This document shows positions 1 through 64,000 of a stretch of 64,000 bases of DNA, one piece after another. How positions within the stretch are numbered: position 1 is the first letter of the stretch; every line of letters starts with the position of its first letter. Made by a program: the position numbers and the translations under genes. The notes below the pieces were generated by a model that made no database searches, had not been told where the DNA came from, and worked only from the letters and a program-made list of their open reading frames with translations. The stretch spans positions 352,001 through 416,000 of the forward strand of contig CAVXJH010000003.1 of assembly GCA_963762115.1 (NCBI GenBank). The letters run 5' to 3'. This DNA is from Candidatus Babeliales bacterium. Its GTDB lineage: Bacteria > Babelota > Babeliae > Babelales > JANWKD01.

Positions 1-912
1 CTGCATCCAGCTGCGCAATTTTTCTTCAACAGTACCTGGCAAATACCCTATATCTGGACCTAATGGAATAACAGGGCGAGAAATAAGCATTTTTTTATAT
101 GTTTCACTAACCACAACTTGTTGTAATCCGGCAAGAAGTGCCAGAAATGTTTTCCCTGTTCCTGCTGGCCCAATTAAACTCACTAAAGGAATAGCTGGAT
201 CTAACAATAAATCTAATGCCATAGCTTGCTGAGGATTTCGTGCTTCTAATGGCCATCTGAATAACGGGGGTTGATACCGCTTAAAATTCTTACCACCGAC
301 ATAACGAAACAGTTTATAGTTTTGTGGATTATTTCGGCTAGTAACTAACACAAATTCATTAAGAACCAAAGAATTTTCTTTTACTAAATCCAACAAATCA
401 TCGGGAAAATCTTTTTTTAATTGTATCGAAGGTAGTTCTAATTGACGCCATCCTTTATATATTTTTTCTCTTGAAACGCCATCTTTTTCATAATCTAAAG
501 CTTCGATGCCAAGCACATCAGCCTTAACCCGTGCATTAAGATCTTTTGATACAAAAAAAACATCATATCCTTGTTTTTTTAAACAAAGCCCCGTCATCAA
601 AATTTCATTATCAGCAATTTCCATTTTTAAAGGCATTGGGCCTGGTTGATCAGGCAAAAATAAAACTTTTATTATACTGCCATTTTCTAAATGTACTCCT
701 GTTCTTAATGAACCTTTTTTGCGCAAAGCATCAAGATGACGAATAACCGATCTTGAACCCGCACCCCTATCAGTACTTTCTCCTTTAAACTTATCTAATT
801 CTTCCAAAACAATTATAGGAATACCAACTAATTGATTATCAAAACTTAACAATGATGTTGGATCATAAATCAGAACGCTGGTATCTAAAAGATATATTTT
901 TTTTTCTGCCAT
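1..912 (-). CDS. PhoH-family protein with N-terminal PIN domain (PhoH2/YlaK-like), runs off window start
   Basis: Manual translation from ATG at 912: MAEKKIYLLDTSVLIYDP...IPIIVLEELDKFKG (PIN motifs), later SLIGPAGTGKTFLA (Walker A); absent from the ORF track because the stop lies outside the window. Confidence 0.9.
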   Translation of the reverse strand, partial: MAEKKIYLLDTSVLIYDPTSLLSFDNQLVGIPIIVLEELDKFKGESTDRGAGSRSVIRHLDALRKKGSLRTGVHLENGSIIKVLFLPDQPGPMPLKMEIADNEILMTGLCLKKQGYDVFFVSKDLNARVKADVLGIEALDYEKDGVSREKIYKGWRQLELPSIQLKKDFPDDLLDLVKENSLVLNEFVLVTSRNNPQNYKLFRYVGGKNFKRYQPPLFRWPLEARNPQQAMALDLLLDPAIPLVSLIGPAGTGKTFLALLAGLQQVVVSETYKKMLISRPVIPLGPDIGYLPGTVEEKLRSWMQ

Positions 913-1113
913 TAGCTTCCTTACTAAAGTAGAATCCTCTTCTAAAAAAAACTTTAGCATACCAAAAAGAAAGTAGCAAAGATCTCAACCAATCATCTCC
1001 AATAACTCGATAGTTACCCTCAATCATTGAAAATAAATAACTCTTGGTTTTACTCAATAAATTTTGTTATTTATTGAATAAATAAAAACAACAATCAAAA
1101 AGAGAGAAAAAAA

Positions 1114-4100
1114 ATGACTGTAGTTAATCATAAAAAAAATATAGCATGGATTATTTTTCTAAGTTTTCTAATACAAAGCATAACTCCATCATTATACGCC
1201 CTTCAAAATATTCAAACGGAAGATTTATACTCTGAAAATGAAGAAATTATAATCGATACTACTATTGCTGAATTTATAGTAACCATTATTGATCTGGCCT
1301 ATTTAAATGACACCTTAGACTTATTACCAAAAAGTTTATTAAAATGTTACGAAAGATTACTCAACAATAACTTATCTCTATCAGTGCTTGACTTGCTTGA
1401 AGCCTTACCAACAATGTTACAATACGCACAACTTTTAGCTGATTTTTCAACAAAAGCTCCAAGACCCCAAACTAACCATGCAATTGCTGGAGGCACAACC
1501 AACTGTAATCTTAATGAAATACTTCTTTTTTTAGAGTCACTTCAAAATAAATTAAGTAATTGTTGCTCAGAAATTCAAAATGATTTCAATCAAACATGGA
1601 CAATTTTAGCTGATATTCGTGCCAATATAGGATCAACAACAGCTATTGTTGATTTATCACCAGTATTCACCGCATTAAATGCTTGCTGCACTAACATTAA
1701 CTCCGAATTCCAACAAACGTGGTCTATACTTAATGCTGATTTCAATGGAACTTTCTCAAGCATTGCCGCAATCACCACAAGTAATTTCTCCTATAGCGTT
1801 ATCACTGATCTCAAAGCAACACTTTCAACTGACTTCAATCAAACATGGACAATTTTAAGCGCAGGATTTAATGGCACTTTCAGTGCACTCAATGCATGTT
1901 GCACCAACATCAATTCTGAATTTCAACAAACATGGTCAATACTTAACGCTGATTTTAACGGCACGTTCTCAAGCATCGCCGCAATCGCCACAAGTAACTT
2001 TTCCTATAGCGTCATCAGTGATCTCAAAGCAACACTTTCAACTGACTTCAATCAAACATGGACAATCTTAGGCGCAGGATTTAATGGAACTTATAGTGCA
2101 CTCAATGCATGTTGCACTAACATCAATTCTGAATTCCAACAAACATGGTCAATACTCGCCAGTGGCTTCAATGGCACTTTCAGCGCAATTAATAACATTA
2201 ACACTGAAGCAAATGGAACCTTCTCAGCAGTTGCTGCTGGATTCAATGGAACTTTCAGTGCACTTAATGCATGTTGCAACAACATCAATTCTGAATTCCA
2301 ACAAACATGGTCAATTCTAGGCGCTGGTTTCAATGGCACTTTCAGCGCAATTAATAACATTAACACCGAAGCAAATGGAACCTTCTCAGTAGTTGCTGCT
2401 GGATTCAATGGAACTTATAGTGCACTCAATGCATGTTGCAACAACATCAATTCTGAGTTCCAACAAACATGGTCGATCTTGGGCGCTGGTTTCAATGGCA
2501 CTTTCAGCGCAATTAATAACATTAACACTGAAGCAAATGGAACTTTTTCAGCAGTTGCTGCAGGATTCAATGGAACTTTTAGTGCACTCAATGCATGTTG
2601 CAACAACATCAATTCTGAGTTCCAACAAACGTGGTCAATTCTAGGCGCTGGTTTCAACGGCACCTTCTCGGCTATCAATACTATTAACACCGAAGCAAAT
2701 GGAACTTTCTCAGCAGTTGCTGCAGGATTTAATGGAACTTTCAGTGCACTCAATGCATGTTGCAACAACATCAATTCTGAATTCCAACAAACATGGTCAA
2801 TTCTAGGCGCTGGTTTCAATGGCACTTTCAGCGCAATTAACAACATTAACACTGAAGCAAATGGAACTTTCTCAGCAATTGCTGATTTAAAAAATACTAT
2901 GACTAATGATTTTGCTCAGACGTGGACGATCTTAGGAGCAGGATTTAATGGCACTTTTAGTGCACTTGATGCATGTTGCACCAACATCAATTCTGAGTTT
3001 CAACAAACATGGTCAATTCTAGGCGCTGGTTTCAACGGAACTTTCAGTGCAATTAACAACATTAACACTGAAGCAAATGGAACTTTCTCAGCAATTGCTG
3101 ATCTGAAAAATACTATGACTAATGATTTTGCCCAGACGTGGACAATCTTGGGAGCAGGATTTAATGGAACTTTTAGTGCAATTGCAGAATTAGATGCTGA
3201 TTTATCGGGTACATTCTCAGCAGTTGCTGCAGGTTTTAATGGCACTTTCAGTGCACTCAATGCATGCTGCACCAACATCAATTCTGAGTTCCAACAAACC
3301 TGGTCGATCTTGGCAGCTGGCTTCAATGGAACTTTCTCAGTTATCAATACTATTAACACTGAAGCAAATGGAACCTTCTCAGCAATTGCCGATTTAAAAA
3401 ACACTATGACTAATGATTTTGCTCAAACATGGACAATCTTAGGCGCAGGATTCAATGGCACTTTCAGTGCAATTGCAGAATTAGATGCTGATTTATCGGA
3501 TACATTCTCAGCAGTTGCTGCAGGTTTTAATGGAACTTTTAGTGCACTTAATGCGTGTTGCACTAATATCAATTCTGAATTCCAACAAACCTGGTCGATC
3601 TTGGCAGCTGGCTTCAATGGAACTTTCTCAGTTATCAATACTATTAACACTGAAGCAAATGGAACTTTCTCCGCAATTGCTGATCTGAAAAACACTATGA
3701 CTAATGATTTTGCTCAAACGTGGACAATATTAGGAGCAGGATTCAATGGCACTTTTAGTGCACTCGATGCGTGTTGCACCAACATCAATTCTGAGTTTCA
3801 ACAAACATGGTCAATACTCGCCAGCGGCTTCAATGGCACCTTCTCAGTTATCAATACTATTAATACTGAAGCAAATGGAACCTTCTCAGCAATTGCCGAT
3901 TTAAAAAACACTATGACTAATAATTTTGCTCAAACATGGACAATCTTAGGCGCAGGATTCAATGGCACTTTCAGTGCAATTGCAGAATTAGATGCTGATT
4001 TATCGGGTACATTCTCAGCAGTTGCTGCAGGTTTTAATGGAACTTTTAGTGCACTTAATGCGTGTTGCACTAATATCAATTCTGAATTCCAACAAACCTG

Positions 4101-6888
4101 GTCAATTCTAGGCGCTGGTTTCAACGGCACTTTCAGTGCAATTAACAACATTAACACTGAAGCAAATGGAACTTTCTCCGCAATTGCTGATCTGAAAAAC
4201 ACTATGACTAATGATTTTGCTCAAACGTGGACAATATTAGGAGCAGGGTTCAATGGCACTTTTAGTGCACTCGATGCGTGTTGCACCAACATCAATTCTG
4301 AGTTCCAACAAACCTGGTCGATCTTGGGTGCAGGCTTCAATGGCACTTTCTCAGTTATCAATACTATTAACACTGAAGCAAATGGAACCTTCTCAGCAAT
4401 TGCTGATCTGAAAAATACTATGACTAATGATTTTGCCCAGACGTGGACAATCTTAGGAGCAGGATTTAATGGAACTTTTAGTGCACTTAATGCGTGTTGC
4501 ACTAATATCAATTCTGAATTCCAACAAACATGGTCGATCTTGGCAGCTGGCTTCAATGGAACTTTCTCAGTTATCAATACTATTAACACTGAAGCAAATG
4601 GAACTTTCTCCGCTATTGCAGATCTAAAAAATACTATGACTAATGATTTTGCTCAGACGTGGACAATATTAGGAGCAGGGTTCAATGGCACTTTCAGTGC
4701 ACTCAATGCATGTTGCACCAACATCAATTCTGAATTTCAACAAACATGGTCAATACTTAATGCTGACTTCAATGGTACGTTCTCAAGCATTGCCGCAATA
4801 AGTTCAACTAATTTTTCTTACAGTGTTATCACCGATCTCAAAGCAACACTTTCGACAGATTTTAATCAAACATGGACAATCTTAGGTGCAGGTTTTAATG
4901 GCACCTTCAGTGCAATTGCAGAATTAGATGCTGATTTATCGGGTACTTTCTCAGCAATTGCTGCAGGATTCAATGGTACCTTCAGCGCACTTGATAGTGA
5001 CACTAACAATATTATATTTGTTATAAATGGCTGCTGTAATTTCATTGCTAGTGAGTTCCAACAAACGTGGACCATTCTTGCCGATGGATTTAATGATACC
5101 TTTACCAGTATTTTTAATATAGACAATGAATTTCAACAAACATGGACAATCTTAGGTGCAGGTTTTAATGGAACCTTCAGTGCAATTGCAGAATTAGATG
5201 CCGATTTATCTGGTACTTTCAGTGCACTCAATGCATGTTGCACCAATATCAATTCTGAATTCCAACAAACCTGGACTATTCTTGCTGCAGGGTTTGAACA
5301 AACATGGACAATTCTTGATGCTGATTTTAATGGAACCTTCTCAACCTTGTATGCATTAACTTTATGTGGCGGAACACCAATTGTAGCTTCAACAACAATA
5401 TCTCTTCCCGGTTATTATTGTCTTGCCAATGATATCACGGGGAATATTGTTATTAGTAGCGATAATGTTGTTTTAGATTTAAATAACCATACCATTACCA
5501 ATAATTCTAGTATTTCAATAGACATACAAGGAGGCACTAACAGAACAATAAAAAATGGACGAATTGATGGTATCGGTAGCAGTTCAACGGCAATTCAAAT
5601 TGAAAGAGGCTGCAATCAAACACAAATAGAAAATATTTTTGTTTCGGGAAATAATTCATCAAGTAGTACCGGTATAGGATTTGCACAAACCACTACCAAC
5701 TTAACAATTAACGATGTAACAATGCAAAACTTGACCTTTGGTATAAATTTACCGCAACAATCATCTTTAAGTGAAAAAATCATTCTTAACAATATCAATC
5801 TCGATACCATAACCGATACAGGGATAGTAATAGGATCCAGCATAAATGTAATAATAAAAAATATTATAATAGACGACTGTAATATTGGCATTAATTTACC
5901 AAAATGTACCGGATTACGACTTTCAAAAGCCTTGATTACTACGTCAACACAAGGAATTATCGCCAATAATGGAACGGGTTATACATTGAAAAGTATTGAA
6001 ATTACTGGGGCACCATCGCCTATAAGTTCATCAATGCAACCTTTCACCCTAACATCTCTTAGTAATGCAACTATTGATCATTGTAAAACATATAGTACAG
6101 CCGGTATTGCGTTTAATATCACCACCTGCAACAACATTCAATTTACTAGTTGCTTTATCGACGATTGTTATGGTACAGGAAGCTCAAGTATAGCCTACGG
6201 ATTCTTCATGCAAACAAATTGTTCAGATTTATACTTTAAAAATTGTGTTGTTCAAAACGTTATTGAAGTACGTGCTAATAATGTCGCTGCAGGATTTTAT
6301 ACAAATGATAGCACAAGTACTAATCTTGAAATTTTAGACTGTTCTATAAATAACATTACCGCTGCAGCCTCTAATTCTGGCCCTGGCTATGGTTATTTAA
6401 TTAATGGCAATAATATTTCTATAACAAATTGCAATGCACAAAAAATTACCAGTACTATATCATATGGATTTTCAACAACCGGTACCAATATAATGTTAAC
6501 TAATTGCTTCGTACAAACGTGTTCTACCACCGTTGCTTTAAGTACTGGCTCAGGAATTTTATTAAATACAAATGGAGGTTCAGGCTTATTATCAGCTATA
6601 AACTGTCAAAGTAGTAATAATACTAATTGCGTTGGTTTTGCAACCGATAGTGCTAATATCACTTTAGGAAATTGTGTTGCAGTCAATAATACTGGTAATA
6701 CCTTCTGTAAGGGCTTCAATTCCAGTCCAACAGCAAAACTATTTTGGTGTTTTGCAAGCGGCAATACAGCAAACTATACAAGCGGTGTTACCGCAATCAA
6801 TAATGTCACCGATCAAGTTATTTCTTACACAGGCCTAACAGTTACCGTTAAAACTGGTCCTTATGCAGGAAGTAATTTATTTATTTAA
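1114..6888 (+). CDS. Giant secreted repeat protein (1924 aa): signal peptide, long modular repeat stalk, C-terminal right-handed beta-helix (pectin-lyase-like) domain
   Basis: Hydrophobic N-terminus; repeats ACCxNINSEFQQTWSILGAGFNGTFSA; C-terminal TISLPGYYCLANDI...VVLDLNNHTI followed by Asn/Ile/Gly-rich beta-helix-like repeats. Confidence 0.85.
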   Translation: MTVVNHKKNIAWIIFLSFLIQSITPSLYALQNIQTEDLYSENEEIIIDTTIAEFIVTIIDLAYLNDTLDLLPKSLLKCYERLLNNNLSLSVLDLLEALPTMLQYAQLLADFSTKAPRPQTNHAIAGGTTNCNLNEILLFLESLQNKLSNCCSEIQNDFNQTWTILADIRANIGSTTAIVDLSPVFTALNACCTNINSEFQQTWSILNADFNGTFSSIAAITTSNFSYSVITDLKATLSTDFNQTWTILSAGFNGTFSALNACCTNINSEFQQTWSILNADFNGTFSSIAAIATSNFSYSVISDLKATLSTDFNQTWTILGAGFNGTYSALNACCTNINSEFQQTWSILASGFNGTFSAINNINTEANGTFSAVAAGFNGTFSALNACCNNINSEFQQTWSILGAGFNGTFSAINNINTEANGTFSVVAAGFNGTYSALNACCNNINSEFQQTWSILGAGFNGTFSAINNINTEANGTFSAVAAGFNGTFSALNACCNNINSEFQQTWSILGAGFNGTFSAINTINTEANGTFSAVAAGFNGTFSALNACCNNINSEFQQTWSILGAGFNGTFSAINNINTEANGTFSAIADLKNTMTNDFAQTWTILGAGFNGTFSALDACCTNINSEFQQTWSILGAGFNGTFSAINNINTEANGTFSAIADLKNTMTNDFAQTWTILGAGFNGTFSAIAELDADLSGTFSAVAAGFNGTFSALNACCTNINSEFQQTWSILAAGFNGTFSVINTINTEANGTFSAIADLKNTMTNDFAQTWTILGAGFNGTFSAIAELDADLSDTFSAVAAGFNGTFSALNACCTNINSEFQQTWSILAAGFNGTFSVINTINTEANGTFSAIADLKNTMTNDFAQTWTILGAGFNGTFSALDACCTNINSEFQQTWSILASGFNGTFSVINTINTEANGTFSAIADLKNTMTNNFAQTWTILGAGFNGTFSAIAELDADLSGTFSAVAAGFNGTFSALNACCTNINSEFQQTWSILGAGFNGTFSAINNINTEANGTFSAIADLKNTMTNDFAQTWTILGAGFNGTFSALDACCTNINSEFQQTWSILGAGFNGTFSVINTINTEANGTFSAIADLKNTMTNDFAQTWTILGAGFNGTFSALNACCTNINSEFQQTWSILAAGFNGTFSVINTINTEANGTFSAIADLKNTMTNDFAQTWTILGAGFNGTFSALNACCTNINSEFQQTWSILNADFNGTFSSIAAISSTNFSYSVITDLKATLSTDFNQTWTILGAGFNGTFSAIAELDADLSGTFSAIAAGFNGTFSALDSDTNNIIFVINGCCNFIASEFQQTWTILADGFNDTFTSIFNIDNEFQQTWTILGAGFNGTFSAIAELDADLSGTFSALNACCTNINSEFQQTWTILAAGFEQTWTILDADFNGTFSTLYALTLCGGTPIVASTTISLPGYYCLANDITGNIVISSDNVVLDLNNHTITNNSSISIDIQGGTNRTIKNGRIDGIGSSSTAIQIERGCNQTQIENIFVSGNNSSSSTGIGFAQTTTNLTINDVTMQNLTFGINLPQQSSLSEKIILNNINLDTITDTGIVIGSSINVIIKNIIIDDCNIGINLPKCTGLRLSKALITTSTQGIIANNGTGYTLKSIEITGAPSPISSSMQPFTLTSLSNATIDHCKTYSTAGIAFNITTCNNIQFTSCFIDDCYGTGSSSIAYGFFMQTNCSDLYFKNCVVQNVIEVRANNVAAGFYTNDSTSTNLEILDCSINNITAAASNSGPGYGYLINGNNISITNCNAQKITSTISYGFSTTGTNIMLTNCFVQTCSTTVALSTGSGILLNTNGGSGLLSAINCQSSNNTNCVGFATDSANITLGNCVAVNNTGNTFCKGFNSSPTAKLFWCFASGNTANYTSGVTAINNVTDQVISYTGLTVTVKTGPYAGSNLFI
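1672..5345 (+). repeat. Intragenic mosaic tandem repeat of 33/42/87/126-bp modules
   Basis: Recurring DNA units such as aattctgaattccaacaaacatggtc and aatggaactttc/aatggcactttc, in frame, with synonymous variation. Confidence 0.95.
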
Positions 6889-6904
6889 GAATACTACTCA
6901 TTTT

Positions 6905-6937
6905 AAAAGCCCTAGAAAATCTCTAGGGCTTTTTTTT
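6905..6937 (+). terminator. Rho-independent terminator
   Basis: aaaagccctag-loop-ctagggc followed by T run, just after the giant ORF stop. Confidence 0.85.
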
Positions 6938-7054
6938 AAATAAAAAATCCTACATTTATACAAAAATTCTTTATTTATCAATCAAAATAGTCAACACAGA
7001 AAAAAAAAGATAAAATGAATTCAAAAAGTAGAACCAATACAAAGGATATTCTTC

Positions 7055-8758
7055 ATGAACAAAGAAGAAAAATTACAAATTTTACGACATTCAGCGGCAC
7101 ATTTATTAGCTCAAGCAACAGTTGCACTGTATCCTAAAACAATTCTAACCATAGGTCCTGCGACTAAAGAAGGGTTTTTTTATGATGTTTTACCCCATCA
7201 AAATTTTAAGGAAGAAGATTTAGCAATCCTTGAAGCTAAAATGCATGAACTCTCAAAAAAAAATTATCCAATCACCCATGAAGAAATTTCAAAAGAAAAA
7301 GCTCGCGTTATTTTCAAAGATAACCCTTTCAAATTAGAACTGATTGAAGGAATACCTGGTGATACCGTAGGATTATCACGCCAAGGAGATTTTTATGACC
7401 TTTGTCGCGGTGGTCACGTTGCTTCAACCGGTGATATCAACTATTTTAAATTGCTCAACATTTCTGGCTCATATTGGCGTGCTGATAGAAACGGTCAAGC
7501 TTTGCAACGCATCACAGGAACTGCTTTTTTAAGTCAAGAAGATTTTAATGAATATGAAAGACTAAAAGAAGAAGCAGAAAAATATGATCATCGAAAACTT
7601 GGCAAGCAAATGAATCTCTTTTCATTTCATGATGAAGGAGTTGGCTTTCCCTTCTTTCATCCAAAAGGTAAAACGGTTATCAATATTTTGATTAATTTCC
7701 TTAAAAAAATTCTTGATCGCTACAATTACCAAGAAATTTCATCACCGATCATGTTAAGCGATGACTTATGGAAACAATCAGGTCATTATGCTCATTATAA
7801 AGATAATATGTATTTTTCAACCATTGATGAAAAACATTATGCAATACGCCCCATGAACTGTCCTGGTGCTATTTTGACGTATAAAGAACGACCTCATTCT
7901 TATCGAGAATTACCTTTAAAATTATCAGAATTTGGCCTTGTTCACCGTCATGAATTATCTGGTGTTTTACACGGATTATTTCGTGTACGAGCATTTACAC
8001 AAGATGATGCTCATGTTTTTTGCACGGTTAATCAACTGCAAGATGAAATATCCTCTATGATCAGTATGATTTTTCTTGTTTATAAAAAATTTGAATTCAA
8101 AGAAATAAAAGTTGCTGTCTCCACAAGACCAGCCAATTCAATGGGAAGTACTGAATTATGGGATACAGCCACCAATGCATTAACTAAGGCTCTTGATAAT
8201 CAAAAAATACCCTATACCATACAAAAAGGTGAAGGGGCATTTTACGGACCAAAAATCGAATTTATTATTCGAGATTCAATGGGCCGTGAATGGCAGTGTG
8301 GCACAATACAAGTTGATTTTGCCCAGCCTGAAAATTTTGATCTGTCATATGTTTCAGCACAAGGCAATAAAGAACGACCTGTTATGATACATCGAGCAAT
8401 ATATGGATCTATGGAAAGATTCTTTGGCATATTATTAGAGCATTTCAAAGGGCATTTACCATTTTGGTTAGCGCCAATACAAATAAAAATTCTCACTATT
8501 ACTGATGAGCAAAAAGAATATGCAAAGAAAATCATGCAAGAACTTAAGAATCAAGATGTTCGCATAGAGCTAGATGAATCATCAGATCCAATTTCGGGAC
8601 AAATTAAAACAGCACAATTGGAAAAAATTCCATGGATGTTAGTTCTTGGCAAAAAAGAGATGGCAAACGAAACAGTTACCTTACGTTATAATGATGGAAA
8701 ACAAGAATTTGGCATAACCTTCGATGAATTACTTACTAAAATTAAGGAAAATTCTTAA
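7055..8758 (+). CDS. thrS: Threonyl-tRNA synthetase (short form without N-terminal TGS domain)
   Basis: RHSAAHL and DLCRGGH editing motifs, DHRKLG, RPMNCPG, RVRAFTQDDAH, GAFYGPK, HRAIYGSMERF. Confidence 0.98.
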   Translation: MNKEEKLQILRHSAAHLLAQATVALYPKTILTIGPATKEGFFYDVLPHQNFKEEDLAILEAKMHELSKKNYPITHEEISKEKARVIFKDNPFKLELIEGIPGDTVGLSRQGDFYDLCRGGHVASTGDINYFKLLNISGSYWRADRNGQALQRITGTAFLSQEDFNEYERLKEEAEKYDHRKLGKQMNLFSFHDEGVGFPFFHPKGKTVINILINFLKKILDRYNYQEISSPIMLSDDLWKQSGHYAHYKDNMYFSTIDEKHYAIRPMNCPGAILTYKERPHSYRELPLKLSEFGLVHRHELSGVLHGLFRVRAFTQDDAHVFCTVNQLQDEISSMISMIFLVYKKFEFKEIKVAVSTRPANSMGSTELWDTATNALTKALDNQKIPYTIQKGEGAFYGPKIEFIIRDSMGREWQCGTIQVDFAQPENFDLSYVSAQGNKERPVMIHRAIYGSMERFFGILLEHFKGHLPFWLAPIQIKILTITDEQKEYAKKIMQELKNQDVRIELDESSDPISGQIKTAQLEKIPWMLVLGKKEMANETVTLRYNDGKQEFGITFDELLTKIKENS

Positions 8759-8947
8759 ATAATGAAAAAACCTTTTAAAACCGCAATTACACTCAATAGT
8801 AATTGACAAAATGGCATTATAAAATAAAACAAAAAAAAATAAATTTAAAATTGTTTTTGAAAAACCGTTGACTTCGACTTGCAATAACGATTACATTTAA
8901 ATTGTATGGTATGAAGTTGTAGTATTAATCCTTAACAAGGAGAAACA

Positions 8948-9307
8948 ATGGTTGCAAAGAGAAAAAAAGCTGCTCCAAAGAAGAGAACAGTAAAAAGAGC
9001 TGCTCCTAAACGTAAAGTAGCTAAAAAGGCTGCTCCTAAGAGAAAAACAGTTAAAAGAGCTGCCCCAAAACGTAAAGTCGTAAAAAGAGCTGCTCCTAAA
9101 CGTAAAGTAGCTAAAAAGGCTGCTCCTAAGAGAAAAACAGTTAAAAGAGCTGCCCCAAAACGTAAAGCCGTTAAAAGAGCTGCTCCTAAACGTAAAGTAG
9201 CTAAAAAGGCTGCTCCTAAGAGAAAAACAGTTAAAAGAGCTGCTCCTAAAAGACGTGTAGCTAAAAAAGTAGCTGTTACCACCCACATTGTCGGCGCTAC
9301 TCACTAA
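8948..9307 (+). CDS. Histone H1-like Lys/Arg/Ala/Pro repeat nucleoid protein (Hc2/HctB-like)
   Basis: 10-aa repeats KRKVAKKAAP/KRKTVKRAAP; strong SD aaggag before ATG; 90-bp DNA period at 9001, 9091, 9181. Confidence 0.85.
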   Translation: MVAKRKKAAPKKRTVKRAAPKRKVAKKAAPKRKTVKRAAPKRKVVKRAAPKRKVAKKAAPKRKTVKRAAPKRKAVKRAAPKRKVAKKAAPKRKTVKRAAPKRRVAKKVAVTTHIVGATH

Positions 9308-9318
9308 ATCTCAAATAT

Positions 9319-9367
9319 AATAAAATAAAGGGCGATATAATTTAATTATGTTGCCTTTTATTTTATT
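9319..9367. terminator. Bidirectional terminator-like hairpin between convergent genes
   Basis: aataaaataaagggcgatataa / ttatgttgccttttattttatt inverted repeat. Confidence 0.65.
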
Positions 9368-10040
9368 AACGCATTTTTTTAACCCCTTTTCTTATACAAA
9401 GATCAAATACTGGGCACCGAGAACAAAATGGTGCAACAGGAACACAAATATTCTGTCCCCACATTACCAATAATTTGTTATATTCTATCCAAAATTCTGG
9501 TGGCAGAATTTTCATTAATTCTTTTTCAGTTTCTTCTGGCGTTTTTGTTTCAACTAATCCTAAACGATTAGAAATGCGATGAACATGAATATCAACGCAC
9601 AAAGCAGGAATGCCAAAAGCAACGCCAAGCACTAAATTTGCCGTCTTAGGACCAACTCCTTTGATAAACATTAATTGTTCTTTTGTATGCGGTACTTCAC
9701 CATTAAACTGTTCTATCAATTGCCTACTCACTTCTTTGAGCGTTTGAGCTTTCTTTTTATAAAAACCAATTGAATGAATTTCATGTTCAAGGTCTTCGAG
9801 GGGGAAATCAACAAATTGTTGTGGTGTTCTTGCTTTTTTGAATAACAACTTGCACACAGGATAGGTCATGACATCACGAGCTCGCAGACTCAATAAACAA
9901 CTTATTAAAATAAGAAAAGGATCATTATTATATTCTTTTGCTATAAGTTCGCTCATGGGCTGCATCATTCCTTGCGTTGCTGTTCGCAAAATCTCAATAA
10001 TAGCGAGCGCTCGTTGTGTTTTTTTGTTTATAATCATCAT
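9366..10040 (-). CDS. nth: Endonuclease III
   Basis: HhH motif IKGVGPKTA, VDIHVHRISNRLG, C-terminal 4Fe-4S Cys cluster CVPVAPFCSRCPVFDLC. Confidence 0.95.
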   Translation of the reverse strand: MMIINKKTQRALAIIEILRTATQGMMQPMSELIAKEYNNDPFLILISCLLSLRARDVMTYPVCKLLFKKARTPQQFVDFPLEDLEHEIHSIGFYKKKAQTLKEVSRQLIEQFNGEVPHTKEQLMFIKGVGPKTANLVLGVAFGIPALCVDIHVHRISNRLGLVETKTPEETEKELMKILPPEFWIEYNKLLVMWGQNICVPVAPFCSRCPVFDLCIRKGVKKMR

Positions 10041-10108
10041 AATCCCCTTAATAGGACCACACTTCTCACTTTAATCTGCTTTATGACTTATGTGTGTTAA
10101 TATTATTC

Positions 10109-10669
10109 TCATTTCGATTCTGCAAATAATTGACTCTCAATTGATCTATTATGTTCATCAATAATTTCTCTTTTTGTTTCTTCAATATTTTGCAGTATAC
10201 AGTTTCTTAAGACATTAAGAAGATTTAATATATTTATAAAGTCCTGACAGGACAAAGGCTCAAAAAGAGCTTGATTAATTTTAATATCAAGAGCCTTACC
10301 AGAATTATTATCAATAATCATGAATACTTTGACAGGATCATATTCTGTTTTTTCAGTATGAGCAACATGTTTATTTCTTAATTCTATTAATTTTTTATGT
10401 AAATCCTTTTGCTCATTGCTTACATCCTTTAAATCAATGAAAGATAAAACTGCTTCACGATTGTCTTTTGAAAAAAGCTTTCTATAAATAATAATAATTC
10501 CATGATAACCATGAAAATGTTTACAATTACTAGTCCTACACTTTTCCATTTCAAAATTAACTAGGTCAATAAGGGTTAAAAGGTCTCCATCAATGCGAAT
10601 TAAACCCTTTAATTTTTTAACATCATCACTTTCAACTGTAATGAGAGAACATCTGGTATTATCATTCAT
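10109..10669 (-). CDS. Hypothetical protein with HEPN-like RNase motif
   Basis: All-helical-looking 186 aa with LRNKHVAH (R-x5-H), preceded by IIYRKLF. Confidence 0.6.
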   Translation of the reverse strand: MNDNTRCSLITVESDDVKKLKGLIRIDGDLLTLIDLVNFEMEKCRTSNCKHFHGYHGIIIIYRKLFSKDNREAVLSFIDLKDVSNEQKDLHKKLIELRNKHVAHTEKTEYDPVKVFMIIDNNSGKALDIKINQALFEPLSCQDFINILNLLNVLRNCILQNIEETKREIIDEHNRSIESQLFAESK

Positions 10670-10920
10670 AAATTACAATTATCCTAAAATAATTTTATAT
10701 TTTTTCTTTAAGTAATGAACAAGTTAAATTATAATTATAGTATTCTAACTTTTTATTAATTCCTTTTTTTACTATCAAGTTCTTTTCAATTTTTCATAGA
10801 CTCAAAAATACTTCTATAATTATTATTTCTTATTATTTTTACATATTTTTTCATTAAATTTTTCCTCTTTAAAAAGTGATTATTATTTTTTTTGTTTCTA
10901 ACATTACCATATAAAAAGTA

Positions 10921-13506
10921 CTAATTTCCAAGCCAATCTTTCCATCCTCCCCATCCTTTGTTAGCATATACGCTATTTGGTGCAATAGGGATATCGATAG
11001 GACAAAAACCAGTTTTAGTCCATGTAAACCAATCTTCTTTACCCCTAAGAGAAAGACTTCTAGCAAAAGCTCTGGCTTCTTCAAACCCTTTAAATTCTTT
11101 TTTAAAACTCGCAATATTTCCGGTTCCTAAAAAATCACCCCAACCACACCATTCTTCAGCATAAACACTCCTAGGGTCGGCTGGAATATCGCTAGGTCGT
11201 TCTTCGCTTTTTGCAAAATTTGTCCAATCATTTTTATTTTTCAGATCAAGCGAATGTGCATATTTTCTTGCTTCAACAAATGTACAAAACTGGCGATTTT
11301 GGTTAGCAATTACATTAGTTCCTAAAAAATCCCCCCAACCTGCCCATCCCTTATTTGCAAAGGTTCTTTCTGGTTTACCTGAAATATCATTTGGCAATTG
11401 ATTATTTTTTTTATATTCACGCCATTCAAATTCATTTTTTAATCCAAGGGATTGCACAAATTTTTTTGTTTCTTCAAAAGAACGGAATTTTTGTTTTTGT
11501 GACGCGATAGTATTTGTACCTAGGAAATCTCCCCAATCTAACCATCCTTTATCTCTATATGCTTTATCTGGAGCTGAAGGAATATTTTTTGGTCTCTGAT
11601 CTGATTGTGCCCATTGAACCCATTCACTCCAGCTTTTTAAACCCAGATTTCTTGCAAAAGCTCTTGCTTCTTCAAATGGAACAAAATTTCGACTCATTTG
11701 AATTGCTTCACGCAGTTTTTCAAAAGTATTAATGTTACAAACACCACTTGTATAGCGAAGTAAAAATTCTAAAGGATTAGTTTTTTGTAAAATATCAAAA
11801 CCAATATCCTCAACAGAGATTCCTTGCATACGCAAAGTTTGACGGGACAACATACCCCATATTTGCTTAGCAACTTCTTCTTTGTGCTCAACAATACCAT
11901 AGCCATCAAGAATTTCAGGAATCATCCTCTTATATTCATCCCAAAGCCGTAAGGTGTCTTCAGCAGCTATTGGATCATTATTAATTATACTGATTAATTG
12001 GTTAGTAACATCTTCAACTAAGGATAATTTTTGAACTTCATCTGGAATTACAACGCTCAACCAATCATTACTTTTTTTAAAATCAACATTATTATTTTCA
12101 TTCTTTTTTTTCTCTAAAGGCATTTTGATTTTTACTGGATTGAAAATATTCTCTAAAATTAATGACGCATAAATTGCCTTGAGATAATCATTAAGATTGT
12201 TTCGAAACATTTCATCATCTTGTTGCTCTAAAGAGAAAGGTAATAGTTGAATAACTTCAATATGGCTTTTATTCGGGGCATCTCTAAAAAGCCGTCCAAT
12301 CATTTGTATTATATCAACCAATGATGATCGAGCGCCTACAATGATAGCACGATCAGCCCAAATCCAATTGGCACCTTCTTTGAACATCCCTAAAGCAATA
12401 ATAACATCTAGAGCTTCGCGGTCTGCTTTTAATCTTGGATCGTTGATAAAGTCCTTTTTTTCAATGCGCTGATTTTCATCAACAAGATCAAGAATTTTAA
12501 AATCTCCATTTTCATTGCTAATAATGTGCAAACCATTCACATTTTTGGAAATGATGCCATTATAAACCTTACTAAATTTATTAATGATATTTTCTACTTC
12601 TTGATATTTGTTTCCCATTGAATATAGAGAATTAGGATGTGGAACATAAATAATATCTTTTGCTTTTCTACTCAATGCTAATAACTCAATTGCTTTTGTA
12701 TAATCTTGACCACAAATCAAAAAATCAAAATTAAAGGATTTAAGATAGATCATTGAATTGAGATATTCATCATAGGGTAAATTAAATCTAATAAATTTAG
12801 ATTCCATAGCAGCAGTGAGCAAAGATCCTCTATCGCCACGAAAAAAAGAAGCTGTCGTAAGCCCAACTTGTAGATGACTTGAAAAATTATTCAAACAATA
12901 TGCAACTAATTCTCCAAGAGCATTGCTTATTACAACGCCTTTAAAAGCTTCATTTTCTAAATTTTTTACATGATGAGCTTCATCGATCCAAATTAAAAGA
13001 TTATTTAACAAATCCAAACGATTATCAAATTTTAATTTTTTATATACAGCAACTAAAGTAGCATGAGTACAAAGAATAACTTTTTCAGCAAAAACATCTG
13101 TAGGATTATTAAGCCAGCTGATCAAATATCTTACTGTGCCATTATGTGATTGATTTTTATTACAAAGATTATGGACAACTTTCCAATCTATTTTTTCTCC
13201 ATTTGGCATCTGGAAATTAGCTTCAGCAAAACCCGATGCTATTATAGTTTGTGGAACAGTAATTATAGCACGTAAAGCACGATCATTTTTCAATTTAAAA
13301 GCAGTTAAGAGACAAATCAACCAAGATTTACCACTTCCCATTGGAGCATTAATGATCATAAAAGGCTTCGTTTGTAACAACTCGAATGCTTTGATTTGCC
13401 AACCACGCATTGCAAAATAGCTGCCAGTCAAATCAGTAGATTGTTCAGCTTCGCTAGTTAAAATTAAATTAAAGCCTGTTTGTTTTAACGGCTCTTGATA
13501 GTCCAT
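10921..13506 (-). CDS. SF2 DEAH helicase/ATPase (YeeB-like) with four C-terminal ~65-aa Trp-rich repeats
   Basis: APMGSGKS, WIDEAHH, TASFFRGD, IALGMFKEG, QMIGRLFRD; repeats F..FEEAR.FA..L.LK...W...P..IP..P...Y...GW..WGDFLG. Confidence 0.85.
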   Translation of the reverse strand: MDYQEPLKQTGFNLILTSEAEQSTDLTGSYFAMRGWQIKAFELLQTKPFMIINAPMGSGKSWLICLLTAFKLKNDRALRAIITVPQTIIASGFAEANFQMPNGEKIDWKVVHNLCNKNQSHNGTVRYLISWLNNPTDVFAEKVILCTHATLVAVYKKLKFDNRLDLLNNLLIWIDEAHHVKNLENEAFKGVVISNALGELVAYCLNNFSSHLQVGLTTASFFRGDRGSLLTAAMESKFIRFNLPYDEYLNSMIYLKSFNFDFLICGQDYTKAIELLALSRKAKDIIYVPHPNSLYSMGNKYQEVENIINKFSKVYNGIISKNVNGLHIISNENGDFKILDLVDENQRIEKKDFINDPRLKADREALDVIIALGMFKEGANWIWADRAIIVGARSSLVDIIQMIGRLFRDAPNKSHIEVIQLLPFSLEQQDDEMFRNNLNDYLKAIYASLILENIFNPVKIKMPLEKKKNENNNVDFKKSNDWLSVVIPDEVQKLSLVEDVTNQLISIINNDPIAAEDTLRLWDEYKRMIPEILDGYGIVEHKEEVAKQIWGMLSRQTLRMQGISVEDIGFDILQKTNPLEFLLRYTSGVCNINTFEKLREAIQMSRNFVPFEEARAFARNLGLKSWSEWVQWAQSDQRPKNIPSAPDKAYRDKGWLDWGDFLGTNTIASQKQKFRSFEETKKFVQSLGLKNEFEWREYKKNNQLPNDISGKPERTFANKGWAGWGDFLGTNVIANQNRQFCTFVEARKYAHSLDLKNKNDWTNFAKSEERPSDIPADPRSVYAEEWCGWGDFLGTGNIASFKKEFKGFEEARAFARSLSLRGKEDWFTWTKTGFCPIDIPIAPNSVYANKGWGGWKDWLGN

Positions 13507-13732
13507 TTATCTTCTTTCAGTATTTAATTCAATATGAACAATATCTATAATAACAACTTATAAAAACAACAATTCCAATAACACGCAATCAATTATAAAT
13601 TGTAACTATATTTGCTCAAAAAACAAAGAATAAGTTGACCTTAAAAATGAAGCTTATAATCATCTCTTTTCTTGCGCAAAAAGTTGTAATACTTTATTCT
13701 GCTACTAGGGTAAAATTCTAGGAAAACAAACT

Positions 13733-14668
13733 ATGACAATTGCAGATTTTTTAGATAAAAAACAAGAATTTCTCATTCATATTGATGTTGAAAAAAATCT
13801 TTCGGAAAACACGTACCGTGCTTATGAAAGCGATTTAGATCAATTTTATATATTTTGGCAAAATATAAATAGTCAGGCAACTGAAGAAATTCCCTTAAGA
13901 AGAGCTCTCGAGCGTTTTTTGATTATGTTGTATCATAAAAAAATTGATAAAAGCACCATTGCTCGAAAACTTTCTTGTTTTCAATCTTTTGAAAAATATA
14001 TTCTCAGCAGAGGCGTCGAACTACGTTTAAAATTAACGCGTCCACGTTTAGATAAAAAATTACCAATATATCTCAGTATTGATGAAATAATTCATTTATT
14101 AGACACCATAAAAAATGAAGATCTGCCAACAAAAAATCCCTTACGAGACAAATCAATCTTCGAATTATTATATGCAACAGGAGTGCGTTGTTCTGAATTA
14201 GTAAATATCAAAATCGATGAAATTGATTTTGAACAAAAAATAATTAGAATCCTTGGAAAAGGTAAAAAGGAACGGATTGTTCTTTTTGGCAGCAAAGCAC
14301 TAAGAAAATTGCAAGAATATATTGAATTTGAACGTCAAGGAATCAGTGAGTGTCCTTATCTTTTTCTTAATAATCGCAACGAACAATTAACAAGTAGGTC
14401 AGTTCAAAGAATTTTTGAGATGTTTAGAAAATTTTTAAAAATTGAACGAAAAATCACTCCTCATAAAATTAGACATTCTTTTGCAACACATCTCTTAACC
14501 CAAGGTGCCGACTTGCGTATTGTTCAAGAACTTCTTGGCCATAAAACTATAGCAAGCACTGAAAAATATACCCATTTAACCGTTGTAGAGCTGACAGAAT
14601 TATGTGATACCCTTCATCCAATACACAACTTTGAAAAAATAAGGGACAAAAAGAATGAAGGCTCCTGA
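13733..14668 (+). CDS. xerC: Tyrosine recombinase XerC/XerD family
   Basis: YATGVRCSEL, GKGKKER, HKIRHSFATHLL, VQELLGH, TEKYTH; XerC versus XerD is not certain. Confidence 0.85.
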   Translation: MTIADFLDKKQEFLIHIDVEKNLSENTYRAYESDLDQFYIFWQNINSQATEEIPLRRALERFLIMLYHKKIDKSTIARKLSCFQSFEKYILSRGVELRLKLTRPRLDKKLPIYLSIDEIIHLLDTIKNEDLPTKNPLRDKSIFELLYATGVRCSELVNIKIDEIDFEQKIIRILGKGKKERIVLFGSKALRKLQEYIEFERQGISECPYLFLNNRNEQLTSRSVQRIFEMFRKFLKIERKITPHKIRHSFATHLLTQGADLRIVQELLGHKTIASTEKYTHLTVVELTELCDTLHPIHNFEKIRDKKNEGS

Positions 14669-16373
14669 AGATTATACAAAGAAAATTATTCCCCTTGCTT
14701 GGTGGTTTATTTTTTTTTTGATGATCATATGTATCAGACTCTTCTATTTACAAATTATTTCTGCTCATAATTTTTTTGCATTAAGTGTTAAAAATTTTCT
14801 TCGCACAGAATCAATTACATCACCACGAGGGAATATTCTTGACTGCAATGGTATATTACTTGCTACCAATCGACCTATAACAACGCTTTATTGGCAAGGT
14901 TCAGGTAATAAAATCCTTACAGAAGCTCAACGCATGGTAGCTGAGCAAATTATTGGCATTACCGAAACATCAAGCGAAAAAATAGTACCCGCTATTAAAC
15001 ATGCAGAGAAAACTGGCACCAAAACAATTATTGCCCATGAAATTTCTTTTGAGCAGCTGAGTAAAATTATTGAACAATTTCCTGATAATAAAAATATTTT
15101 TTTATTTACTGATTATAAGCGATTTTATCCTTATAAAAAAGTTGCAAGCCACATCCTGGGCCACATAAATCAATTAGATAAAGAGACTAAAGGAAAAATG
15201 GGATTAGAGAAAATCTTACACAATAAATTACAGGGACAAGAAGGCCAATTATTAAAAACGATCAATTCCTTAGGAAGCAATATTAAGGAAACTCAAATTA
15301 AAAAGGCTCTTGCTGGGGAAAATATCAATACAACAATAGACCTTTCATTACAATTACTCGCCGAATCTTTGTTTCCTGAAAATTATGCCGGCACTCTTTT
15401 GGTAATGAATCCAAAGAATGGTGCTATTAAAGCGCTTGTTTCCCGACCAAATTTCGACCCTACTGTTTTTCTAGAACCTATTGCTATACCCGACTGGCAA
15501 GATTTACAACAAGGCCAACCTTTTTTAAATCGAGCATTTGATACTTGCTATCCCCCCGCATCTACCTTCAAATTAATTACTATTAGCGCTGCGCTGGAGC
15601 AAGGCATTGTAAAAATTGACGATAGCCTCTACTGTTGCGGATACTTTAATTTTTGTGGAAGGCGTTATTATTGCGATAAACGTTCAGGGCATGGACAATT
15701 AACGGTCAAAGAAGCTGTTGCTAAATCATGCAATATCTTATTTTACTACATCGCAACAAAGATTTCCGTTGACCTTCTAGCTCAGTATGCTCATAAATTT
15801 GGACTTGGCGCAAAAACAAATATGATTTTTCCGGAAAAAAATGGCCTTGTGCCTTCATGTGCATGGAAATTACAAGAAAAAGGCGAACGTTGGTGGCAAG
15901 GAGAAACATTATCCTGTGCAATAGGACAAAGCTATTTATTAGCAACGCCGGTACAAATTGCTTGCATGATCTCGAGCATTTTTGAAGGATATTTAGTTAC
16001 ACCCCGCATTCTTGAAAATGAACCCATTTTTTACCGCCCCTTAGAACTAAAGCAAGAAACAAGAAAATTATTAAGAAAATATATGAAATTAGCGGTAAAA
16101 ATAGGAACATGTATAAAATTAAATTCCTTCACTGATTTAACCATATTTGCTAAAACAGGAACCGCTCAAACATGCAGTCTTTCCCATCAAAAAAAATTGC
16201 GTGCCAGTTCATCGGCACACGCCTGGTTTGTATGTTACTTTTATTTTCAGGATGAAGAACCACTTACCTTAGTTATTCTCATAGAAAATGCTGGCAGCTC
16301 ACGAGTGGCTACCTCAATTGCAAAAGAATTTTTAACCGCCTTTCAATCCCAAAAAATATCCTTAAAAAAATAA
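14655..16373 (+). CDS. mrdA: Penicillin-binding protein 2 (class B)
   Basis: N-terminal TM, PRGNILD, PASTFK (SxxK), SCN (SxN), KTGT. Confidence 0.85.
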   Translation: MKAPEDYTKKIIPLAWWFIFFLMIICIRLFYLQIISAHNFFALSVKNFLRTESITSPRGNILDCNGILLATNRPITTLYWQGSGNKILTEAQRMVAEQIIGITETSSEKIVPAIKHAEKTGTKTIIAHEISFEQLSKIIEQFPDNKNIFLFTDYKRFYPYKKVASHILGHINQLDKETKGKMGLEKILHNKLQGQEGQLLKTINSLGSNIKETQIKKALAGENINTTIDLSLQLLAESLFPENYAGTLLVMNPKNGAIKALVSRPNFDPTVFLEPIAIPDWQDLQQGQPFLNRAFDTCYPPASTFKLITISAALEQGIVKIDDSLYCCGYFNFCGRRYYCDKRSGHGQLTVKEAVAKSCNILFYYIATKISVDLLAQYAHKFGLGAKTNMIFPEKNGLVPSCAWKLQEKGERWWQGETLSCAIGQSYLLATPVQIACMISSIFEGYLVTPRILENEPIFYRPLELKQETRKLLRKYMKLAVKIGTCIKLNSFTDLTIFAKTGTAQTCSLSHQKKLRASSSAHAWFVCYFYFQDEEPLTLVILIENAGSSRVATSIAKEFLTAFQSQKISLKK

Positions 16374-16442
16374 TTTTATTTACTTCAAAACAAAAAAAAA
16401 TTTAGTATTACTCCAAATTACTTAATAAATTCATTTGGAGAA

Positions 16443-17642
16443 TTGACGATGAAATTGAAGCATATAAATATATTTTTATTTCTCTCTTTTATTTTCATTA
16501 TTATGATAAATTCTCAAATACTATCAATGGAGAAAGGGGAAAAAGGAAAGGAAAAAGAAAATGTGCCTAGATTAAAACTACCTAAACATAAATCTCCCTA
16601 CGTATTGGATAAAAAATCACCATTATCACCTCATCGATTTCAGAACAGTGAAATTCGACGAAAAGCTTCAAACCTACAAAATGCTTATGAATTTGAAGAA
16701 TTTATAAAATTTGTTCATCACCCAACAATAGATACACGTCATAAAGAGTTTGTTCAATTTCGCTTGGCATTAAATCTTTATGCAAAATTTGAAGAATTTA
16801 ATACCTATGCGACTGCCGATGGAGAACCTGTCGAACCCGATACTACGATAACTATCAAACAAATTGTTCGAGAATTAGGATCAAAATATCACTTTAATCA
16901 GGGAAAATACTATAAAAATAAAGCTCATAAAAAAATGAAAGCGAGTAGAGCAGAACAAGAAAGTTCCGAAACTCAAATTACTTTATTTCAAAAAGCTTTG
17001 CATTTGGCATCAAAAGCAAAAGAATATTTTGAAGAATCTTTAAAGATTAATGAAGATGAAAACACCAAAGATATGTATATTAAAGCTGATAATTTTTTAA
17101 AAAAACTAGAAAAAAATTATCAACTCTTGCCTAGCTATCAAGAAGCACTTAAAACTACTCATAAAGCTCATTCAAAACAAACAGATGCACATGAAAATCT
17201 AGAAAAAACACATACATTATCCAAATCAAATAAAGAACCACAACCACCAAGTTCATTTTCTTTGAAAAAAAACAAAAAAAAAATCTACGCCACTGAAAAA
17301 AAACAATATCACCAAAAAAAAGCAACATACTTAGATGAATTGGAAAAAGCTGAAGAAAAATTTATTGAAGCAGCACTACAATATTTAAATGCATCAGAAC
17401 TGATATTGGATCGACGTATATTGGAAGGAGCACGTAGATCATTAGAGAGTATTTATCAAGTTGAAGCAAAAAAAATAAAAGAAAATCCAAGTTATGTTAC
17501 TATTAAACCAATAATTAGAGAAATAGCTAAAAGAATTGAATTAGGCTTCAAAAAAATTCAAGAACGAGAAGAAAGCAGTTCTGGTATTGGCACAGACAGT
17601 AGCAATGAACATTATATTGGTGGCAAGAAGCAAGAAAAATAA
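16443..17642 (+). CDS. Secreted Lys-rich helical hypothetical protein
   Basis: Long ORF, signal-peptide-like N-terminus, SD ggag. Confidence 0.7.
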   Translation: MTMKLKHINIFLFLSFIFIIMINSQILSMEKGEKGKEKENVPRLKLPKHKSPYVLDKKSPLSPHRFQNSEIRRKASNLQNAYEFEEFIKFVHHPTIDTRHKEFVQFRLALNLYAKFEEFNTYATADGEPVEPDTTITIKQIVRELGSKYHFNQGKYYKNKAHKKMKASRAEQESSETQITLFQKALHLASKAKEYFEESLKINEDENTKDMYIKADNFLKKLEKNYQLLPSYQEALKTTHKAHSKQTDAHENLEKTHTLSKSNKEPQPPSSFSLKKNKKKIYATEKKQYHQKKATYLDELEKAEEKFIEAALQYLNASELILDRRILEGARRSLESIYQVEAKKIKENPSYVTIKPIIREIAKRIELGFKKIQEREESSSGIGTDSSNEHYIGGKKQEK

Positions 17643-17759
17643 TAATAAGTATATTTTTTTCCACTATATCACTAGTATAATTTGTTCACTCTGATCACAA
17701 AATAAGTGTATCATGCCTAAAGAGCAAAACTGTTCGCATCCAAAATAAGGGGAAAATTT

Positions 17760-18878
17760 ATGAGATTTCATAGTATGTTTTTTTTGGTTTTTCTAGGAAT
17801 GCACGCCAATATCTTTCCCATGGGCGATGATGAAAAAGGATATCATTCTGAATCCGATAAACGTTCTCAAGTAAGCAAAAAATGGAATAATGCCAAAACA
17901 GCTCCTAGAAAAAATAATCCATTACAGGAATCAAAAAAAAAACGTCATTCGCTTACTCTCTTTAGAGAATCTTCAAATAAAAATAAAATTAAAAGTGAAC
18001 AATCATCATTTCAAGAAAAGAATACTGAAGAAAGTTCTCTTGGGCTCTATACTACGGCGCTCTATGTTCTTGGAGAACGTAGTGGAAAACGAGAACAATT
18101 TATTGCTATCCAATTTCTTGAAAACACCTTAAAAAATACCACAAACTTAGATAGAAAAACAAAACATGTTATAGCAGAAAAAATCAAAAAATATTATATC
18201 AAGTATTATGATGCAAAAACAAAAGCATATTTTATTTCCAGTCAACGATTCGTACAAGAAGCAAGAAAAACAACAGATGAAATACATCAATTACAATTAT
18301 TACAAACAGCTCAAAAAAAAATAGAAAAATCACTTACCTATCTAGAACTCAAAATGCAGCAGACTGGACAAAGCCATGATGATTGCAAAGATTTTAAAGA
18401 AATTAGCGATACCCTATTGTCTTTAATGGATTTTAAAAAAGCCAAGCCCGAATATATTAACAATCAAATAGTCATAGAAGCAGCTAAAAAAACAGAAGAA
18501 CAAGCTCAACAACACTTAAAATTAGCTCAGTCCATAAAAAAAAGGGAAACAACTAAACCTCCAAAAAGAAAAGAAAAAACAGTAACAGCAGGTCTTCTTC
18601 ATATGCTCGGAAAAAAGAAAAAAAAATTAGATAAGCTTAATGCAAAACATAAAAGAAATAGAACTTTTCCTGAAGTCTTAACAGAAAGTATGCAACCAGA
18701 TCCACAAGATACTCGCGCACAACAGCTTACACAAGCACAAGATTTACTTATTGGATCTGCTAGAACATTACTCGTTGAATCATCTCAAAATAAAAGGCTG
18801 AACAGATTAAATACCATTATTGAAACAGTAGGCGATATTGAAGAAGAAGAAATTGTTATAAAAACTAAAGCACATTAA
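17760..18878 (+). CDS. Secreted Lys-rich helical hypothetical protein
   Basis: Long ORF, signal-peptide-like N-terminus, SD aagggg. Confidence 0.7.
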   Translation: MRFHSMFFLVFLGMHANIFPMGDDEKGYHSESDKRSQVSKKWNNAKTAPRKNNPLQESKKKRHSLTLFRESSNKNKIKSEQSSFQEKNTEESSLGLYTTALYVLGERSGKREQFIAIQFLENTLKNTTNLDRKTKHVIAEKIKKYYIKYYDAKTKAYFISSQRFVQEARKTTDEIHQLQLLQTAQKKIEKSLTYLELKMQQTGQSHDDCKDFKEISDTLLSLMDFKKAKPEYINNQIVIEAAKKTEEQAQQHLKLAQSIKKRETTKPPKRKEKTVTAGLLHMLGKKKKKLDKLNAKHKRNRTFPEVLTESMQPDPQDTRAQQLTQAQDLLIGSARTLLVESSQNKRLNRLNTIIETVGDIEEEEIVIKTKAH

Positions 18879-18922
18879 AATGAAAAAAGAGAACACTTTT
18901 TATTATGTTCTCTTTTTTCATT
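18879..18922. terminator. Bidirectional terminator hairpin
   Basis: aatgaaaaaagagaaca / tgttctcttttttcatt between convergent genes. Confidence 0.7.
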
Positions 18923-18933
18923 ATAGTAATTTT

Positions 18934-19206
18934 TTATTTTTTTGTTGCAGCGTTAACTTTTTTTGCTAAACGACTAATTTTTCTCGATGCTGTTTTTGGA
19001 TGAAGAATATTTTTACCCTTTGCACGAGATAATTTTGCTTCAGCATCTTTTAACAATGCCTGCATCTTTACTGCATCTTCATTATTTTCAACAGCAGTTA
19101 AAACTTTTTTTACTGCTGTTTTAATTGAAGTTCTGCGAATAACATTTTTCTTACGACGACCAATGTTTTTTCTAGCTTGCTTTTTTGCTGATTTTGTATT
19201 TGCCAT
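18934..19206 (-). CDS. rpsT: 30S ribosomal protein S20
   Basis: MANTKSAKKQAR...KGKNILHPKTASRKISRL. Confidence 0.97.
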   Translation of the reverse strand: MANTKSAKKQARKNIGRRKKNVIRRTSIKTAVKKVLTAVENNEDAVKMQALLKDAEAKLSRAKGKNILHPKTASRKISRLAKKVNAATKK

Positions 19207-19230
19207 TTTGACCTATTAAACCTTTAAGTT

Positions 19231-19434
19231 CTAGACTACTTTTTCAACTTTACCTGCTTTAACACATTTTGTACAAACGGCACCACGTGTAACTTTTTTT
19301 GAATTAGTTCCAACCATAACAAAAGACATCTTATGGACATTGGGATAAATCCAACGTTTTACCCTATTTCTAGCGTGACTAACTAAATTTCCAACGTGAG
19401 GGCGTTTAGTACAAACAACACAAATTCTTGACAT
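19231..19434 (-). CDS. rpmB: 50S ribosomal protein L28
   Basis: MSRICVVCTKRP.VGNLVSHA.N..KRW..PN...VCTKCVK. Confidence 0.95.
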   Translation of the reverse strand: MSRICVVCTKRPHVGNLVSHARNRVKRWIYPNVHKMSFVMVGTNSKKVTRGAVCTKCVKAGKVEKVV

Positions 19435-19526
19435 GTGCCCATAATCCTTTCATAGACTGATAATACTTTATAAGTATAGCGAATAATAATGCTTTTTCAA
19501 ACCTGAATTTTTTAAGAATCTTATTT

Positions 19527-22169
19527 TCAGGATAATTTAAAATCCTGTCGTGGCTCTATACCTAAAAGTGCATAGATCTCACTAGCAAATAATGTTTCTT
19601 TTTCATATAACATATTGGCAAGCGTTTCAAGTTTGTCACGATTACTTTTCAATAATTCTTTAACTTTCATATAAGAATTTTCTAATAACTTTTGAACTTC
19701 AGCATCAATCCGTTCAGCAGTTTTTTGAGAATACTGATATTCTCCCTGATTTTGCGTATAAACGACTGTTCCTAGTCCTTCTGACATACCATAAGAACAA
19801 ATCATTTTCCGCGCTATTTCAGTAGCTTTTTCAAAGTCATTAGACGCGCCCGTTGCAAGAACATTAAAAATAAGTTCTTCTGCGGCTCGCCCGCCTAAAC
19901 ATACCATAATAACTGCCAACATCTCATCTTTTGTTTGAGTATATTTTTCTCTTTCAGGTAATGAATGAGTAACTCCTAATGCTCTACCACGCGGAATGAT
20001 AGTCACCTTATGCAAGGGATCACTATGATCAGGTAATAATAACCTAACCAGAGCATGCCCTGATTCATGAAATGCGGTGATTTTTCTTTCTTCGGGCGAA
20101 AGTATAATTGTTTTTAATTCTTTACCAAGCATAACCTTATCACGCGCTTCTTCAAAATCATGCACCGTAATATTCTCTTGCTCTTGATTTTTAGAGCCAT
20201 GCAAGGCTGCTTCATTAACGAGATTTGCTAATTCTGCACCCGAAAATCCTGGCGTCCCACGAGCAATTTTATTTAAATTAACTGAAGAATCAAGTTTTAC
20301 CCCTTTGGCGTGTAGAGATAAAATCTTTTCACGACTTGTTACATCAGGATAAGGAACTTCCACTCTTCTATCAAACCTTCCCGGTCTTAATAATGCATTA
20401 TCCAATGACTCTGCACGATTTGTAGCAGCCATAACAATAACGGCACTTCCGTCAGAATCAAAGCCATCCATTTCTGTTAACAATTGATTTAATGTTTGAT
20501 TACGTTCTTCATGGCCACCAATACCCGTCACTCGTTTGGTACCAACAGCATCGATTTCATCAATGAAAATAATGCTTGGCTTATGCTTACGCGCTTGAGC
20601 AAATAAATCACGTACCCGAGATGCACCCACACCAACATACATTTCAACAAATTCTGAAGCACTTACCGAGAAAAATGGGCAATTAGCTTCACCGGCAACA
20701 GCCTTCGCAAGCAATGTTTTACCATTACCCGGATCACCAACCAATAAAATGCCTCGCGGAATTTTGGCACCAAGACGTTTATACCGTTCTGGGTTTTTTA
20801 AAAATTCAACAACATCACGCAATTCTTCTTTAGCTTCCTCTACACCAGCAACACTATCAAAAGTACATTTTACCTGAGAAGGCATAAACAATTTGCCCTT
20901 TGTGGCACCTTTTGCAGCTGAATTACTTGAAGATGACTGGTTTTTATGAGATTCAAGCAACGCTTTGTGTGCATCCTCAATATCTTGTTGGCCAACAGAT
21001 TCTTTATTTTTCTTAGAAGCATTAATTGCAGCCTTATTCATAAGATTAGCAAGATCAGCGCCACTAAAACCGGCTGTTTCTTCAGCAACCTTTTTTAAAT
21101 CTATATCAACACCCATCTTAAGCCCTTGAGCATTAATCTGTAATATTTGCTCACGACTAAGCGTATCAGGGAAAGATACTTCCACTCTTCTATCAAATCT
21201 TCCTGGCCTTAACAAAGCTTTATCAAGAACATCTGGCATATTAGTAGCAGCTATAACAATAACCGATGAACCTGCCGTATCAAAGCCATCCATCTCCGTC
21301 AAAAGCTGATTAAGCGTTTGCTCACGTTCATCATGACCACCGCCAAAACCACTCCCACGCTGCCTGCCAATTGCATCAATTTCATCAATAAAAACAATAC
21401 TCGGCGCATGTTTACGTGCTTGCGCAAATAGATCTCGAACACGAGCAGCGCCAACACCGACAAACACTTCAATAAAATCTGAACCGGTTATGCTAAAAAA
21501 GGGACAATTTGCTTCTCCAGCAACAGCCTTTGCAAGCAATGTTTTACCATTACCCGGCTCCCCAACGAGCAGAACACCCCGTGTTACCTTTGCACCAAGA
21601 CGCTTGTATTTTTCAGGATTTCTTAAATAATCAACAACATCCTTAAGTTCTTCTTTAGCATCAGTTGCACCCGCAACTGATTTAAAATTTACCTTAATAG
21701 TTGAAGGCATAAACATTTTTGCCTTGCTTTTGCCCATACTAAAAATATTACTGCCGCCTCCAGACCCACGTGATTGTCTGAAAAAATACCATACGCCCAA
21801 CGGCATAAGTAAAAAAGATGCAAGTAACAATAAGTGCCAAAAACTAAATTGTGCTGCTAAAGGAGCAACGGAAAATTCAACACTGTGTTCTCGTAATAAA
21901 TCAAGGTTTTTAGGATTATCAGCAATTACCGCCTCAAATCGAGTCCCATCTTTCAAAATCCCATACACATCTTGCCCATTAATATGGACCGATTTAACTT
22001 CATTGTTTTCAATAGCATCAAGATAGGTTGAATATGAAATGTTTTTCACATGACGCGTATAATCGGTTAATTTCGTGAGTAATGCTATGGAAATCACAAA
22101 AAAGAGCACTACAAAGACTAAGTGCTTGGGTCCGCGCGCAAAAGGATTATTTTTTAGTTTTTGTTTCAT
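19527..22169 (-). CDS. ftsH: FtsH ATP-dependent Zn metalloprotease with two tandem AAA+ modules
   Basis: Two TM segments, two sets of Walker A ([16 protein letters not shown]), Walker B (FIDEID) and SRH ([10 protein letters not shown]), then HESGH M41 motif. Confidence 0.95.
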
Positions 22170-22407
22170 AATTAACCCATTCTTGTTATATATTTTTCAA
22201 AAATACTATTTCCAGCAATTCATGAATTATGAAAAGCTGACGCCTTATTTATATATTCTAATTGTACTATAAAATATAAAAAATAGAAAGTTCTGGTTAA
22301 TTATATTATAAAATATGCGTACTGTCGACATTTTATGAAGAAAATAAGCAGAATTTAGCATCTATAGGGCAGCGAAATACAATACTAGTATAGAAGTTGT
22401 TTCTCCA

Positions 22408-23739
22408 TCAGGCAAATATGCTCAAATCTGTATAGTTGGGTGACCAAGCCGGATAACTACATTCCTCATCTTCACCAGTCAAAAAAAACCTTTCACCGGT
22501 CAGCATATTAAATATGACGATTCTACTACTTTTGCCCTCTTTAAGAACAAAAGCCAGGTAATTCCCACAGGGCGACCATGAACATTCATCTTTGTTGCCC
22601 TTATCAAAGGTAATTTGCTTATGTTCTTTTGTATCCATAGTATACATAAAAACTTGCATATCATTACCTATTAATTTTGAATAGGCAATCGAATTATTTT
22701 TATCAGAATAATGAGGAGAAGCACAGTAGCCGCCTTGCGTTAATCTCTTAGTTTCACCAGTTGCCGGCGTTAAACAATAAAGTTGTGGGCTCTTCGTTTC
22801 AAAATCAGAACAAAAAATAATATCACCATTTTCACACAAATTAGGGGAAGTATTATTACCCTGGTTATGCGTTAATCTTTTAGTAATGCCTTTTTTGGCT
22901 ACCTGATCAAAATAATAATAATATAACTGGCAACTTCCTCTATGCGAAGCACAATAAACCACCTTTTGACCATCAAGTGAAAAACTTGCCAACATAGTAA
23001 GTCCATCAAAATTAGAAATAATCTTTCTCGTGCCATCCAATGCAACAGACATAAGCCGAATATTAGCTGGCGTTACTTCAGAATAGAGAATCAAGGGATT
23101 ATTTTTATCCTTATTCCATCGCGGCGCTAATAATTTACCACCTTTAACAAAACAAACAGCGCTATCTTGCATCGGACTTTGAATATAAATATTTTTTAAG
23201 ATTTGCTTATCTTTTTTGATAACTTTACAATAAGCGATTTTAGTCAAAAAAATGCTTTCTTGACCTGTTAATAGCTTCCAAAGTTGATCTGCAATACTAT
23301 GCGCCGTGGCCTCAACGGTGTTTTGCAAAGCAATCCGCTTTCCTTTTTGCATAGATGCTTGCAAAGAATCATATAATCGCCACTCAATGCTACCTTCTTT
23401 GGTCATTGAAAGTAAAATAACTACACTGAAGCCATCAATAAAAAAGTTTTTCATCTTTTTTATTGATGGAATATCGCTTAAATGCTGTATTTCAACATTG
23501 AAACCACTCAGTTTTTGTTGTTTGCAGGACAAATCATCCTGCACAACAGCGGCAATTTTTAACAACTCAGGAGTTGGGCTCAGTAATCCCAATAATAATT
23601 TCATTTTTTCTTGCTGTTGATTTTTGATAGTCATCTGTATTTGATTATTATTTTTCAGATCAGCTTTCAATACATTATTAGTGCAGAAGCTCACAATAAC
23701 AAAGAGACAATATACTATTTTTCTCATTCTCATTCTCAT
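22408..23739 (-). CDS. tolB: TolB-like beta-propeller protein
   Basis: Signal peptide, AHSIADQL..LTG, PD40-like repeats ending SYPAWSP; last gene of the tolQRA cluster. Confidence 0.85.
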   Translation of the reverse strand: MRMRMRKIVYCLFVIVSFCTNNVLKADLKNNNQIQMTIKNQQQEKMKLLLGLLSPTPELLKIAAVVQDDLSCKQQKLSGFNVEIQHLSDIPSIKKMKNFFIDGFSVVILLSMTKEGSIEWRLYDSLQASMQKGKRIALQNTVEATAHSIADQLWKLLTGQESIFLTKIAYCKVIKKDKQILKNIYIQSPMQDSAVCFVKGGKLLAPRWNKDKNNPLILYSEVTPANIRLMSVALDGTRKIISNFDGLTMLASFSLDGQKVVYCASHRGSCQLYYYYFDQVAKKGITKRLTHNQGNNTSPNLCENGDIIFCSDFETKSPQLYCLTPATGETKRLTQGGYCASPHYSDKNNSIAYSKLIGNDMQVFMYTMDTKEHKQITFDKGNKDECSWSPCGNYLAFVLKEGKSSRIVIFNMLTGERFFLTGEDEECSYPAWSPNYTDLSIFA

Positions 23740-23748
23740 AGGTGGTTA

Positions 23749-24537
23749 TTAAAAAATAAGTTCGATGTCTTTATGCCAAATAGTTTTTGGAAATGGATAA
23801 CTCAACACAAAATTCTTTACCATAATATCAAGCGCTAAAGCTTGTGAAGATTGTACAATAGCAACATCACGATTTGTTTCAGAATGCACACATACCTTCA
23901 CATGACATTCCGTTAATGCTGAAATGTTAGCAGGGCGCTTCCATGCTTTTGCAATCCCCTCCTTAATCTCATTACAAAGCGCAATGAGTTCCAAATCATA
24001 GCGACCGACCTCTTGTATAGCCGAACTTGAATTTATTACCGGTTCTACTTTTTTAATTTCATCTTTTTTTACTACTGCCTCGTTAAGCTTTTCATTCTTT
24101 TTTACCATGAGTTCTTTTTTAGGAATGATCTTAGGAATAGTTTTTTTTGGCACTAGTTTTTCTGGCATCTTTGGAAGAATTTTTGATTTATTCTGCGTAC
24201 TATTTTTTTTAACGGGAATAGTTTTTTTTGGCATCACGGGTAATTGAACTGTTTTTTTTTGTACAAGTTTTTTAGATGGCAATGATGCTATTTTTTTTAC
24301 CACCGTTGGTTGCTGAACTGCTGGAGAAATTGTTTTCATCAAAGGCATGAGTATCACCATTGAACCATCAGAAATTTCTGATAAACGAATAACATCAGAT
24401 GAAAAAAATGATTGAGTCATTAATAAAAGCATAAAAAAAATACAATGAATCAAAAACGAAAACAGTACTAATTTTACAAAAAAAATATTTTTTTTAGGCA
24501 GCCTGGGCAGCAAGCTTCTCAGTTGCAATTGCAACAT
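23749..24537 (-). CDS. TolA/TonB-like protein (true start uncertain)
   Basis: TM with SFLIH motif, Lys/Pro-rich linker, C-terminal WKRP...QSS..LALD domain; between tolR and tolB. Confidence 0.7.
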   Translation of the reverse strand: MLQLQLRSLLPRLPKKNIFFVKLVLFSFLIHCIFFMLLLMTQSFFSSDVIRLSEISDGSMVILMPLMKTISPAVQQPTVVKKIASLPSKKLVQKKTVQLPVMPKKTIPVKKNSTQNKSKILPKMPEKLVPKKTIPKIIPKKELMVKKNEKLNEAVVKKDEIKKVEPVINSSSAIQEVGRYDLELIALCNEIKEGIAKAWKRPANISALTECHVKVCVHSETNRDVAIVQSSQALALDIMVKNFVLSYPFPKTIWHKDIELIF

Positions 24538-24943
24538 CTTTCACTCCTCCAACTACCTTTATACGATCGATGACGCTAATTAAGATATTTGCCGAACAAG
24601 ATTGTTGTCGATCAACACGTACCCATACTCTTTTTGCTTCTCGAGAATTTTGAATATTCGATGCCAAACATTCTTTTATTACTTGTCCAATAGTTTCAAG
24701 CGTAACAGGCTTATTATTACAATAAATCATTTCATTTTTATCAATAGCAACGACAATTTCCTGTTGCTCTTTTCCTGCTTCCTGTGCTGCACCCTTTGGC
24801 AAATCTATTTTAATTGAATTTTGAATCATCGGTGTTGTAACCATAAAAATTATTAATAATGTTAATGCAGTATCAATAAGAGGAGTCAGCGTAATTTCTA
24901 ATGACGGAGCAAGCGACTTTTTTCTACGTTTTAATGACTGCAT
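24494..24943 (-). CDS. TolR/ExbD family protein
   Basis: LTPLIDTALTLLIIFMVTTP, IDLPK. Confidence 0.92.
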   Translation of the reverse strand: MQSLKRRKKSLAPSLEITLTPLIDTALTLLIIFMVTTPMIQNSIKIDLPKGAAQEAGKEQQEIVVAIDKNEMIYCNNKPVTLETIGQVIKECLASNIQNSREAKRVWVRVDRQQSCSANILISVIDRIKVVGGVKDVAIATEKLAAQAA

Positions 24944-24956
24944 AGCACAGCTCCTC

Positions 24957-25652
24957 TCAAATTTTCTCTTTAAGAAAAAGTCTTTGTATAATCCAATTAA
25001 ATTTATCAGCTACCGTAAAAAGTTGATATTCTATTGAACGAATTTGTGCAATCAAATAATGATACATAACTAAAGCAGGAACTGCCACTAATAATCCTGC
25101 CAAGGTAGTAATTAATGCTTCTGCAATACCAGGTGCAACAGTGGTTATATCAGCCGACTGTTTTTCACTAATACGAATAAATGCATGCACTAAACCCCAC
25201 ACCGTACCAAATAATCCTAGTAAAGGTGAAACGGATGCGCTGGTAAATAAAAATGGCAGATACGATTCTTCGGTTCTCATAAGATCATCTATATTTTGCT
25301 CTATTTGTTGTTGCAAATAAGAGCATTCGTTTTGAGTAATATGAGTTTTTGTAGCATCATGCTCAAGCAATGCCTTCAACACTGAAAGATTTTTTTTCAA
25401 AAAATAGCCCGGCAATGTATCAATCATTCCTGACGTGATCACACGCATTTCTTCAAATGTTTGAACTTCTTTTAATTGTTGCAGCATTTGATTAAGTTGA
25501 CGTCGTTTTACGTTCAAAAGAATTATTTTATATAAAAATATTGCCCAGCAAATAATAGACATGCCCAAAAGTAACAAAAGAACTAGTTTGGTTACTAAGT
25601 CTGATTGCTTTACTAACAACCACAAACTATTCCCGGTAAAACTGTAAGCCAT
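24957..25652 (-). CDS. TolQ/ExbB family proton channel
   Basis: SPLLGLFGTVWG, VAPGIAEALITTLAGL. Confidence 0.93.
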   Translation of the reverse strand: MAYSFTGNSLWLLVKQSDLVTKLVLLLLLGMSIICWAIFLYKIILLNVKRRQLNQMLQQLKEVQTFEEMRVITSGMIDTLPGYFLKKNLSVLKALLEHDATKTHITQNECSYLQQQIEQNIDDLMRTEESYLPFLFTSASVSPLLGLFGTVWGLVHAFIRISEKQSADITTVAPGIAEALITTLAGLLVAVPALVMYHYLIAQIRSIEYQLFTVADKFNWIIQRLFLKEKI

Positions 25653-25734
25653 TTTTTAGATCCTTTTGTAATAAAAGATTTTTGATTTATCCTAGTCTAG
25701 CGCATAGTATGGGTAGTTAACAAGATTCATTTGA

Positions 25735-27156
25735 TTATTTTTCTGTTTTGCTTTGAAAAGTCTCCAATACTCGCTTCTTTAAAATATCTTTCTGCGTAAT
25801 ACCCTCATTCAGTTGTATTTGATATGCTTCTTTAACCAATAAGCCCATCAGCGGCCCTGGCTCTATTTCGGGCACCAAATCCTTTCCTTCAAGAATTCTC
25901 TTTTCAACCCCATGCAAGGCTCGAGCAGACTCAGCTTTCTTAATAAATTCATCAATACCCACTATTGCATTTGAAAGTGGCTTCCATTTTGCAGGGTTTC
26001 TTCCTTGTTTATCGGCAAGTGAAAGTTTTGCAAGCATCGCCAAGGTCACCTCAGGCGATAATTTCAATGCTAATTTTTTATAGGCATTTAAGGTTGCTTT
26101 ACCATCGACAAACTGCAAAGGATACATATGCGCAGCAACCAATTTACAAACTGATTGTATCACGAACGCATTATTCATTATTCGTTTTAAAAATTTTTTT
26201 GCTAAGGGAACGCCAACTATTTCATGACGATAACTGGTTATTTTGCCTTCTGTTTTTTTTGTTGCTTTTGCTTTACCAAAATCATGACACAAGGCTGCAT
26301 AAAGCACTATTAATTTTTCTTGTTCATTCTCATAGTTTAAACATGCGGCTGCATCAAGCGTCTGCAGAGTATGTTCAAAAACATCACCTTCAGGATGCCA
26401 CACAGGATTTTGCTCAACTCCTTGCAATGCTGCAATTTCAGGAAAAATATCTAATCGATGAATTTTTTTCAACCAAGCAAATGCCAATGACGGCCTTTTA
26501 GATTTCAAAAATAATTTTTTAAATTCTGTTTCAATGCGTTCTTTTGAAACATGGGCAACATCCATCGTGCGACAAATAGTATCTAAACTAGCATCAGGAA
26601 TCATTTCAAAACGACCAATAAATTGCATCACTCTAAAAAAACGCAACGGATCTTCAATAAAAGTTATTGGCTGTGTTGCGCGTAAAATACCATCTTGCAA
26701 ATCTTTGTAGCCATTAAAAGGATCAATTAATTCATAGGTGATTAAATCAATACCCATTGCATTCATAGTTACATCACGGCGCCCAAATGCTGTTTTTATG
26801 TCTAAAAAAGGATCGAGGGTAACTTCAGGTTTTCTTCCACTTTTATCACTGCGAGGGATTGACCAATCAATGTCTAATGATTCCAATCGCAGTACACCAA
26901 ATGATTTACCAACAAGATTCACCGCTCCATAATGACTCAAGAGTTTTTCCAATTTCTCTAAAGAAATATGATGCACTTCAATATCTAAATCTTTGATAGG
27001 AAGATCAAGCAATAAATCTCTCACTGCTCCGCCTACCAGATATATTTTACCGCCAACGGCATCTATAGCGTGAATAATTGAGCATACATCAGCATTGTTT
27101 TCTAAAATTTTTGTTAACTTCTTTTGTATCTTTATACTAATTTTTGTAAACTTCAA
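25735..27156 (-). CDS. cca: CCA tRNA nucleotidyltransferase with HD domain
   Basis: VGGAVRD..DLDIE, RRDVTMNAM, EDPLRFFR, WHPEGDVFEHT, LCHDFGK. Confidence 0.92.
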   Translation of the reverse strand: MKFTKISIKIQKKLTKILENNADVCSIIHAIDAVGGKIYLVGGAVRDLLLDLPIKDLDIEVHHISLEKLEKLLSHYGAVNLVGKSFGVLRLESLDIDWSIPRSDKSGRKPEVTLDPFLDIKTAFGRRDVTMNAMGIDLITYELIDPFNGYKDLQDGILRATQPITFIEDPLRFFRVMQFIGRFEMIPDASLDTICRTMDVAHVSKERIETEFKKLFLKSKRPSLAFAWLKKIHRLDIFPEIAALQGVEQNPVWHPEGDVFEHTLQTLDAAACLNYENEQEKLIVLYAALCHDFGKAKATKKTEGKITSYRHEIVGVPLAKKFLKRIMNNAFVIQSVCKLVAAHMYPLQFVDGKATLNAYKKLALKLSPEVTLAMLAKLSLADKQGRNPAKWKPLSNAIVGIDEFIKKAESARALHGVEKRILEGKDLVPEIEPGPLMGLLVKEAYQIQLNEGITQKDILKKRVLETFQSKTEK

Positions 27157-27199
27157 CGTATAATTTCCTTTTGTACATAGTCATAGAAAGTATCGTGTT

Positions 27200-27994
27200 A
27201 TGAATTTATTTTTATTGTCAGCATACTTTGTTTTTTTCTGCACTGCTATGCAATATACATCATGTTTTGATTTTTCTCTAAAAGGAATTTCATCATGGAT
27301 TACCGGCAACACAGAAAAAGTATTTTTAAAAGAAGCATATTTTGATTTTGATGGTACCGTCGTTCTTGAAAACGGTGTTGGATCAGTGATTGTGAAATCA
27401 TGGAGTCTGCCAAAAATAGCAATTGAGGCAATAAAAAAAGCACCTGAAAAAGAGATTGATACGGTAATAATCAATACTCAAATGAGCAATAATAAAGTAT
27501 CGATCAATTCAACAATAAAAAACACAGCAAAAAACAATAACCATTCAATCGACTATCGTCTTATCGTTCCCTATAAAACCAATCTTATCATAAAAAATAA
27601 GGGTACTATTAAAATTAAAAATATAGAGGGAAATATTAAAGCATCTTCAGAGAGTACAATCGATATACGGGGAGCCGTTGGCAATGTTACTGTTCAATCA
27701 AATGGCACGGCAATGATTGCCTTTTCAACCTTGCCCCTTGAAAGCTTAGTACATATCACCAGTACAAAAAGCAATGTTGTAATTGCACTGCCATCTCAAA
27801 TCAATGCTACTCTTACGGCAAAAACCGAGTTTAATATGATCAACTCAGAACATTTTATTATGTTAAATCCGATGACCATATTACTTAACAAACAAACATG
27901 GAACAGATTACAGAAAGAAGTATATGGTATGATTGGCAATGGAGGAACTCAAATAGTATTAACAGCCTATAATGGCGTTACGATAACCTATTAA
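27200..27994 (+). CDS. Exported beta-strand repeat protein (DUF4097/adhesin-like)
   Basis: Signal peptide; LEN..GSVIVKSW, IDYRLIVP, repeated GxIxI strands. Confidence 0.6.
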   Translation: MNLFLLSAYFVFFCTAMQYTSCFDFSLKGISSWITGNTEKVFLKEAYFDFDGTVVLENGVGSVIVKSWSLPKIAIEAIKKAPEKEIDTVIINTQMSNNKVSINSTIKNTAKNNNHSIDYRLIVPYKTNLIIKNKGTIKIKNIEGNIKASSESTIDIRGAVGNVTVQSNGTAMIAFSTLPLESLVHITSTKSNVVIALPSQINATLTAKTEFNMINSEHFIMLNPMTILLNKQTWNRLQKEVYGMIGNGGTQIVLTAYNGVTITY

Positions 27995-28014
27995 AGTCCC
28001 TCACATAAAATTAT

Positions 28015-29307
28015 TTATGAAATTGCACAATATGATTTTTCTAATGCAACATGATTTTGTAAAAAACTAGTCAATGCTGGCTTCTGATTCAAAATTAAGT
28101 TTGTATAAATTTCTGCGATTTCTGGGCTAGCATTAAGATCAATTTTTTGGCCGTTGCCTATGAATTCTAAAGCCCATCGTATGAGCAATATACCTTCAAT
28201 AGGTAATGACATAATTTCATCATGCAACATTGGATTTACTAAATGCAAACGCCCGATAATTGTTTTATATTGTATCTTTTTATCAAGCACTATTTCTCCA
28301 TTCACATCAAATTTAACAGAACACTTACAATTTGACCTATAAGATTTACATCTTAAAGATATAAGGTTCCAATCTTGAATAATCCATTTATTACGCTTAT
28401 GAGAAGTTGCTACCACATGTAAACCATCTAATGAGAATGCCACCGATTCAAGACCTTCTTCAGCCGATAGACGATTACATTTTTCAGTTCCCAAATTCCA
28501 AATGCGCACCACATTATCATCCGAAGCAACCGCTAATTTAGCATTGTTAGGTGAAAAACAAAGAGCTTTAACACGAGATCGACTCGGCAACGAACTTACG
28601 ATTCCTTCTTTTATGTTATATACTTTAATATCACTACAATTATTCAAAGCAACTGCTAGCAAAGCTTTGTCCGCAGAGAGCACATATGAACTTATTGTAG
28701 TATTTTTTAAAACTTCTTGAATACATGCCGGTAATACACATTGTTGAGTCATACCATATCGTTGCGCCATATGATGACCGATTAAAACAGAAAGTTCAAC
28801 AGGTAAATCAAATTGGAAACACCATGCTTTCATTTGCTCGATATTCATAATTTTAAATTGAGCAATCACGTTATAAGCAACGGTCTTTGCACAACCTTCA
28901 AGCAATGTTTCACAATTCAGACAATTAGCACTATTTAAAATCTTTATAAGCATTTCGACTGAAAAATTTTGTTCATTAAGATGTTTAAAAACAAGATTAA
29001 TTTTTTCCTCGAGCGCTAATTCATTGTTTTTTACTAATAACTCAAAAATTGGTTTTATGATAGCAAGTTCAACCGATCCAATTTCAGGTAAAGCCAAAGG
29101 CTCATTAGCCGCATTATTCTTTTCGGGAAGATCGGAATCATCACGAATCATATCGGCGAGAACTTTTGATTGCTCTGCACAAGCATGACTCAAGGTAATC
29201 TGCACGCCATCATTTGTCTCTAGAGTAATATCATCCATGCCATACAGCATCGATACACTACTAAAAATCATTCCCCAGAAAAAAAATTGTTTTATTGTAC
29301 TCTTCAT
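28015..29307 (-). CDS. Secreted SKP1/BTB-like plus WD40 protein (candidate effector)
   Basis: ITLETNDG..ITL...AEQSKVLADMI and LIKILNSANCLNCETLLEGCAKTVA (SKP1-like); VKALCFSPNNAKLAVASDDNVVRIWNL (WD40). Confidence 0.8.
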   Translation of the reverse strand: MKSTIKQFFFWGMIFSSVSMLYGMDDITLETNDGVQITLSHACAEQSKVLADMIRDDSDLPEKNNAANEPLALPEIGSVELAIIKPIFELLVKNNELALEEKINLVFKHLNEQNFSVEMLIKILNSANCLNCETLLEGCAKTVAYNVIAQFKIMNIEQMKAWCFQFDLPVELSVLIGHHMAQRYGMTQQCVLPACIQEVLKNTTISSYVLSADKALLAVALNNCSDIKVYNIKEGIVSSLPSRSRVKALCFSPNNAKLAVASDDNVVRIWNLGTEKCNRLSAEEGLESVAFSLDGLHVVATSHKRNKWIIQDWNLISLRCKSYRSNCKCSVKFDVNGEIVLDKKIQYKTIIGRLHLVNPMLHDEIMSLPIEGILLIRWALEFIGNGQKIDLNASPEIAEIYTNLILNQKPALTSFLQNHVALEKSYCAIS

Positions 29308-29648
29308 CAGTACTCCTTTTTTTAGTTAAGATTTTTTCCTAACATATTGTTTATAATGTTCTCTTTAAGCTTAACAAATATAAAAATAATGTCAATGTGA
29401 AATTAATTTTATATTAATCCAATCATATTTATTCAATCATAAAACATCGCGCCCTGTTTTTTGAATAAATATGCAACATTTTTTGAATTTATAATTAATT
29501 TAAAATTAGTCCTGATAAATCAGTATAGGCTACTATCTTTTACCCTTATTATTCATTTCATAAAGAATACTAATCAGTTTATTTACATTCTCTTATGATT
29601 TTTTGAATACTATAAAACGAAGATAAAAATAATATTTGAGGATATAGA

Positions 29649-30842
29649 ATGAAAAAAACCATACTATTTTTCTTGTGCTTATTAATAATTATTACTGGTT
29701 TATTTTTTGCAAGACAGTTTATACATAGTGACCAAAAAACATTTGCACAGAACTTATTATCTCCAGCAAATATTGCCATTAATAATAATGATGCGCCCTG
29801 TACTATCATGGTACATAACGATCAGTTCTATCCTAGAGTTTTAAGCAACGGATCATTAGCTCTTGGTGAAGCATATATGGATAACTGGTGGAACTGTTTA
29901 GCACTTGATGACCTTTTTTTTCGTATTGCCCGCTCTGATATCTATAATAGAACCCCAAAAAATATATATTCTCTTTATATGTATTTAAAAGCAAAATTGA
30001 TGAACTTACAATCACCATCGCGAGCATTCCAAGTTGGTGAACAACATTATGACCTTGGTAATGATTTATTCAAGGCAATGCTTGATAAAAATATGTTATA
30101 TTCATGTGCTTATTGGAAAAATGCTCACACATTAGAAGAAGCACAAGAAAATAAATGTGAACTTATTTGTAAAAAATTAAACCTACAACCGGGTATGAAG
30201 ATTCTTGATATTGGCTGTGGCTGGGGCGGTTTTGCTTTATATGCCGCCAAAAATTATGGTGTTAACGTTGTTGGTGTCACCATTTCCAAAGAGCAAGCTG
30301 AGTATGCTCGAGAAATAACAAAAGATTATCCCATTGAAATACGATTGCAAGATTATCGAGATATCAATGAATCCTTTGATCGCATTGTGAGTATTGGCAT
30401 GTTTGAACACGTAGGTTTAAAAAATTATAAAACCTTCATGAATAACACTCATAAGTTATTAAAAGATGGTGGCTTATTGCTCCTGCATACAATTGGCAAT
30501 AATAGTTCGCAACCGCATGGTGATCCTTGGATTACAAAATATATTTTTACCAATGGTATGCTTCCTTCAATTGAACAAATTGCACAAGCGAGCCAAGATC
30601 ATTTTGTTATGGAAGATTGGCATAACTTTGGCGCAGATTACGACAAAACATTAATGGCTTGGGATGCGAACTTCGAAAAAAATTGGCACCTTTTAAAGTC
30701 ATCTTACAATGATCGTTTTTACCGCATGTGGAAATATTATTTATTATCATGTGCTGGACTGTTTCGAGCACGAGCAATACAACTCTGGCAAATAGTGTTT
30801 TCTAAATCAGGTGTTTTAAATGGTTATCAATCAATTCGATAA
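29649..30842 (+). CDS. cfa: Cyclopropane fatty acyl phospholipid synthase
   Basis: GEAYMD.WW, HYDLGNDLF, MLYSCAYW, LDIGCGWGG, SIGMFEHVG, FYRMWKYYL. Confidence 0.95.
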   Translation: MKKTILFFLCLLIIITGLFFARQFIHSDQKTFAQNLLSPANIAINNNDAPCTIMVHNDQFYPRVLSNGSLALGEAYMDNWWNCLALDDLFFRIARSDIYNRTPKNIYSLYMYLKAKLMNLQSPSRAFQVGEQHYDLGNDLFKAMLDKNMLYSCAYWKNAHTLEEAQENKCELICKKLNLQPGMKILDIGCGWGGFALYAAKNYGVNVVGVTISKEQAEYAREITKDYPIEIRLQDYRDINESFDRIVSIGMFEHVGLKNYKTFMNNTHKLLKDGGLLLLHTIGNNSSQPHGDPWITKYIFTNGMLPSIEQIAQASQDHFVMEDWHNFGADYDKTLMAWDANFEKNWHLLKSSYNDRFYRMWKYYLLSCAGLFRARAIQLWQIVFSKSGVLNGYQSIR

Positions 30843-30875
30843 AAATATAAATTGAAGCTCCGTAGGAGCGAAGAT

Positions 30876-30951
30876 TGGTGGAGCTGACCGGGGTCGAACC
30901 GGTGACCTCATGAATGCCATCCATGCGCTCTACCAACTGAGCTACAGCCCC
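30876..30951 (-). tRNA. tRNA-Ala(GGC), CCA encoded
   Basis: Reverse complement GGGGCTGTAGCTCAGTTGGTAGAGCGCATGGATGGCATTCATGAGGTCACCGGTTCGACCCCGGTCAGCTCCACCA; G3:U70 pair present. Confidence 0.97.
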
Positions 30952-31085
30952 AAGATTACTATGAAATGCTATGCTTTTTTATAATTTTTCTTTATCCTAC
31001 TTGTTGTGTAGTGTAATGTAAGCACAAAAAAATTCAATAAATACCTATTAATTTTACCCTTTAATTGCCAGTTGAGGTCAACACC

Positions 31086-32870
31086 ATGAGTACTAAACAA
31101 CTCTTACTCGTTTGTATTGTTTTTCTTGCTAACATTCAATCAAATCTTTTGGGGGGCACCCTCTCATTTTCATCTAAACGTATTGAACACAATACTCTTG
31201 AAATTGTAGTACATGCAAAACTCAATCCACAAGAATGGCTTTATAAAGAACTCTTAAATTTTTCTGTTGATAATCCAAACATACAGTTATCATCATGGCA
31301 AAGTTCACAAGCAGCACAGGCAGTATACGATCCGGCTTTTAAAACAACAAAAAAAGTATTTGAAGGTAACGTTGATTTTACTTTACAAGCAATTGCGCAA
31401 AAAGAACTAGCGCCCAATGAAGCACATCTGCATATTACTTTTTATCGCAATAAAAATCATACCCCTGAAGAATTAACATTTCCACTATCATTTGATAACG
31501 CACAAAAAAACGTAGCTGACGATGCACAACAAGAGAAAAATATTTTAGAATCATCAAATAATGCCCATAAAACCGTACAAAAATCAATAAAACCATCGGA
31601 AAATCTGCATGAAAATTTTTCATTTTCATCATATCTTTCTGCCTTAGTAAAACAAACCGAATCAACAACAATCCGTTTCTTATTAGTATTTTTACTGGGA
31701 ATTTTATTAAGTCTCACCCCATGCATTTATCCAATGGTTCCTATCACCGCCGGTATTTTACAATCACAAGGCGGCAAATCCTTATTCTATAATTTTTTAC
31801 TTTCATGTTCTTATACTTTTGGCATGGCAACTACTTTTGCACTCTTTGGATTATTGGCAAGTTGTACTGGACCAATTTGTGGGCAATTGCTTATGGAACC
31901 ATTATTTATTGCTGGCCTTGTTGCAATTCTTACCTATTTAGCATTATCAATGTTTGGTTTTTATGAAATTTATATTCCAACATTTTTTAAGCCTTCTGCA
32001 AAATCACTTAAAGCCGGTTCTCTTATTTCTACCTTCATCTTTGGTGCTGCAAGCGGCACAATAGCTTCACCTTGTGTCTCACCAGGCTTAGCACTGCTAC
32101 TCAGCATTGTCGCAACGTTAGGCAGTAAATTTTTAGGATTCCTCTTATTATTTGCCTTTGGCGTTGGCTTAAGTATGCCGTTGTTGATTATTGGTACTTT
32201 TTCAAGTTCCATAAATTTACTCCCTCGTGCGGGCTCTTGGATGATCGAAATAAAAAAAATATTTGGCTTTATGATGTTAGGCATGTGCCTTTACTACCTA
32301 AGCTACATCGTTTCTCCTTCAATCATGATGTGGGTTACCGCACTCTTTATTGCATTCACTGGCTTTTATTATCTTTATCATGCACAAAAAAAACAATCTT
32401 CATTCTGGAAAAACAGTAGTCGCTTACTCGGATCAGCACTTATCATCGGTGCATTTGTTGTATGCTTTTATGCTGTACGTGAAGAATATGCACCTCACGA
32501 AATAGTAAATCAAAATTGGCACACTGATTATCATGTTGCTCGTGAAGAAGCTTTAACACGGAATAAAAAATTATTTATTGATTTTTGGGCAACCTTCTGC
32601 CCTGTATGTTTAGCAATTAATAAAAATGTTTTAACAAAACCTGCAATTCTTGATGCACTAAAACATTTTGTGATGCTCAAAGTTGACGGCTCACATGCTT
32701 CGCATGAGCCCTATGCATCATTAAAAGAAAAATATTCCATTACCGGTTTCCCAACATTTTTAATTGTTGATCCTGCAACTGAAACAGTAATTATGCAATT
32801 GGGTGGCGAACTCTATGAGATGCCTGAACAAGCATTTATTACCGTGTTAAAACAACATTATTCTCTCTAG
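31086..32870 (+). CDS. dsbD: Thiol:disulfide interchange protein DsbD-like
   Basis: SLTPCIYPMVPIT, ASPCVSP, LPRAGSWM, thioredoxin FWATFCPVC. Confidence 0.9.
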   Translation: MSTKQLLLVCIVFLANIQSNLLGGTLSFSSKRIEHNTLEIVVHAKLNPQEWLYKELLNFSVDNPNIQLSSWQSSQAAQAVYDPAFKTTKKVFEGNVDFTLQAIAQKELAPNEAHLHITFYRNKNHTPEELTFPLSFDNAQKNVADDAQQEKNILESSNNAHKTVQKSIKPSENLHENFSFSSYLSALVKQTESTTIRFLLVFLLGILLSLTPCIYPMVPITAGILQSQGGKSLFYNFLLSCSYTFGMATTFALFGLLASCTGPICGQLLMEPLFIAGLVAILTYLALSMFGFYEIYIPTFFKPSAKSLKAGSLISTFIFGAASGTIASPCVSPGLALLLSIVATLGSKFLGFLLLFAFGVGLSMPLLIIGTFSSSINLLPRAGSWMIEIKKIFGFMMLGMCLYYLSYIVSPSIMMWVTALFIAFTGFYYLYHAQKKQSSFWKNSSRLLGSALIIGAFVVCFYAVREEYAPHEIVNQNWHTDYHVAREEALTRNKKLFIDFWATFCPVCLAINKNVLTKPAILDALKHFVMLKVDGSHASHEPYASLKEKYSITGFPTFLIVDPATETVIMQLGGELYEMPEQAFITVLKQHYSL

Positions 32871-32902
32871 AAAACTATTCTTCACCTAAAAATTAAATTT
32901 TC

Positions 32903-32951
32903 CAATAGAAATCAATGCTTTGTAAACTCAAAAAAGTGTTGATTTCTATTG
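32903..32951 (+). terminator. Long hairpin after dsbD (probable terminator)
   Basis: caatagaaatcaatgcttt / aaagtgttgatttctattg, then a T-rich tract. Confidence 0.6.
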
Positions 32952-33031
32952 ATGTTTTTTGCTATATTCAAGATATATAAGCCTATACAAATAGAAAATC
33001 TGTATAGGTGAAATTAAAAAAAGGGTATCTC

Positions 33032-33475
33032 ATGAAAATAGTAAAATTAGTAGCATTATCAGTAATAATTGTCCCCCTCACCCTCACAGCCTCAGATTAT
33101 TCTAATCTCGATATTTCTAGCATTGCACGTAAATATCTTTCATCACCAAATACAGGTTTTAATAATGCAGAGACAAAGCAAGAAGTCTTGGGTCAAGAAA
33201 TAGTAGGAAAAGATCTTCAAGAGAAAAATGAATATTCAAGCACGGCAACATTAAATTCATTACTCAATGCAACACCAGATTCAATTAAAAGTGCTCTTGT
33301 TGAAAAAATACCACAAGAATACAAGGGATATCTTGTACAATTTATTGAATTTATAAAATCATTTTTTAGTAATGATAAAGATAAAGTAACAACTTTGGAT
33401 TCTATAAAAAATTTATTACAAAAAAACAGAGAAGCATATGATGCACATAATACAGAACAATTGCCAGCGCAATAA
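33032..33475 (+). CDS. Exported hypothetical protein
   Basis: MKIVKLVALSVIIVPLTLTA signal peptide. Confidence 0.65.
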   Translation: MKIVKLVALSVIIVPLTLTASDYSNLDISSIARKYLSSPNTGFNNAETKQEVLGQEIVGKDLQEKNEYSSTATLNSLLNATPDSIKSALVEKIPQEYKGYLVQFIEFIKSFFSNDKDKVTTLDSIKNLLQKNREAYDAHNTEQLPAQ

Positions 33476-33521
33476 ACTCAACAAAAAGAATAATAATAGT
33501 CATTAAACAAAGGAGAAAGAA

Positions 33522-34022
33522 ATGAAAACAATCATAAAAAATATCATTGCGTTGTCGTTAATAATAATGACCACAAATGTTAATGCCATGGAAGAACGAA
33601 CTCCTGGAAGAAGAAGTCGTGTTGAATATAGTTGGAATCCACCTCGTGAACCGCGAGAATTTTCATGCGGCGTCGGCGATCTAACAGAGCAAATAATGGC
33701 TCAAGCATTAGAAGATATGAGATTAAAAAAACTCAAAGAAGAAAAACAGGAACTTGAAAAAAGACGCGCTGCATACAAAAACAAAAAGAAAACTCTCAAT
33801 GAAATTGCCGGCGTTGCATCCTTAGAAAAATTATTAGCAGAACCTTCAGACGAAGAAAGACTTGAAGTACTCTCAACATTACCTAAGGACGTAATAAATT
33901 ACTTTTCTATACTTATTGAAGAAAGAAAAGCACTTTTAGATAAAAATGATGCAAATGACTTAATAAAAGAGGATGCATTAGAAGATTTAAATAAGTTACT
34001 AAAAGCTTATTTAGGGCAATAA
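33522..34022 (+). CDS. Exported coiled-coil hypothetical protein
   Basis: SD aaggag, signal peptide ending VNA-ME. Confidence 0.7.
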   Translation: MKTIIKNIIALSLIIMTTNVNAMEERTPGRRSRVEYSWNPPREPREFSCGVGDLTEQIMAQALEDMRLKKLKEEKQELEKRRAAYKNKKKTLNEIAGVASLEKLLAEPSDEERLEVLSTLPKDVINYFSILIEERKALLDKNDANDLIKEDALEDLNKLLKAYLGQ

Positions 34023-34072
34023 TCAAAAATGAATAGCCTTTATTATCTATAAACATTTAAGCGAGAGTAAAA

Positions 34073-34408
34073 TTACTCTCGCTTATTTAAACCTTTTTTA
34101 TTATTATCAACACGCCATTGTTTTTCTTTATGCAGTTGCTCGATCATAACATCAACAACCTCATTAATGAGCTTATACATGTCAGGACCTTCTTTGTGCA
34201 CATGAAGATCATAACGCGGCGATTTCAAATCAAATTCAATTGCATGATGATGATGAGTTTCCTCAGCATCAAATGCCATACGAATATAAATTGGACTCTT
34301 TTCTTGTTCATTCTTTAAGAAATCTTCAACTTTTGTTAATAATTCATTGGCAAATGTTTCCATTGCTACTGAAGATTCCATACCTTTGAACGTAAATTGT
34401 TTGTTCAT
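34073..34408 (-). CDS. Ribosome hibernation factor HPF/RaiA family
   Basis: FTFKGMESSVAMETFA, DMYKLINEVVD.M.EQL.K.K. Confidence 0.75.
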   Translation of the reverse strand: MNKQFTFKGMESSVAMETFANELLTKVEDFLKNEQEKSPIYIRMAFDAEETHHHHAIEFDLKSPRYDLHVHKEGPDMYKLINEVVDVMIEQLHKEKQWRVDNNKKGLNKRE

Positions 34409-34508
34409 AAATCACACTCCACACTAAATGTATTGATATACTTAGTTTATACCAATATAGCCTAGCAGGTGACAATGAAATTCTCTACAAAATTAAGAAA
34501 AAACAATT

Positions 34509-35825
34509 TTAATCTGTTCTACGAGGAATAAGTTTAACGGGAGCACCAACTAAATCAAAATGAGCGCGCATCACATTTTCAAAAAATGATAACTGACTTT
34601 GACCAAACCATTTTGGATCATTAACCAACACCAAAAAGGTAAGCGGCGCTTTTCGAATTTGTTTCACTTTTCGCACTGCCAATCGATGTGAGCTATAATA
34701 CAATGGTGTTTTTATTAAGGCATTTTTGAATAGTTCAGTCAGTTGTTCAGAAGTAAATGATTGAGTTGAGCGTTGCCAAACTTTTTGCACAAGAGGTAAA
34801 ATCTTACCAACGTTTTTTCCCGTTTTGCATGAAATAATGAGTGTTGGAATTTTTTTCAAGAAATGCTTATATTTTTCAGAATCAAATTCTAAATCTGCTC
34901 GTTGTTGATCAGTAACTAAATCATCTTTATTAATCAGCAAAATCAATGCTTTATCATGTTCAAAAGCATAAAATGCTAATTTAAGCTCTTGATCACTCAA
35001 TTGACCTTCTGTGCCTTCAATCATTAATAAGATGATATTGGCATTATCAACTGCCCTAAAAGATGATTTAACCATTAACGTTTCCAAGAGATCGGTCACG
35101 CCACGTTTTCTGCGAATTCCTGGCGTATCAGTCAATTGAATTGTCTCTTTATAAAATCGTAGTCGTTCTGAAATTGCTTCTCGTGTTGTTCCTGCTTCTT
35201 TTGCAACAATCGATCGTTCTTCTTCAAGAAGATAGTTCATAAGTGATGATTTACCAACATTTGGTTTACCCAATAAAGCAACTGAAAAAGCCGGTTCATC
35301 TTCTTGATAACTTACTTCTTTTTTTGCAATTTTTTGAACAACAGCATCAAGTAAATCACCCGAGCCAGTTCCATGTTGAGCAGAAACTTCAACTAATACT
35401 TCGTGACCTAATTTTTCAAATTCATAACGACGCTCTTGAGCTTCATGTGAATCAATTTTGTTAATAACAACAATAACATCTTTGTTTTGTTTCTGAAGAA
35501 ACTTATTAATTTCACGATCTTCAGGGAGCAACCCAACTTTACCGTCGCACACGAAAAGGACTAAATCTGCCTTTTCTACCAACGATAAAGCAACTTGCCT
35601 AACCTTTTCCGATAAAGAATCTTCAACTCTTTTAAGACTTATGCCGCCACTATCAATAAGCTCAAAAGAAAATCCTTGCCAAAAAATTACGTCAGATAAA
35701 AAATCTCGTGTAACACCGGCAAAATCTAATGTTAAACTTTTAACATTTACTGATAAACGATTAAATAAGGTAGATTTACCAACATTGGCTCTACCAACAA
35801 TAACTACTTTAGCTAATTTACTCAT
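34509..35825 (-). CDS. der: Ribosome biogenesis GTPase Der (EngA)
   Basis: Two G domains: GRANVGKS/GVTRD/NKID and GKPNVGKS/GTTRE/DTPG. Confidence 0.97.
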   Translation of the reverse strand: MSKLAKVVIVGRANVGKSTLFNRLSVNVKSLTLDFAGVTRDFLSDVIFWQGFSFELIDSGGISLKRVEDSLSEKVRQVALSLVEKADLVLFVCDGKVGLLPEDREINKFLQKQNKDVIVVINKIDSHEAQERRYEFEKLGHEVLVEVSAQHGTGSGDLLDAVVQKIAKKEVSYQEDEPAFSVALLGKPNVGKSSLMNYLLEEERSIVAKEAGTTREAISERLRFYKETIQLTDTPGIRRKRGVTDLLETLMVKSSFRAVDNANIILLMIEGTEGQLSDQELKLAFYAFEHDKALILLINKDDLVTDQQRADLEFDSEKYKHFLKKIPTLIISCKTGKNVGKILPLVQKVWQRSTQSFTSEQLTELFKNALIKTPLYYSSHRLAVRKVKQIRKAPLTFLVLVNDPKWFGQSQLSFFENVMRAHFDLVGAPVKLIPRRTD

Positions 35826-37533
35826 GATGACTTTCTTTAACTTCTTGTAATGTTCCAGGGAAATACTCCATAACTAAAGGAGCATTTTTCCAAACTGACA
35901 CATCTGAAATATCGATTGAGGATGAATTTTTATTTAGTTGACGACGTGGTGCTTGCGGCACAAACGATTCTTGTTGCTTGGCTATTACCGTTGGCTTTGC
36001 AGTTGGTGCTTGCGACAAAGCATTGAAATTTTGTTGACCTTGTACTTTCGGCTCATCCACAAACAACGTTTTACATTGAGCATTTTCACCAAATATCTTT
36101 TGAAAAAGTGGTTTCCAAAATGCAACAGTATTTTCTAACCATTCATTAAAAAAAATAAGGTCTTTTGAAAATGATACTGTTAACTCAAAAGTATCGGCAT
36201 CAAATGATAACGACTGTATCTGCTTAAAAATAGAACTTAAGAGTGGATCCTGCAGCATTTCAACTGAATTTAAAAAGCTCTGCCACTTCTGTTCAATGAG
36301 CGTATCTTGGCTAACGGTAACAACGACACTTTCTCTCGATTGATCATTTTTCACCATTTGACCTTGCGGCACTATTTTTTTTTGTGGCGGTAATGGTGCA
36401 GGTTCATTTGAAGGCCCAAATTTTTCTTGCTCAAAAGTATTCGAACAAAAATCAAGCACCATCATTTCCAAAAAATTATATTGTGCTCGCGTTTTTGCAA
36501 ATAAAGGTTCATAGGTAAACATCAACTTTAAAAAACGATTAATGCTTTCCAATGAATACTTGGTAATAATTTTTTTTAATCTCGTGGCATGATCCATAAA
36601 ATGAAATGATGGCAAGCTAAAATGTACTAAGACGGCTGCATGAGCAGCATGATTAAGCCCATTCCACAAGGATTCAACAGCAACATCTCTTAAAGCATTT
36701 TCATGCATACACGTTAAAATCTTTTTTTCATCACGCTCAAGAATGCTCTCAAAAAAATTAAGGAGTATTTCATCCTCAACATGCCCAAGCACACTGCTAA
36801 CACTTGCTTTCGTAATACTTGGCACCGCAAAACGTACTTGCTCCAATACATTAAGAGCATCGCGAACTGAGCCTTGAGTTTCTTGAACAATTAACGCAAG
36901 TCCTTCTTGCTCATAAGCAATATTTTCTGTGACACAAATATGCTCTAAATACGTAATAAGCACAGGAGGTTTAACCGCCTTAAAAAACAATTGAAAGCTT
37001 CGCGATTTCACCGTATCAATAATTTTTTGCAACTCGGTCGTTGCTAATATAAAAAGAACAGATGCAGGAGGCTCTTCCAACACTTTTAAAAAAGCATTAA
37101 ATGCGGCTTTACTCAACATGTGCGCTTCATCAATTAAATAGACTTTTTTTCTGCCAATTAAGGGCAATAATGCTGCCGTATCAATAATTTGGCGAACATT
37201 ATCAACACCCGTATAGGAAGCTGCGTCAATTTCTATGAAATCTGGGTGCTTTCCCTCTGCCATTGCACAACATGAAGCACAAAGCAAACAAGGCACTGAA
37301 AACTGTTTTGGATCTTGTTGAAACTGGGGCAATTGCTCACAATTTATTGCAGCAGCAAAAATTCTTGCCATAGTTGTTTTGCCACAGCCTCGTTGACCGG
37401 CAAATAAATACACGGGAAAATAATGATTAAGATAAAGACTATTTTTTAAAATACGTACAGAAATATCTTGCCCAACAAGTTGGTCAAAGCTACGTGAGCG
37501 CCATTTTCTGGCAAAATTAAGCTGTACATTCAT
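35818..37533 (-). CDS. dnaX: DNA polymerase III subunit gamma/tau
   Basis: ARKWRSRSFDQLVGQ, GQRGCGKT, EIDAAS, IDEAHMLS, LKVLEEPP, GSVRDAL. Confidence 0.96.
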   Translation of the reverse strand: MNVQLNFARKWRSRSFDQLVGQDISVRILKNSLYLNHYFPVYLFAGQRGCGKTTMARIFAAAINCEQLPQFQQDPKQFSVPCLLCASCCAMAEGKHPDFIEIDAASYTGVDNVRQIIDTAALLPLIGRKKVYLIDEAHMLSKAAFNAFLKVLEEPPASVLFILATTELQKIIDTVKSRSFQLFFKAVKPPVLITYLEHICVTENIAYEQEGLALIVQETQGSVRDALNVLEQVRFAVPSITKASVSSVLGHVEDEILLNFFESILERDEKKILTCMHENALRDVAVESLWNGLNHAAHAAVLVHFSLPSFHFMDHATRLKKIITKYSLESINRFLKLMFTYEPLFAKTRAQYNFLEMMVLDFCSNTFEQEKFGPSNEPAPLPPQKKIVPQGQMVKNDQSRESVVVTVSQDTLIEQKWQSFLNSVEMLQDPLLSSIFKQIQSLSFDADTFELTVSFSKDLIFFNEWLENTVAFWKPLFQKIFGENAQCKTLFVDEPKVQGQQNFNALSQAPTAKPTVIAKQQESFVPQAPRRQLNKNSSSIDISDVSVWKNAPLVMEYFPGTLQEVKESHHE

Positions 37534-37664
37534 GGTCTAACCTAAAAATACTATTAAAAAAAAGAAATTCCAGAAAAGCGTATCAACCAAAGATGTATTA
37601 TTACTACGTTTATAACAAGAAAACTATCACTATTAATTGTACCAAAACAATCAATAAATAAGAA

Positions 37665-37750
37665 GGGGAAGTATATACAAAAACTAAAGTACTCTTGCTG
37701 CTTCCTTTCGGACCTGACAAATTAAATACTCGTTCCTTATATACTTCCCC
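37665..37750 (-). ncRNA. ffs: Signal recognition particle RNA (small 4.5S type)
   Basis: Minus strand has TCAGGTCCGAAAGGAAGCAGC closed by the stem GGGGAAGTATATA/TATATACTTCCCC; lies between tRNA-Ser and dnaX. Confidence 0.93.
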
Positions 37751-37934
37751 AATTTTTATAACTAGCTTTTTAGCTTTAACCCGACAGGTTAAAAAGCTTA
37801 TAAAATCTAAATAAAATTAAGAATTGCCCTACTACGCCAAGGCTACGAAGGGCATACTTCGCATTTTAACTTATTCTATTAATATCAATTCCATTTAAAA
37901 AAATGGCTTGCCATACGAAGCTTTATGCGAAGTA

Positions 37935-38026
37935 TGGTGGAGAGAGAGGGATTCGAACCCTCGATGCCCCTTTCGGAACATACACGATTTCCAATCGTGC
38001 TCCTTCAACCACTCAGACACCTCTCC
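37935..38026 (-). tRNA. tRNA-Ser(GGA), long variable arm, CCA encoded
   Basis: Reverse complement GGAGAGGTGTCTGAGTGGTTGAAGGAGCACGATTGGAAATCGTG...GAGGGTTCGAATCCCTCTCTCTCCACCA. Confidence 0.97.
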
Positions 38027-38069
38027 GCTGAACTAATGCATTAGATGCTTTAGTCTTGAGTGATTTATA

Positions 38070-38930
38070 TTAAATCTTTTTTCCGCTATTATCGGTTTTT
38101 TGCTTAATTGGCTCTTTAAATTTTTTAACTTTAGCCGCCTTAAGACTCTCTTCAGATTGCTCATCTTCAACAGCGTCAAGAAGAACCGCAACATCGTCGC
38201 TTTTTTCAATAATTTCCGCAACTTCTTGAGCTTTCTTACCTTGAGTAACTGCTTTGTCTTTTGCTTCTTTAACAGCATCAGCTAAATAATCAATAATAAT
38301 TTTAATTGATTTAGGCGCATCATCATTTGCAGGTATAACATAGCTAACCAAAGAAGGATCGCTATTGGTATCAACCAAAGCAACGACAGGAATTCCTAAC
38401 CCAGCTGCTTCTTTTAAGGCTGCTTGCTCTTTACGAGCATCAACAACAACCAAAGCGCCTAAAGGCCATTTTAAATTAAGAATACCACCAATATTCGCTT
38501 TCAAACGATATTGTTTTTTTTGCAAAGTACTAATTTCTTTTTTTGTATAATGCTCATGATCAGTTTTGGATAAAATATCTTCAAAATGTAACAATTTTGT
38601 TACTGATTTTTTTACTTGAATAAAATTAGATAAAGTACCACCAATCCAACGATGTGCAACATACGGACAGCCAAGTGATTCCGCTGCTTGCTGGATAATT
38701 TCTCGCGCAGGCTTTTTAGTTCCTATCCATAAAATTGATTTGCCATCCAAGATAATTGATTTCAAAAAATCAGCTGATTTTTGCATTTGATACGCTGTTT
38801 TTGAAACATCAATTAAATAAATTTTATTTTTATGTCCCCAAATATAAGGAGCCATTTTCGGCGCCCAACTTGAAGTTGGATGTCCAAACGGAACACCCGC
38901 TTGAATAAGTTTTTTTAGATCAATCGACAT
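38070..38930 (-). CDS. rpsB: 30S ribosomal protein S2
   Basis: AGVPFGH...W.PKM.PYI, RWIGGTLSNF, VDTNSDP, PANDDA. Confidence 0.97.
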   Translation of the reverse strand: MSIDLKKLIQAGVPFGHPTSSWAPKMAPYIWGHKNKIYLIDVSKTAYQMQKSADFLKSIILDGKSILWIGTKKPAREIIQQAAESLGCPYVAHRWIGGTLSNFIQVKKSVTKLLHFEDILSKTDHEHYTKKEISTLQKKQYRLKANIGGILNLKWPLGALVVVDARKEQAALKEAAGLGIPVVALVDTNSDPSLVSYVIPANDDAPKSIKIIIDYLADAVKEAKDKAVTQGKKAQEVAEIIEKSDDVAVLLDAVEDEQSEESLKAAKVKKFKEPIKQKTDNSGKKI

Positions 38931-39071
38931 TATTAAATACCTTCCTGGGTTTTAACCGTACTTTTTGGCTTGCTTCATAGAATATGAATCAATTGCCACC
39001 CATAATAAAAAGTAAGGATTTTATTATAAAATAACTGTATTAACTGTAGCAAAAATCAAAATAAATGCAAT

Positions 39072-40475
39072 CTACTTACCTTCTAACTCTAATCCTATAA
39101 CTTCATTTTTTGCGATAGCCTTATTATAACGATTACCAAGCAATAATGCCGTTAAAGACCAACAACCAATTATTATTGCAAAAAATACGGAATGTAACGT
39201 CATAAAGAAAGCTGGCCCTGCCGCCTCAGCAAATACAACAAATGTTGAACCAACACCTTTTCCAAAACGTGAACCAAAAGAATCAATCCAAGACTTAGAT
39301 TTAAACTTAATATCCTTAACCGTCGGAATGTATAAACTCTCACGAACAGGTTGAGCAAAAGCATAATTTATTGCTTGCAATAAAATTATACTAATAATTA
39401 CGGCAAACGGTGTATAACTAAAAATAAAATAGGTTAAAAGCAAACCGCTAATAAGAGGAATCAATATAAGACAAATTTTTTCACCAAAGAAATTCAATAA
39501 CGTACGAGTTCCCAAAAATGAAATAAGTATGCCAAAGAAATGCTGTATAAAGGCGACTTGAAATAAAAATGCACTTACTCCAGAAATATCCGTAGAATTC
39601 TCCTGAGCAACACCAAGACGTTGATAACTTAATACGGTGCTCAAAATCTCATAAAAGAATAGCATGCCAAATATTCCCAAAATATAAGGAAATCTCATAA
39701 GCAAAGTAAGCCCAGCGAAAATACTTATTTTTTCTTCTCCTTCCTTTTCTTTTGCTTTTTCAAATTTATAGACAGCTTCGTACCCATGCAAATATTTATG
39801 CGGCACTTTTTTAATTAAAAGATACACAAGCACGGGAACAAATAAACTAAGCAAGGAAAAGAACCCCAAAATTAATTGATGACTTTGAACATCATTTAAC
39901 TCGTAATTACCAATAACGCCATGATAACTAAAAAGAATCCAGGCAACCCCCGCGGTAAACATGCCACCAAACTTTGAACCAGAAACCAATAATGCATAAT
40001 TGTGCTTTGCCGCTTCAGGGCTATACACAGAGTTAGCAAATGCCCAAAAAACACTAATTACAAAAGGCGAAAAGACTTCAATAAAAAAGTAGAAAAACCA
40101 CCCAAACAAACGGAGAGGACTCGTCTCAGTGTTAGCAAGACCTATCGTTGGATGACCAACCAAAAACATGCACAATAGCCCCATCAAACCATAGGTAATA
40201 CTATAAAAATAGAGTAATTGATAGCGACGTATTTTGTCCACCAAAAATGAATAAAACAACACGCCAGGAATTAACAGTATCAGTGCTAACATCCGAGCCC
40301 AAGGAATATACTCTTTGCCCACAATGCTCATAAACATAGAACTTTTTAGTTCTCGTACCAACGTATATGAACCGATTACCAGAAAAAATGATAATCCTAA
40401 CAATAAAAGCTTTAACCGTTCTTCACGCTCTATATTAATAAATGATTTAAAAAATAAGGTGAGCTTAGAACTCAT
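39072..40475 (-). CDS. Npt1/Npt2 (TLC ATP/ADP translocase-like) nucleotide transporter
   Basis: About 12 TM; FWAFAN, PVRESLYIPT, KFKSKSWIDSFGSRFGK. Confidence 0.88.
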   Translation of the reverse strand: MSSKLTLFFKSFINIEREERLKLLLLGLSFFLVIGSYTLVRELKSSMFMSIVGKEYIPWARMLALILLIPGVLFYSFLVDKIRRYQLLYFYSITYGLMGLLCMFLVGHPTIGLANTETSPLRLFGWFFYFFIEVFSPFVISVFWAFANSVYSPEAAKHNYALLVSGSKFGGMFTAGVAWILFSYHGVIGNYELNDVQSHQLILGFFSLLSLFVPVLVYLLIKKVPHKYLHGYEAVYKFEKAKEKEGEEKISIFAGLTLLMRFPYILGIFGMLFFYEILSTVLSYQRLGVAQENSTDISGVSAFLFQVAFIQHFFGILISFLGTRTLLNFFGEKICLILIPLISGLLLTYFIFSYTPFAVIISIILLQAINYAFAQPVRESLYIPTVKDIKFKSKSWIDSFGSRFGKGVGSTFVVFAEAAGPAFFMTLHSVFFAIIIGCWSLTALLLGNRYNKAIAKNEVIGLELEGK

Positions 40476-40534
40476 TGAGGCCCCCGAATTAGCTTAATGG
40501 GTTAAATATTAAAAATTCTTAATGCATTTATTAG

Positions 40535-40574
40535 CAAAAAGCCTTCTTAACCGTTTAATTAAGAAGGCTTTTTG
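40535..40574 (-). terminator. Terminator between the two nucleotide transporter genes
   Basis: caaaaagccttcttaa / ttaagaaggctttttg. Confidence 0.8.
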
Positions 40575-40604
40575 TATTTTTCATGTGTCAATATCGCTTA
40601 GGTA

Positions 40605-41951
40605 TTAACAAACAACTTGTTTTTCAGCAATTGCTTTCTTATGTGTTTTAGCAAGATACAATGCCGCATAAAGCCAAACACCTACCATGCCAAGTGAAGC
40701 AAGCGTTGAAAAAAGTATGAATGACTCTACCGTCATAAAACGTTTAAGCGCATTGATACCTGATCCAACAGCTTTTGATCCACGCGAACCAAACATTTCC
40801 ATAAACGCTTTAACTTTATATTTAGTTTCTGGCGTGGTTGGAATATATAACTGTTCTTTTGATGGTTGGTTAAGTGCATAGTTAAGGCCTTTGCAACATA
40901 CCATAATCCAGAATGCAATAGTCAATGTTGATGCTGATGCAAGTACTAAAGCAGCTACACCAACAATCACTGGCATCACGACCAAAGCAACTGAAAGCCC
41001 TAATTTGCGGCCAATATTATTTACACCAAGTAAAACGCATATCCAAGCAACAACATTAGTATACACACCAAATTTACCCATATAGGCAGTATACGCATTA
41101 GCACCCGTAATTTCTAATGAAGCATAATATTTAAGATAAAAATCAAAAATAGTTACAATAATTTCAAATAAGGTAATTACCGCAAATATGCCTAAAAGAT
41201 ATGGTTGAGAAAAAAACAACTTCATATCACTATAAAAGCTTGTCTTTTCTTTTGGCTTTGAATGTGCGCCTGTTGCTTGATAACCCGCTAACTGATCTTT
41301 TGGTGTTACGCGAACGAAATACCAAACCATTGCAGCAATACCAAGTGTAGCCATACTTGCTGTTATCAAAAGCGTTGGAACGCCTAATCTTTCTGCTTGC
41401 GTTGCAACCAAAAGAGGCCCTAAAATGCCACCCGTTTGTGCACCAAAGGCAATAATCGCATAACCCTTTTTTGCAGCATCAGGTGTTGTTGTATCTGCAG
41501 CAAAAGCCCAGAAAAGAGCAACCATGATAGAACCAAAGCTTTCAACAAAAACATATGATGTCCAACCAATTAACCGACCCAAAAGATCTGGGTGGCCCAA
41601 TTGAGGCATAGTTTTATGAATACCAAGATCAGGATGCAACATACACAGTGCAAGTCCTAATGCAATAAGTGCATACACAACACTCAACGCATAAAAAACA
41701 CGTTGGCGAGGAAATGCATCAACTAATTTTGAATAAAGAATAATCAGAGGAATCACCACCGCCAAAGAAACCCATTTAGCATAGGGAATGAACTCAGCAC
41801 CAACATAGGCATTGAATACACCATCCTTAATAGGCCTTAAAAGCCAATAAACTCCAATAGTAAAACAAAAAATCCCTGCGAGTAGAGAAAACTTTTTAAG
41901 TTCCTCTTTAGTAAATTCGCCCCACCAAGTTTTGATAGTTGAACTCTGCAT
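40605..41951 (-). CDS. Npt1/Npt2 (TLC ATP/ADP translocase-like) nucleotide transporter
   Basis: LLRPIKDG, FWAFAAD, PSKEQLYIPT, KYKVKAFMEMFGSRGSK. Confidence 0.88.
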   Translation of the reverse strand: MQSSTIKTWWGEFTKEELKKFSLLAGIFCFTIGVYWLLRPIKDGVFNAYVGAEFIPYAKWVSLAVVIPLIILYSKLVDAFPRQRVFYALSVVYALIALGLALCMLHPDLGIHKTMPQLGHPDLLGRLIGWTSYVFVESFGSIMVALFWAFAADTTTPDAAKKGYAIIAFGAQTGGILGPLLVATQAERLGVPTLLITASMATLGIAAMVWYFVRVTPKDQLAGYQATGAHSKPKEKTSFYSDMKLFFSQPYLLGIFAVITLFEIIVTIFDFYLKYYASLEITGANAYTAYMGKFGVYTNVVAWICVLLGVNNIGRKLGLSVALVVMPVIVGVAALVLASASTLTIAFWIMVCCKGLNYALNQPSKEQLYIPTTPETKYKVKAFMEMFGSRGSKAVGSGINALKRFMTVESFILFSTLASLGMVGVWLYAALYLAKTHKKAIAEKQVVC

Positions 41952-42346
41952 ATGATCCTCATAAAAATTTGTTAAAAATACTTATACTCCGATCCCACTA
42001 TAACAAAAGATTAATAATTTGTAAAAAAAATCCTCTTACAATTTAAGGATCAATTACTTATTTTTACAAAATGTATCTTTTTTGATTATTATTGCACGTT
42101 GGCATGCACCTCCTTACCCTTTTTTTATATATTTTTCTGGTTCATTATTCTTAAAAGCCCCGTAAAAGCTAAAGTTTACTAATTCTTAGCTCTTTGGTAA
42201 ACTTTGTTCTAAGGTTTATCTTAAAGCCTTCCGTATATCAAGGTATGTAATCATACAAAACACCTTAAATTAAATGTACCATTATAACTACTAGAAATAG
42301 CACAGCGTTTTTTTATACAAATTGACTGGAGGTAGGGTTAAACACT

Positions 42347-44815
42347 ATGAATCAAGATGACATTAAGCACATACAAGAAGAACACGTACCAGAACAAGAA
42401 ACATATTTGGCTTTATTACCATTAAAAAATGTTATTATTTTGCCCAAAAGCATACTGCCAATAATTGTTGGAAGAACTAACTCTATCCAGGCAGTGGAAT
42501 ATGCTCTGAAGCATGATAAATCAATCTTTATATCCACGCAAAAAGATTCATCAATAGAAAATCCCACCGACAAGGATGTATTTCAAATAGGAATTAGGGC
42601 GACTATTCTCCAGGTTATGCGCATGCCAAATGGCGCCTTGAAAATATTGGTTGAAGGAATTTGCCGCGCTCAAATTATCAAAGTTGATACCTCTCATGCC
42701 TTTATTAGTGTTACCATTCGTGACCTTGAAACAAAAAATCTAAAAAAGAGCGTTGAAATCGAAGCATTATGGCGTCATTTAAAAGAACAATATGAAAATT
42801 ATGCCAAAATTAATGAAAAAATTCCTCTCGATTTAATGACTTTAGCAAACACGGCTGAAGATATGGATTCAATTGCCGACACCATTGCCGTACATATCAA
42901 CCTTTCTTTTGATGAACGGCAAGCAATACTTGAAACGCCCGACTTAAAAGAACGGCTCATCAAATTAACGGCACTTATAAAAAAAGAAATTGAAATTGTC
43001 CAAACAGAACAACGCATTAAAGGCCGCATACAAAGTCAAGTTGAAAAAAGCCAACGTGAATACTATCTCACCGAACAAATCAAAGCTATCAATAAAGAAT
43101 TAGGTCGCGAAGATCAAAGTATTGAAATTGCACAGATAAAAGGCAAAATTAAAAACTTAGGTCTTTCACCTGAGGCTATGGAAAAAGTTGAAAAAGAATT
43201 AAAACGACTTGAACAAATGCCTCCCTTTTCATCAGAAGCTGTTGTTTCACGTAATTATATTGATTGGATAATTTCCATTCCTTGGAAAAAACAAAGTAAA
43301 GATACAATCAGTCTCGAACAAGCTGAAAAAATTCTTAACAAGCAACATGCCGGCCTCAACAAGCCAAAAGAACGCATTATTGAGTTTATTGCCGCCAAAA
43401 AATTTGCAAAAACTATGGAACGCTCACCTATTATTTGCTTGGTGGGCCCTCCAGGAGTTGGTAAAACTTCACTTGGGCAATCGATTGCAAAAAGCTTAGG
43501 AAGAGAATTTGTCAGAATTTCGCTTGGTGGCATTAAAGATGAAGCGGAAATCCGTGGTCATCGCAGAACCTATATTGGCGCCTTACCAGGAAAAATTATT
43601 CATGCCATGAAAAAAGCAAAAACAGTTAACCCTCTTATTTTGCTTGATGAAATTGACAAAATTTCTCGCGACATGCATGGCGATCCATCTTCGGCATTAC
43701 TAGAGGTCTTGGATCCAGAACAAAATTTCACTTTTGTTGATCATTTTCTTGATGTTGAGTATGACCTTTCCAAAGTTATGTTCATTGCTACAGCAAATAT
43801 GATTGAAGGAATTCCTTACCCACTCTTTGACCGTATGGAAATTATCTCTCTTTCCGGTTACACAGAACAAGAGAAACTCGATATTGGACGTCACTTCTTA
43901 ATTCCTAAAGCATTAAAAGAATATCATTTAACCAAAGCACAGTTCCGCCTTCCTGATGATATGTTGCAAAAAGTAATTAGTGAACACACCAAAGAAGCTG
44001 GTGTACGTCAACTTGAACGAGTTATTACGAAATTAATGCGTAAAGCAATCCAAAGTCTTTTGAAAAATCCTAAACAATCAACTATCATTATTAATAATGA
44101 GCTCATTCAAGAATGGCTTGGTTATGCTAAATTTAAAAAAACATCGCTTGATCTTAATAAGGAACGCATTGGTTTAGCAACTGGTCTTGCTTGGACTGAA
44201 GTTGGCGGTGATGTGTTAGAAATTGAAGCAACGGTTTTACCAGGCAAGGGTGGTCTCACGCTGACGGGTCAACTTGGCGAGGTTATGCAAGAATCAGCAT
44301 ATGCTGCATTAAGTTATATTCGTTCACGCGCCCATGAATTAGGATTAAAAGATTCATTTTATGCTTCGAAAGATCTTCATATTCATATCCCTGAAGGCGC
44401 AACACCAAAAGATGGCCCTTCTGCAGGCATTACCATTTGCACAGCCCTTATTTCAGCTCTTACCAAAAATCCTACACGAGCAGATCTTGCTATGACAGGT
44501 GAAATTACCTTGCGCGGTCGCGTATTTTCTGTTGGCGGATTAAAAGAAAAACTTCTGGCTGCAAAACAACATGAAATGAAAACAGTGTTAGTACCAAAAG
44601 AAAATGCTGATGATATTGCTGAAATTTTGCAAGAAACTGAACTTGGTTTGAATATTGTTTATGTTGAATCAATGGATGAAGTGTTGAAATATGCACTTCA
44701 AAATGATCCTTTTATAAAAAAAGAAAAAAATAACAAGAATGGTAAAAAAACCTCAAAGAAAAAAGCTGCTCCTAAAAAAGAAAAATCAAAAAAGAAAAAG
44801 AATACACAAGAATAA
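42347..44815 (+). CDS. lon: ATP-dependent Lon protease
   Basis: [38 protein letters not shown]. Confidence 0.98.
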
Positions 44816-44835
44816 GTATTTTTTACAGCAATCTC

Positions 44836-44868
44836 AAAAGAGGCCGGTTATTATGACCGGCCTCTTTT
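44836..44868 (+). terminator. Rho-independent terminator after lon
   Basis: aaaagaggccggt / accggcctctttt. Confidence 0.88.
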
Positions 44869-44982
44869 CATAAATAAAGTATGCGTTAAATTTATTTTCA
44901 TTCGAACAAATATAACGTATACTTTATTTGTTTAAAATAAATTAATTTTCAAAAAAAGTTACAAATAAAAGAAATAATCAAC

Positions 44983-46773
44983 ATGAAGTTCTTATCATTT
45001 TTTTTATCGATCACACTCTTTTTTTCAAACAACTGTATGAATCATAAAAAAAAACAATTGGTCACTATCTTTGATATTCATGGAAAATTTTTCCAAAAAA
45101 ATAGTGATGATGTAAAAAATGTCATGCCAACCCCCTACACAATGGAACTCTATGCTAAAGAAACAGAGGAAAAAGTCTACACAATTAATCTTACAGAAAA
45201 TACAAGTAGGACAAGTCAATTATTAACCAAAGAAAAATTAAAATCTATGTTTTCTCTTTATGATATTTTAAAAACAAAACCAAAAACGCTAAATCGTCAA
45301 CAACGGAAAACTCTTGAGTCAGCAAATGATTTCTTTATACTAGGCGATTATTTTGGTACTGAAGATTCAGCAATAAATCATCTCAAATTTTTAATATCGC
45401 ACTATTGTAAACCGGAAGATTTAAGTCCTCGATTAGATCAAAGCACATATCGCTATTCAACGTTAGAATTGTTTGAACAAGGCTTAATAACAAAAGATGA
45501 TGTTTTGCCACCGTTTAATGAACAAAATAATACCCTTGGCATTGATTTAGCTAATTTTAATATGAATTTTAATGAATTTATGGCATGCATCCCTTTTTTG
45601 GCAAAAGCAGAAAAAAATCCCGAAGACCTAAAATTGAATGATCAACAGGAATTAATTTATGAAGTACCTATAAATCATCAAGGTGAAACAATATTAACCA
45701 GATCGATAAAACCATACGAAAGCTATAAAAAATTTAGAGATGCAAAGATTATTGCAAATCGTCACTTTAATCTTACATACTTTAATTTTAGCAAACTTAC
45801 TATACACACCTTAGAAGAACTATCTCAATTCATCAAAAAATTACAGTCACATCCGGCTACTTGCTTAAATATGTCAAGTTTAAATATTCGATCGCTGGAG
45901 GAACTTGATAAACTAATAAATCATATGCAATTTACAAAGGAAGAATTAGGTAAAATAATATCAATTAATCTCAATAACAATCATCTTGAAAAATTACCGC
46001 CTTTATTTTACAAGGGATGGCGCGCCACAGCAATTTTCCCCAACCTTAAAAAGGTTACCGCAAAAAATAATCACCTAACTGAAGTAACTATACAAACTGA
46101 TCCTGATTTTCGCTGCGGCAAAATGCTTCTTGCATTAAAAAACATACACCTTAATCTTGCTCATAATCAATTAAGAAGATTACCACGTATTATTGAACAT
46201 ACATCACATGCTTGTGGAAATCGTACTATGCAAAAAAAACAATTCGCTCATTTTGCATCACTTAATTTAAAAGATAATCCCCTTTCGCTAAAAACTCGTT
46301 CACTTATTCGTAGCCCACAAAATACATTCGCACATTTTATACAAAAAGCAGCATTCTATTCAATAGCACATTTTTTATATCATAACGGTCCAATTGCCAA
46401 ATTTTTCTTACTAAACGATATTTCACATAGTGGAACGATAATCATAGCCAATAGATTCTGGAAAAAATATAAAAATCATCTTGTGCCAAATGATCCTTAC
46501 AATCAACAGTCAGCGACATCATTGTTTTGCATGACACGCCTTGGAAGCATCATCACTCCCTATTTTCTCTTTTTTTTGAGTCGTTATTGTAATTCAAAAA
46601 AAATACCTACTAACATACAATTTGATCGAAAAAATCGTTGTTTAGAAATATCAGAAGATGCATTCGCTCTTTTATATCAATCATGTAAAGATGTACATCA
46701 AGATACAAACACTTTTCACAGAATGTATAGAATCTGGAATACAATAAATGTACCAACCCATGTTTTACAATAA
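44983..46773 (+). CDS. Secreted LRR-containing protein, paralogue 1 (BTB/SKP1-like N-terminus possible)
   Basis: Signal peptide; INLNNNHLEKLP, LNLAHNQLRRLP, LNLKDNPL; hydrophobic C-terminal segments. Confidence 0.75.
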   Translation: MKFLSFFLSITLFFSNNCMNHKKKQLVTIFDIHGKFFQKNSDDVKNVMPTPYTMELYAKETEEKVYTINLTENTSRTSQLLTKEKLKSMFSLYDILKTKPKTLNRQQRKTLESANDFFILGDYFGTEDSAINHLKFLISHYCKPEDLSPRLDQSTYRYSTLELFEQGLITKDDVLPPFNEQNNTLGIDLANFNMNFNEFMACIPFLAKAEKNPEDLKLNDQQELIYEVPINHQGETILTRSIKPYESYKKFRDAKIIANRHFNLTYFNFSKLTIHTLEELSQFIKKLQSHPATCLNMSSLNIRSLEELDKLINHMQFTKEELGKIISINLNNNHLEKLPPLFYKGWRATAIFPNLKKVTAKNNHLTEVTIQTDPDFRCGKMLLALKNIHLNLAHNQLRRLPRIIEHTSHACGNRTMQKKQFAHFASLNLKDNPLSLKTRSLIRSPQNTFAHFIQKAAFYSIAHFLYHNGPIAKFFLLNDISHSGTIIIANRFWKKYKNHLVPNDPYNQQSATSLFCMTRLGSIITPYFLFFLSRYCNSKKIPTNIQFDRKNRCLEISEDAFALLYQSCKDVHQDTNTFHRMYRIWNTINVPTHVLQ

Positions 46774-47235
46774 TTGTCTCCGAATTGTATAAATACTTTT
46801 TCACAGGATTTTTTATATGTTATTTTTCCATATATTTTTCTTTTCGATCATACTATGCTTTTCAAGCAATTGCATGAATCATAAAAAAAAACAATTGGTC
46901 ACTATCTTTGATATTCATGGAAAATTTTTCCAAAAAAATAGTGATGATGTAAAAAATGTCATGACAACCCCCTACACAATGGAACTCTATGCTAAAGAAA
47001 CAGAGGAAAAAGTCTACACAATTAATCTTACAGAAAATACAAGTCGAACAAGTCAATTATTAACCAGAGAAAAATTAAAATCTATGTTTTCTCTTTATGA
47101 TATTTTAAAAACAAAACCAAAAACGCTAAATCGTCAACAACGAAAAACTCTTGAGTCAGCAAATGATTTCTTTATACTAGGCGATTATTTTGGTACTGAA
47201 GATTCAGCAATAAATCATCTCAAATTTTTAATATC
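45037..47235 (+). repeat. 362-bp direct repeat (45037-45398 and 46874-47235) shared by the two LRR paralogues
   Basis: Manual alignment, 5 mismatches counted. Confidence 0.95.
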
Positions 47236-48613
47236 CCGCTATGGTAAGCCAGAAGAATTAAGTCCTCAGTTAGACCCAAGCTCATATCGCTATTCTGCAT
47301 TGGAACTCTTTGAACAAGGTTTCTTAACAAAAGATGATGTTCTGCCACCTTTTGATGAAACAGATCACTTACTCGGGATTGATTTTACACAATTAAATAT
47401 CACCTTTGGTGAATTTTTAGTTTATTTTAATTTGTTAAATATTAAATCACTAACAACTAATAATAACGGAGAAATATTAGGCATAGTTGGTGACTACTAT
47501 AAAATCCCTGTCGCTGCAGAAGTAAAATCCAAATTTTTAGATTCAAAACTTTGTACATTTGAACCTAATATCGGCTATTGTTTTAATCTTCCTGCTATTA
47601 ACATTACTACTCCCAATGCCTTAGAAAAATTTATTAATACCTTAAAGAACCATCCGGCAACATGCTTAAATCTTTCAAACCTAAATATAAACTCATACGA
47701 AGAAATTTTTAAACATCTTGCCTTAACCTCTGAAGAAAAATTACGCATACTTACCATCAATTTGAATCGTAATAACCTAAAAACTCTGTCCTGCTTGTCA
47801 TTACTTAACAAATTTTGGAATCTTCAATTCATAAAGGCAAAATATAACAATATTAATTCTTTAGATGAAAAAATAAATGAGTGGTATAACTGGAGTAGCT
47901 ATGAAATTTTAAAAAATATACACGTTAATAGTGCTCATAATAACATTCAACGATTACCACGCGCATTAAAATATTTCAGATCAAAATGTGGACCATGCAA
48001 CTGGCGAAACGATAAAGAAAAAATACAATTCGCCTCACTTAATCTCACCCAAAATCCCCTTTCAGCACAAACTCGTTTGATTATTCGCAATACTAATGAA
48101 CAATCAAAAACCCTTTTAGTTCTCAAAAAAATTGCTCTCTGTTATACAGCTTACTCATTTTTCACTCTGTATGGGTATAACATGCTTCACATAAGCACTT
48201 TTTTGCAATTTTTAAAAACAGAATGTATAGATCATAAAGATGAACCTTTACTACAAAAAATTGATCGTTTTATATGGCCAATTTCAATACCGGCAACAAT
48301 ATTAGCAATGCCCCTTGGATGGGTTAATTTTTATTTTAATAATCCAAGTATCCTTCATGGCAACTACATAAACTATTTACTTATGCTTGTTGGCCTTTTT
48401 GGTAAAAAACATAGAACAAATTTTTTCAAAATACCTTCGTTACCACATAAATACCCAATAAAAATTGATGAAAATGAATCAATATATTACAGAATGGAAG
48501 AATATTTAGCAGAAATATACGATGCCCTTTTTAGAATATACCGCATCGAAGGACCTTTCTACAGCATGAATACCCTTTGGAAAAAAATCATCAAATTAGG
48601 AAGATGCACTTAA
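46817..48613 (+). CDS. Secreted LRR-containing protein, paralogue 2
   Basis: Near-identical N-terminal ~120 aa to paralogue 1; INLNRNNLKTL, AHNNIQRLP, LNLTQNPL; C-terminal hydrophobic segments. Confidence 0.75.
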   Translation: MLFFHIFFFSIILCFSSNCMNHKKKQLVTIFDIHGKFFQKNSDDVKNVMTTPYTMELYAKETEEKVYTINLTENTSRTSQLLTREKLKSMFSLYDILKTKPKTLNRQQRKTLESANDFFILGDYFGTEDSAINHLKFLISRYGKPEELSPQLDPSSYRYSALELFEQGFLTKDDVLPPFDETDHLLGIDFTQLNITFGEFLVYFNLLNIKSLTTNNNGEILGIVGDYYKIPVAAEVKSKFLDSKLCTFEPNIGYCFNLPAINITTPNALEKFINTLKNHPATCLNLSNLNINSYEEIFKHLALTSEEKLRILTINLNRNNLKTLSCLSLLNKFWNLQFIKAKYNNINSLDEKINEWYNWSSYEILKNIHVNSAHNNIQRLPRALKYFRSKCGPCNWRNDKEKIQFASLNLTQNPLSAQTRLIIRNTNEQSKTLLVLKKIALCYTAYSFFTLYGYNMLHISTFLQFLKTECIDHKDEPLLQKIDRFIWPISIPATILAMPLGWVNFYFNNPSILHGNYINYLLMLVGLFGKKHRTNFFKIPSLPHKYPIKIDENESIYYRMEEYLAEIYDALFRIYRIEGPFYSMNTLWKKIIKLGRCT

Positions 48614-48736
48614 GCAATAAAGTATTTTTATCAAATTAAGTAAATATACAATCAAAACTTGCAATTTCATAATTTTTTTTATTACATTAACAGCAGGTTT
48701 GGTGTTTAATCTATAATCTCACAAAGGAGAATTAGT

Positions 48737-49117
48737 ATGAAAAAATTATTACTTACCTTACTATGTGCTGGTGGCATAGTAGGCCTTCCTGGCTGTGGTG
48801 GCTGCTGTCGCCAAACATGCGAAGCACCTTGCGATCGCAATATGGACGAATGCTATGAAGAAGTTATGCCTGATGGTGGTGTTAAAAGAGTCTGTTCTAA
48901 TGGACAAGAAGTAACCGTGTATGAACACAATAGATCAGAAGGCAAAAGCAAAAATTACCGCCCAATACATCCTGCAATTGACGGAAAACAAATGAAATTC
49001 TGTGATAGCGCCGTTGAAGAAATGATCACTGAAGAAATGCCCGCACAAAAAAAATCAAGCCGCGCACGCAAACCTGCACGTAAAGAAATGATTGAAGATG
49101 ATATGATGATGGAATAA
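48737..49117 (+). CDS. Small cysteine-rich lipoprotein
   Basis: SD aaggag; MKKLLLTLL...LPGC lipobox-like followed by GGCCRQTCEAPCDR. Confidence 0.75.
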   Translation: MKKLLLTLLCAGGIVGLPGCGGCCRQTCEAPCDRNMDECYEEVMPDGGVKRVCSNGQEVTVYEHNRSEGKSKNYRPIHPAIDGKQMKFCDSAVEEMITEEMPAQKKSSRARKPARKEMIEDDMMME

Positions 49118-49142
49118 ATCATCTCATAATAATCAAGAAATT

Positions 49143-49175
49143 AAAAAGAGGAAGCAATTAAGCTTCCTCTTTTTT
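49143..49175. terminator. Bidirectional terminator overlapping the cmk stop
   Basis: aaaaagaggaagc / gcttcctcttttt. Confidence 0.75.
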
Positions 49176-49841
49176 TTGCAAAATATACTGACAAACAATT
49201 TCTTCAGTTTGCTCTAAAGTAAGATGTGATGTATCAACAACTATTGCACCTTCTGGAATCACAAGAGGTGCATACTCTCGTTCAGAATCATTTTTATCTC
49301 TTTGCTGTTCTGCTACAACTGCTTGTTCAAGACTAACACGATTCCCTTGTTTTTCTTGATCAGATTGCCAACGCTTTGCTCGAACAAATAAGTCTGCTGT
49401 TATATAGAATTTACATTCTGCTTGTGGAAATACAAGAGAACCACAATCGCGACCATCAACAGAAAAATTATCATATTGTTGCACAAGAATTCGCTCAAAA
49501 TCCATTAATGCCATTCTGGCTTGCTTATTATTTCCCAACGCGCAAGAAGCTTTATCAATTTCTGCAGTCTTTAAAAATAAAGTAATATTTTCATTATCAA
49601 GCAAAACGGTCATATCACCTGTTTTCACGTCATAGCAATAACACAATCTCATTAAGCAAGACAAAAAATCTTGATAACTATGTAATGCATCCAAACTTAC
49701 ATTCATACGATGCAATAAGCAAAAAGCCAACCCACGATACAACATGCCGCTATTTAAATAATAATAACCCAACTTCTTGGCAACATTTTTTGCAAGGCTT
49801 GACTTGCCACTTGCGCTCGGACCATCAAACGTAATAATCAT
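49158..49841 (-). CDS. cmk: Cytidylate kinase
   Basis: ITFDGPSASGKS, SGMLYR, DGRDCGSLVFP.A..KFY, RD..D..R..APL. Confidence 0.95.
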   Translation of the reverse strand: MIITFDGPSASGKSSLAKNVAKKLGYYYLNSGMLYRGLAFCLLHRMNVSLDALHSYQDFLSCLMRLCYCYDVKTGDMTVLLDNENITLFLKTAEIDKASCALGNNKQARMALMDFERILVQQYDNFSVDGRDCGSLVFPQAECKFYITADLFVRAKRWQSDQEKQGNRVSLEQAVVAEQQRDKNDSEREYAPLVIPEGAIVVDTSHLTLEQTEEIVCQYILQKKEEA

Positions 49842-51577
49842 AGTACTCCTGACTTAGTTGCAATATCTAACCCCAACAACTCAAGGGAAACTTTATCATT
49901 CCAATGATTTTCAGTAACCTGCACCGCTACATCAAATGAATGTTGTTCTTGTTCATATTGCATTAACAATTCAAATAATTCTGGTCGATTAAAAAAGATA
50001 AGGGGCTTTATAACACCATCAGAAAAGATTGAACATTTAACATGATTATCTTTTAATAAATGAGGTTTTTGCACAAGAGAAACATTCTGCACATAAAAGA
50101 CAGGCTGAGCATTTTCATTGCCAAAAGGTTGTAAATATTCTAAATCTTTCATAAATTTTATCGAAACATCAGACAATCTAATCTCAGCATCCAAATGCAT
50201 TTTTTGTTTTAAATCATCAGCCGTTAATGTTGCCTTAATTTTTTTCTCAAGATGCTCTTTGAGCAACGGCACCTTATCAATAGATAATGAAAGCCCTGCT
50301 GCAACAGAATGTCCTCCAAAAGTGTTTAACAAATCACGAGCTTCATGTAAGGCATCAAACATATTAAAAGCAGCAATTGAACGACATGATCCTTTTGCGA
50401 TGCCATCTTTGGTGAGATGTAAAAGAATAGTCGGTCTTCCATACGCTGAAACCAATCGCGATGCAACAAGCCCAATAACGCCCGGAGGCCATGATTTGCT
50501 GGCGGCAATAATACAATTTTCCTGACTAAGATCAATACTCTTATTTTCAATCTGTGCAACAACTTCAACAAAAATCGCACGCTCAATTTCTTTCCGCACT
50601 TGATTCAATTCATATAAAACACGACCGACAGTTACGACTTCTTGTTCATCAGTTCCTATAAGAAATTTTACTCCTTGGCGTGGATCTTCCAATCTGCCCA
50701 GAGCATTAATTTGTGGCGCAAGCGAAAAACCAATATCAAGCGAAGATAACGTCGGTTTTGTTACCTTGCCATTTTGCTTGAGCACACGTAATGAAAAGCT
50801 TTCTAACCCATTGACATACTGTAATCCATGCCTGACCCAATAACGATTTTCACCCGTTAGCGGTACAACGTCAGCAACAGTCCCCAACAAAAGAAGTTCA
50901 TACGCCTTGGAAGGCATTTTTAACCCAAGCTTTTCATATAACAAACTCAGAATTTTAAAACCAACACCAACCCCAGCAAATTTTTTATAAGGGTAAGGAC
51001 AATCTATTTGATGTGGATTAATAATGGCAAAAGCATCAGGAACATGATCATGAGGGCGATGGTGATCGGTAATAATAAGATCAATGCCCAATTTTTTTGC
51101 TAATGCAGCCGGTTCAAATGCCGTAATACCATTATCAACAGTCATAATAACTTTATAATCATTGTCAGCAGCTCGCTGAACAACTTTAGTAGAAAGACCA
51201 TACCCATCATGCACACGATGCGGTAAGAAAAAATTAATGAGAGCACCGAGCGGAACCAAACAAATCATCATCAGCGCTGATGACGTTATGCCGTCAACAT
51301 CATAATCTCCCGCAATTAATATTTTTTGTTTATTATTAATCGCATAGAGAATTCTATCAACTGCTCGCTCAGCGTCTTTGAGCAATCGAGGATCACCTAC
51401 ATGCTCTGATGAAGTAAAAAGATAATCATTAATTTGTTCTTTGGTCACATAACCACGAGCAACTACTGTTTGCGCAATTGGTAAAGAAAGATTATACGTT
51501 GCAGCAATATCAAGCGCTTGTTGTTGATTGACGTCTGCAAAACTCCATAAATATTTTGCGCCCTGAATTGTTCTCAT
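49838..51577 (-). CDS. recJ: ssDNA exonuclease RecJ
   Basis: GDYDVDG, TVDNG, TDHH, GTVADVVPL, APQINALGRL, GSCRS, GGHSVAAG. Confidence 0.97.
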   Translation of the reverse strand: MRTIQGAKYLWSFADVNQQQALDIAATYNLSLPIAQTVVARGYVTKEQINDYLFTSSEHVGDPRLLKDAERAVDRILYAINNKQKILIAGDYDVDGITSSALMMICLVPLGALINFFLPHRVHDGYGLSTKVVQRAADNDYKVIMTVDNGITAFEPAALAKKLGIDLIITDHHRPHDHVPDAFAIINPHQIDCPYPYKKFAGVGVGFKILSLLYEKLGLKMPSKAYELLLLGTVADVVPLTGENRYWVRHGLQYVNGLESFSLRVLKQNGKVTKPTLSSLDIGFSLAPQINALGRLEDPRQGVKFLIGTDEQEVVTVGRVLYELNQVRKEIERAIFVEVVAQIENKSIDLSQENCIIAASKSWPPGVIGLVASRLVSAYGRPTILLHLTKDGIAKGSCRSIAAFNMFDALHEARDLLNTFGGHSVAAGLSLSIDKVPLLKEHLEKKIKATLTADDLKQKMHLDAEIRLSDVSIKFMKDLEYLQPFGNENAQPVFYVQNVSLVQKPHLLKDNHVKCSIFSDGVIKPLIFFNRPELFELLMQYEQEQHSFDVAVQVTENHWNDKVSLELLGLDIATKSGVL

Positions 51578-51675
51578 GTACCCGTTGTTTCATATAAGTT
51601 TTTTAGTATGCTTAGTTATATATTTAGTCTACTACGAACAAAAAAGAGTTCAACAAACATTGCCTCTTTGCATCC

Positions 51676-53718
51676 CTAAAATTCAAACTCAAACTCTTCA
51701 TGTTCTGGCGTAAAAAATTCTTTTTTAATAAACTGTTTTATATCTTCTTCATTTGCCATGACATTAAACTGTGCCATACCACTCAATTGCAAAAAATCTT
51801 TTTCAGAATAATTAAAGTTAAAAGTTCCACAACTACCTTTTTCCATACAAGCTACAACATCAAATGAAGTAAGATCATACGTATCAATAAGCTTTTTTAA
51901 TTCACTATTCTTTTGAGCCTGCTGCATCAATTGTTCATCTTTTATAAAATTAATATAAATGATTCGTGGCGCATTTTTATTGTTAAGATCTTTATAAAAA
52001 TGAAGCGTTTTATTTTTCCGATCATCAACACGAACATAGTTATATCGATGAAAGCGTTTTGCATCATCAAAAACTTTTGTTAATTCTTTTGCTTCTGCTG
52101 CATTACCAGATGCATCAGCAATAATTATAAGATCAACACGACGAGCAGGACGCAATAAAGAACGAACAGGAAGGTTATAATCTATACCCGCATCAACGAA
52201 GGTGATAAATTCACGATTTTTCAACCAATCAGGAATTGCATATTGAGTAATTCCCCTAAAAGGATTATTAATCTGTGCGGGTGATGCACGCAACGTTCCT
52301 AGCGATGATCCTCCCATTACTCCTACAATTTCAGTTGTAGCAATATACTTCACTTTCTCAAAAGAAGATTGGTTTTTTTCTTCAGCCTGTATTGCAGAAA
52401 AAAATTTGGTATCTATATCTTTTATATTAACGGCATACGCTGATCCAAAAATACCCATTAAAAATCCTAAACTTTGTTCTGGAGCAACTTCTTTTGCAAT
52501 GCCTGCATTAAAAATGCTATTAAATGAATGCGCAGGAATAGAAAGATCAACTTCTAAATTACGCACTTCAACAGGATTAAACTCATACCAATTATATAAA
52601 TATGATGAATCTTCCGCCTTATGCATCGAAATTGCTGCATACAAAGGAAAGGGCTTAGAGCCATCCTGAATCATTGACCATTGATTAGATAAATGCTGTT
52701 TATGTCGATTTTCACCAAAATCAGCCAACAATGTTTTAGCGAGTAAGGCACCATATAAATCAATTGAACCAATAGGCTGATCAAATAAAAACTTAGGCCA
52801 AATAATATCATTCACCAAAGACTTTATATCACTTTTTAAAATCGATTGTACATTTTTAATATCAAACATGTTATTTCTGATTTTTTCTATCAATTTTTCT
52901 TTGAATTCACGAATGCTGCTCCCCATAGAAATCCAAGGAACAAGGCACCAAGTTGACCCTGAAAGTCCTGCAACATAGGTTGCTGCATCTAATAATCCTA
53001 AATATTCCATGCCACTCAAATAGCCGACCGTTGAAATCATCGCTCGATAACCACCGCCACTGGCAACAAAGCCAATCGTCAGAGGTCTTTCTACTTGACC
53101 ATTAAAAAATTTATTAAGTCCGCTTCTTACCAACGGCATTCTTCTTGATCGATAAAGATCCTCATAATATGATAATTTTGCATCATGTTTCACTTGTGCC
53201 TGGGAATTTGCAATAGGATTATTTTCAAGTATTTTCGCTTTAAAACTTGGAATAGCATATTTTTTCCAAATATCATTTAACTTATCCGCAACATTTGCTA
53301 ACGTAAGTTCTTTTTTAATGAGTGACATTCTATTGTCAACTGCCGTTTTCAAACGAACAAAATCTACCGGATCCATGTCTTTTTGCGCTTCTGCCAAAAT
53401 TTTATTTTCTTCTATGGCCAATTGAGCGCCCATTTCTTGCATTTTTTTTACTGCTGCAGCATTAGGGTTTTTAGCAAGCAAGGCAGATTCACTTTTTATT
53501 TTCTTTTGAATCTCTGATAATTTCAGTTTATACGTATTAAACTTCACCGGATCTTTAAAAGGAATTCCATCTACCTGTTGTATCAAACTTTCAAGAGCAA
53601 GGTTCAGCAAAAGATTATTTTCATTTACCCCTTGTGATAGCCAATTCCATGGCGTTGAATTAATGGTGATTACCGCACTAGTCATAATAACAATTGCTAA
53701 CATTAAACCTTTTTTCAT
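51676..53718 (-). CDS. Secreted cPLA2/phospholipase B-like (patatin-fold) phospholipase
   Basis: Signal peptide; ASGGGYRAM, YVAGLSGSTW, WYEFNP, FVDAG..YNLP. Confidence 0.85.
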   Translation of the reverse strand: MKKGLMLAIVIMTSAVITINSTPWNWLSQGVNENNLLLNLALESLIQQVDGIPFKDPVKFNTYKLKLSEIQKKIKSESALLAKNPNAAAVKKMQEMGAQLAIEENKILAEAQKDMDPVDFVRLKTAVDNRMSLIKKELTLANVADKLNDIWKKYAIPSFKAKILENNPIANSQAQVKHDAKLSYYEDLYRSRRMPLVRSGLNKFFNGQVERPLTIGFVASGGGYRAMISTVGYLSGMEYLGLLDAATYVAGLSGSTWCLVPWISMGSSIREFKEKLIEKIRNNMFDIKNVQSILKSDIKSLVNDIIWPKFLFDQPIGSIDLYGALLAKTLLADFGENRHKQHLSNQWSMIQDGSKPFPLYAAISMHKAEDSSYLYNWYEFNPVEVRNLEVDLSIPAHSFNSIFNAGIAKEVAPEQSLGFLMGIFGSAYAVNIKDIDTKFFSAIQAEEKNQSSFEKVKYIATTEIVGVMGGSSLGTLRASPAQINNPFRGITQYAIPDWLKNREFITFVDAGIDYNLPVRSLLRPARRVDLIIIADASGNAAEAKELTKVFDDAKRFHRYNYVRVDDRKNKTLHFYKDLNNKNAPRIIYINFIKDEQLMQQAQKNSELKKLIDTYDLTSFDVVACMEKGSCGTFNFNYSEKDFLQLSGMAQFNVMANEEDIKQFIKKEFFTPEHEEFEFEF

Positions 53719-53856
53719 ATCATACCCTCAAGACTATTTTGAGTAATGTTTTTTATCATAAAATATCTGCCAATAGTACACCGACAGACATCACAACAAT
53801 ACTAGCAACTTGTATTGCAATTAGTCAATAATATGAAAAGGGTCACGAGTAATTCG

Positions 53857-55365
53857 TTATTCTTTTTTCTTTAATGTTGGGAATAAAATAATGTCTTTTA
53901 TTGATGTCGCATTCGTAGTGACCATAGTAAGGCGATCAATACCGATGCCCACACCAACAGTAGGCGGCAAACCATATTCAAGAGCAAGAATATAATCAGC
54001 ATCGTAGTGATGCGCTTCTGAATCACCCGCCTTATGCGCTTTAAGCTGTTCATGAAAGCGCTCTGCTTGATCAAAGGGATCATTAAGCTCATTAAACCCA
54101 TTGGCAAGTTCCATGCCAGCCATAAAAAGCTCAAAACGAGCTGCAACCTGAGGATTATTTGTATCACGCTTTGAAAGAGGAGAAATTTCAATTGGATAGC
54201 CTATAATGAAAGTAGGCTGAATAAGTTTTGATTCAACAAGTTCTTCAAAAAGAGCAAACATTTGCTGCCCAACAGAAGCTTGTTTATTTTCCAATACAAT
54301 GCCATGTTTTTGCAAAAGGACCGGTACATTTTGATCGGTTAAATCATGTTCTGTGTATCCACAAAATTCCATAACTGCTTCTTTTATGGTTAATTTTTTA
54401 AATGGTTGTGCAAAATCAATTACCTGTTCGCCAAAGGGAACCTGCAACGATCCGATACTTGCCAAAACTATCTTTTTTAACATTGATTCCACAAAATCCA
54501 TGATAAAAATATAATCGTGATACGCCGTATAAAATTCTAACATAGTGAATTCAGGATTGTGACGTGTTGAAATGCCTTCATTTCTAAAGTTGCGATTAAT
54601 TTCATACACACGCTCTATACCGCCAATAACCAATCGTTTCAGATATAATTCTGGTGCAATACGCATATAAAGATCTTGGTTGAGCGCATTATGATGAGTA
54701 ACAAAAGGACGAGCCGCTGCCCCACCAGGAATTGGATGTAACATGGGTGTTTCAACTTCCATATACCCATGTTCATTAAGATATTCGCGCATTGATTGCA
54801 CAATTTTACTACGCTTAATAAATTTAGCCCGACTTTCTTCATTGGTAATTAAATCTAAATACCGTTGCCTATATTTTGTCTCAATATCAGTTAACCCATG
54901 AAATTTCTCTGGCAATGGATAAAGACATTTACTCAACAATTCAAAATCATCAACATGCAATGAAATTTCACCCATTTTAGTTTTGAATGAATATCCTTTA
55001 AACCAAACAATGTCGCCAAGATCAATAAACTGTTCAAGAAATTTAAATTTTTCTTCTCCAACAATATCCTTGCGAATATACACTTGCAAACGCCCGCTAC
55101 TATCTTGAATATGCGCAAAAGCAGTTTTGCCATGTGCACGAATAGTCATCATGCGCCCTGCAACGGTATAGTTTTTTTGCTGTGATTCATCAAATTCTGC
55201 GATAACATCCGCACAACAATCGGTAACCTCTTTTGGCTCAGGCCAAGGATTGATATCCTGTTGCATCATAGCTATTACTTTTTCAATGCGAATCTTATGT
55301 TCTTGTGAATCATGGGCATCATCAACTAAAGCAAGCAATTCTTGTAGGGTAGGATTTTTTTTCAT
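53857..55365 (-). CDS. lysS: Lysyl-tRNA synthetase class II
   Basis: RQRYLDL, GGAAARPF, LYMRIAPELYLKRL, HNPEFTMLE, GIGIDRL. Confidence 0.98.
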   Translation of the reverse strand: MKKNPTLQELLALVDDAHDSQEHKIRIEKVIAMMQQDINPWPEPKEVTDCCADVIAEFDESQQKNYTVAGRMMTIRAHGKTAFAHIQDSSGRLQVYIRKDIVGEEKFKFLEQFIDLGDIVWFKGYSFKTKMGEISLHVDDFELLSKCLYPLPEKFHGLTDIETKYRQRYLDLITNEESRAKFIKRSKIVQSMREYLNEHGYMEVETPMLHPIPGGAAARPFVTHHNALNQDLYMRIAPELYLKRLVIGGIERVYEINRNFRNEGISTRHNPEFTMLEFYTAYHDYIFIMDFVESMLKKIVLASIGSLQVPFGEQVIDFAQPFKKLTIKEAVMEFCGYTEHDLTDQNVPVLLQKHGIVLENKQASVGQQMFALFEELVESKLIQPTFIIGYPIEISPLSKRDTNNPQVAARFELFMAGMELANGFNELNDPFDQAERFHEQLKAHKAGDSEAHHYDADYILALEYGLPPTVGVGIGIDRLTMVTTNATSIKDIILFPTLKKKE

Positions 55366-55536
55366 GGCATAACTTTTTTATATTTTAAGATCAAAATTAA
55401 CGTTTTAAGTATCTCTTTTTTATCTAATTTTGACAAGAATGCTCTTTTCATAGTTTAACAATAAACACTTTACAAAATTTTATTGCATACGTTACTTTGT
55501 AAGTATCTATTTTTATATCACTTTATTTTTTTGTAA

Positions 55537-56382
55537 ATGAACCATATGACAAAAATTCATTATCTTTTTTTATTTTTTTTATTTATCACTCAACAATGCT
55601 GCTTAAGCGAAATTATTAATAAACCAGATAATCACGTAAAATTCACCCCAAAAAATACTGTCTTTATGTTTGATGTAGACGGCGTTTTAGTTGAACGAGG
55701 TTTCTGGCAAAATTGGCATGATTATTGGAACATCTTGCAAGAATGCAACACCTTCGATCTCATAAAATTTTTTAGTTGGCACCTCTTACACCTGCCAACA
55801 TTACTTACCGTTGTTAATCAAGAAGATATTGAAAAATATCTTGATCAACAAGCAAAAGACTGGCCGTTTCTTCTGAAAAAAACACCAACAGGCACCATTC
55901 TTGAGCGCATAAAAGCAACAATAAGTAAAGGAAAGCCAAAACAAGAAATAATTAATATTCTTCTTGATTTGCACAGCCAAGGATTTCCGATTACTATCGC
56001 CACTAATCAAACGCGAAGCACTTTTGATCGCCTTGTTAAGAGCGATGTTGTACCAGATTTTTCAACGTATACCATGATTTTCACGGCAGATCATTGTCCC
56101 TGTGTGCCCTATATAAAAAAGCCACAAAAAGAATATTATCAATGCTTTAAAAATAAGCTGTCGCAACAAGAATTAGAACCTGAGCATTATATTTTTATCG
56201 ATGATACCTATGCAAATGTGGTTGCAGCAGCAAAAGAGGGAATTTTGAGTATTTATTTTGATACTAGATTACACCATGCTGCTCAACAGCTTATGTGTGA
56301 TTTAGCAACATTGGGAATTAATGTTACTGAAAATAATGTAAAAGAAAAAGGCAGAGAAAAAATCTCCGCCTTTGTTAATTAA
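55537..56382 (+). CDS. HAD-superfamily hydrolase with signal peptide
   Basis: FDVDGVL, ATN, KP, FIDD..ANV.AA...G. Confidence 0.82.
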   Translation: MNHMTKIHYLFLFFLFITQQCCLSEIINKPDNHVKFTPKNTVFMFDVDGVLVERGFWQNWHDYWNILQECNTFDLIKFFSWHLLHLPTLLTVVNQEDIEKYLDQQAKDWPFLLKKTPTGTILERIKATISKGKPKQEIINILLDLHSQGFPITIATNQTRSTFDRLVKSDVVPDFSTYTMIFTADHCPCVPYIKKPQKEYYQCFKNKLSQQELEPEHYIFIDDTYANVVAAAKEGILSIYFDTRLHHAAQQLMCDLATLGINVTENNVKEKGREKISAFVN

Positions 56383-56394
56383 AGCTTTAAGCTA

Positions 56395-57120
56395 TTATGC
56401 TTTTAAACAAAAATTGCTCTGCGGCTCATAGTCTTCAAACATCTCTTGTATTCTTTTTGCATTTTTACATAAAGTACCGTGGCGTTTTCTTGCTCTTGCT
56501 TTTACTTTTTCACTTGCTGTTTCATATTCATAAATAGCAAGATAACCCGTTTGATCACAATGACAAAGCTGAACAGCACAAAGTGCATTTTCTTGAGCTA
56601 AACTAAATCGTTCGCCCTCTTCAATAACAAAAGGATTTCCACCTCTTTTGAGCATTGCCTCTAAAAGTGCCAATTTACCTTCTTGACCATCAATACGAGC
56701 CGCATGAGTAGCCAATCGCAACAAAGAAATGCGCGGACTATCAGCACCAGCAAAATCTCTTATTTTTGTCATAGGAGTAACATTGTACGTATAAAAAAAA
56801 TTATCTACTTCTTGAGAAACTTTATCAGCGTCATGAATTAGTTCAATAAAAGTTAATATGCCAAAAAATTCATCTCTAATCCGGTCCTCTTGAACTTGTT
56901 GATCAATTTCTGGTATTTCTGATTCAATGTTTTCTTGCAATGCCGGCGTGATATTTTCTTCTTGATTCTCTGAATTAATTTCATCCTGAATCTGTACCTC
57001 TTGCTGTTGAATAGCCACTTTTTGGTCACTATTTTCTTCCTGAAGAGATAACAATACAAAACTATAATTCATCGCAACAAAAATAAAAAAAACAATTACC
57101 CGTATTTTTTTTAAATTCAT
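56395..57120 (-). CDS. Exported hypothetical protein, acidic N-terminus, possible degenerate ankyrin-like segment
   Basis: Hydrophobic N-terminus, Q/E-rich stretch, LLEAMLKRGGNP. Confidence 0.6.
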   Translation of the reverse strand: MNLKKIRVIVFFIFVAMNYSFVLLSLQEENSDQKVAIQQQEVQIQDEINSENQEENITPALQENIESEIPEIDQQVQEDRIRDEFFGILTFIELIHDADKVSQEVDNFFYTYNVTPMTKIRDFAGADSPRISLLRLATHAARIDGQEGKLALLEAMLKRGGNPFVIEEGERFSLAQENALCAVQLCHCDQTGYLAIYEYETASEKVKARARKRHGTLCKNAKRIQEMFEDYEPQSNFCLKA

Positions 57121-57144
57121 GAGTACTAAAACCCTTTTTTATAT

Positions 57145-57753
57145 TTATAGTATTGTACGATAATTTTCTTCAACTTGATCCCAATTGACCACATGCCACC
57201 ATGCACCAATATAGTCAACACGACGATTTTGATAATGCAAATAATACGCATGTTCCCAAACATCAAGTCCTAAAATGGGCGTTAACCCATTTGAAAAGGG
57301 CGTATCTTGATTTGCCGTAGAAGTAACAAGCAAATCACCTTTGTTATCAATACAAAGCCACGCCCAACCACTACCAAAACGCGTTTTAGCAGCAGCATTA
57401 AATTCTTCTTTAAATGGCTCAAAAGAACCAAATTTTTTATGAATTGCTTCTGCAACTTTGCCTTTTGGCTCACCACCACCATTTTTTTTCATCATTTTCC
57501 AAAACATGGCGTGATTCAATTCACCGCCACCATTATTACGAATGGCAGTATAGGCACCTTCAGGTAATGCATTGAGATTACTCAAAAGTTCAACTAATGG
57601 TTTATCTTTTAATTCCGGATAATCTACTAAAATTTTATTAAGGCCATCAATATATGCTTGTTGATGTTTGTCATGATGAATTTCCATAGTGCGCGTATCA
57701 AGGTATGGTTCCAAAGCATCATAAGAATAGGGTAAGGCAGATAGTTTATACAT
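57145..57753 (-). CDS. sodA: Mn/Fe superoxide dismutase
   Basis: LPYSYDALEP, HHDKH, NNGGG..NH, FGSGWAWL, DVWEHAYY. Confidence 0.95.
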   Translation of the reverse strand: MYKLSALPYSYDALEPYLDTRTMEIHHDKHQQAYIDGLNKILVDYPELKDKPLVELLSNLNALPEGAYTAIRNNGGGELNHAMFWKMMKKNGGGEPKGKVAEAIHKKFGSFEPFKEEFNAAAKTRFGSGWAWLCIDNKGDLLVTSTANQDTPFSNGLTPILGLDVWEHAYYLHYQNRRVDYIGAWWHVVNWDQVEENYRTIL

Positions 57754-57768
57754 AGATTATATCTTTCA

Positions 57769-58053
57769 TTATGAATTATAATAAATCACTTCATCTTTAC
57801 GAGCCATATGCAATTTTTCTCGTGCATATTGCTCACAATAAAAAGTAGGATGAGTATGCCACATTTTTTGTTCGTCTTGCAAATTTTCAATTTCTTTTTC
57901 AAGAATTGCAATTTCTTGCTGCAAACAACCATTTTCTCGAGATATTTTTAAATAAGAACAAAAACCATGGGAACCAAAAAGATATAAACTGCTCACCACA
58001 ACAATTTCACTCATAAAAAACAAACGCAATATTTTTTGCTTCGTATTCATCAT
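57769..58053 (-). CDS. Septum formation initiator FtsB/DivIC family
   Basis: SD gaggag before ATG at 58053; TM, FG..G, coiled coil, EQYAREKL.M...DE.IY. Confidence 0.8.
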   Translation of the reverse strand: MMNTKQKILRLFFMSEIVVVSSLYLFGSHGFCSYLKISRENGCLQQEIAILEKEIENLQDEQKMWHTHPTFYCEQYAREKLHMARKDEVIYYNS

Positions 58054-58069
58054 AACACTCCTCTTTTTT

Positions 58070-58996
58070 TTATGGTTCAGAATAAGTATGTTGCATACTG
58101 TCCCTATGCCGGACAACATATTGCACATTCTCCAATGGTATTTTTGATAACGCTTCAACAAATGCCACCGAACGATGTCGTCCTCCCGTACATCCAATGG
58201 CAATATTCATAAAAAAACGACCTTCTTCCGATGCTTTTTTTATGGAAAAATGCACAAAATCAACAAGTTTGGGCCAATATTCTTGCACATCAGTTTGTGC
58301 AAATAAAAAATCATGCACCTCTTGAGTTGTACCATCAAGCGGACGTAATGAAGCAATAAAATAGGGATTGGGCAAAAAACGGATGTCATACACTGAATTG
58401 CTCTCATGTGGCACGCCGTATTTAAAACCAAATGAAATCAGATTAACAATAAGTTGTGGTTGTGTTGAAGCCGCAAACGAGTTGCGAACAAAACGACGTA
58501 ATTGATGGATAGTGAGCTGATCAGTTGCTAAAACTAAATCCGATAAATCCATGAGTGGTTTAAGCAAATGTTGCTCATAAGCAATTGCTTCCGAAAGACT
58601 GCGTGTATGACCAAGCGGATGATTTCTACGTGTTTCCTGAAAACGTTTAATCAAAACTTCAGGATTTGACGTTAAAAAAAATATTTTCATAGGATAATTA
58701 CGTAATGCATTTCCCTTATTAAGTTCATCAATCAAATCTTGCATGTTTTGCCCACTTCTTACATCAATCCCCAAAGCAACTTTTTGTCCAATCATTGTTG
58801 ACTGAGAAGCTAATTGAAAAAATGAATTAAGAAGAGGAATTGGCAAATTATCAACACAAAAAAAACCAATATCTTCCAAAGCGCGCAGCACGGTACTTTT
58901 ACCAGCACCAGAATAGCCGGTCACCATGAGCAATTGCGGTTGATTATCAGGTGTTATAGGAATTCCAGGTATTTCTTTTTGGTGTTCTATCATCAT
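58070..58996 (-). CDS. rapZ: RNase adapter RapZ/YvcJ family P-loop protein
   Basis: TGYSGAGKS, FCVDNLP, ETRRNHPL, SFGFKYG, DIRFLPNP, GCTGGRHRSV. Confidence 0.95.
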   Translation of the reverse strand: MMIEHQKEIPGIPITPDNQPQLLMVTGYSGAGKSTVLRALEDIGFFCVDNLPIPLLNSFFQLASQSTMIGQKVALGIDVRSGQNMQDLIDELNKGNALRNYPMKIFFLTSNPEVLIKRFQETRRNHPLGHTRSLSEAIAYEQHLLKPLMDLSDLVLATDQLTIHQLRRFVRNSFAASTQPQLIVNLISFGFKYGVPHESNSVYDIRFLPNPYFIASLRPLDGTTQEVHDFLFAQTDVQEYWPKLVDFVHFSIKKASEEGRFFMNIAIGCTGGRHRSVAFVEALSKIPLENVQYVVRHRDSMQHTYSEP

Positions 58997-59165
58997 TGTC
59001 TTCTTAAAATCAAAAAACTTTTATCAAGTATATATCATTTTTCGCATACTCACTGCAACTATTACTATTGCGTAATTTTATATTTATGAGTATGTATGAT
59101 TATTATAACCTCGAATAAAAAGAGTGACTATCTAAAAGTCAATCGTGATAAAAAAAGGAAGACTC

Positions 59166-60653
59166 ATGAATTATCAACCACTTTTTCAACACATGCTTAT
59201 GGCGAGCATGTTCTTATTTTGCACCACGATTAAACTCTCTGGCGCATCAGAAAAAATTCCTGATTTTGAATCGGAAGTATATAAATGGTCAAAAACTTAC
59301 GCAGAATCATTACATCTAATTCAACATAAATACTTTGAAAAAATAAACCCTGAACAGGGAATTATCAACGGTTTAGATGCACTTTTTCAAACATTAGACC
59401 CCCATTCAAAATTTATGGATAAAAAATTATTCAAAGAAATTTTAGAATCAACACAAGGAGAATTTTGTGGTATTGGCGTTGTTATTGACAACACCAAAAA
59501 AGATAAAGATGAAGCCTTAACCATCGTTGATACCATTCCTGCCGGACCTGCCGATAAAGCTGGATTACGTGCTGGGGATAAAATTGTTCAGATCAATGAT
59601 GAAGCGGTCAAAGATATGGCTGTTGAAGAAATTGTTGCAAAACTCAAAGGAAAACGAAACACCACCGTAACCATAAAAGCACAACGTGCTGGCAATCGAG
59701 AATTATTATCATTCACTATAACACGCGATATTGTCAAAGAACAAAACGCTCTTTGCTACCACTTTAAAGAACATGGCATGTATTATTTAGCACTTAATAT
59801 GTTCACGGAAAAATCAGCAAAACAACTTGAAAGCCTTTTAAAACAATGTCTTTCAAATAAATCAAAAGGACTCATTCTTGATTTGCGTAATAATTCAGGC
59901 GGCCTTTTGAATTCTGTTGTTGATATCTCCGGACTTTTTTTAGAAAAGAATTCAGTTGTTGTGGTGACAAAGGATCGAGATAAAAACATCATCGACACTT
60001 TTAGCACCACACGCCAACAACCAATCAACATCGGTGAAATGCCCATCTTCATTTTGACCAATAATTTTACCGCTTCGGCAGCAGAAATTCTTGCTGGGGT
60101 TTTGCAATCATATTCCAATGATTTTGCCAAAAAAGCTCATGGAAAAAATCAACAACTGCTTGTTTTTTTAGTTGGCAGCACGACGTTTGGTAAAGGATCA
60201 GTGCAAGAAGTCATCCCCGTAAGCAATGATTGCGCCATAAAGTTAACAACTGCCCTCTATTATCTTCCCCATGATATTTCTATTCAAGGAATTGGCATAA
60301 AACCTGACTTTGAAATTGAACAACGTTTTGCACCAACCCCTGACATGGAATGGTTCACTACTTTTTTTGGTTATGAACACAGTTTAAAAAATTCAATCAA
60401 ACATGAAAAAAACCAAGAACCAAAGAAAAAAATTAATGAAAAAGATAAAAAAGAAAAAACATGGCAAGAAAAAAAACAAGAACAAATTGGCTCTGATTAT
60501 ATTATTTTAAGCACCATGCGTTTAATTGAAATGTTAACTATGGCAAAAAAAGCATACCCTGAAAAAGTAAGAACGCGCCCTGAATGCATAAAATTTCTTA
60601 ATAACACATATAGCGCGCATGATAAAATACTCATGGAAGAAATCAAATGTTGA
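59166..60653 (+). CDS. C-terminal processing peptidase S41 with PDZ domain
   Basis: LDPHS, GIG, PADKAGL, DLRNNSGG, TASAAEI, TFGKGSVQ, GIKPD. Confidence 0.93.
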   Translation: MNYQPLFQHMLMASMFLFCTTIKLSGASEKIPDFESEVYKWSKTYAESLHLIQHKYFEKINPEQGIINGLDALFQTLDPHSKFMDKKLFKEILESTQGEFCGIGVVIDNTKKDKDEALTIVDTIPAGPADKAGLRAGDKIVQINDEAVKDMAVEEIVAKLKGKRNTTVTIKAQRAGNRELLSFTITRDIVKEQNALCYHFKEHGMYYLALNMFTEKSAKQLESLLKQCLSNKSKGLILDLRNNSGGLLNSVVDISGLFLEKNSVVVVTKDRDKNIIDTFSTTRQQPINIGEMPIFILTNNFTASAAEILAGVLQSYSNDFAKKAHGKNQQLLVFLVGSTTFGKGSVQEVIPVSNDCAIKLTTALYYLPHDISIQGIGIKPDFEIEQRFAPTPDMEWFTTFFGYEHSLKNSIKHEKNQEPKKKINEKDKKEKTWQEKKQEQIGSDYIILSTMRLIEMLTMAKKAYPEKVRTRPECIKFLNNTYSAHDKILMEEIKC

Positions 60654-60712
60654 TTATTGTGTTTTAAAATTATTTTTTTGTATGCTTTATACTACGTGAT
60701 ACTTAAAAAAAA

Positions 60713-61561
60713 ATGAGGCCCGCAATGTTCATCTATTACTTTATATTTTTTACCTGTATTTCTTCCCCAGGATTTATTTTTTGCAGTGAAAGAGTCTCAG
60801 AAAAAAGCGAGCCGAAAGAACGAACATCGCTCATCGATGAAAAAATAGAAAAAGCAAAAAAAAGATCTTTTGAAGAAGAGCTCAAAATTAAAAAAGCCAA
60901 TGAAGATATCATTGAATATAAAAGAGAAATAAGAATTTCTCCCTCAAATGAAACCGTCACAATGTATAAAGAAAAAATTATTTTGACTGAACAAATAAAA
61001 AAAGACGCAGAAAGTGCAAAAAAATTAGAAGACAGCACAATAAAAAAGCTCAGTGACGATAAAGAAAAGCTTACTAAACTGCAAAACGAATTAGTAAATG
61101 AGGCAACCTCAACGCAATCAAAAAGTGAATCAACGGCAGCTGAAAATTTCCAACAATGCATAAAACAAAAAATTTATGAACTTTTTCATATACCCCCAAC
61201 AAAAGCACCTAAAACAACAGAGCAAATAGTTGAAGATTTTTCAAAATCACTAAAAAAATTGATCTCTTATGAACGCATATATTTTACCAGCACGGTAAAA
61301 ACAACACCCGAGGATTGGGAAACGGTACGAAATAACGCCTTAGAGGTAAAACCGGGGGAAAAAAACGTTAATACCACCTATCAAGAGCTCATAAAAAATG
61401 CCCTAAACCACCAGGCTGCCCTTGAAAAAATCACCGGCAAAAAAACTGGCCCTGAACCTCGCAATATGGGGGTCAACTGCTCTTTACCTTTTTTTGCTTC
61501 ACAATTTGCTGCTCAAAAGGCTCTTGAGCAGTTAGATGAAGCATCTAATTATGATGGGTAA
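60713..61561 (+). CDS. Exported coiled-coil hypothetical protein
   Basis: Hydrophobic N-terminus, E/K-rich helical region. Confidence 0.65.
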   Translation: MRPAMFIYYFIFFTCISSPGFIFCSERVSEKSEPKERTSLIDEKIEKAKKRSFEEELKIKKANEDIIEYKREIRISPSNETVTMYKEKIILTEQIKKDAESAKKLEDSTIKKLSDDKEKLTKLQNELVNEATSTQSKSESTAAENFQQCIKQKIYELFHIPPTKAPKTTEQIVEDFSKSLKKLISYERIYFTSTVKTTPEDWETVRNNALEVKPGEKNVNTTYQELIKNALNHQAALEKITGKKTGPEPRNMGVNCSLPFFASQFAAQKALEQLDEASNYDG

Positions 61562-61705
61562 CAACTCATAAAATTATATATTAGCAATTCAATAAAAATA
61601 GTGCCTTTTGACGGCAAAATTGAAAATGGCTATACTAATACGTATAGTCATAAAAAATTATCTTTAAAAAAGCCTTAATGCTATGCCTATCGAAAGTGTC
61701 TGTGT

Positions 61706-61840
61706 ATGTGTAAAAAAAATAAATATCGTATTATCGTTTCAATTGGATCAACATTAGTATTTTTATTCATTTTTATTCTTGCCAGCACCAATCCGCCCCA
61801 TACCCCAAAATCACCAATTAAGATTCATGAATCTCAGTAA
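61706..61840 (+). CDS. Possible 44-aa single-TM small protein
   Basis: MCKKNKYRIIVSIGSTLVFLFIFILASTNPPHTPKSPIKIHESQ; below the ORF-track cutoff, no clear SD. Confidence 0.4.
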   Translation: MCKKNKYRIIVSIGSTLVFLFIFILASTNPPHTPKSPIKIHESQ

Positions 61841-62895
61841 TTTTGCAAAAAAGCCCTGATATTTTTGGCACCTTTTGATGTAATAAAACCCTTTGATAAT
61901 GTAGTCAATTCCCTTAAAGGTTCAAAATGCGTAACATCAATCGGCAAAGGCGTTTGAGAAAAACTGTTCACATCACGAGAATAATCTTTTCCTAATGTAA
62001 CAGTATTTTTATAATCCAATGTTTCAAGAACCTTTGCAACACGTTCTGTATGAAGACTACCTGCTAGTACAAAAATGTGTTTAAAAGAATCTGCTTGAGT
62101 AAAAATTGTGTGCACTATGCGAGCATCAATAAATTCTACATCATAAGCACCCATTAAACAGCTAACAACATTTGCTTCGCTCAAATCTTTTACTGATGAA
62201 CCATACATATTCTCTAAGGTTTCTCTAAATACATCTTCATAGCTAATTTTATCTCTCAAAAGCTTTAAAGGAAAATCAGATTTGCTCATACATTCAAATA
62301 GCCCTAAACAATCTTTTTTAGTTTTCTCATAAGTATCCAATACTTTCCTATAACAGTTATTGAGTTTTTCATTATCATCATAACTATAAATTTCTTCGGC
62401 TATTTTCTCGCCTCTGTCAAAAACTACTGATGCTTTAATATCAATACTAGAATTAAAAATAGACAATAATTTAATCTGCCTAAATTCAATGTTTTTATGG
62501 GGAATCTTATTATAAAAACAATACGAACTAAACCCAATTAATGGACTTCCCAATAAACTTAATTCTTTTTCTTTAAGTTCTTTTTGATCGTAAAAAAAAT
62601 TTGAATAATCAATTCGCACTGGATCATCAATGGTGGAATCCAACGAAGATAAAGGCATTTGGCTATCTTCAACAATAACAAATCCATCATTCATTTTTAT
62701 AAAATTTGAAAGATCATTTCGTTGTTTATTACATATTTCCGATATTTGATCATTGTTTTTTTCGCCTAATCTATGATGATCATATAATAAAATTACTTTA
62801 GAATCACCATTTGACCATTCTTCAATTTTATAAACAAAACCAAACAAATGAGAACAAGAAAAAAGTAAGAAAAACAGTAAGCTATAAAATTTCAT
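61834..62895 (-). CDS. Exported hypothetical protein
   Basis: Signal peptide, SD agggg; motifs VILLYDHH, VIVED, VLAGSLH. Confidence 0.7.
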   Translation of the reverse strand: MKFYSLLFFLLFSCSHLFGFVYKIEEWSNGDSKVILLYDHHRLGEKNNDQISEICNKQRNDLSNFIKMNDGFVIVEDSQMPLSSLDSTIDDPVRIDYSNFFYDQKELKEKELSLLGSPLIGFSSYCFYNKIPHKNIEFRQIKLLSIFNSSIDIKASVVFDRGEKIAEEIYSYDDNEKLNNCYRKVLDTYEKTKKDCLGLFECMSKSDFPLKLLRDKISYEDVFRETLENMYGSSVKDLSEANVVSCLMGAYDVEFIDARIVHTIFTQADSFKHIFVLAGSLHTERVAKVLETLDYKNTVTLGKDYSRDVNSFSQTPLPIDVTHFEPLRELTTLSKGFITSKGAKNIRAFLQNY

Positions 62896-63006
62896 ATTTC
62901 CCCTAAAACACGTTATAATAATTAGCGATTTATATTATACATTTTATATAAATATTTATATTTGTCAATTTTTTTATGAAAATTTCAGGGTAAAACAGGG
63001 AAAACA

Positions 63007-64000
63007 TTGAAAAAGCACTATAAAAAATATACCTGCAACCTCTTCATGGTCATTTTTCTAATAATAAGCATATTTTCAACACATGGCATGGAAGAACTAA
63101 CTTCAAATAAAACCATTGAGGATTATTATGGCAACCTTTTTACGGGAGACGCTTCAACACTAGAAAAATGCGGCGATTTTTTTCAAACCATTAGTGATTT
63201 TGAAAATGACTCTGATAATGTTTCATTACTCCAAAGTATGAGACATCAAATAGTTCATGCATCTCCTGATGAAAAAACCATCGAAGACTATCATGGCATC
63301 ATTTTTACCGCGCCCGCTTCAACAATAGAAAAATGTGGCTTATTTCAAAACATTGGTGAATTTGAAGATGATTTTGATTTTAAGTCACCAGATATTTGGA
63401 ATCAATTATTTAGTAGAAGATTTCCTAAACGTGATATCAGTTTTTTTAAAGCAACGGCTGCTGACATACCTCTTTCAAAAGAAATTTTAAAAGCTGCCTT
63501 TGAATGCATCACACCTTTTTTTGAAAAAGCTGAATCCCCTGAAGACAAAAGAGAAAAAAGTGAAAAAATTCACGCTATGCTCGAGTCAATTTCAAAAGAT
63601 CAGATGCGATCAATTTTTTCTGTCATTAATTATCTTGGCCCCCAAAAAGAAAAAGTAGCTAAAAAACTTGCTCAACAAATGAAAGCGATAATTCCATCAA
63701 ATGAATTAAAAGAAGAAAATGAAATTGATTTTATCATTTTATCGAAGCTATATGACAAATCTATAGGTACAATTATCAAAAAAAAAGAAGAAACGGCATA
63801 TTTCGATTCGCTAAAGCCTAAAGAACTTAATTTCCAAAAAATGAATATCGAATCCCTGCAAGGTATCGAACATATTAAAATTGATAAAAATAACATTAGT
63901 ACGTTACGTCTTAGTAACAATAAATTAACAACCTTAAATATTAAAAATCTTTTAGAAATATTTCCCAACCTTAAACATATCGATGCTGAGCATAATCTAA
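63007..64000 (+). CDS. Secreted BTB/SKP1-like plus LRR protein, runs off window end
   Basis: Manual translation from TTG 63007: signal peptide ...STHG-MEEL, duplicated KTIEDY.G..FT..AST.EKCG, FSVINYLG, then LRLSNNKLTTL, FPNLKHIDAEHNL. Confidence 0.75.
   Translation, partial: MKKHYKKYTCNLFMVIFLIISIFSTHGMEELTSNKTIEDYYGNLFTGDASTLEKCGDFFQTISDFENDSDNVSLLQSMRHQIVHASPDEKTIEDYHGIIFTAPASTIEKCGLFQNIGEFEDDFDFKSPDIWNQLFSRRFPKRDISFFKATAADIPLSKEILKAAFECITPFFEKAESPEDKREKSEKIHAMLESISKDQMRSIFSVINYLGPQKEKVAKKLAQQMKAIIPSNELKEENEIDFIILSKLYDKSIGTIIKKKEETAYFDSLKPKELNFQKMNIESLQGIEHIKIDKNNISTLRLSNNKLTTLNIKNLLEIFPNLKHIDAEHNL

Follow-up and report, generated by a model that had tools for sequence, protein, structure and literature searches.

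The 3,626-bp segment between nth and xerC in the analysed genome is an insertion at the nth start, and it carries two genes: one for a YeeB-like superfamily-2 helicase with a tail of Trp-rich repeats, the other (ORF2) for a small, probably HEPN-type protein. We propose, with a probability of roughly 55%, that the two genes were inserted together and likely act independently of each other as stand-alone defence-type proteins. The window, a stretch of 64,000 nucleotides, belongs to a Babelota genome (G000) of 1.53 Mb in 7 contigs, with a GC content of about 34% and a completeness of 95%. Babelota (Dependentiae) are parasites of protists.

A two-gene insertion at the start of nth

The gene order around the locus is thrS, a histone-like gene, nth, the two-gene insert, xerC and mrdA. 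The initial annotation described two co-oriented genes between nth and xerC, separated by a 251-bp AT-rich spacer; their coordinates are confirmed, and both lie on the minus strand (Table 1). GC content is 27% in ORF2 and 33% in the helicase gene. Neither promoter-like nor terminator-like matches exist on the minus strand of the spacer. The sigma-70-like site upstream of the helicase gene has to be read against a chance-level background (23 such sites found, 21.1 ± 4.4 in shuffles), and promoter and terminator counts at the locus are likewise at chance level.

Table 1. Features of the nth-xerC locus (positions in the window).
Feature	Position	Strand	Basis
Intact nth of the host (endonuclease III), flanking the insert on the left	9366..10040	-	Pfam and synteny in relatives
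Direct repeat of 11 bp, left copy, overlapping the nth start codons	10028..10038	-	exact repeat
ORF2, 186 aa, 27% GC; probably a HEPN-type protein that stands alone	10109..10669	-	motif, predicted fold
R98-x5-H104 motif of ORF2	10358..10378	-	end of predicted helix 3 (helix 85-103)
Spacer between helicase gene and ORF2, 251 bp, 15.1% GC	10670..10920	.	base composition
YeeB-like superfamily-2 helicase/ATPase, 861 aa, intact	10921..13506	-	ORF, Pfam, homology
Four tandem Trp-rich repeats, INT_rpt (PF14882)-like	10924..11685	-	Pfam below cut-off, Atlas 0.95
Helicase core, aa 26-603, Walker A, DEAH, motifs III, V and VI	11698..13431	-	
Sigma-70-like site (10/12) within the insert, 86 nt before the helicase start	13592..13619	-	
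Direct repeat of 11 bp, right copy, likely original nth start	13654..13664	-	flank matches same-genus genome G001
Host XerC/D-type recombinase (xerC), right flank	13733..14668	+	orthologue in relatives

The insert is bracketed by an exact 11-bp direct repeat that contains the nth start codon. In a genome of the same genus (G001), the region immediately preceding the nth start matches the DNA beside the right copy, and the right copy is therefore probably the original nth start. An exact repeat of at least 11 nt between the two junction zones appeared in 80 of 5000 shuffles; an unbiased longest-repeat scan of the 3-kb flanks does not single out the 11-bp repeat, which is prominent only within the junction zones. 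Synteny bears out a foreign insert, since nth and xerC are neighbouring or close in three relatives (in G004 they adjoin, and the gap is 114 bp in G001 and about 530 bp in G003). A search for the helicase matched one of 61 relatives and one of 261 genomes of the same phylum, each time G000 only, and the ORF2 profile also matched G000 alone among the 261. Every genome listed for this phylum belongs to one order. Sequencing run X1, which may derive from the source sample, yielded a contig over positions 13520-13933, including the right junction, without differences; this run represents the region in eight pieces at a depth of 2-6, with ORF2 and the left junction uncovered.

No recombinase gene lies inside the insert. 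The adjacent xerC was considered as the insert's own integrase and rejected, because this conserved host gene has an orthologue in all four genomes of the same family (59-75% identity). A loose dif-like consensus pattern has many background matches and none at the junctions. Targeting of a tRNA island was rejected for the present locus, where no tRNA gene exists; a tRNA gene was present in 5 of the 35 other loci scanned. Since the helicase gene and ORF2 lie within one repeat-bounded unit, they arrived together. The unit may have come in as a circle, with recombination at the 11-bp core carried out by a function of the host or one acting in trans.

The helicase core and its repeat tail

All five helicase motifs quoted in the initial annotation can be located in the protein (first residues at aa 54, 175, 218, 370 and 401), and Pfam assigns ResIII and DEAD domains to it. 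The resemblance to the YeeB family also held: the protein shares 30% identity over 603 aa (E 3e-63) with a YeeB homologue from a plasmid, and 25-29% with plasmid helicases in general. The two plasmid helicases whose surroundings were read both lie within methyltransferase-helicase-GIY-YIG operons. YeeA and YeeC, said in the initial annotation not to be adjacent, turned out to be missing from the whole genome, in which YeeA and YeeC queries from the two plasmid operons (tblastn for YeeA) gave no match at E<=0.01; the same queries matched nothing in 70 related helicase loci. No nuclease family was detected in the helicase protein with Pfam, PADLOC or NCBIfam, and ORF2 has no GIY-YIG match in Pfam.

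PADLOC and NCBIfam returned only partial, generic matches for the helicase protein, the partial helicase-domain scores in PADLOC being 29 bits for PbeA and 11 bits for HamB. The 2023 PADLOC library holds no full-length match to any system protein for the helicase and nothing for ORF2, and neither protein is assigned to a defence gene family in PADLOC, NCBIfam or Pfam. Sequence searches of solved structures gave nothing useful for the two proteins, and phage records contain only distant, partial matches to the helicase or the repeats.

The Trp-rich repeat tail was confirmed as four repeats of 57-67 aa (aa 608-672, 673-739, 740-804 and 805-861) with 16 Trp in 254 aa. Its Pfam INT_rpt score is 17.8 bits (E 0.004), below the cut-off of 26.5; among its 30 Atlas matches, 28 are INT_rpt-bearing clusters with scores of 0.94-0.95, and PF14882 is annotated for some homologues in precomputed tables. 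PF14882 is listed among repeat families without known structure (PMC8078820). We infer that the tail binds nucleic acid; against this stand its only slight basicity (38 K+R, 33 D+E) and the solved-structure search, which found no relative of the tail. The tails of 90 close homologues comprise 44 INT_rpt-like, 14 HA, one zinc finger, 23 other and 8 short forms; at the level of sequence, this comparison shows that tails have been exchanged between repeat types within the helicase lineage. The same repeats are also fused to unrelated Mrr-type helicases.

The core is conserved among these 90 homologues, with loose Walker A and Walker B motifs in 89 each and motif VI in all 90. The dN/dS ratios of four homologue pairs are 0.07, 0.04, 0.18 and 0.47, a fifth pair being saturated, and the sampled pairs thus show a pattern of purifying selection.

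ORF2 is a probable HEPN-type protein

The HEPN signature R-x4-6-H read in ORF2 by the initial annotation is present, as R98-H104 at positions 10378-10358. The bare motif is near chance, because 450 of the 1375 windows of 186 aa taken from long ORFs of G000 (33%) carry it; the tighter form R[NHD]x3-4AH occurs in nine of these windows. In the ORF2 family, H104 and H91 are invariant in all 30 aligned members, with Y62 and R71 as additional conserved residues beside H91. Position 98 is R in 12 members, G in 10 and A in 8, and the motif arginine is missing in 17 of the 18 closest homologues.

Among known families, AbiU2-type proteins come closest. ORF2 scores 14 bits against Pfam HEPN_AbiU2 (PF18734; cut-off 26.8), which is the best Pfam family for 4 of the 30 family members, and an Atlas cluster automatically named AbiU2-like matches ORF2 with a score of 0.94. 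An hhalign comparison of the ORF2 family with eight AbiU2 members aligned 14 motif columns with a probability of 8.7% and a score of 26.5, above all 20 column shuffles (maximum 17.4). In the predicted model, ORF2 forms a bundle of four helices, and a beta-hairpin follows the motif; its fold score is tied with generic helical bundles, and Foldseek found no match at E<=0.001 in PDB or BFVD. The HEPN assignment draws on this motif-only profile match and on a fold score that does not separate ORF2 from generic bundles; on balance we regard ORF2 as likely to be a HEPN protein. A role as a solo toxin that cuts RNA is probable. No nucleotidyltransferase antitoxin gene lies beside it, its neighbours being nth and the helicase gene.

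Searches for ORF2 relatives in viral contigs (two single queries) and in plasmids with P0002 or P0146 as the query were negative, and the plasmid search with P0155 found one plasmid that carries a relative. In a Vibrio plasmid region, an abortive-infection-family gene lies about 5 kb from an ORF2 relative.

No support for a dedicated helicase-ORF2 pair

The initial annotation proposed that a sensor helicase and an RNase effector form one module here, and named the lack of co-occurrence elsewhere among the outcomes that would refute it. An ORF2-family profile run on 667 ORFs (own locus, 70 other helicase loci, 16 of which end inside the helicase, and four synteny loci) matched the own locus only. 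Of 400 genomes scored in a search of Chlamydiota (one further genome was unscored), 13 are helicase-positive and three ORF2-positive with no overlap; in the phylum that includes G663 (an alphaproteobacterial record), three of 231 genomes are ORF2-positive and none of the three has the helicase. With none of the six ORF2-positive genomes other than G000 carrying the helicase, and no ORF2-family gene at the 70 loci, the result went against a dedicated pair. Only six ORF2 contexts were read, and short contigs are common: in one context the gene stands alone beside uvrA, another is a broken copy, solo relatives occur in the three genomes of G663's phylum (one match weak), and the sixth is the Vibrio plasmid region. 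The specific helicase-HEPN pair of the present locus looks like a one-off.

A looser association, in which the helicase senses foreign DNA through its repeats and switches on whichever exchangeable toxic effector lies next to it, here ORF2, is in our view unlikely. It would fit the shared repeat-bounded unit, and related loci provide further candidates: a classical HEPN gene different from ORF2 (PF05168, E 1e-12) begins 39 nt downstream of a helicase of the same clade (L017), a protein family with trypsin-like motifs (from reading the sequence, with no Pfam match) flanks the helicase at L003, L022/L023 and L035, and a TIR gene lies beside it at L006. At 11 of 21 close helicase loci the end of the helicase gene is accompanied by the start of a same-strand ORF (from 22 nt before it to 70 nt after it), and HEPN-helicase fusions have been described (PMC3710099). 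However, the two genes of the present locus differ in GC content and are separated by a wide, AT-rich gap, ORF2 relatives persist in helicase-free genomes and are missing from the other helicase loci, and a search for longer, fused forms came up empty, which is a weak test. One sensor for unrelated effectors would also need a shared signal, and none is evident. The first downstream genes of the 21 close loci fall into 17 clusters. ORF2 relatives that stand alone and the different downstream genes at most helicase loci were counted for independence.

A helicase clade without methyltransferase partners

The helicase belongs to a clade of 21 of the 47 rows of a tree built by a quick search without bootstrap (SH-aLRT 98). 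The named hosts of this clade are Chlamydiota, and the others resemble the phylum of G000. Among loci with at least 900 nt on both sides of the helicase, a methyltransferase-fold gene is present at none of 14 within the clade versus 8 of 10 outside it. Such a partner is also absent from nine whole host genomes of the clade, the control genome G663 being positive, and the SAM-methyltransferase-fold profile A2 has no match in six frames of G000.

We consider it quite improbable that both genes are non-functional cargo, remnants of larger systems kept only through a recent insertion. The occurrence in one of 261 genomes and the missing partners agree with drift, as do a B. subtilis cluster described as a relic (PMC9973331), a helicase broken into pieces of 479 and 230 aa in another assembly and helicases in several pieces at two related loci (L011 and L012). 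On the other hand, both reading frames are intact here, the clade helicases (45-64% identical), although without partners, retain their motifs and low dN/dS, and the ORF2 family keeps its two invariant histidines.

Repeat-bounded units without a recognisable integrase surround clade helicases at L017 (62 bp, 82% identity, duplicated nth 3' end), L022/L023 (47 bp, 3' half of tRNA-Asp) and L036 (199 bp, 96%, dnaE 3' end). At L025 the helicase adjoins an ORF that we label Rep-like; a serine-recombinase island of G000 contains two ORFs with 68% identity to it. These observations could point to a selfish role, the helicase aiding replication or recombination of its own cassette into gene ends with ORF2 as a passenger or addiction toxin, but we hold this to be very improbable. 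Only three independent clade loci were positive in the repeat scan of 36 loci (at least 500 nt on both sides), targets and repeat lengths vary, and the ends of the present insert have no convincing second copy elsewhere in G000. Moreover, many similar local repeats in G000 surround helicase-free genes (132 pairs listed, several at gene ends). We read the repeat-bounded cassettes as a way in which the host lineage gains cargo and not as a function of the helicase.

Proposed functions of the two proteins

For the two independent proteins that we favour, the following route is proposed. The repeat tail of the helicase, standing in for the lost methyltransferase partner, is predicted to hold on to foreign DNA; using ATP, the motor would then unwind the bound invader DNA or strip proteins from it and thereby block invader replication without cutting DNA. 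ORF2, as a solo HEPN RNase, would stop the infected cell by cutting RNA. Like HepS, a solo HEPN defence protein for which this is published (PMC13043305), it may remain a self-inhibited oligomer and become active only through a component of the invader.

A more general scheme is put forward tentatively and appears doubtful to us: in protist-dwelling bacteria, YeeB-derived helicases would serve as modification-free sensors of foreign DNA, with swappable DNA-binding tails replacing the methyltransferase specificity partner, and would travel in integrase-free cassettes and trigger an adjacent effector (HEPN RNase, protease or other nuclease).

Comparison with known systems

Literature searches, which reached few subscription papers, found no paper on partnerless repeat-tailed YeeB helicases; none was found on the ORF2 family, which the supplements of PMC3710099 may list, or on loci that combine a methyltransferase-fold gene with a YeeB-like helicase and a repeat tail. 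The last-named loci carry a small SAM-methyltransferase-fold partner, either adjacent or fused, whereas the present clade has none, and here the tail is fused to the helicase and INT_rpt-like.

Cis-mobilizable elements are integrase-less, att-bounded cargo. The present insert shares with them that its cargo is bracketed by direct repeats of the end of a host gene and that it lacks a recombinase gene inside, but its repeat is only 11 bp long and duplicates a gene start, and no mobilising element was identified. The type VII toxin-antitoxin system (HEPN-MNT) has an adjacent nucleotidyltransferase antitoxin, which ORF2 lacks. ORF2 resembles HEPN_AbiU2 and HepS (the latter likened by description) in its size of about 190 aa, its single helical domain and the RN-x3-AH that follows helix 3; it differs from HEPN_AbiU2 in scoring far below the Pfam cut-off, in a match limited to the motif, in the arginine missing from most close relatives and in the additional conserved residues Y62, R71 and H91. 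The locus points to a HEPN-like family mostly without its supposed catalytic arginine.

The closest likeness of the helicase is to YeeA(DnmA)-YeeB-YeeC, a cluster with the layout methyltransferase-helicase-GIY-YIG (PMC2731913). YeeA is an MmeI-like methyltransferase, and YeeC a GIY-YIG/T5orf172 protein. The core of the present protein is 29-30% identical over about 600 aa to such plasmid helicases, whose genes are flanked by those for a 920-aa methyltransferase and a GIY-YIG protein; the present helicase lacks both partners, adds a 258-aa repeat tail and lies on a separate branch of the tree. YeeB has no assigned biochemical role, and published tests disagree on phage protection by its cluster: yeeAB is reported to confer phage resistance in Vibrio (10.1101/2021.05.05.442762), and deletion of yeeB in B. 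subtilis is reported to leave phage sensitivity unchanged (PMC9973331). Compared with this three-gene cluster, the partnerless, selected and tail-swapping branch offers a one-gene test of the motor function and of the targets of INT_rpt and HA repeats, and the locus points to traffic of defence-type genes among bacteria that probably live inside protists.

Insertions around nth and at other gene ends

Besides the insert between nth and xerC, helicase genes were found at the 3' end of nth on two further contigs, L017 and L029, with different genes downstream; nth has therefore acquired this helicase at its 5' as well as its 3' end. Also encoded near this spot in the window is a 1924-aa repeat protein, and because the corresponding phoH-thrS interval in the same-genus relative G001 measures only about 550 bp, its gene represents a second lineage-specific insert. 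A gene for a histone-H1-like repeat protein is found at the corresponding position in all three relatives that share this synteny.

In the genome that contains the window (G000), short orphan genes are set apart by several copies of the 3' end of one gene, giving tandem cassette-like arrays; local repeat pairs, 132 of which were listed across the genome, are not all of this kind. The same pattern of repeated gene 3' ends occurs at dnaE in L036 and at nth in L017.

Coordinates of the features discussed
Feature	Source	Coordinates	Strand	Remarks
Helicase at nth 3' end	L017	5151-9618		own-phylum-like contig
Helicase at nth 3' end	L029	2078-3155		own-phylum-like contig
1924-aa protein, long degenerate repeats	window	1114-6888	+	between phoH and thrS
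Histone-H1-like repeat protein, Lys/Arg/Ala-rich	window	8948-9307	+	HC2-like, weak Pfam match
Cassette-like array (among others)	G000 C6	76728-81446
Cassette-like array (among others)	G000 C3	89917-93864
Island L104	G000 C5	about 149000-164500		ends at tRNA-Glu
ORF2 relative	L086	9800-10405
ORF2 relative	L115	1390-1962
ORF2 relative	L117	1207-1899

Other contexts of the helicase

At L041 and L045 the helicase is surrounded by several separate ORFs composed solely of INT_rpt-like repeats, and the methyltransferase-fold gene is present as well. Another assembly carries the window's helicase split on one contig into pieces of 479 aa and 230 aa (P0009 and P0164), of which the first 465 aa are identical to the window's protein, after which the sequence differs; this may reflect either an assembly error or decay. 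Island L104 encodes a large serine recombinase, toxin-antitoxin-like genes, a GIY-YIG gene, a DUF5677 gene and an unannotated Rep-like ORF that occurs twice, at lengths of 372 and 382 aa; relatives of its Rep-like and GIY-YIG genes, 68-69% identical, flank a helicase of the partnerless clade in L025.

The ORF2 family

The window's ORF2 adjoins nth, and its relatives adjoin uvrA (L086), xth (L115) and what we take to be a dprA-like gene (L117), a proximity to DNA-repair genes that may be due to chance. In the family alignment (A1), the close ORF2 clade has the arginine of the HEPN-type motif replaced by Ala or Gly but retains Y62, R71, H91 and H104, a pattern of residues that may point to a rebuilt active site.

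Follow-up and report, generated by a model that had tools for sequence, protein, structure and literature searches.

FtsH is regarded as an AAA+ protease with a single ring, and its canonical form carries one AAA module per chain. Tandem D1-D2 modules are typical of unfoldases of the p97/NSF/ClpA type, and the reason why some unfoldases, such as ClpA and p97, need two rings and others one is a standing question. Linked AAA rings of the dynein/midasin type also contain several modules per chain, fixed at six, and belong to another clade. To our knowledge, no AAA+ machine with more than two stacked rings built from one chain was known before. The FtsH, m-AAA and i-AAA proteases (TIGR01241; PDB 3kds, 7tdo, 7wi4, 6nyy and 6az0) have a membrane anchor, classic-clade AAA motifs and an HEXXH M41 protease domain in common with the protein discussed here, and the 13 top-ranked solved sequences of this family are 439-644 residues long, a length that leaves no room for M41 and two modules. 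Type II unfoldases of the p97 type form double rings (PMC5447069), and the rings of ClpA divide labour in that D1 engages the substrate and D2 unfolds it (PMC8666677). In a study on AFG3L2 (bioRxiv 10.1101/551085), the Arg fingers and the DGF motif are described as acting across neighbouring modules, and pore-loop 2 as mediating transfer to the protease. The same source places M666 and G671 at the inter-subunit interface of the protease, reports that M666R abolished hexamer recovery, and gives F675 and Y689 as intra-subunit.

The window analysed here is a stretch of 64,000 nucleotides from a Candidatus Babeliales genome. It contains an ftsH gene with two AAA+ modules at positions 19527..22169, in a single frame of 880 aa on the reverse strand, as are all features described below. 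The protein begins with transmembrane helix 1 (residues about 14-39; 22053..22130), a hydrophobic stretch that coincides with helix 14-39 of the predicted model, followed by a periplasmic FtsH_ext region (about 40-108; 21846..22052; Pfam PF06480 at 19-101, E 8.8e-11) and transmembrane helix 2 (about 110-133; 21771..21842; model helix 110-133). A Gly-rich membrane-to-cytoplasm linker, recognised from the sequence (134-150; 21720..21770; pLDDT below 50 at 134-152), leads to AAA module D1 (151-403; 20961..21719), in which the pore-2 loop is intact and the lid end has diverged. The Ser-rich D1-D2 linker of 21 residues (404-424; 20898..20960; pLDDT below 50 at 411-425) is poorly conserved in sequence and nearly fixed in length. 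It is followed by AAA module D2 (425-688; 20106..20897), which has a degenerate pore-2 region and the canonical lid end R676/D677, and by the M41 zinc protease domain (689-867; 19569..20105; PF01434, E 2.9e-64). The latter contains HESGH at residues 701-705 (nt 20069-20055), D778, which we take to be the third zinc ligand downstream of HEXXH, and the ring-base residues G794, M795, G800, Y804, Y813 and D822.

The key residues of D1 are Walker A K209, pore-1 F236, Walker B D262/E263, DGF 294-296, sensor-1 N310 and the Arg fingers R321/R324, and those of D2 are K484, Y511, D537/E538, DGF 568-570, N584 and R595/R598. The corresponding motifs are GEPGNGKT at residue 203 (nt 21563) and GDPGNGKT at 478 (nt 20738) for Walker A, FVG at 236 and YVG at 511 for pore-1, FIDEID at 260 and 535 for Walker B, ATN at 308 and 582 for sensor-1, and a ten-residue motif ([10 protein letters not shown]) at 319 and 593. 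A Pfam scan returned FtsH_ext (19-101), AAA in two stretches, AAA_lid_3 in two stretches and Peptidase_M41 (689-867), which bears out the layout proposed in the first-pass annotation of this DNA, namely a TM-periplasmic-TM anchor, AAA-1, a Ser-rich linker, AAA-2 and one M41 domain. The TIGR01241 (FtsH) score of 1173 bits, a sum over two stretches, exceeds the cut-off of 600, and the PRK10733 score of 920 lies below its cut-off of 1008. Thus the TM-periplasmic-TM anchor, the classic-clade AAA module (twice), the C-terminal HEXXH M41 domain, the family score and the orthologous locus are those of FtsH, and the canonical one AAA module per chain is replaced by two. By its anchor, motifs, protease and locus, the protein is an FtsH; by its two modules, it is a variant. 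No other intact FtsH turned up in this 95% complete genome. The only further M41-like gene detected lies on contig C3, outside the window, is 26% identical, reads HQSGH where HEXXH is expected and lacks the catalytic Glu. On the question of whether the tandem FtsH makes up for missing proteases, this genome was seen to contain two Lon genes, and the ClpP family appears there as a weak match only.

The two modules are 65% identical in protein sequence (167/256), and at the four-fold sites of conserved residues only 27/64 third positions agree. The longest DNA block shared by D1 and D2 is 26 nt (21557-21532 and 20732-20707) and the next longest 20 nt, confirming the earlier remark that the copies have diverged and share only short identical blocks. 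This divergence indicates that D1 and D2 are the product of an old duplication, and not of a collapsed or doubled contig. Among public sequencing runs, the best share of the words of the gene was 0.17, none reached half, and no RNA run was among them.

A database search with the D1-D2 junction returned two modules plus M41 in 112 of the best 120 proteins (this protein and one partial sequence included), four modules in six and three in two; all nine two-module matches with a taxon name belong to Babeliales, Babeliaceae or Dependentiae. Babelota are described in PMC12172432 as strictly intracellular in protists. In a search of 261 genomes of the phylum, for which 150 of 618 matches were listed, 257 genomes had a match and in 49 the best match spanned both modules. 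Translation confirmed two modules in all 45 of these genomes that were fetched. The tandem gene is broken into frames in G009 and G097 and split over contigs in G041, and the remaining listed genomes of the phylum have an ordinary FtsH of ~610 aa. The two-module form is therefore present in about 50 of the 261 genomes, roughly one fifth. The spacing of the two Walker A motifs is 268-279 residues in 45/45 proteins and 275-276 in 31/45.

The gene lies in a conserved locus. Genes like tolQ, exbD/tolR, tolA and tolB are found upstream (22408..25652; Pfam MotA_ExbB, ExbD and PD40, and synteny), tolA being labelled by position alone, with no Pfam match. Downstream are rpmB (L28) and rpsT (S20) (18934..19434; Pfam and conserved neighbourhood). 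At least one of tolB and rpsT accompanied the gene at 41 of 45 fetched tandem loci and at 52 of 56 fetched single ones; as both kinds have the tolB-ftsH-rpmB-rpsT neighbourhood in common, they are the same housekeeping gene. A candidate sigma-70-like promoter upstream of ftsH (22300..22328) matches 11/12 consensus bases, which is not functional evidence; 18 such sites were found against 12.8 +/- 3.6 in shuffles.

Regarding the state of the two modules, each of them contains, in all 45 proteins, the Lys of Walker A, the Asp-Glu pair of Walker B, the Asn of sensor-1, two Arg fingers, and D and F of the DGF motif, together with R271/R546 and E281/E555. The pore-1 position is aromatic in 45/45 for both modules (D1, 44 Phe and 1 Tyr; D2, 39 Tyr and 6 Phe). 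By these residues, both modules look catalytically active. Drift, judged against 58 single-module orthologues, affects different parts of the two copies. In the pore-2 region and the start of the following helix, R269, R282 and E283 are found in 45/45 D1 modules, and the matching D2 positions in 5, 14 and 0 of 45. In the sensor-1 loop and the lid, D2 has R585 (45/45), R676 (44/45), D677 (45/45) and P640 (30/45), and D1 has drifted (R311, 9/45; P366, 0/45; R401, 3/45; D402, 2/45). This pattern of residue retention indicates that D1, with its pore-2 loop kept and its lid drifted, and D2, with the reverse, have specialised reciprocally. Comparison with a same-genus orthologue, by an approximate count, gave pN values of 0.015 for the large subdomain of D1, 0.051 for that of D2, 0.056 for M41 and 0.246 for the linker. 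Over the same segments pS was 0.66-0.83 (D1-large 0.83, D2-large 0.66). Purifying selection thus acts on every segment and is weakest on the linker. The outer halves (D1 N-part and D2 C-part) are 77% and 61% identical to single-AAA orthologues, and the inner halves 70% and 54%.

The protease domain retains the residues of its active site and ring base. H701, E702, H705 and D778 are invariant in 44 tandem proteins, in which G794 is kept in 100%, M795 in 97%, G800 in 100%, Y804 in 93%, Y813 in 88% and D822 in 100%; the conservation of the base residues is close to that in 46 single-AAA orthologues. The domain as a whole is somewhat less conserved in tandem proteins, with a mean retention of 0.915 over 58 columns, six of which fall below 75%. 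By motif and residue spacing rather than structural alignment, AFG3L2 T654, M666, G671, F675, Y689 and E700 correspond to T783, M795, G800, Y804, Y813 and E824; the AFG3L2 study locates this set at, or close to, the interface of the protease ring. The Met equivalent to M795 also persists in longer proteins (98% of 73 and 8/8 with three modules, 16/16 and 4/4 with four, 1/1 with six). As a counter-argument to a role in ring contacts, these M41 residues may owe their conservation to the fold of the domain itself; F675 and Y689 are given as intra-subunit.

AlphaFold models of the full protein and of D1-D2 alone (pTM 0.51 and 0.53) contain confident domains, with a linker of pLDDT below 50 and the placement of D1 relative to D2 undefined. 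In the full-length model, D2 plus M41 can be superposed on one FtsH protomer (3kds, Z 40.7, rmsd 4.6; 6nyy, Z 37.0, rmsd 2.8), and the D1-D2 part fits D1-D2 of p97 poorly (rmsd 11-12 Å over about 490 residues). A complex prediction with two copies of residues 161-660 scored 0.00, its controls were not folded, and it carries no weight for or against either geometry.

Multi-module FtsH proteins are also found in other bacteria. A search for longer proteins with a single-module orthologue gave, among the best 120, 81 proteins with three modules and M41, 21 with four and one with six; two more were multi-module without M41, and 15 were polyproteins of whole FtsH units, the named ones from dinoflagellates. 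As this ranking favours many modules, the counts are not frequencies. An apparent five-module protein owed its fifth module to a stray Walker-A-like string, and its true count is four. Among 150 representatives at 50% identity, 21 have two to four modules before one M41 domain and 125 have one module. The taxa, by name, are Actinomycetota (Acidimicrobiales, Thermoleophilaceae and Solirubrobacterales), one Chloroflexota and Muribaculaceae, including four intact modules in the cultured gut bacterium Sodaliphilus pleomorphus (WP_423828368.1; Muribaculaceae). In a quick module tree, which held no single-module genes of the other phyla, modules grouped by lineage, with six multi-module groups besides Babelota (support 96-99). 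Module number varies within groups (2/3/4 in one, 3/4 in Muribaculaceae and 3/4/6 in a third), the middle modules being the duplicated ones. In three lineages examined, with labels set by amino-acid composition, D231 and the acidic residues of pore-2 persist in first modules, and last modules lack R269 and retain the Asp/Glu at the lid end. The D1 P366 change is also found in unrelated Muribaculaceae modules. These shared changes show that convergence between separate lineages is real. Multi-AAA FtsH is a recurrent class, apparently undescribed, of which the Babelota form is one member.

Within the phylum, trees of the modules grouped them by position and not by genome (nearest neighbours 44/45 for D1 and 43/45 for D2), which answers the comparison of D1 with D2 that had been proposed at first pass. 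A tree under a site-mixture model (45 of 148 rows) supported D1 at 97 and D2 at 88. When the modules are split, all 45 C-terminal halves of D1 fall into a single group with support 99; two changes are required for the N-terminal halves of D2, and the outer halves intermix with those of single genes. Left out of the trees were G009, G097 and two G061 fragments (broken or partial), one non-FtsH ATPase and G171 (M41 cut); G238 and G220, in which a motif was not matched, were also left out of part of this tree analysis. Genomes with the tandem gene are scattered, with nine state changes on the anchor plus M41 tree, seven on the TolB tree and six on the tree of the gene without its inner repeat; strong branches force 4-5 changes. 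One single-module gene (G011) is nested among tandem genes with support of 95-99 on three trees; it carries the D1-type I311 (found in 1/58 singles) and E313, followed by a D2-type lid, and looks like a collapse by D1/D2 crossover.

The scatter of tandem genomes fits one gain and several losses. A single origin of the tandem gene in the Babelota ancestor is, in our estimate, somewhat favoured, and repeated losses after the duplication, at least once via D1/D2 recombination, are the most likely course. AU tests did not reject lineage-specific duplications (p 0.259 and 0.061), the repeat tree has no resolution in its deep branches, and a lineage-marker test of the origin yielded 0-19 sites per group, too few. 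The shared change of P366 to A in D1 was rejected as a proof of one origin because first modules of unrelated proteins show it too. A fusion of adjacent ftsH paralogues was rejected as well: D2 plus M41 best matches the single housekeeping FtsH (68-71%), and the neighbouring paralogues have no anchor and lie on long branches.

The explanation we favour, with a probability of about 0.62, is a hexamer in which two stacked ATPase rings lie between the membrane anchor and one six-membered M41 ring. As the Arg fingers and DGF act across neighbours, each module should sit in a ring. The gene is the housekeeping ftsH of the organism after an old in-frame duplication of its AAA+ module, both copies keeping every catalytic motif. 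The membrane-tethered D1 would engage and extract the substrate via its intact pore-1 and pore-2 loops. D2, with its canonical lid and a retained aromatic pore-1, would dock on the protease, add grip and pulling force, and pass the chain to the zinc sites. Such a division of labour is suggested by analogy with ClpA. The likely gain would be an unfolding activity of greater strength or processivity, each protease ring being served by 12 ATPase sites; as for the benefit to an intracellular bacterium, the simplest guess is that stable substrates would be unfolded more forcefully.

Of the two geometries offered at first pass, a stacked double ring and a trimer forming a pseudo-hexameric ring, the former is preferred here. 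The M41 interface residues, kept as in single-module genes, favour stacking, and so does the interface Met kept with three, four and six modules, as a pseudo-ring of six modules would leave at most two M41 domains. The shift of module number among related proteins (2, 3, 4 and 6, of which four does not divide six) and the convergence of terminal modules on loss of R269 and retention of the acidic lid-end residue likewise point to stacked rings, as does the predicted superposition of D2 plus M41 on one FtsH protomer. Counter-points are the undefined placement of D1 relative to D2 in both AlphaFold models, the poor fit to p97, the somewhat lower conservation of M41 in tandem proteins, and the fact that D2, the module nearest to the protease, is the one with the degenerate pore-2 loop. 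The drifted D1 lid, the linker and the D2 pore-2 loop and helix could form a linked interface of a pseudo-ring, and the specialisation as such fits both geometries. A broader scheme, which we put forward tentatively and at somewhat less than even odds, is that many lineages independently stacked two, three, four and even six active AAA+ rings before one protease ring, the first module serving substrate capture, the last docking on the protease, and the middle ones being gained and lost accordion-like.

The trimeric arrangement, in which D1 and D2 of three chains would alternate around a single ring that has three membrane anchors and as many protease sites, is considered unlikely. Under this arrangement, three-module forms would be dimers and six-module forms monomers. 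It draws on the facts that two, three and six all divide six, that three modules are the commonest long form (81 of the best 120), and that no five-module M41 protein was counted; the 21 four-module proteins among the same 120, spread over several lineages, the changes of module count among close relatives and the protease-ring Met retained in three-, four- and six-module proteins all speak against it. In its favour, an intra-chain interface could lie just where the modules have drifted, and the losses are reciprocal (R311 of D1 and E557 of D2 lost, R585 and E283 kept). The linker, with 35 residues from the lid end to the first helix of the next module, is long enough when compared with the linkers of about 20 residues in engineered linked ClpX rings, but in Muribaculaceae the same span is covered by only about 18 residues.

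Less probable still is a hexamer with one working ring, in which one module (or a hybrid of D1-large and D2) translocates and its partner binds ATP but serves as a scaffold, a spacer or a regulator. In such a protein the second module would set the protease further from the membrane. The outer halves are indeed closest to single-AAA orthologues, the collapse to one module in G011 was apparently tolerated, and most of the phylum does without a second module. Nevertheless, neither module has lost a hydrolytic or trans-acting residue in any of the 45 proteins, and purifying selection on both large subdomains is strong, as judged by the pN and pS values above.

A nearly neutral duplication, kept via complementary degeneration of halves with no functional gain, would agree with the stacked geometry and differ on the benefit alone. 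The complementary degeneration of D1 and D2, the faster evolution of both copies, the patchy presence (6-9 state changes on three trees) and the apparent reversion in G011 are in line with it. It is nonetheless very improbable, given that expansions to as many as six catalytically intact modules in at least six other groups would be costly without benefit, and that degeneration alone would not keep all catalytic residues in both copies. Finally, an assembly or gene-calling artefact, in favour of which it may be said that no single contig assembled from four public runs (holding only relatives, word share 0.17 or less) bridged the whole D1-D2 linker, can be dismissed, as the first-pass annotation had argued for misassembly, by the 65% identity and diverged third positions of the copies and by the independent genomes that share the architecture (45 verified by translation, besides 112/120 database homologues).

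If the multi-ring reading is correct, this protein would be the first membrane-anchored multi-ring AAA+ protease; if the pseudo-hexamer is, FtsH would work with only three, two or one protease sites, and either geometry would change the textbook architecture of FtsH. One- and two-module versions of one housekeeping gene occur at the same locus in close genomes, with an apparent natural reversion, and proteins of one, two, three, four and six modules offer a natural series on the contribution of each added ring and on the coupling of three or more rings on one substrate. The four-module protein of Sodaliphilus pleomorphus belongs to this series of ring number versus unfolding power. The first-pass annotation had asked whether the architecture might already be widespread and characterised. 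Its survey of AAA-AAA-M41 proteins, carried out here in 45 verified genomes of the phylum and in other lineages, establishes the former (about 50/261 genomes). As for the latter, titles and opening lines of abstracts in the open-access literature yielded no description of multi-module FtsH, and a word search of two papers, PMC10850787 on the phylogeny of FtsH and PMC4776705 on TM6 genomics, gave nothing on it. Domain-architecture databases will already list such proteins, unremarked. Annotation pipelines label them 'FtsH' or 'AAA family ATPase', which hides them.

In comparison with the known systems, the protein occupies the same locus as the single-AAA ftsH of its relatives and differs from FtsH/m-AAA/i-AAA in having two complete modules per chain. 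The dinoflagellate polyproteins (AAA-M41-TM-AAA-M41) likewise have two FtsH AAA modules in one frame, but they repeat whole genes, each with M41 (14 of the best 120 and one longer), whereas one M41 domain and one anchor are present here. Dynein and midasin provide the model for the pseudo-hexamer; here, the number of modules is 2, 3, 4 or 6, followed by a protease. ClpAP, a two-ring unfoldase on a protease, is the functional analogue of the stacked model. ClpAP is soluble, of the Clp clade and served by a separate ClpP, in contrast to the single membrane-anchored chain of this protein, whose modules are copies of each other. No ClpA or ClpB model was among the best 25 of 43 NCBIfam matches, and ClpX and HslU were far under their cut-offs. 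As in p97/Cdc48/VAT/NSF, two classic-clade modules stand in tandem with similar spacing (model residues 159..680 against p97 200..744). Unlike p97/Cdc48/NSF, the protein has no N-domain by Pfam and carries a membrane anchor and a covalent protease, and its TIGR01243 score of 444 is below the cut-off of 802.65. Both modules are 66-67% identical to single Babelota FtsH and about 37% identical to p97, which argues for a separate duplication. The likeness to p97/NSF/ClpA noted at first pass therefore applies to the architecture and not to kinship, as both modules descend from FtsH. The protein thus probably works in the manner of a type II unfoldase but is a member of neither the p97/NSF nor the Clp families.

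Among the phylum (Babelota) genomes, one single-module ftsH, locus L034 (G011:C11, ORF 7424-9262, + strand), is nested among the tandem genes. Its module resembles D1 to about residue 335 and D2 beyond, and this gene is likely a natural collapse of the D1/D2 duplication. The tandem ftsH genes of loci L027 (G097) and L028 (G009) occupy several frames instead of one, and these broken frames may represent sequencing error or a pseudogene.

Several FtsH paralogues that are anchor-less or signal-peptide-like are found in Babelota, some of which (L021-L024) adjoin the housekeeping ftsH. Further two-module paralogues lacking the usual membrane anchor are present at L029 (G109), L025 (G061), L026 (G079) and L107 (G107); their module spacing is shorter (263-273), and the M41 zinc motif HEXXH is changed or absent in some of them. 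The genome of the window also encodes, outside the window, a divergent FtsH-like protein of 916 aa (G000:C3:198938-201685, - strand) that has a long, unrelated N-terminus, an altered Walker A and HQSGH in place of HEXXH; it is likely a protease-dead FtsH paralogue. This genome has two Lon proteases, one in the window (42347-44815, +) and one on G000:C6, and the sole ClpP-family hit found in it is weak (35 bits).

Just past rpsT lie two adjoining Lys/Glu-rich proteins (16443-17642 and 17760-18878, both +) with signal-peptide-like N-termini, for which a Pfam search returned zero matches. An 861-aa ResIII/DEAD-like helicase (10921-13506, -), located in a stretch of lower GC next to a XerC-like integrase (13733-14668), carries about four C-terminal repeats that end in a W.GW.DFLG-like motif. 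The 1924-aa protein at 1114-6888 (+) gave only diffuse, repeat-like Pfam matches, every stretch falling short on its own. The 430-aa protein with WD40 repeats (28015-29307, -) has a signal-peptide-like start, and by eye its N-terminal part looks Skp1/BTB-like.

In the database, three, four or six AAA modules precede one M41 in FtsH proteins P0005-P0010, P0122-P0137, P0139, P0141-P0218 and P0262, which derive from Actinomycetota, Muribaculaceae and unnamed lineages and nearly always retain both Walker motifs (A and B) and the Arg fingers intact. Sodaliphilus pleomorphus (Muribaculaceae) WP_423828368.1 has four modules, and one Muribaculaceae cluster contains 1047 members. M41 was not detected in the multi-module FtsH-like ATPases P0138, P0408 and P0140 (1905 aa), the last of which has six Walker-A-like motifs. 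Polyproteins P0121, P0219-P0232 and P0327 repeat the entire FtsH gene in an AAA-M41-TM-AAA-M41 layout, and those with named sources are from dinoflagellates (Symbiodinium, Polarella and Effrenium).
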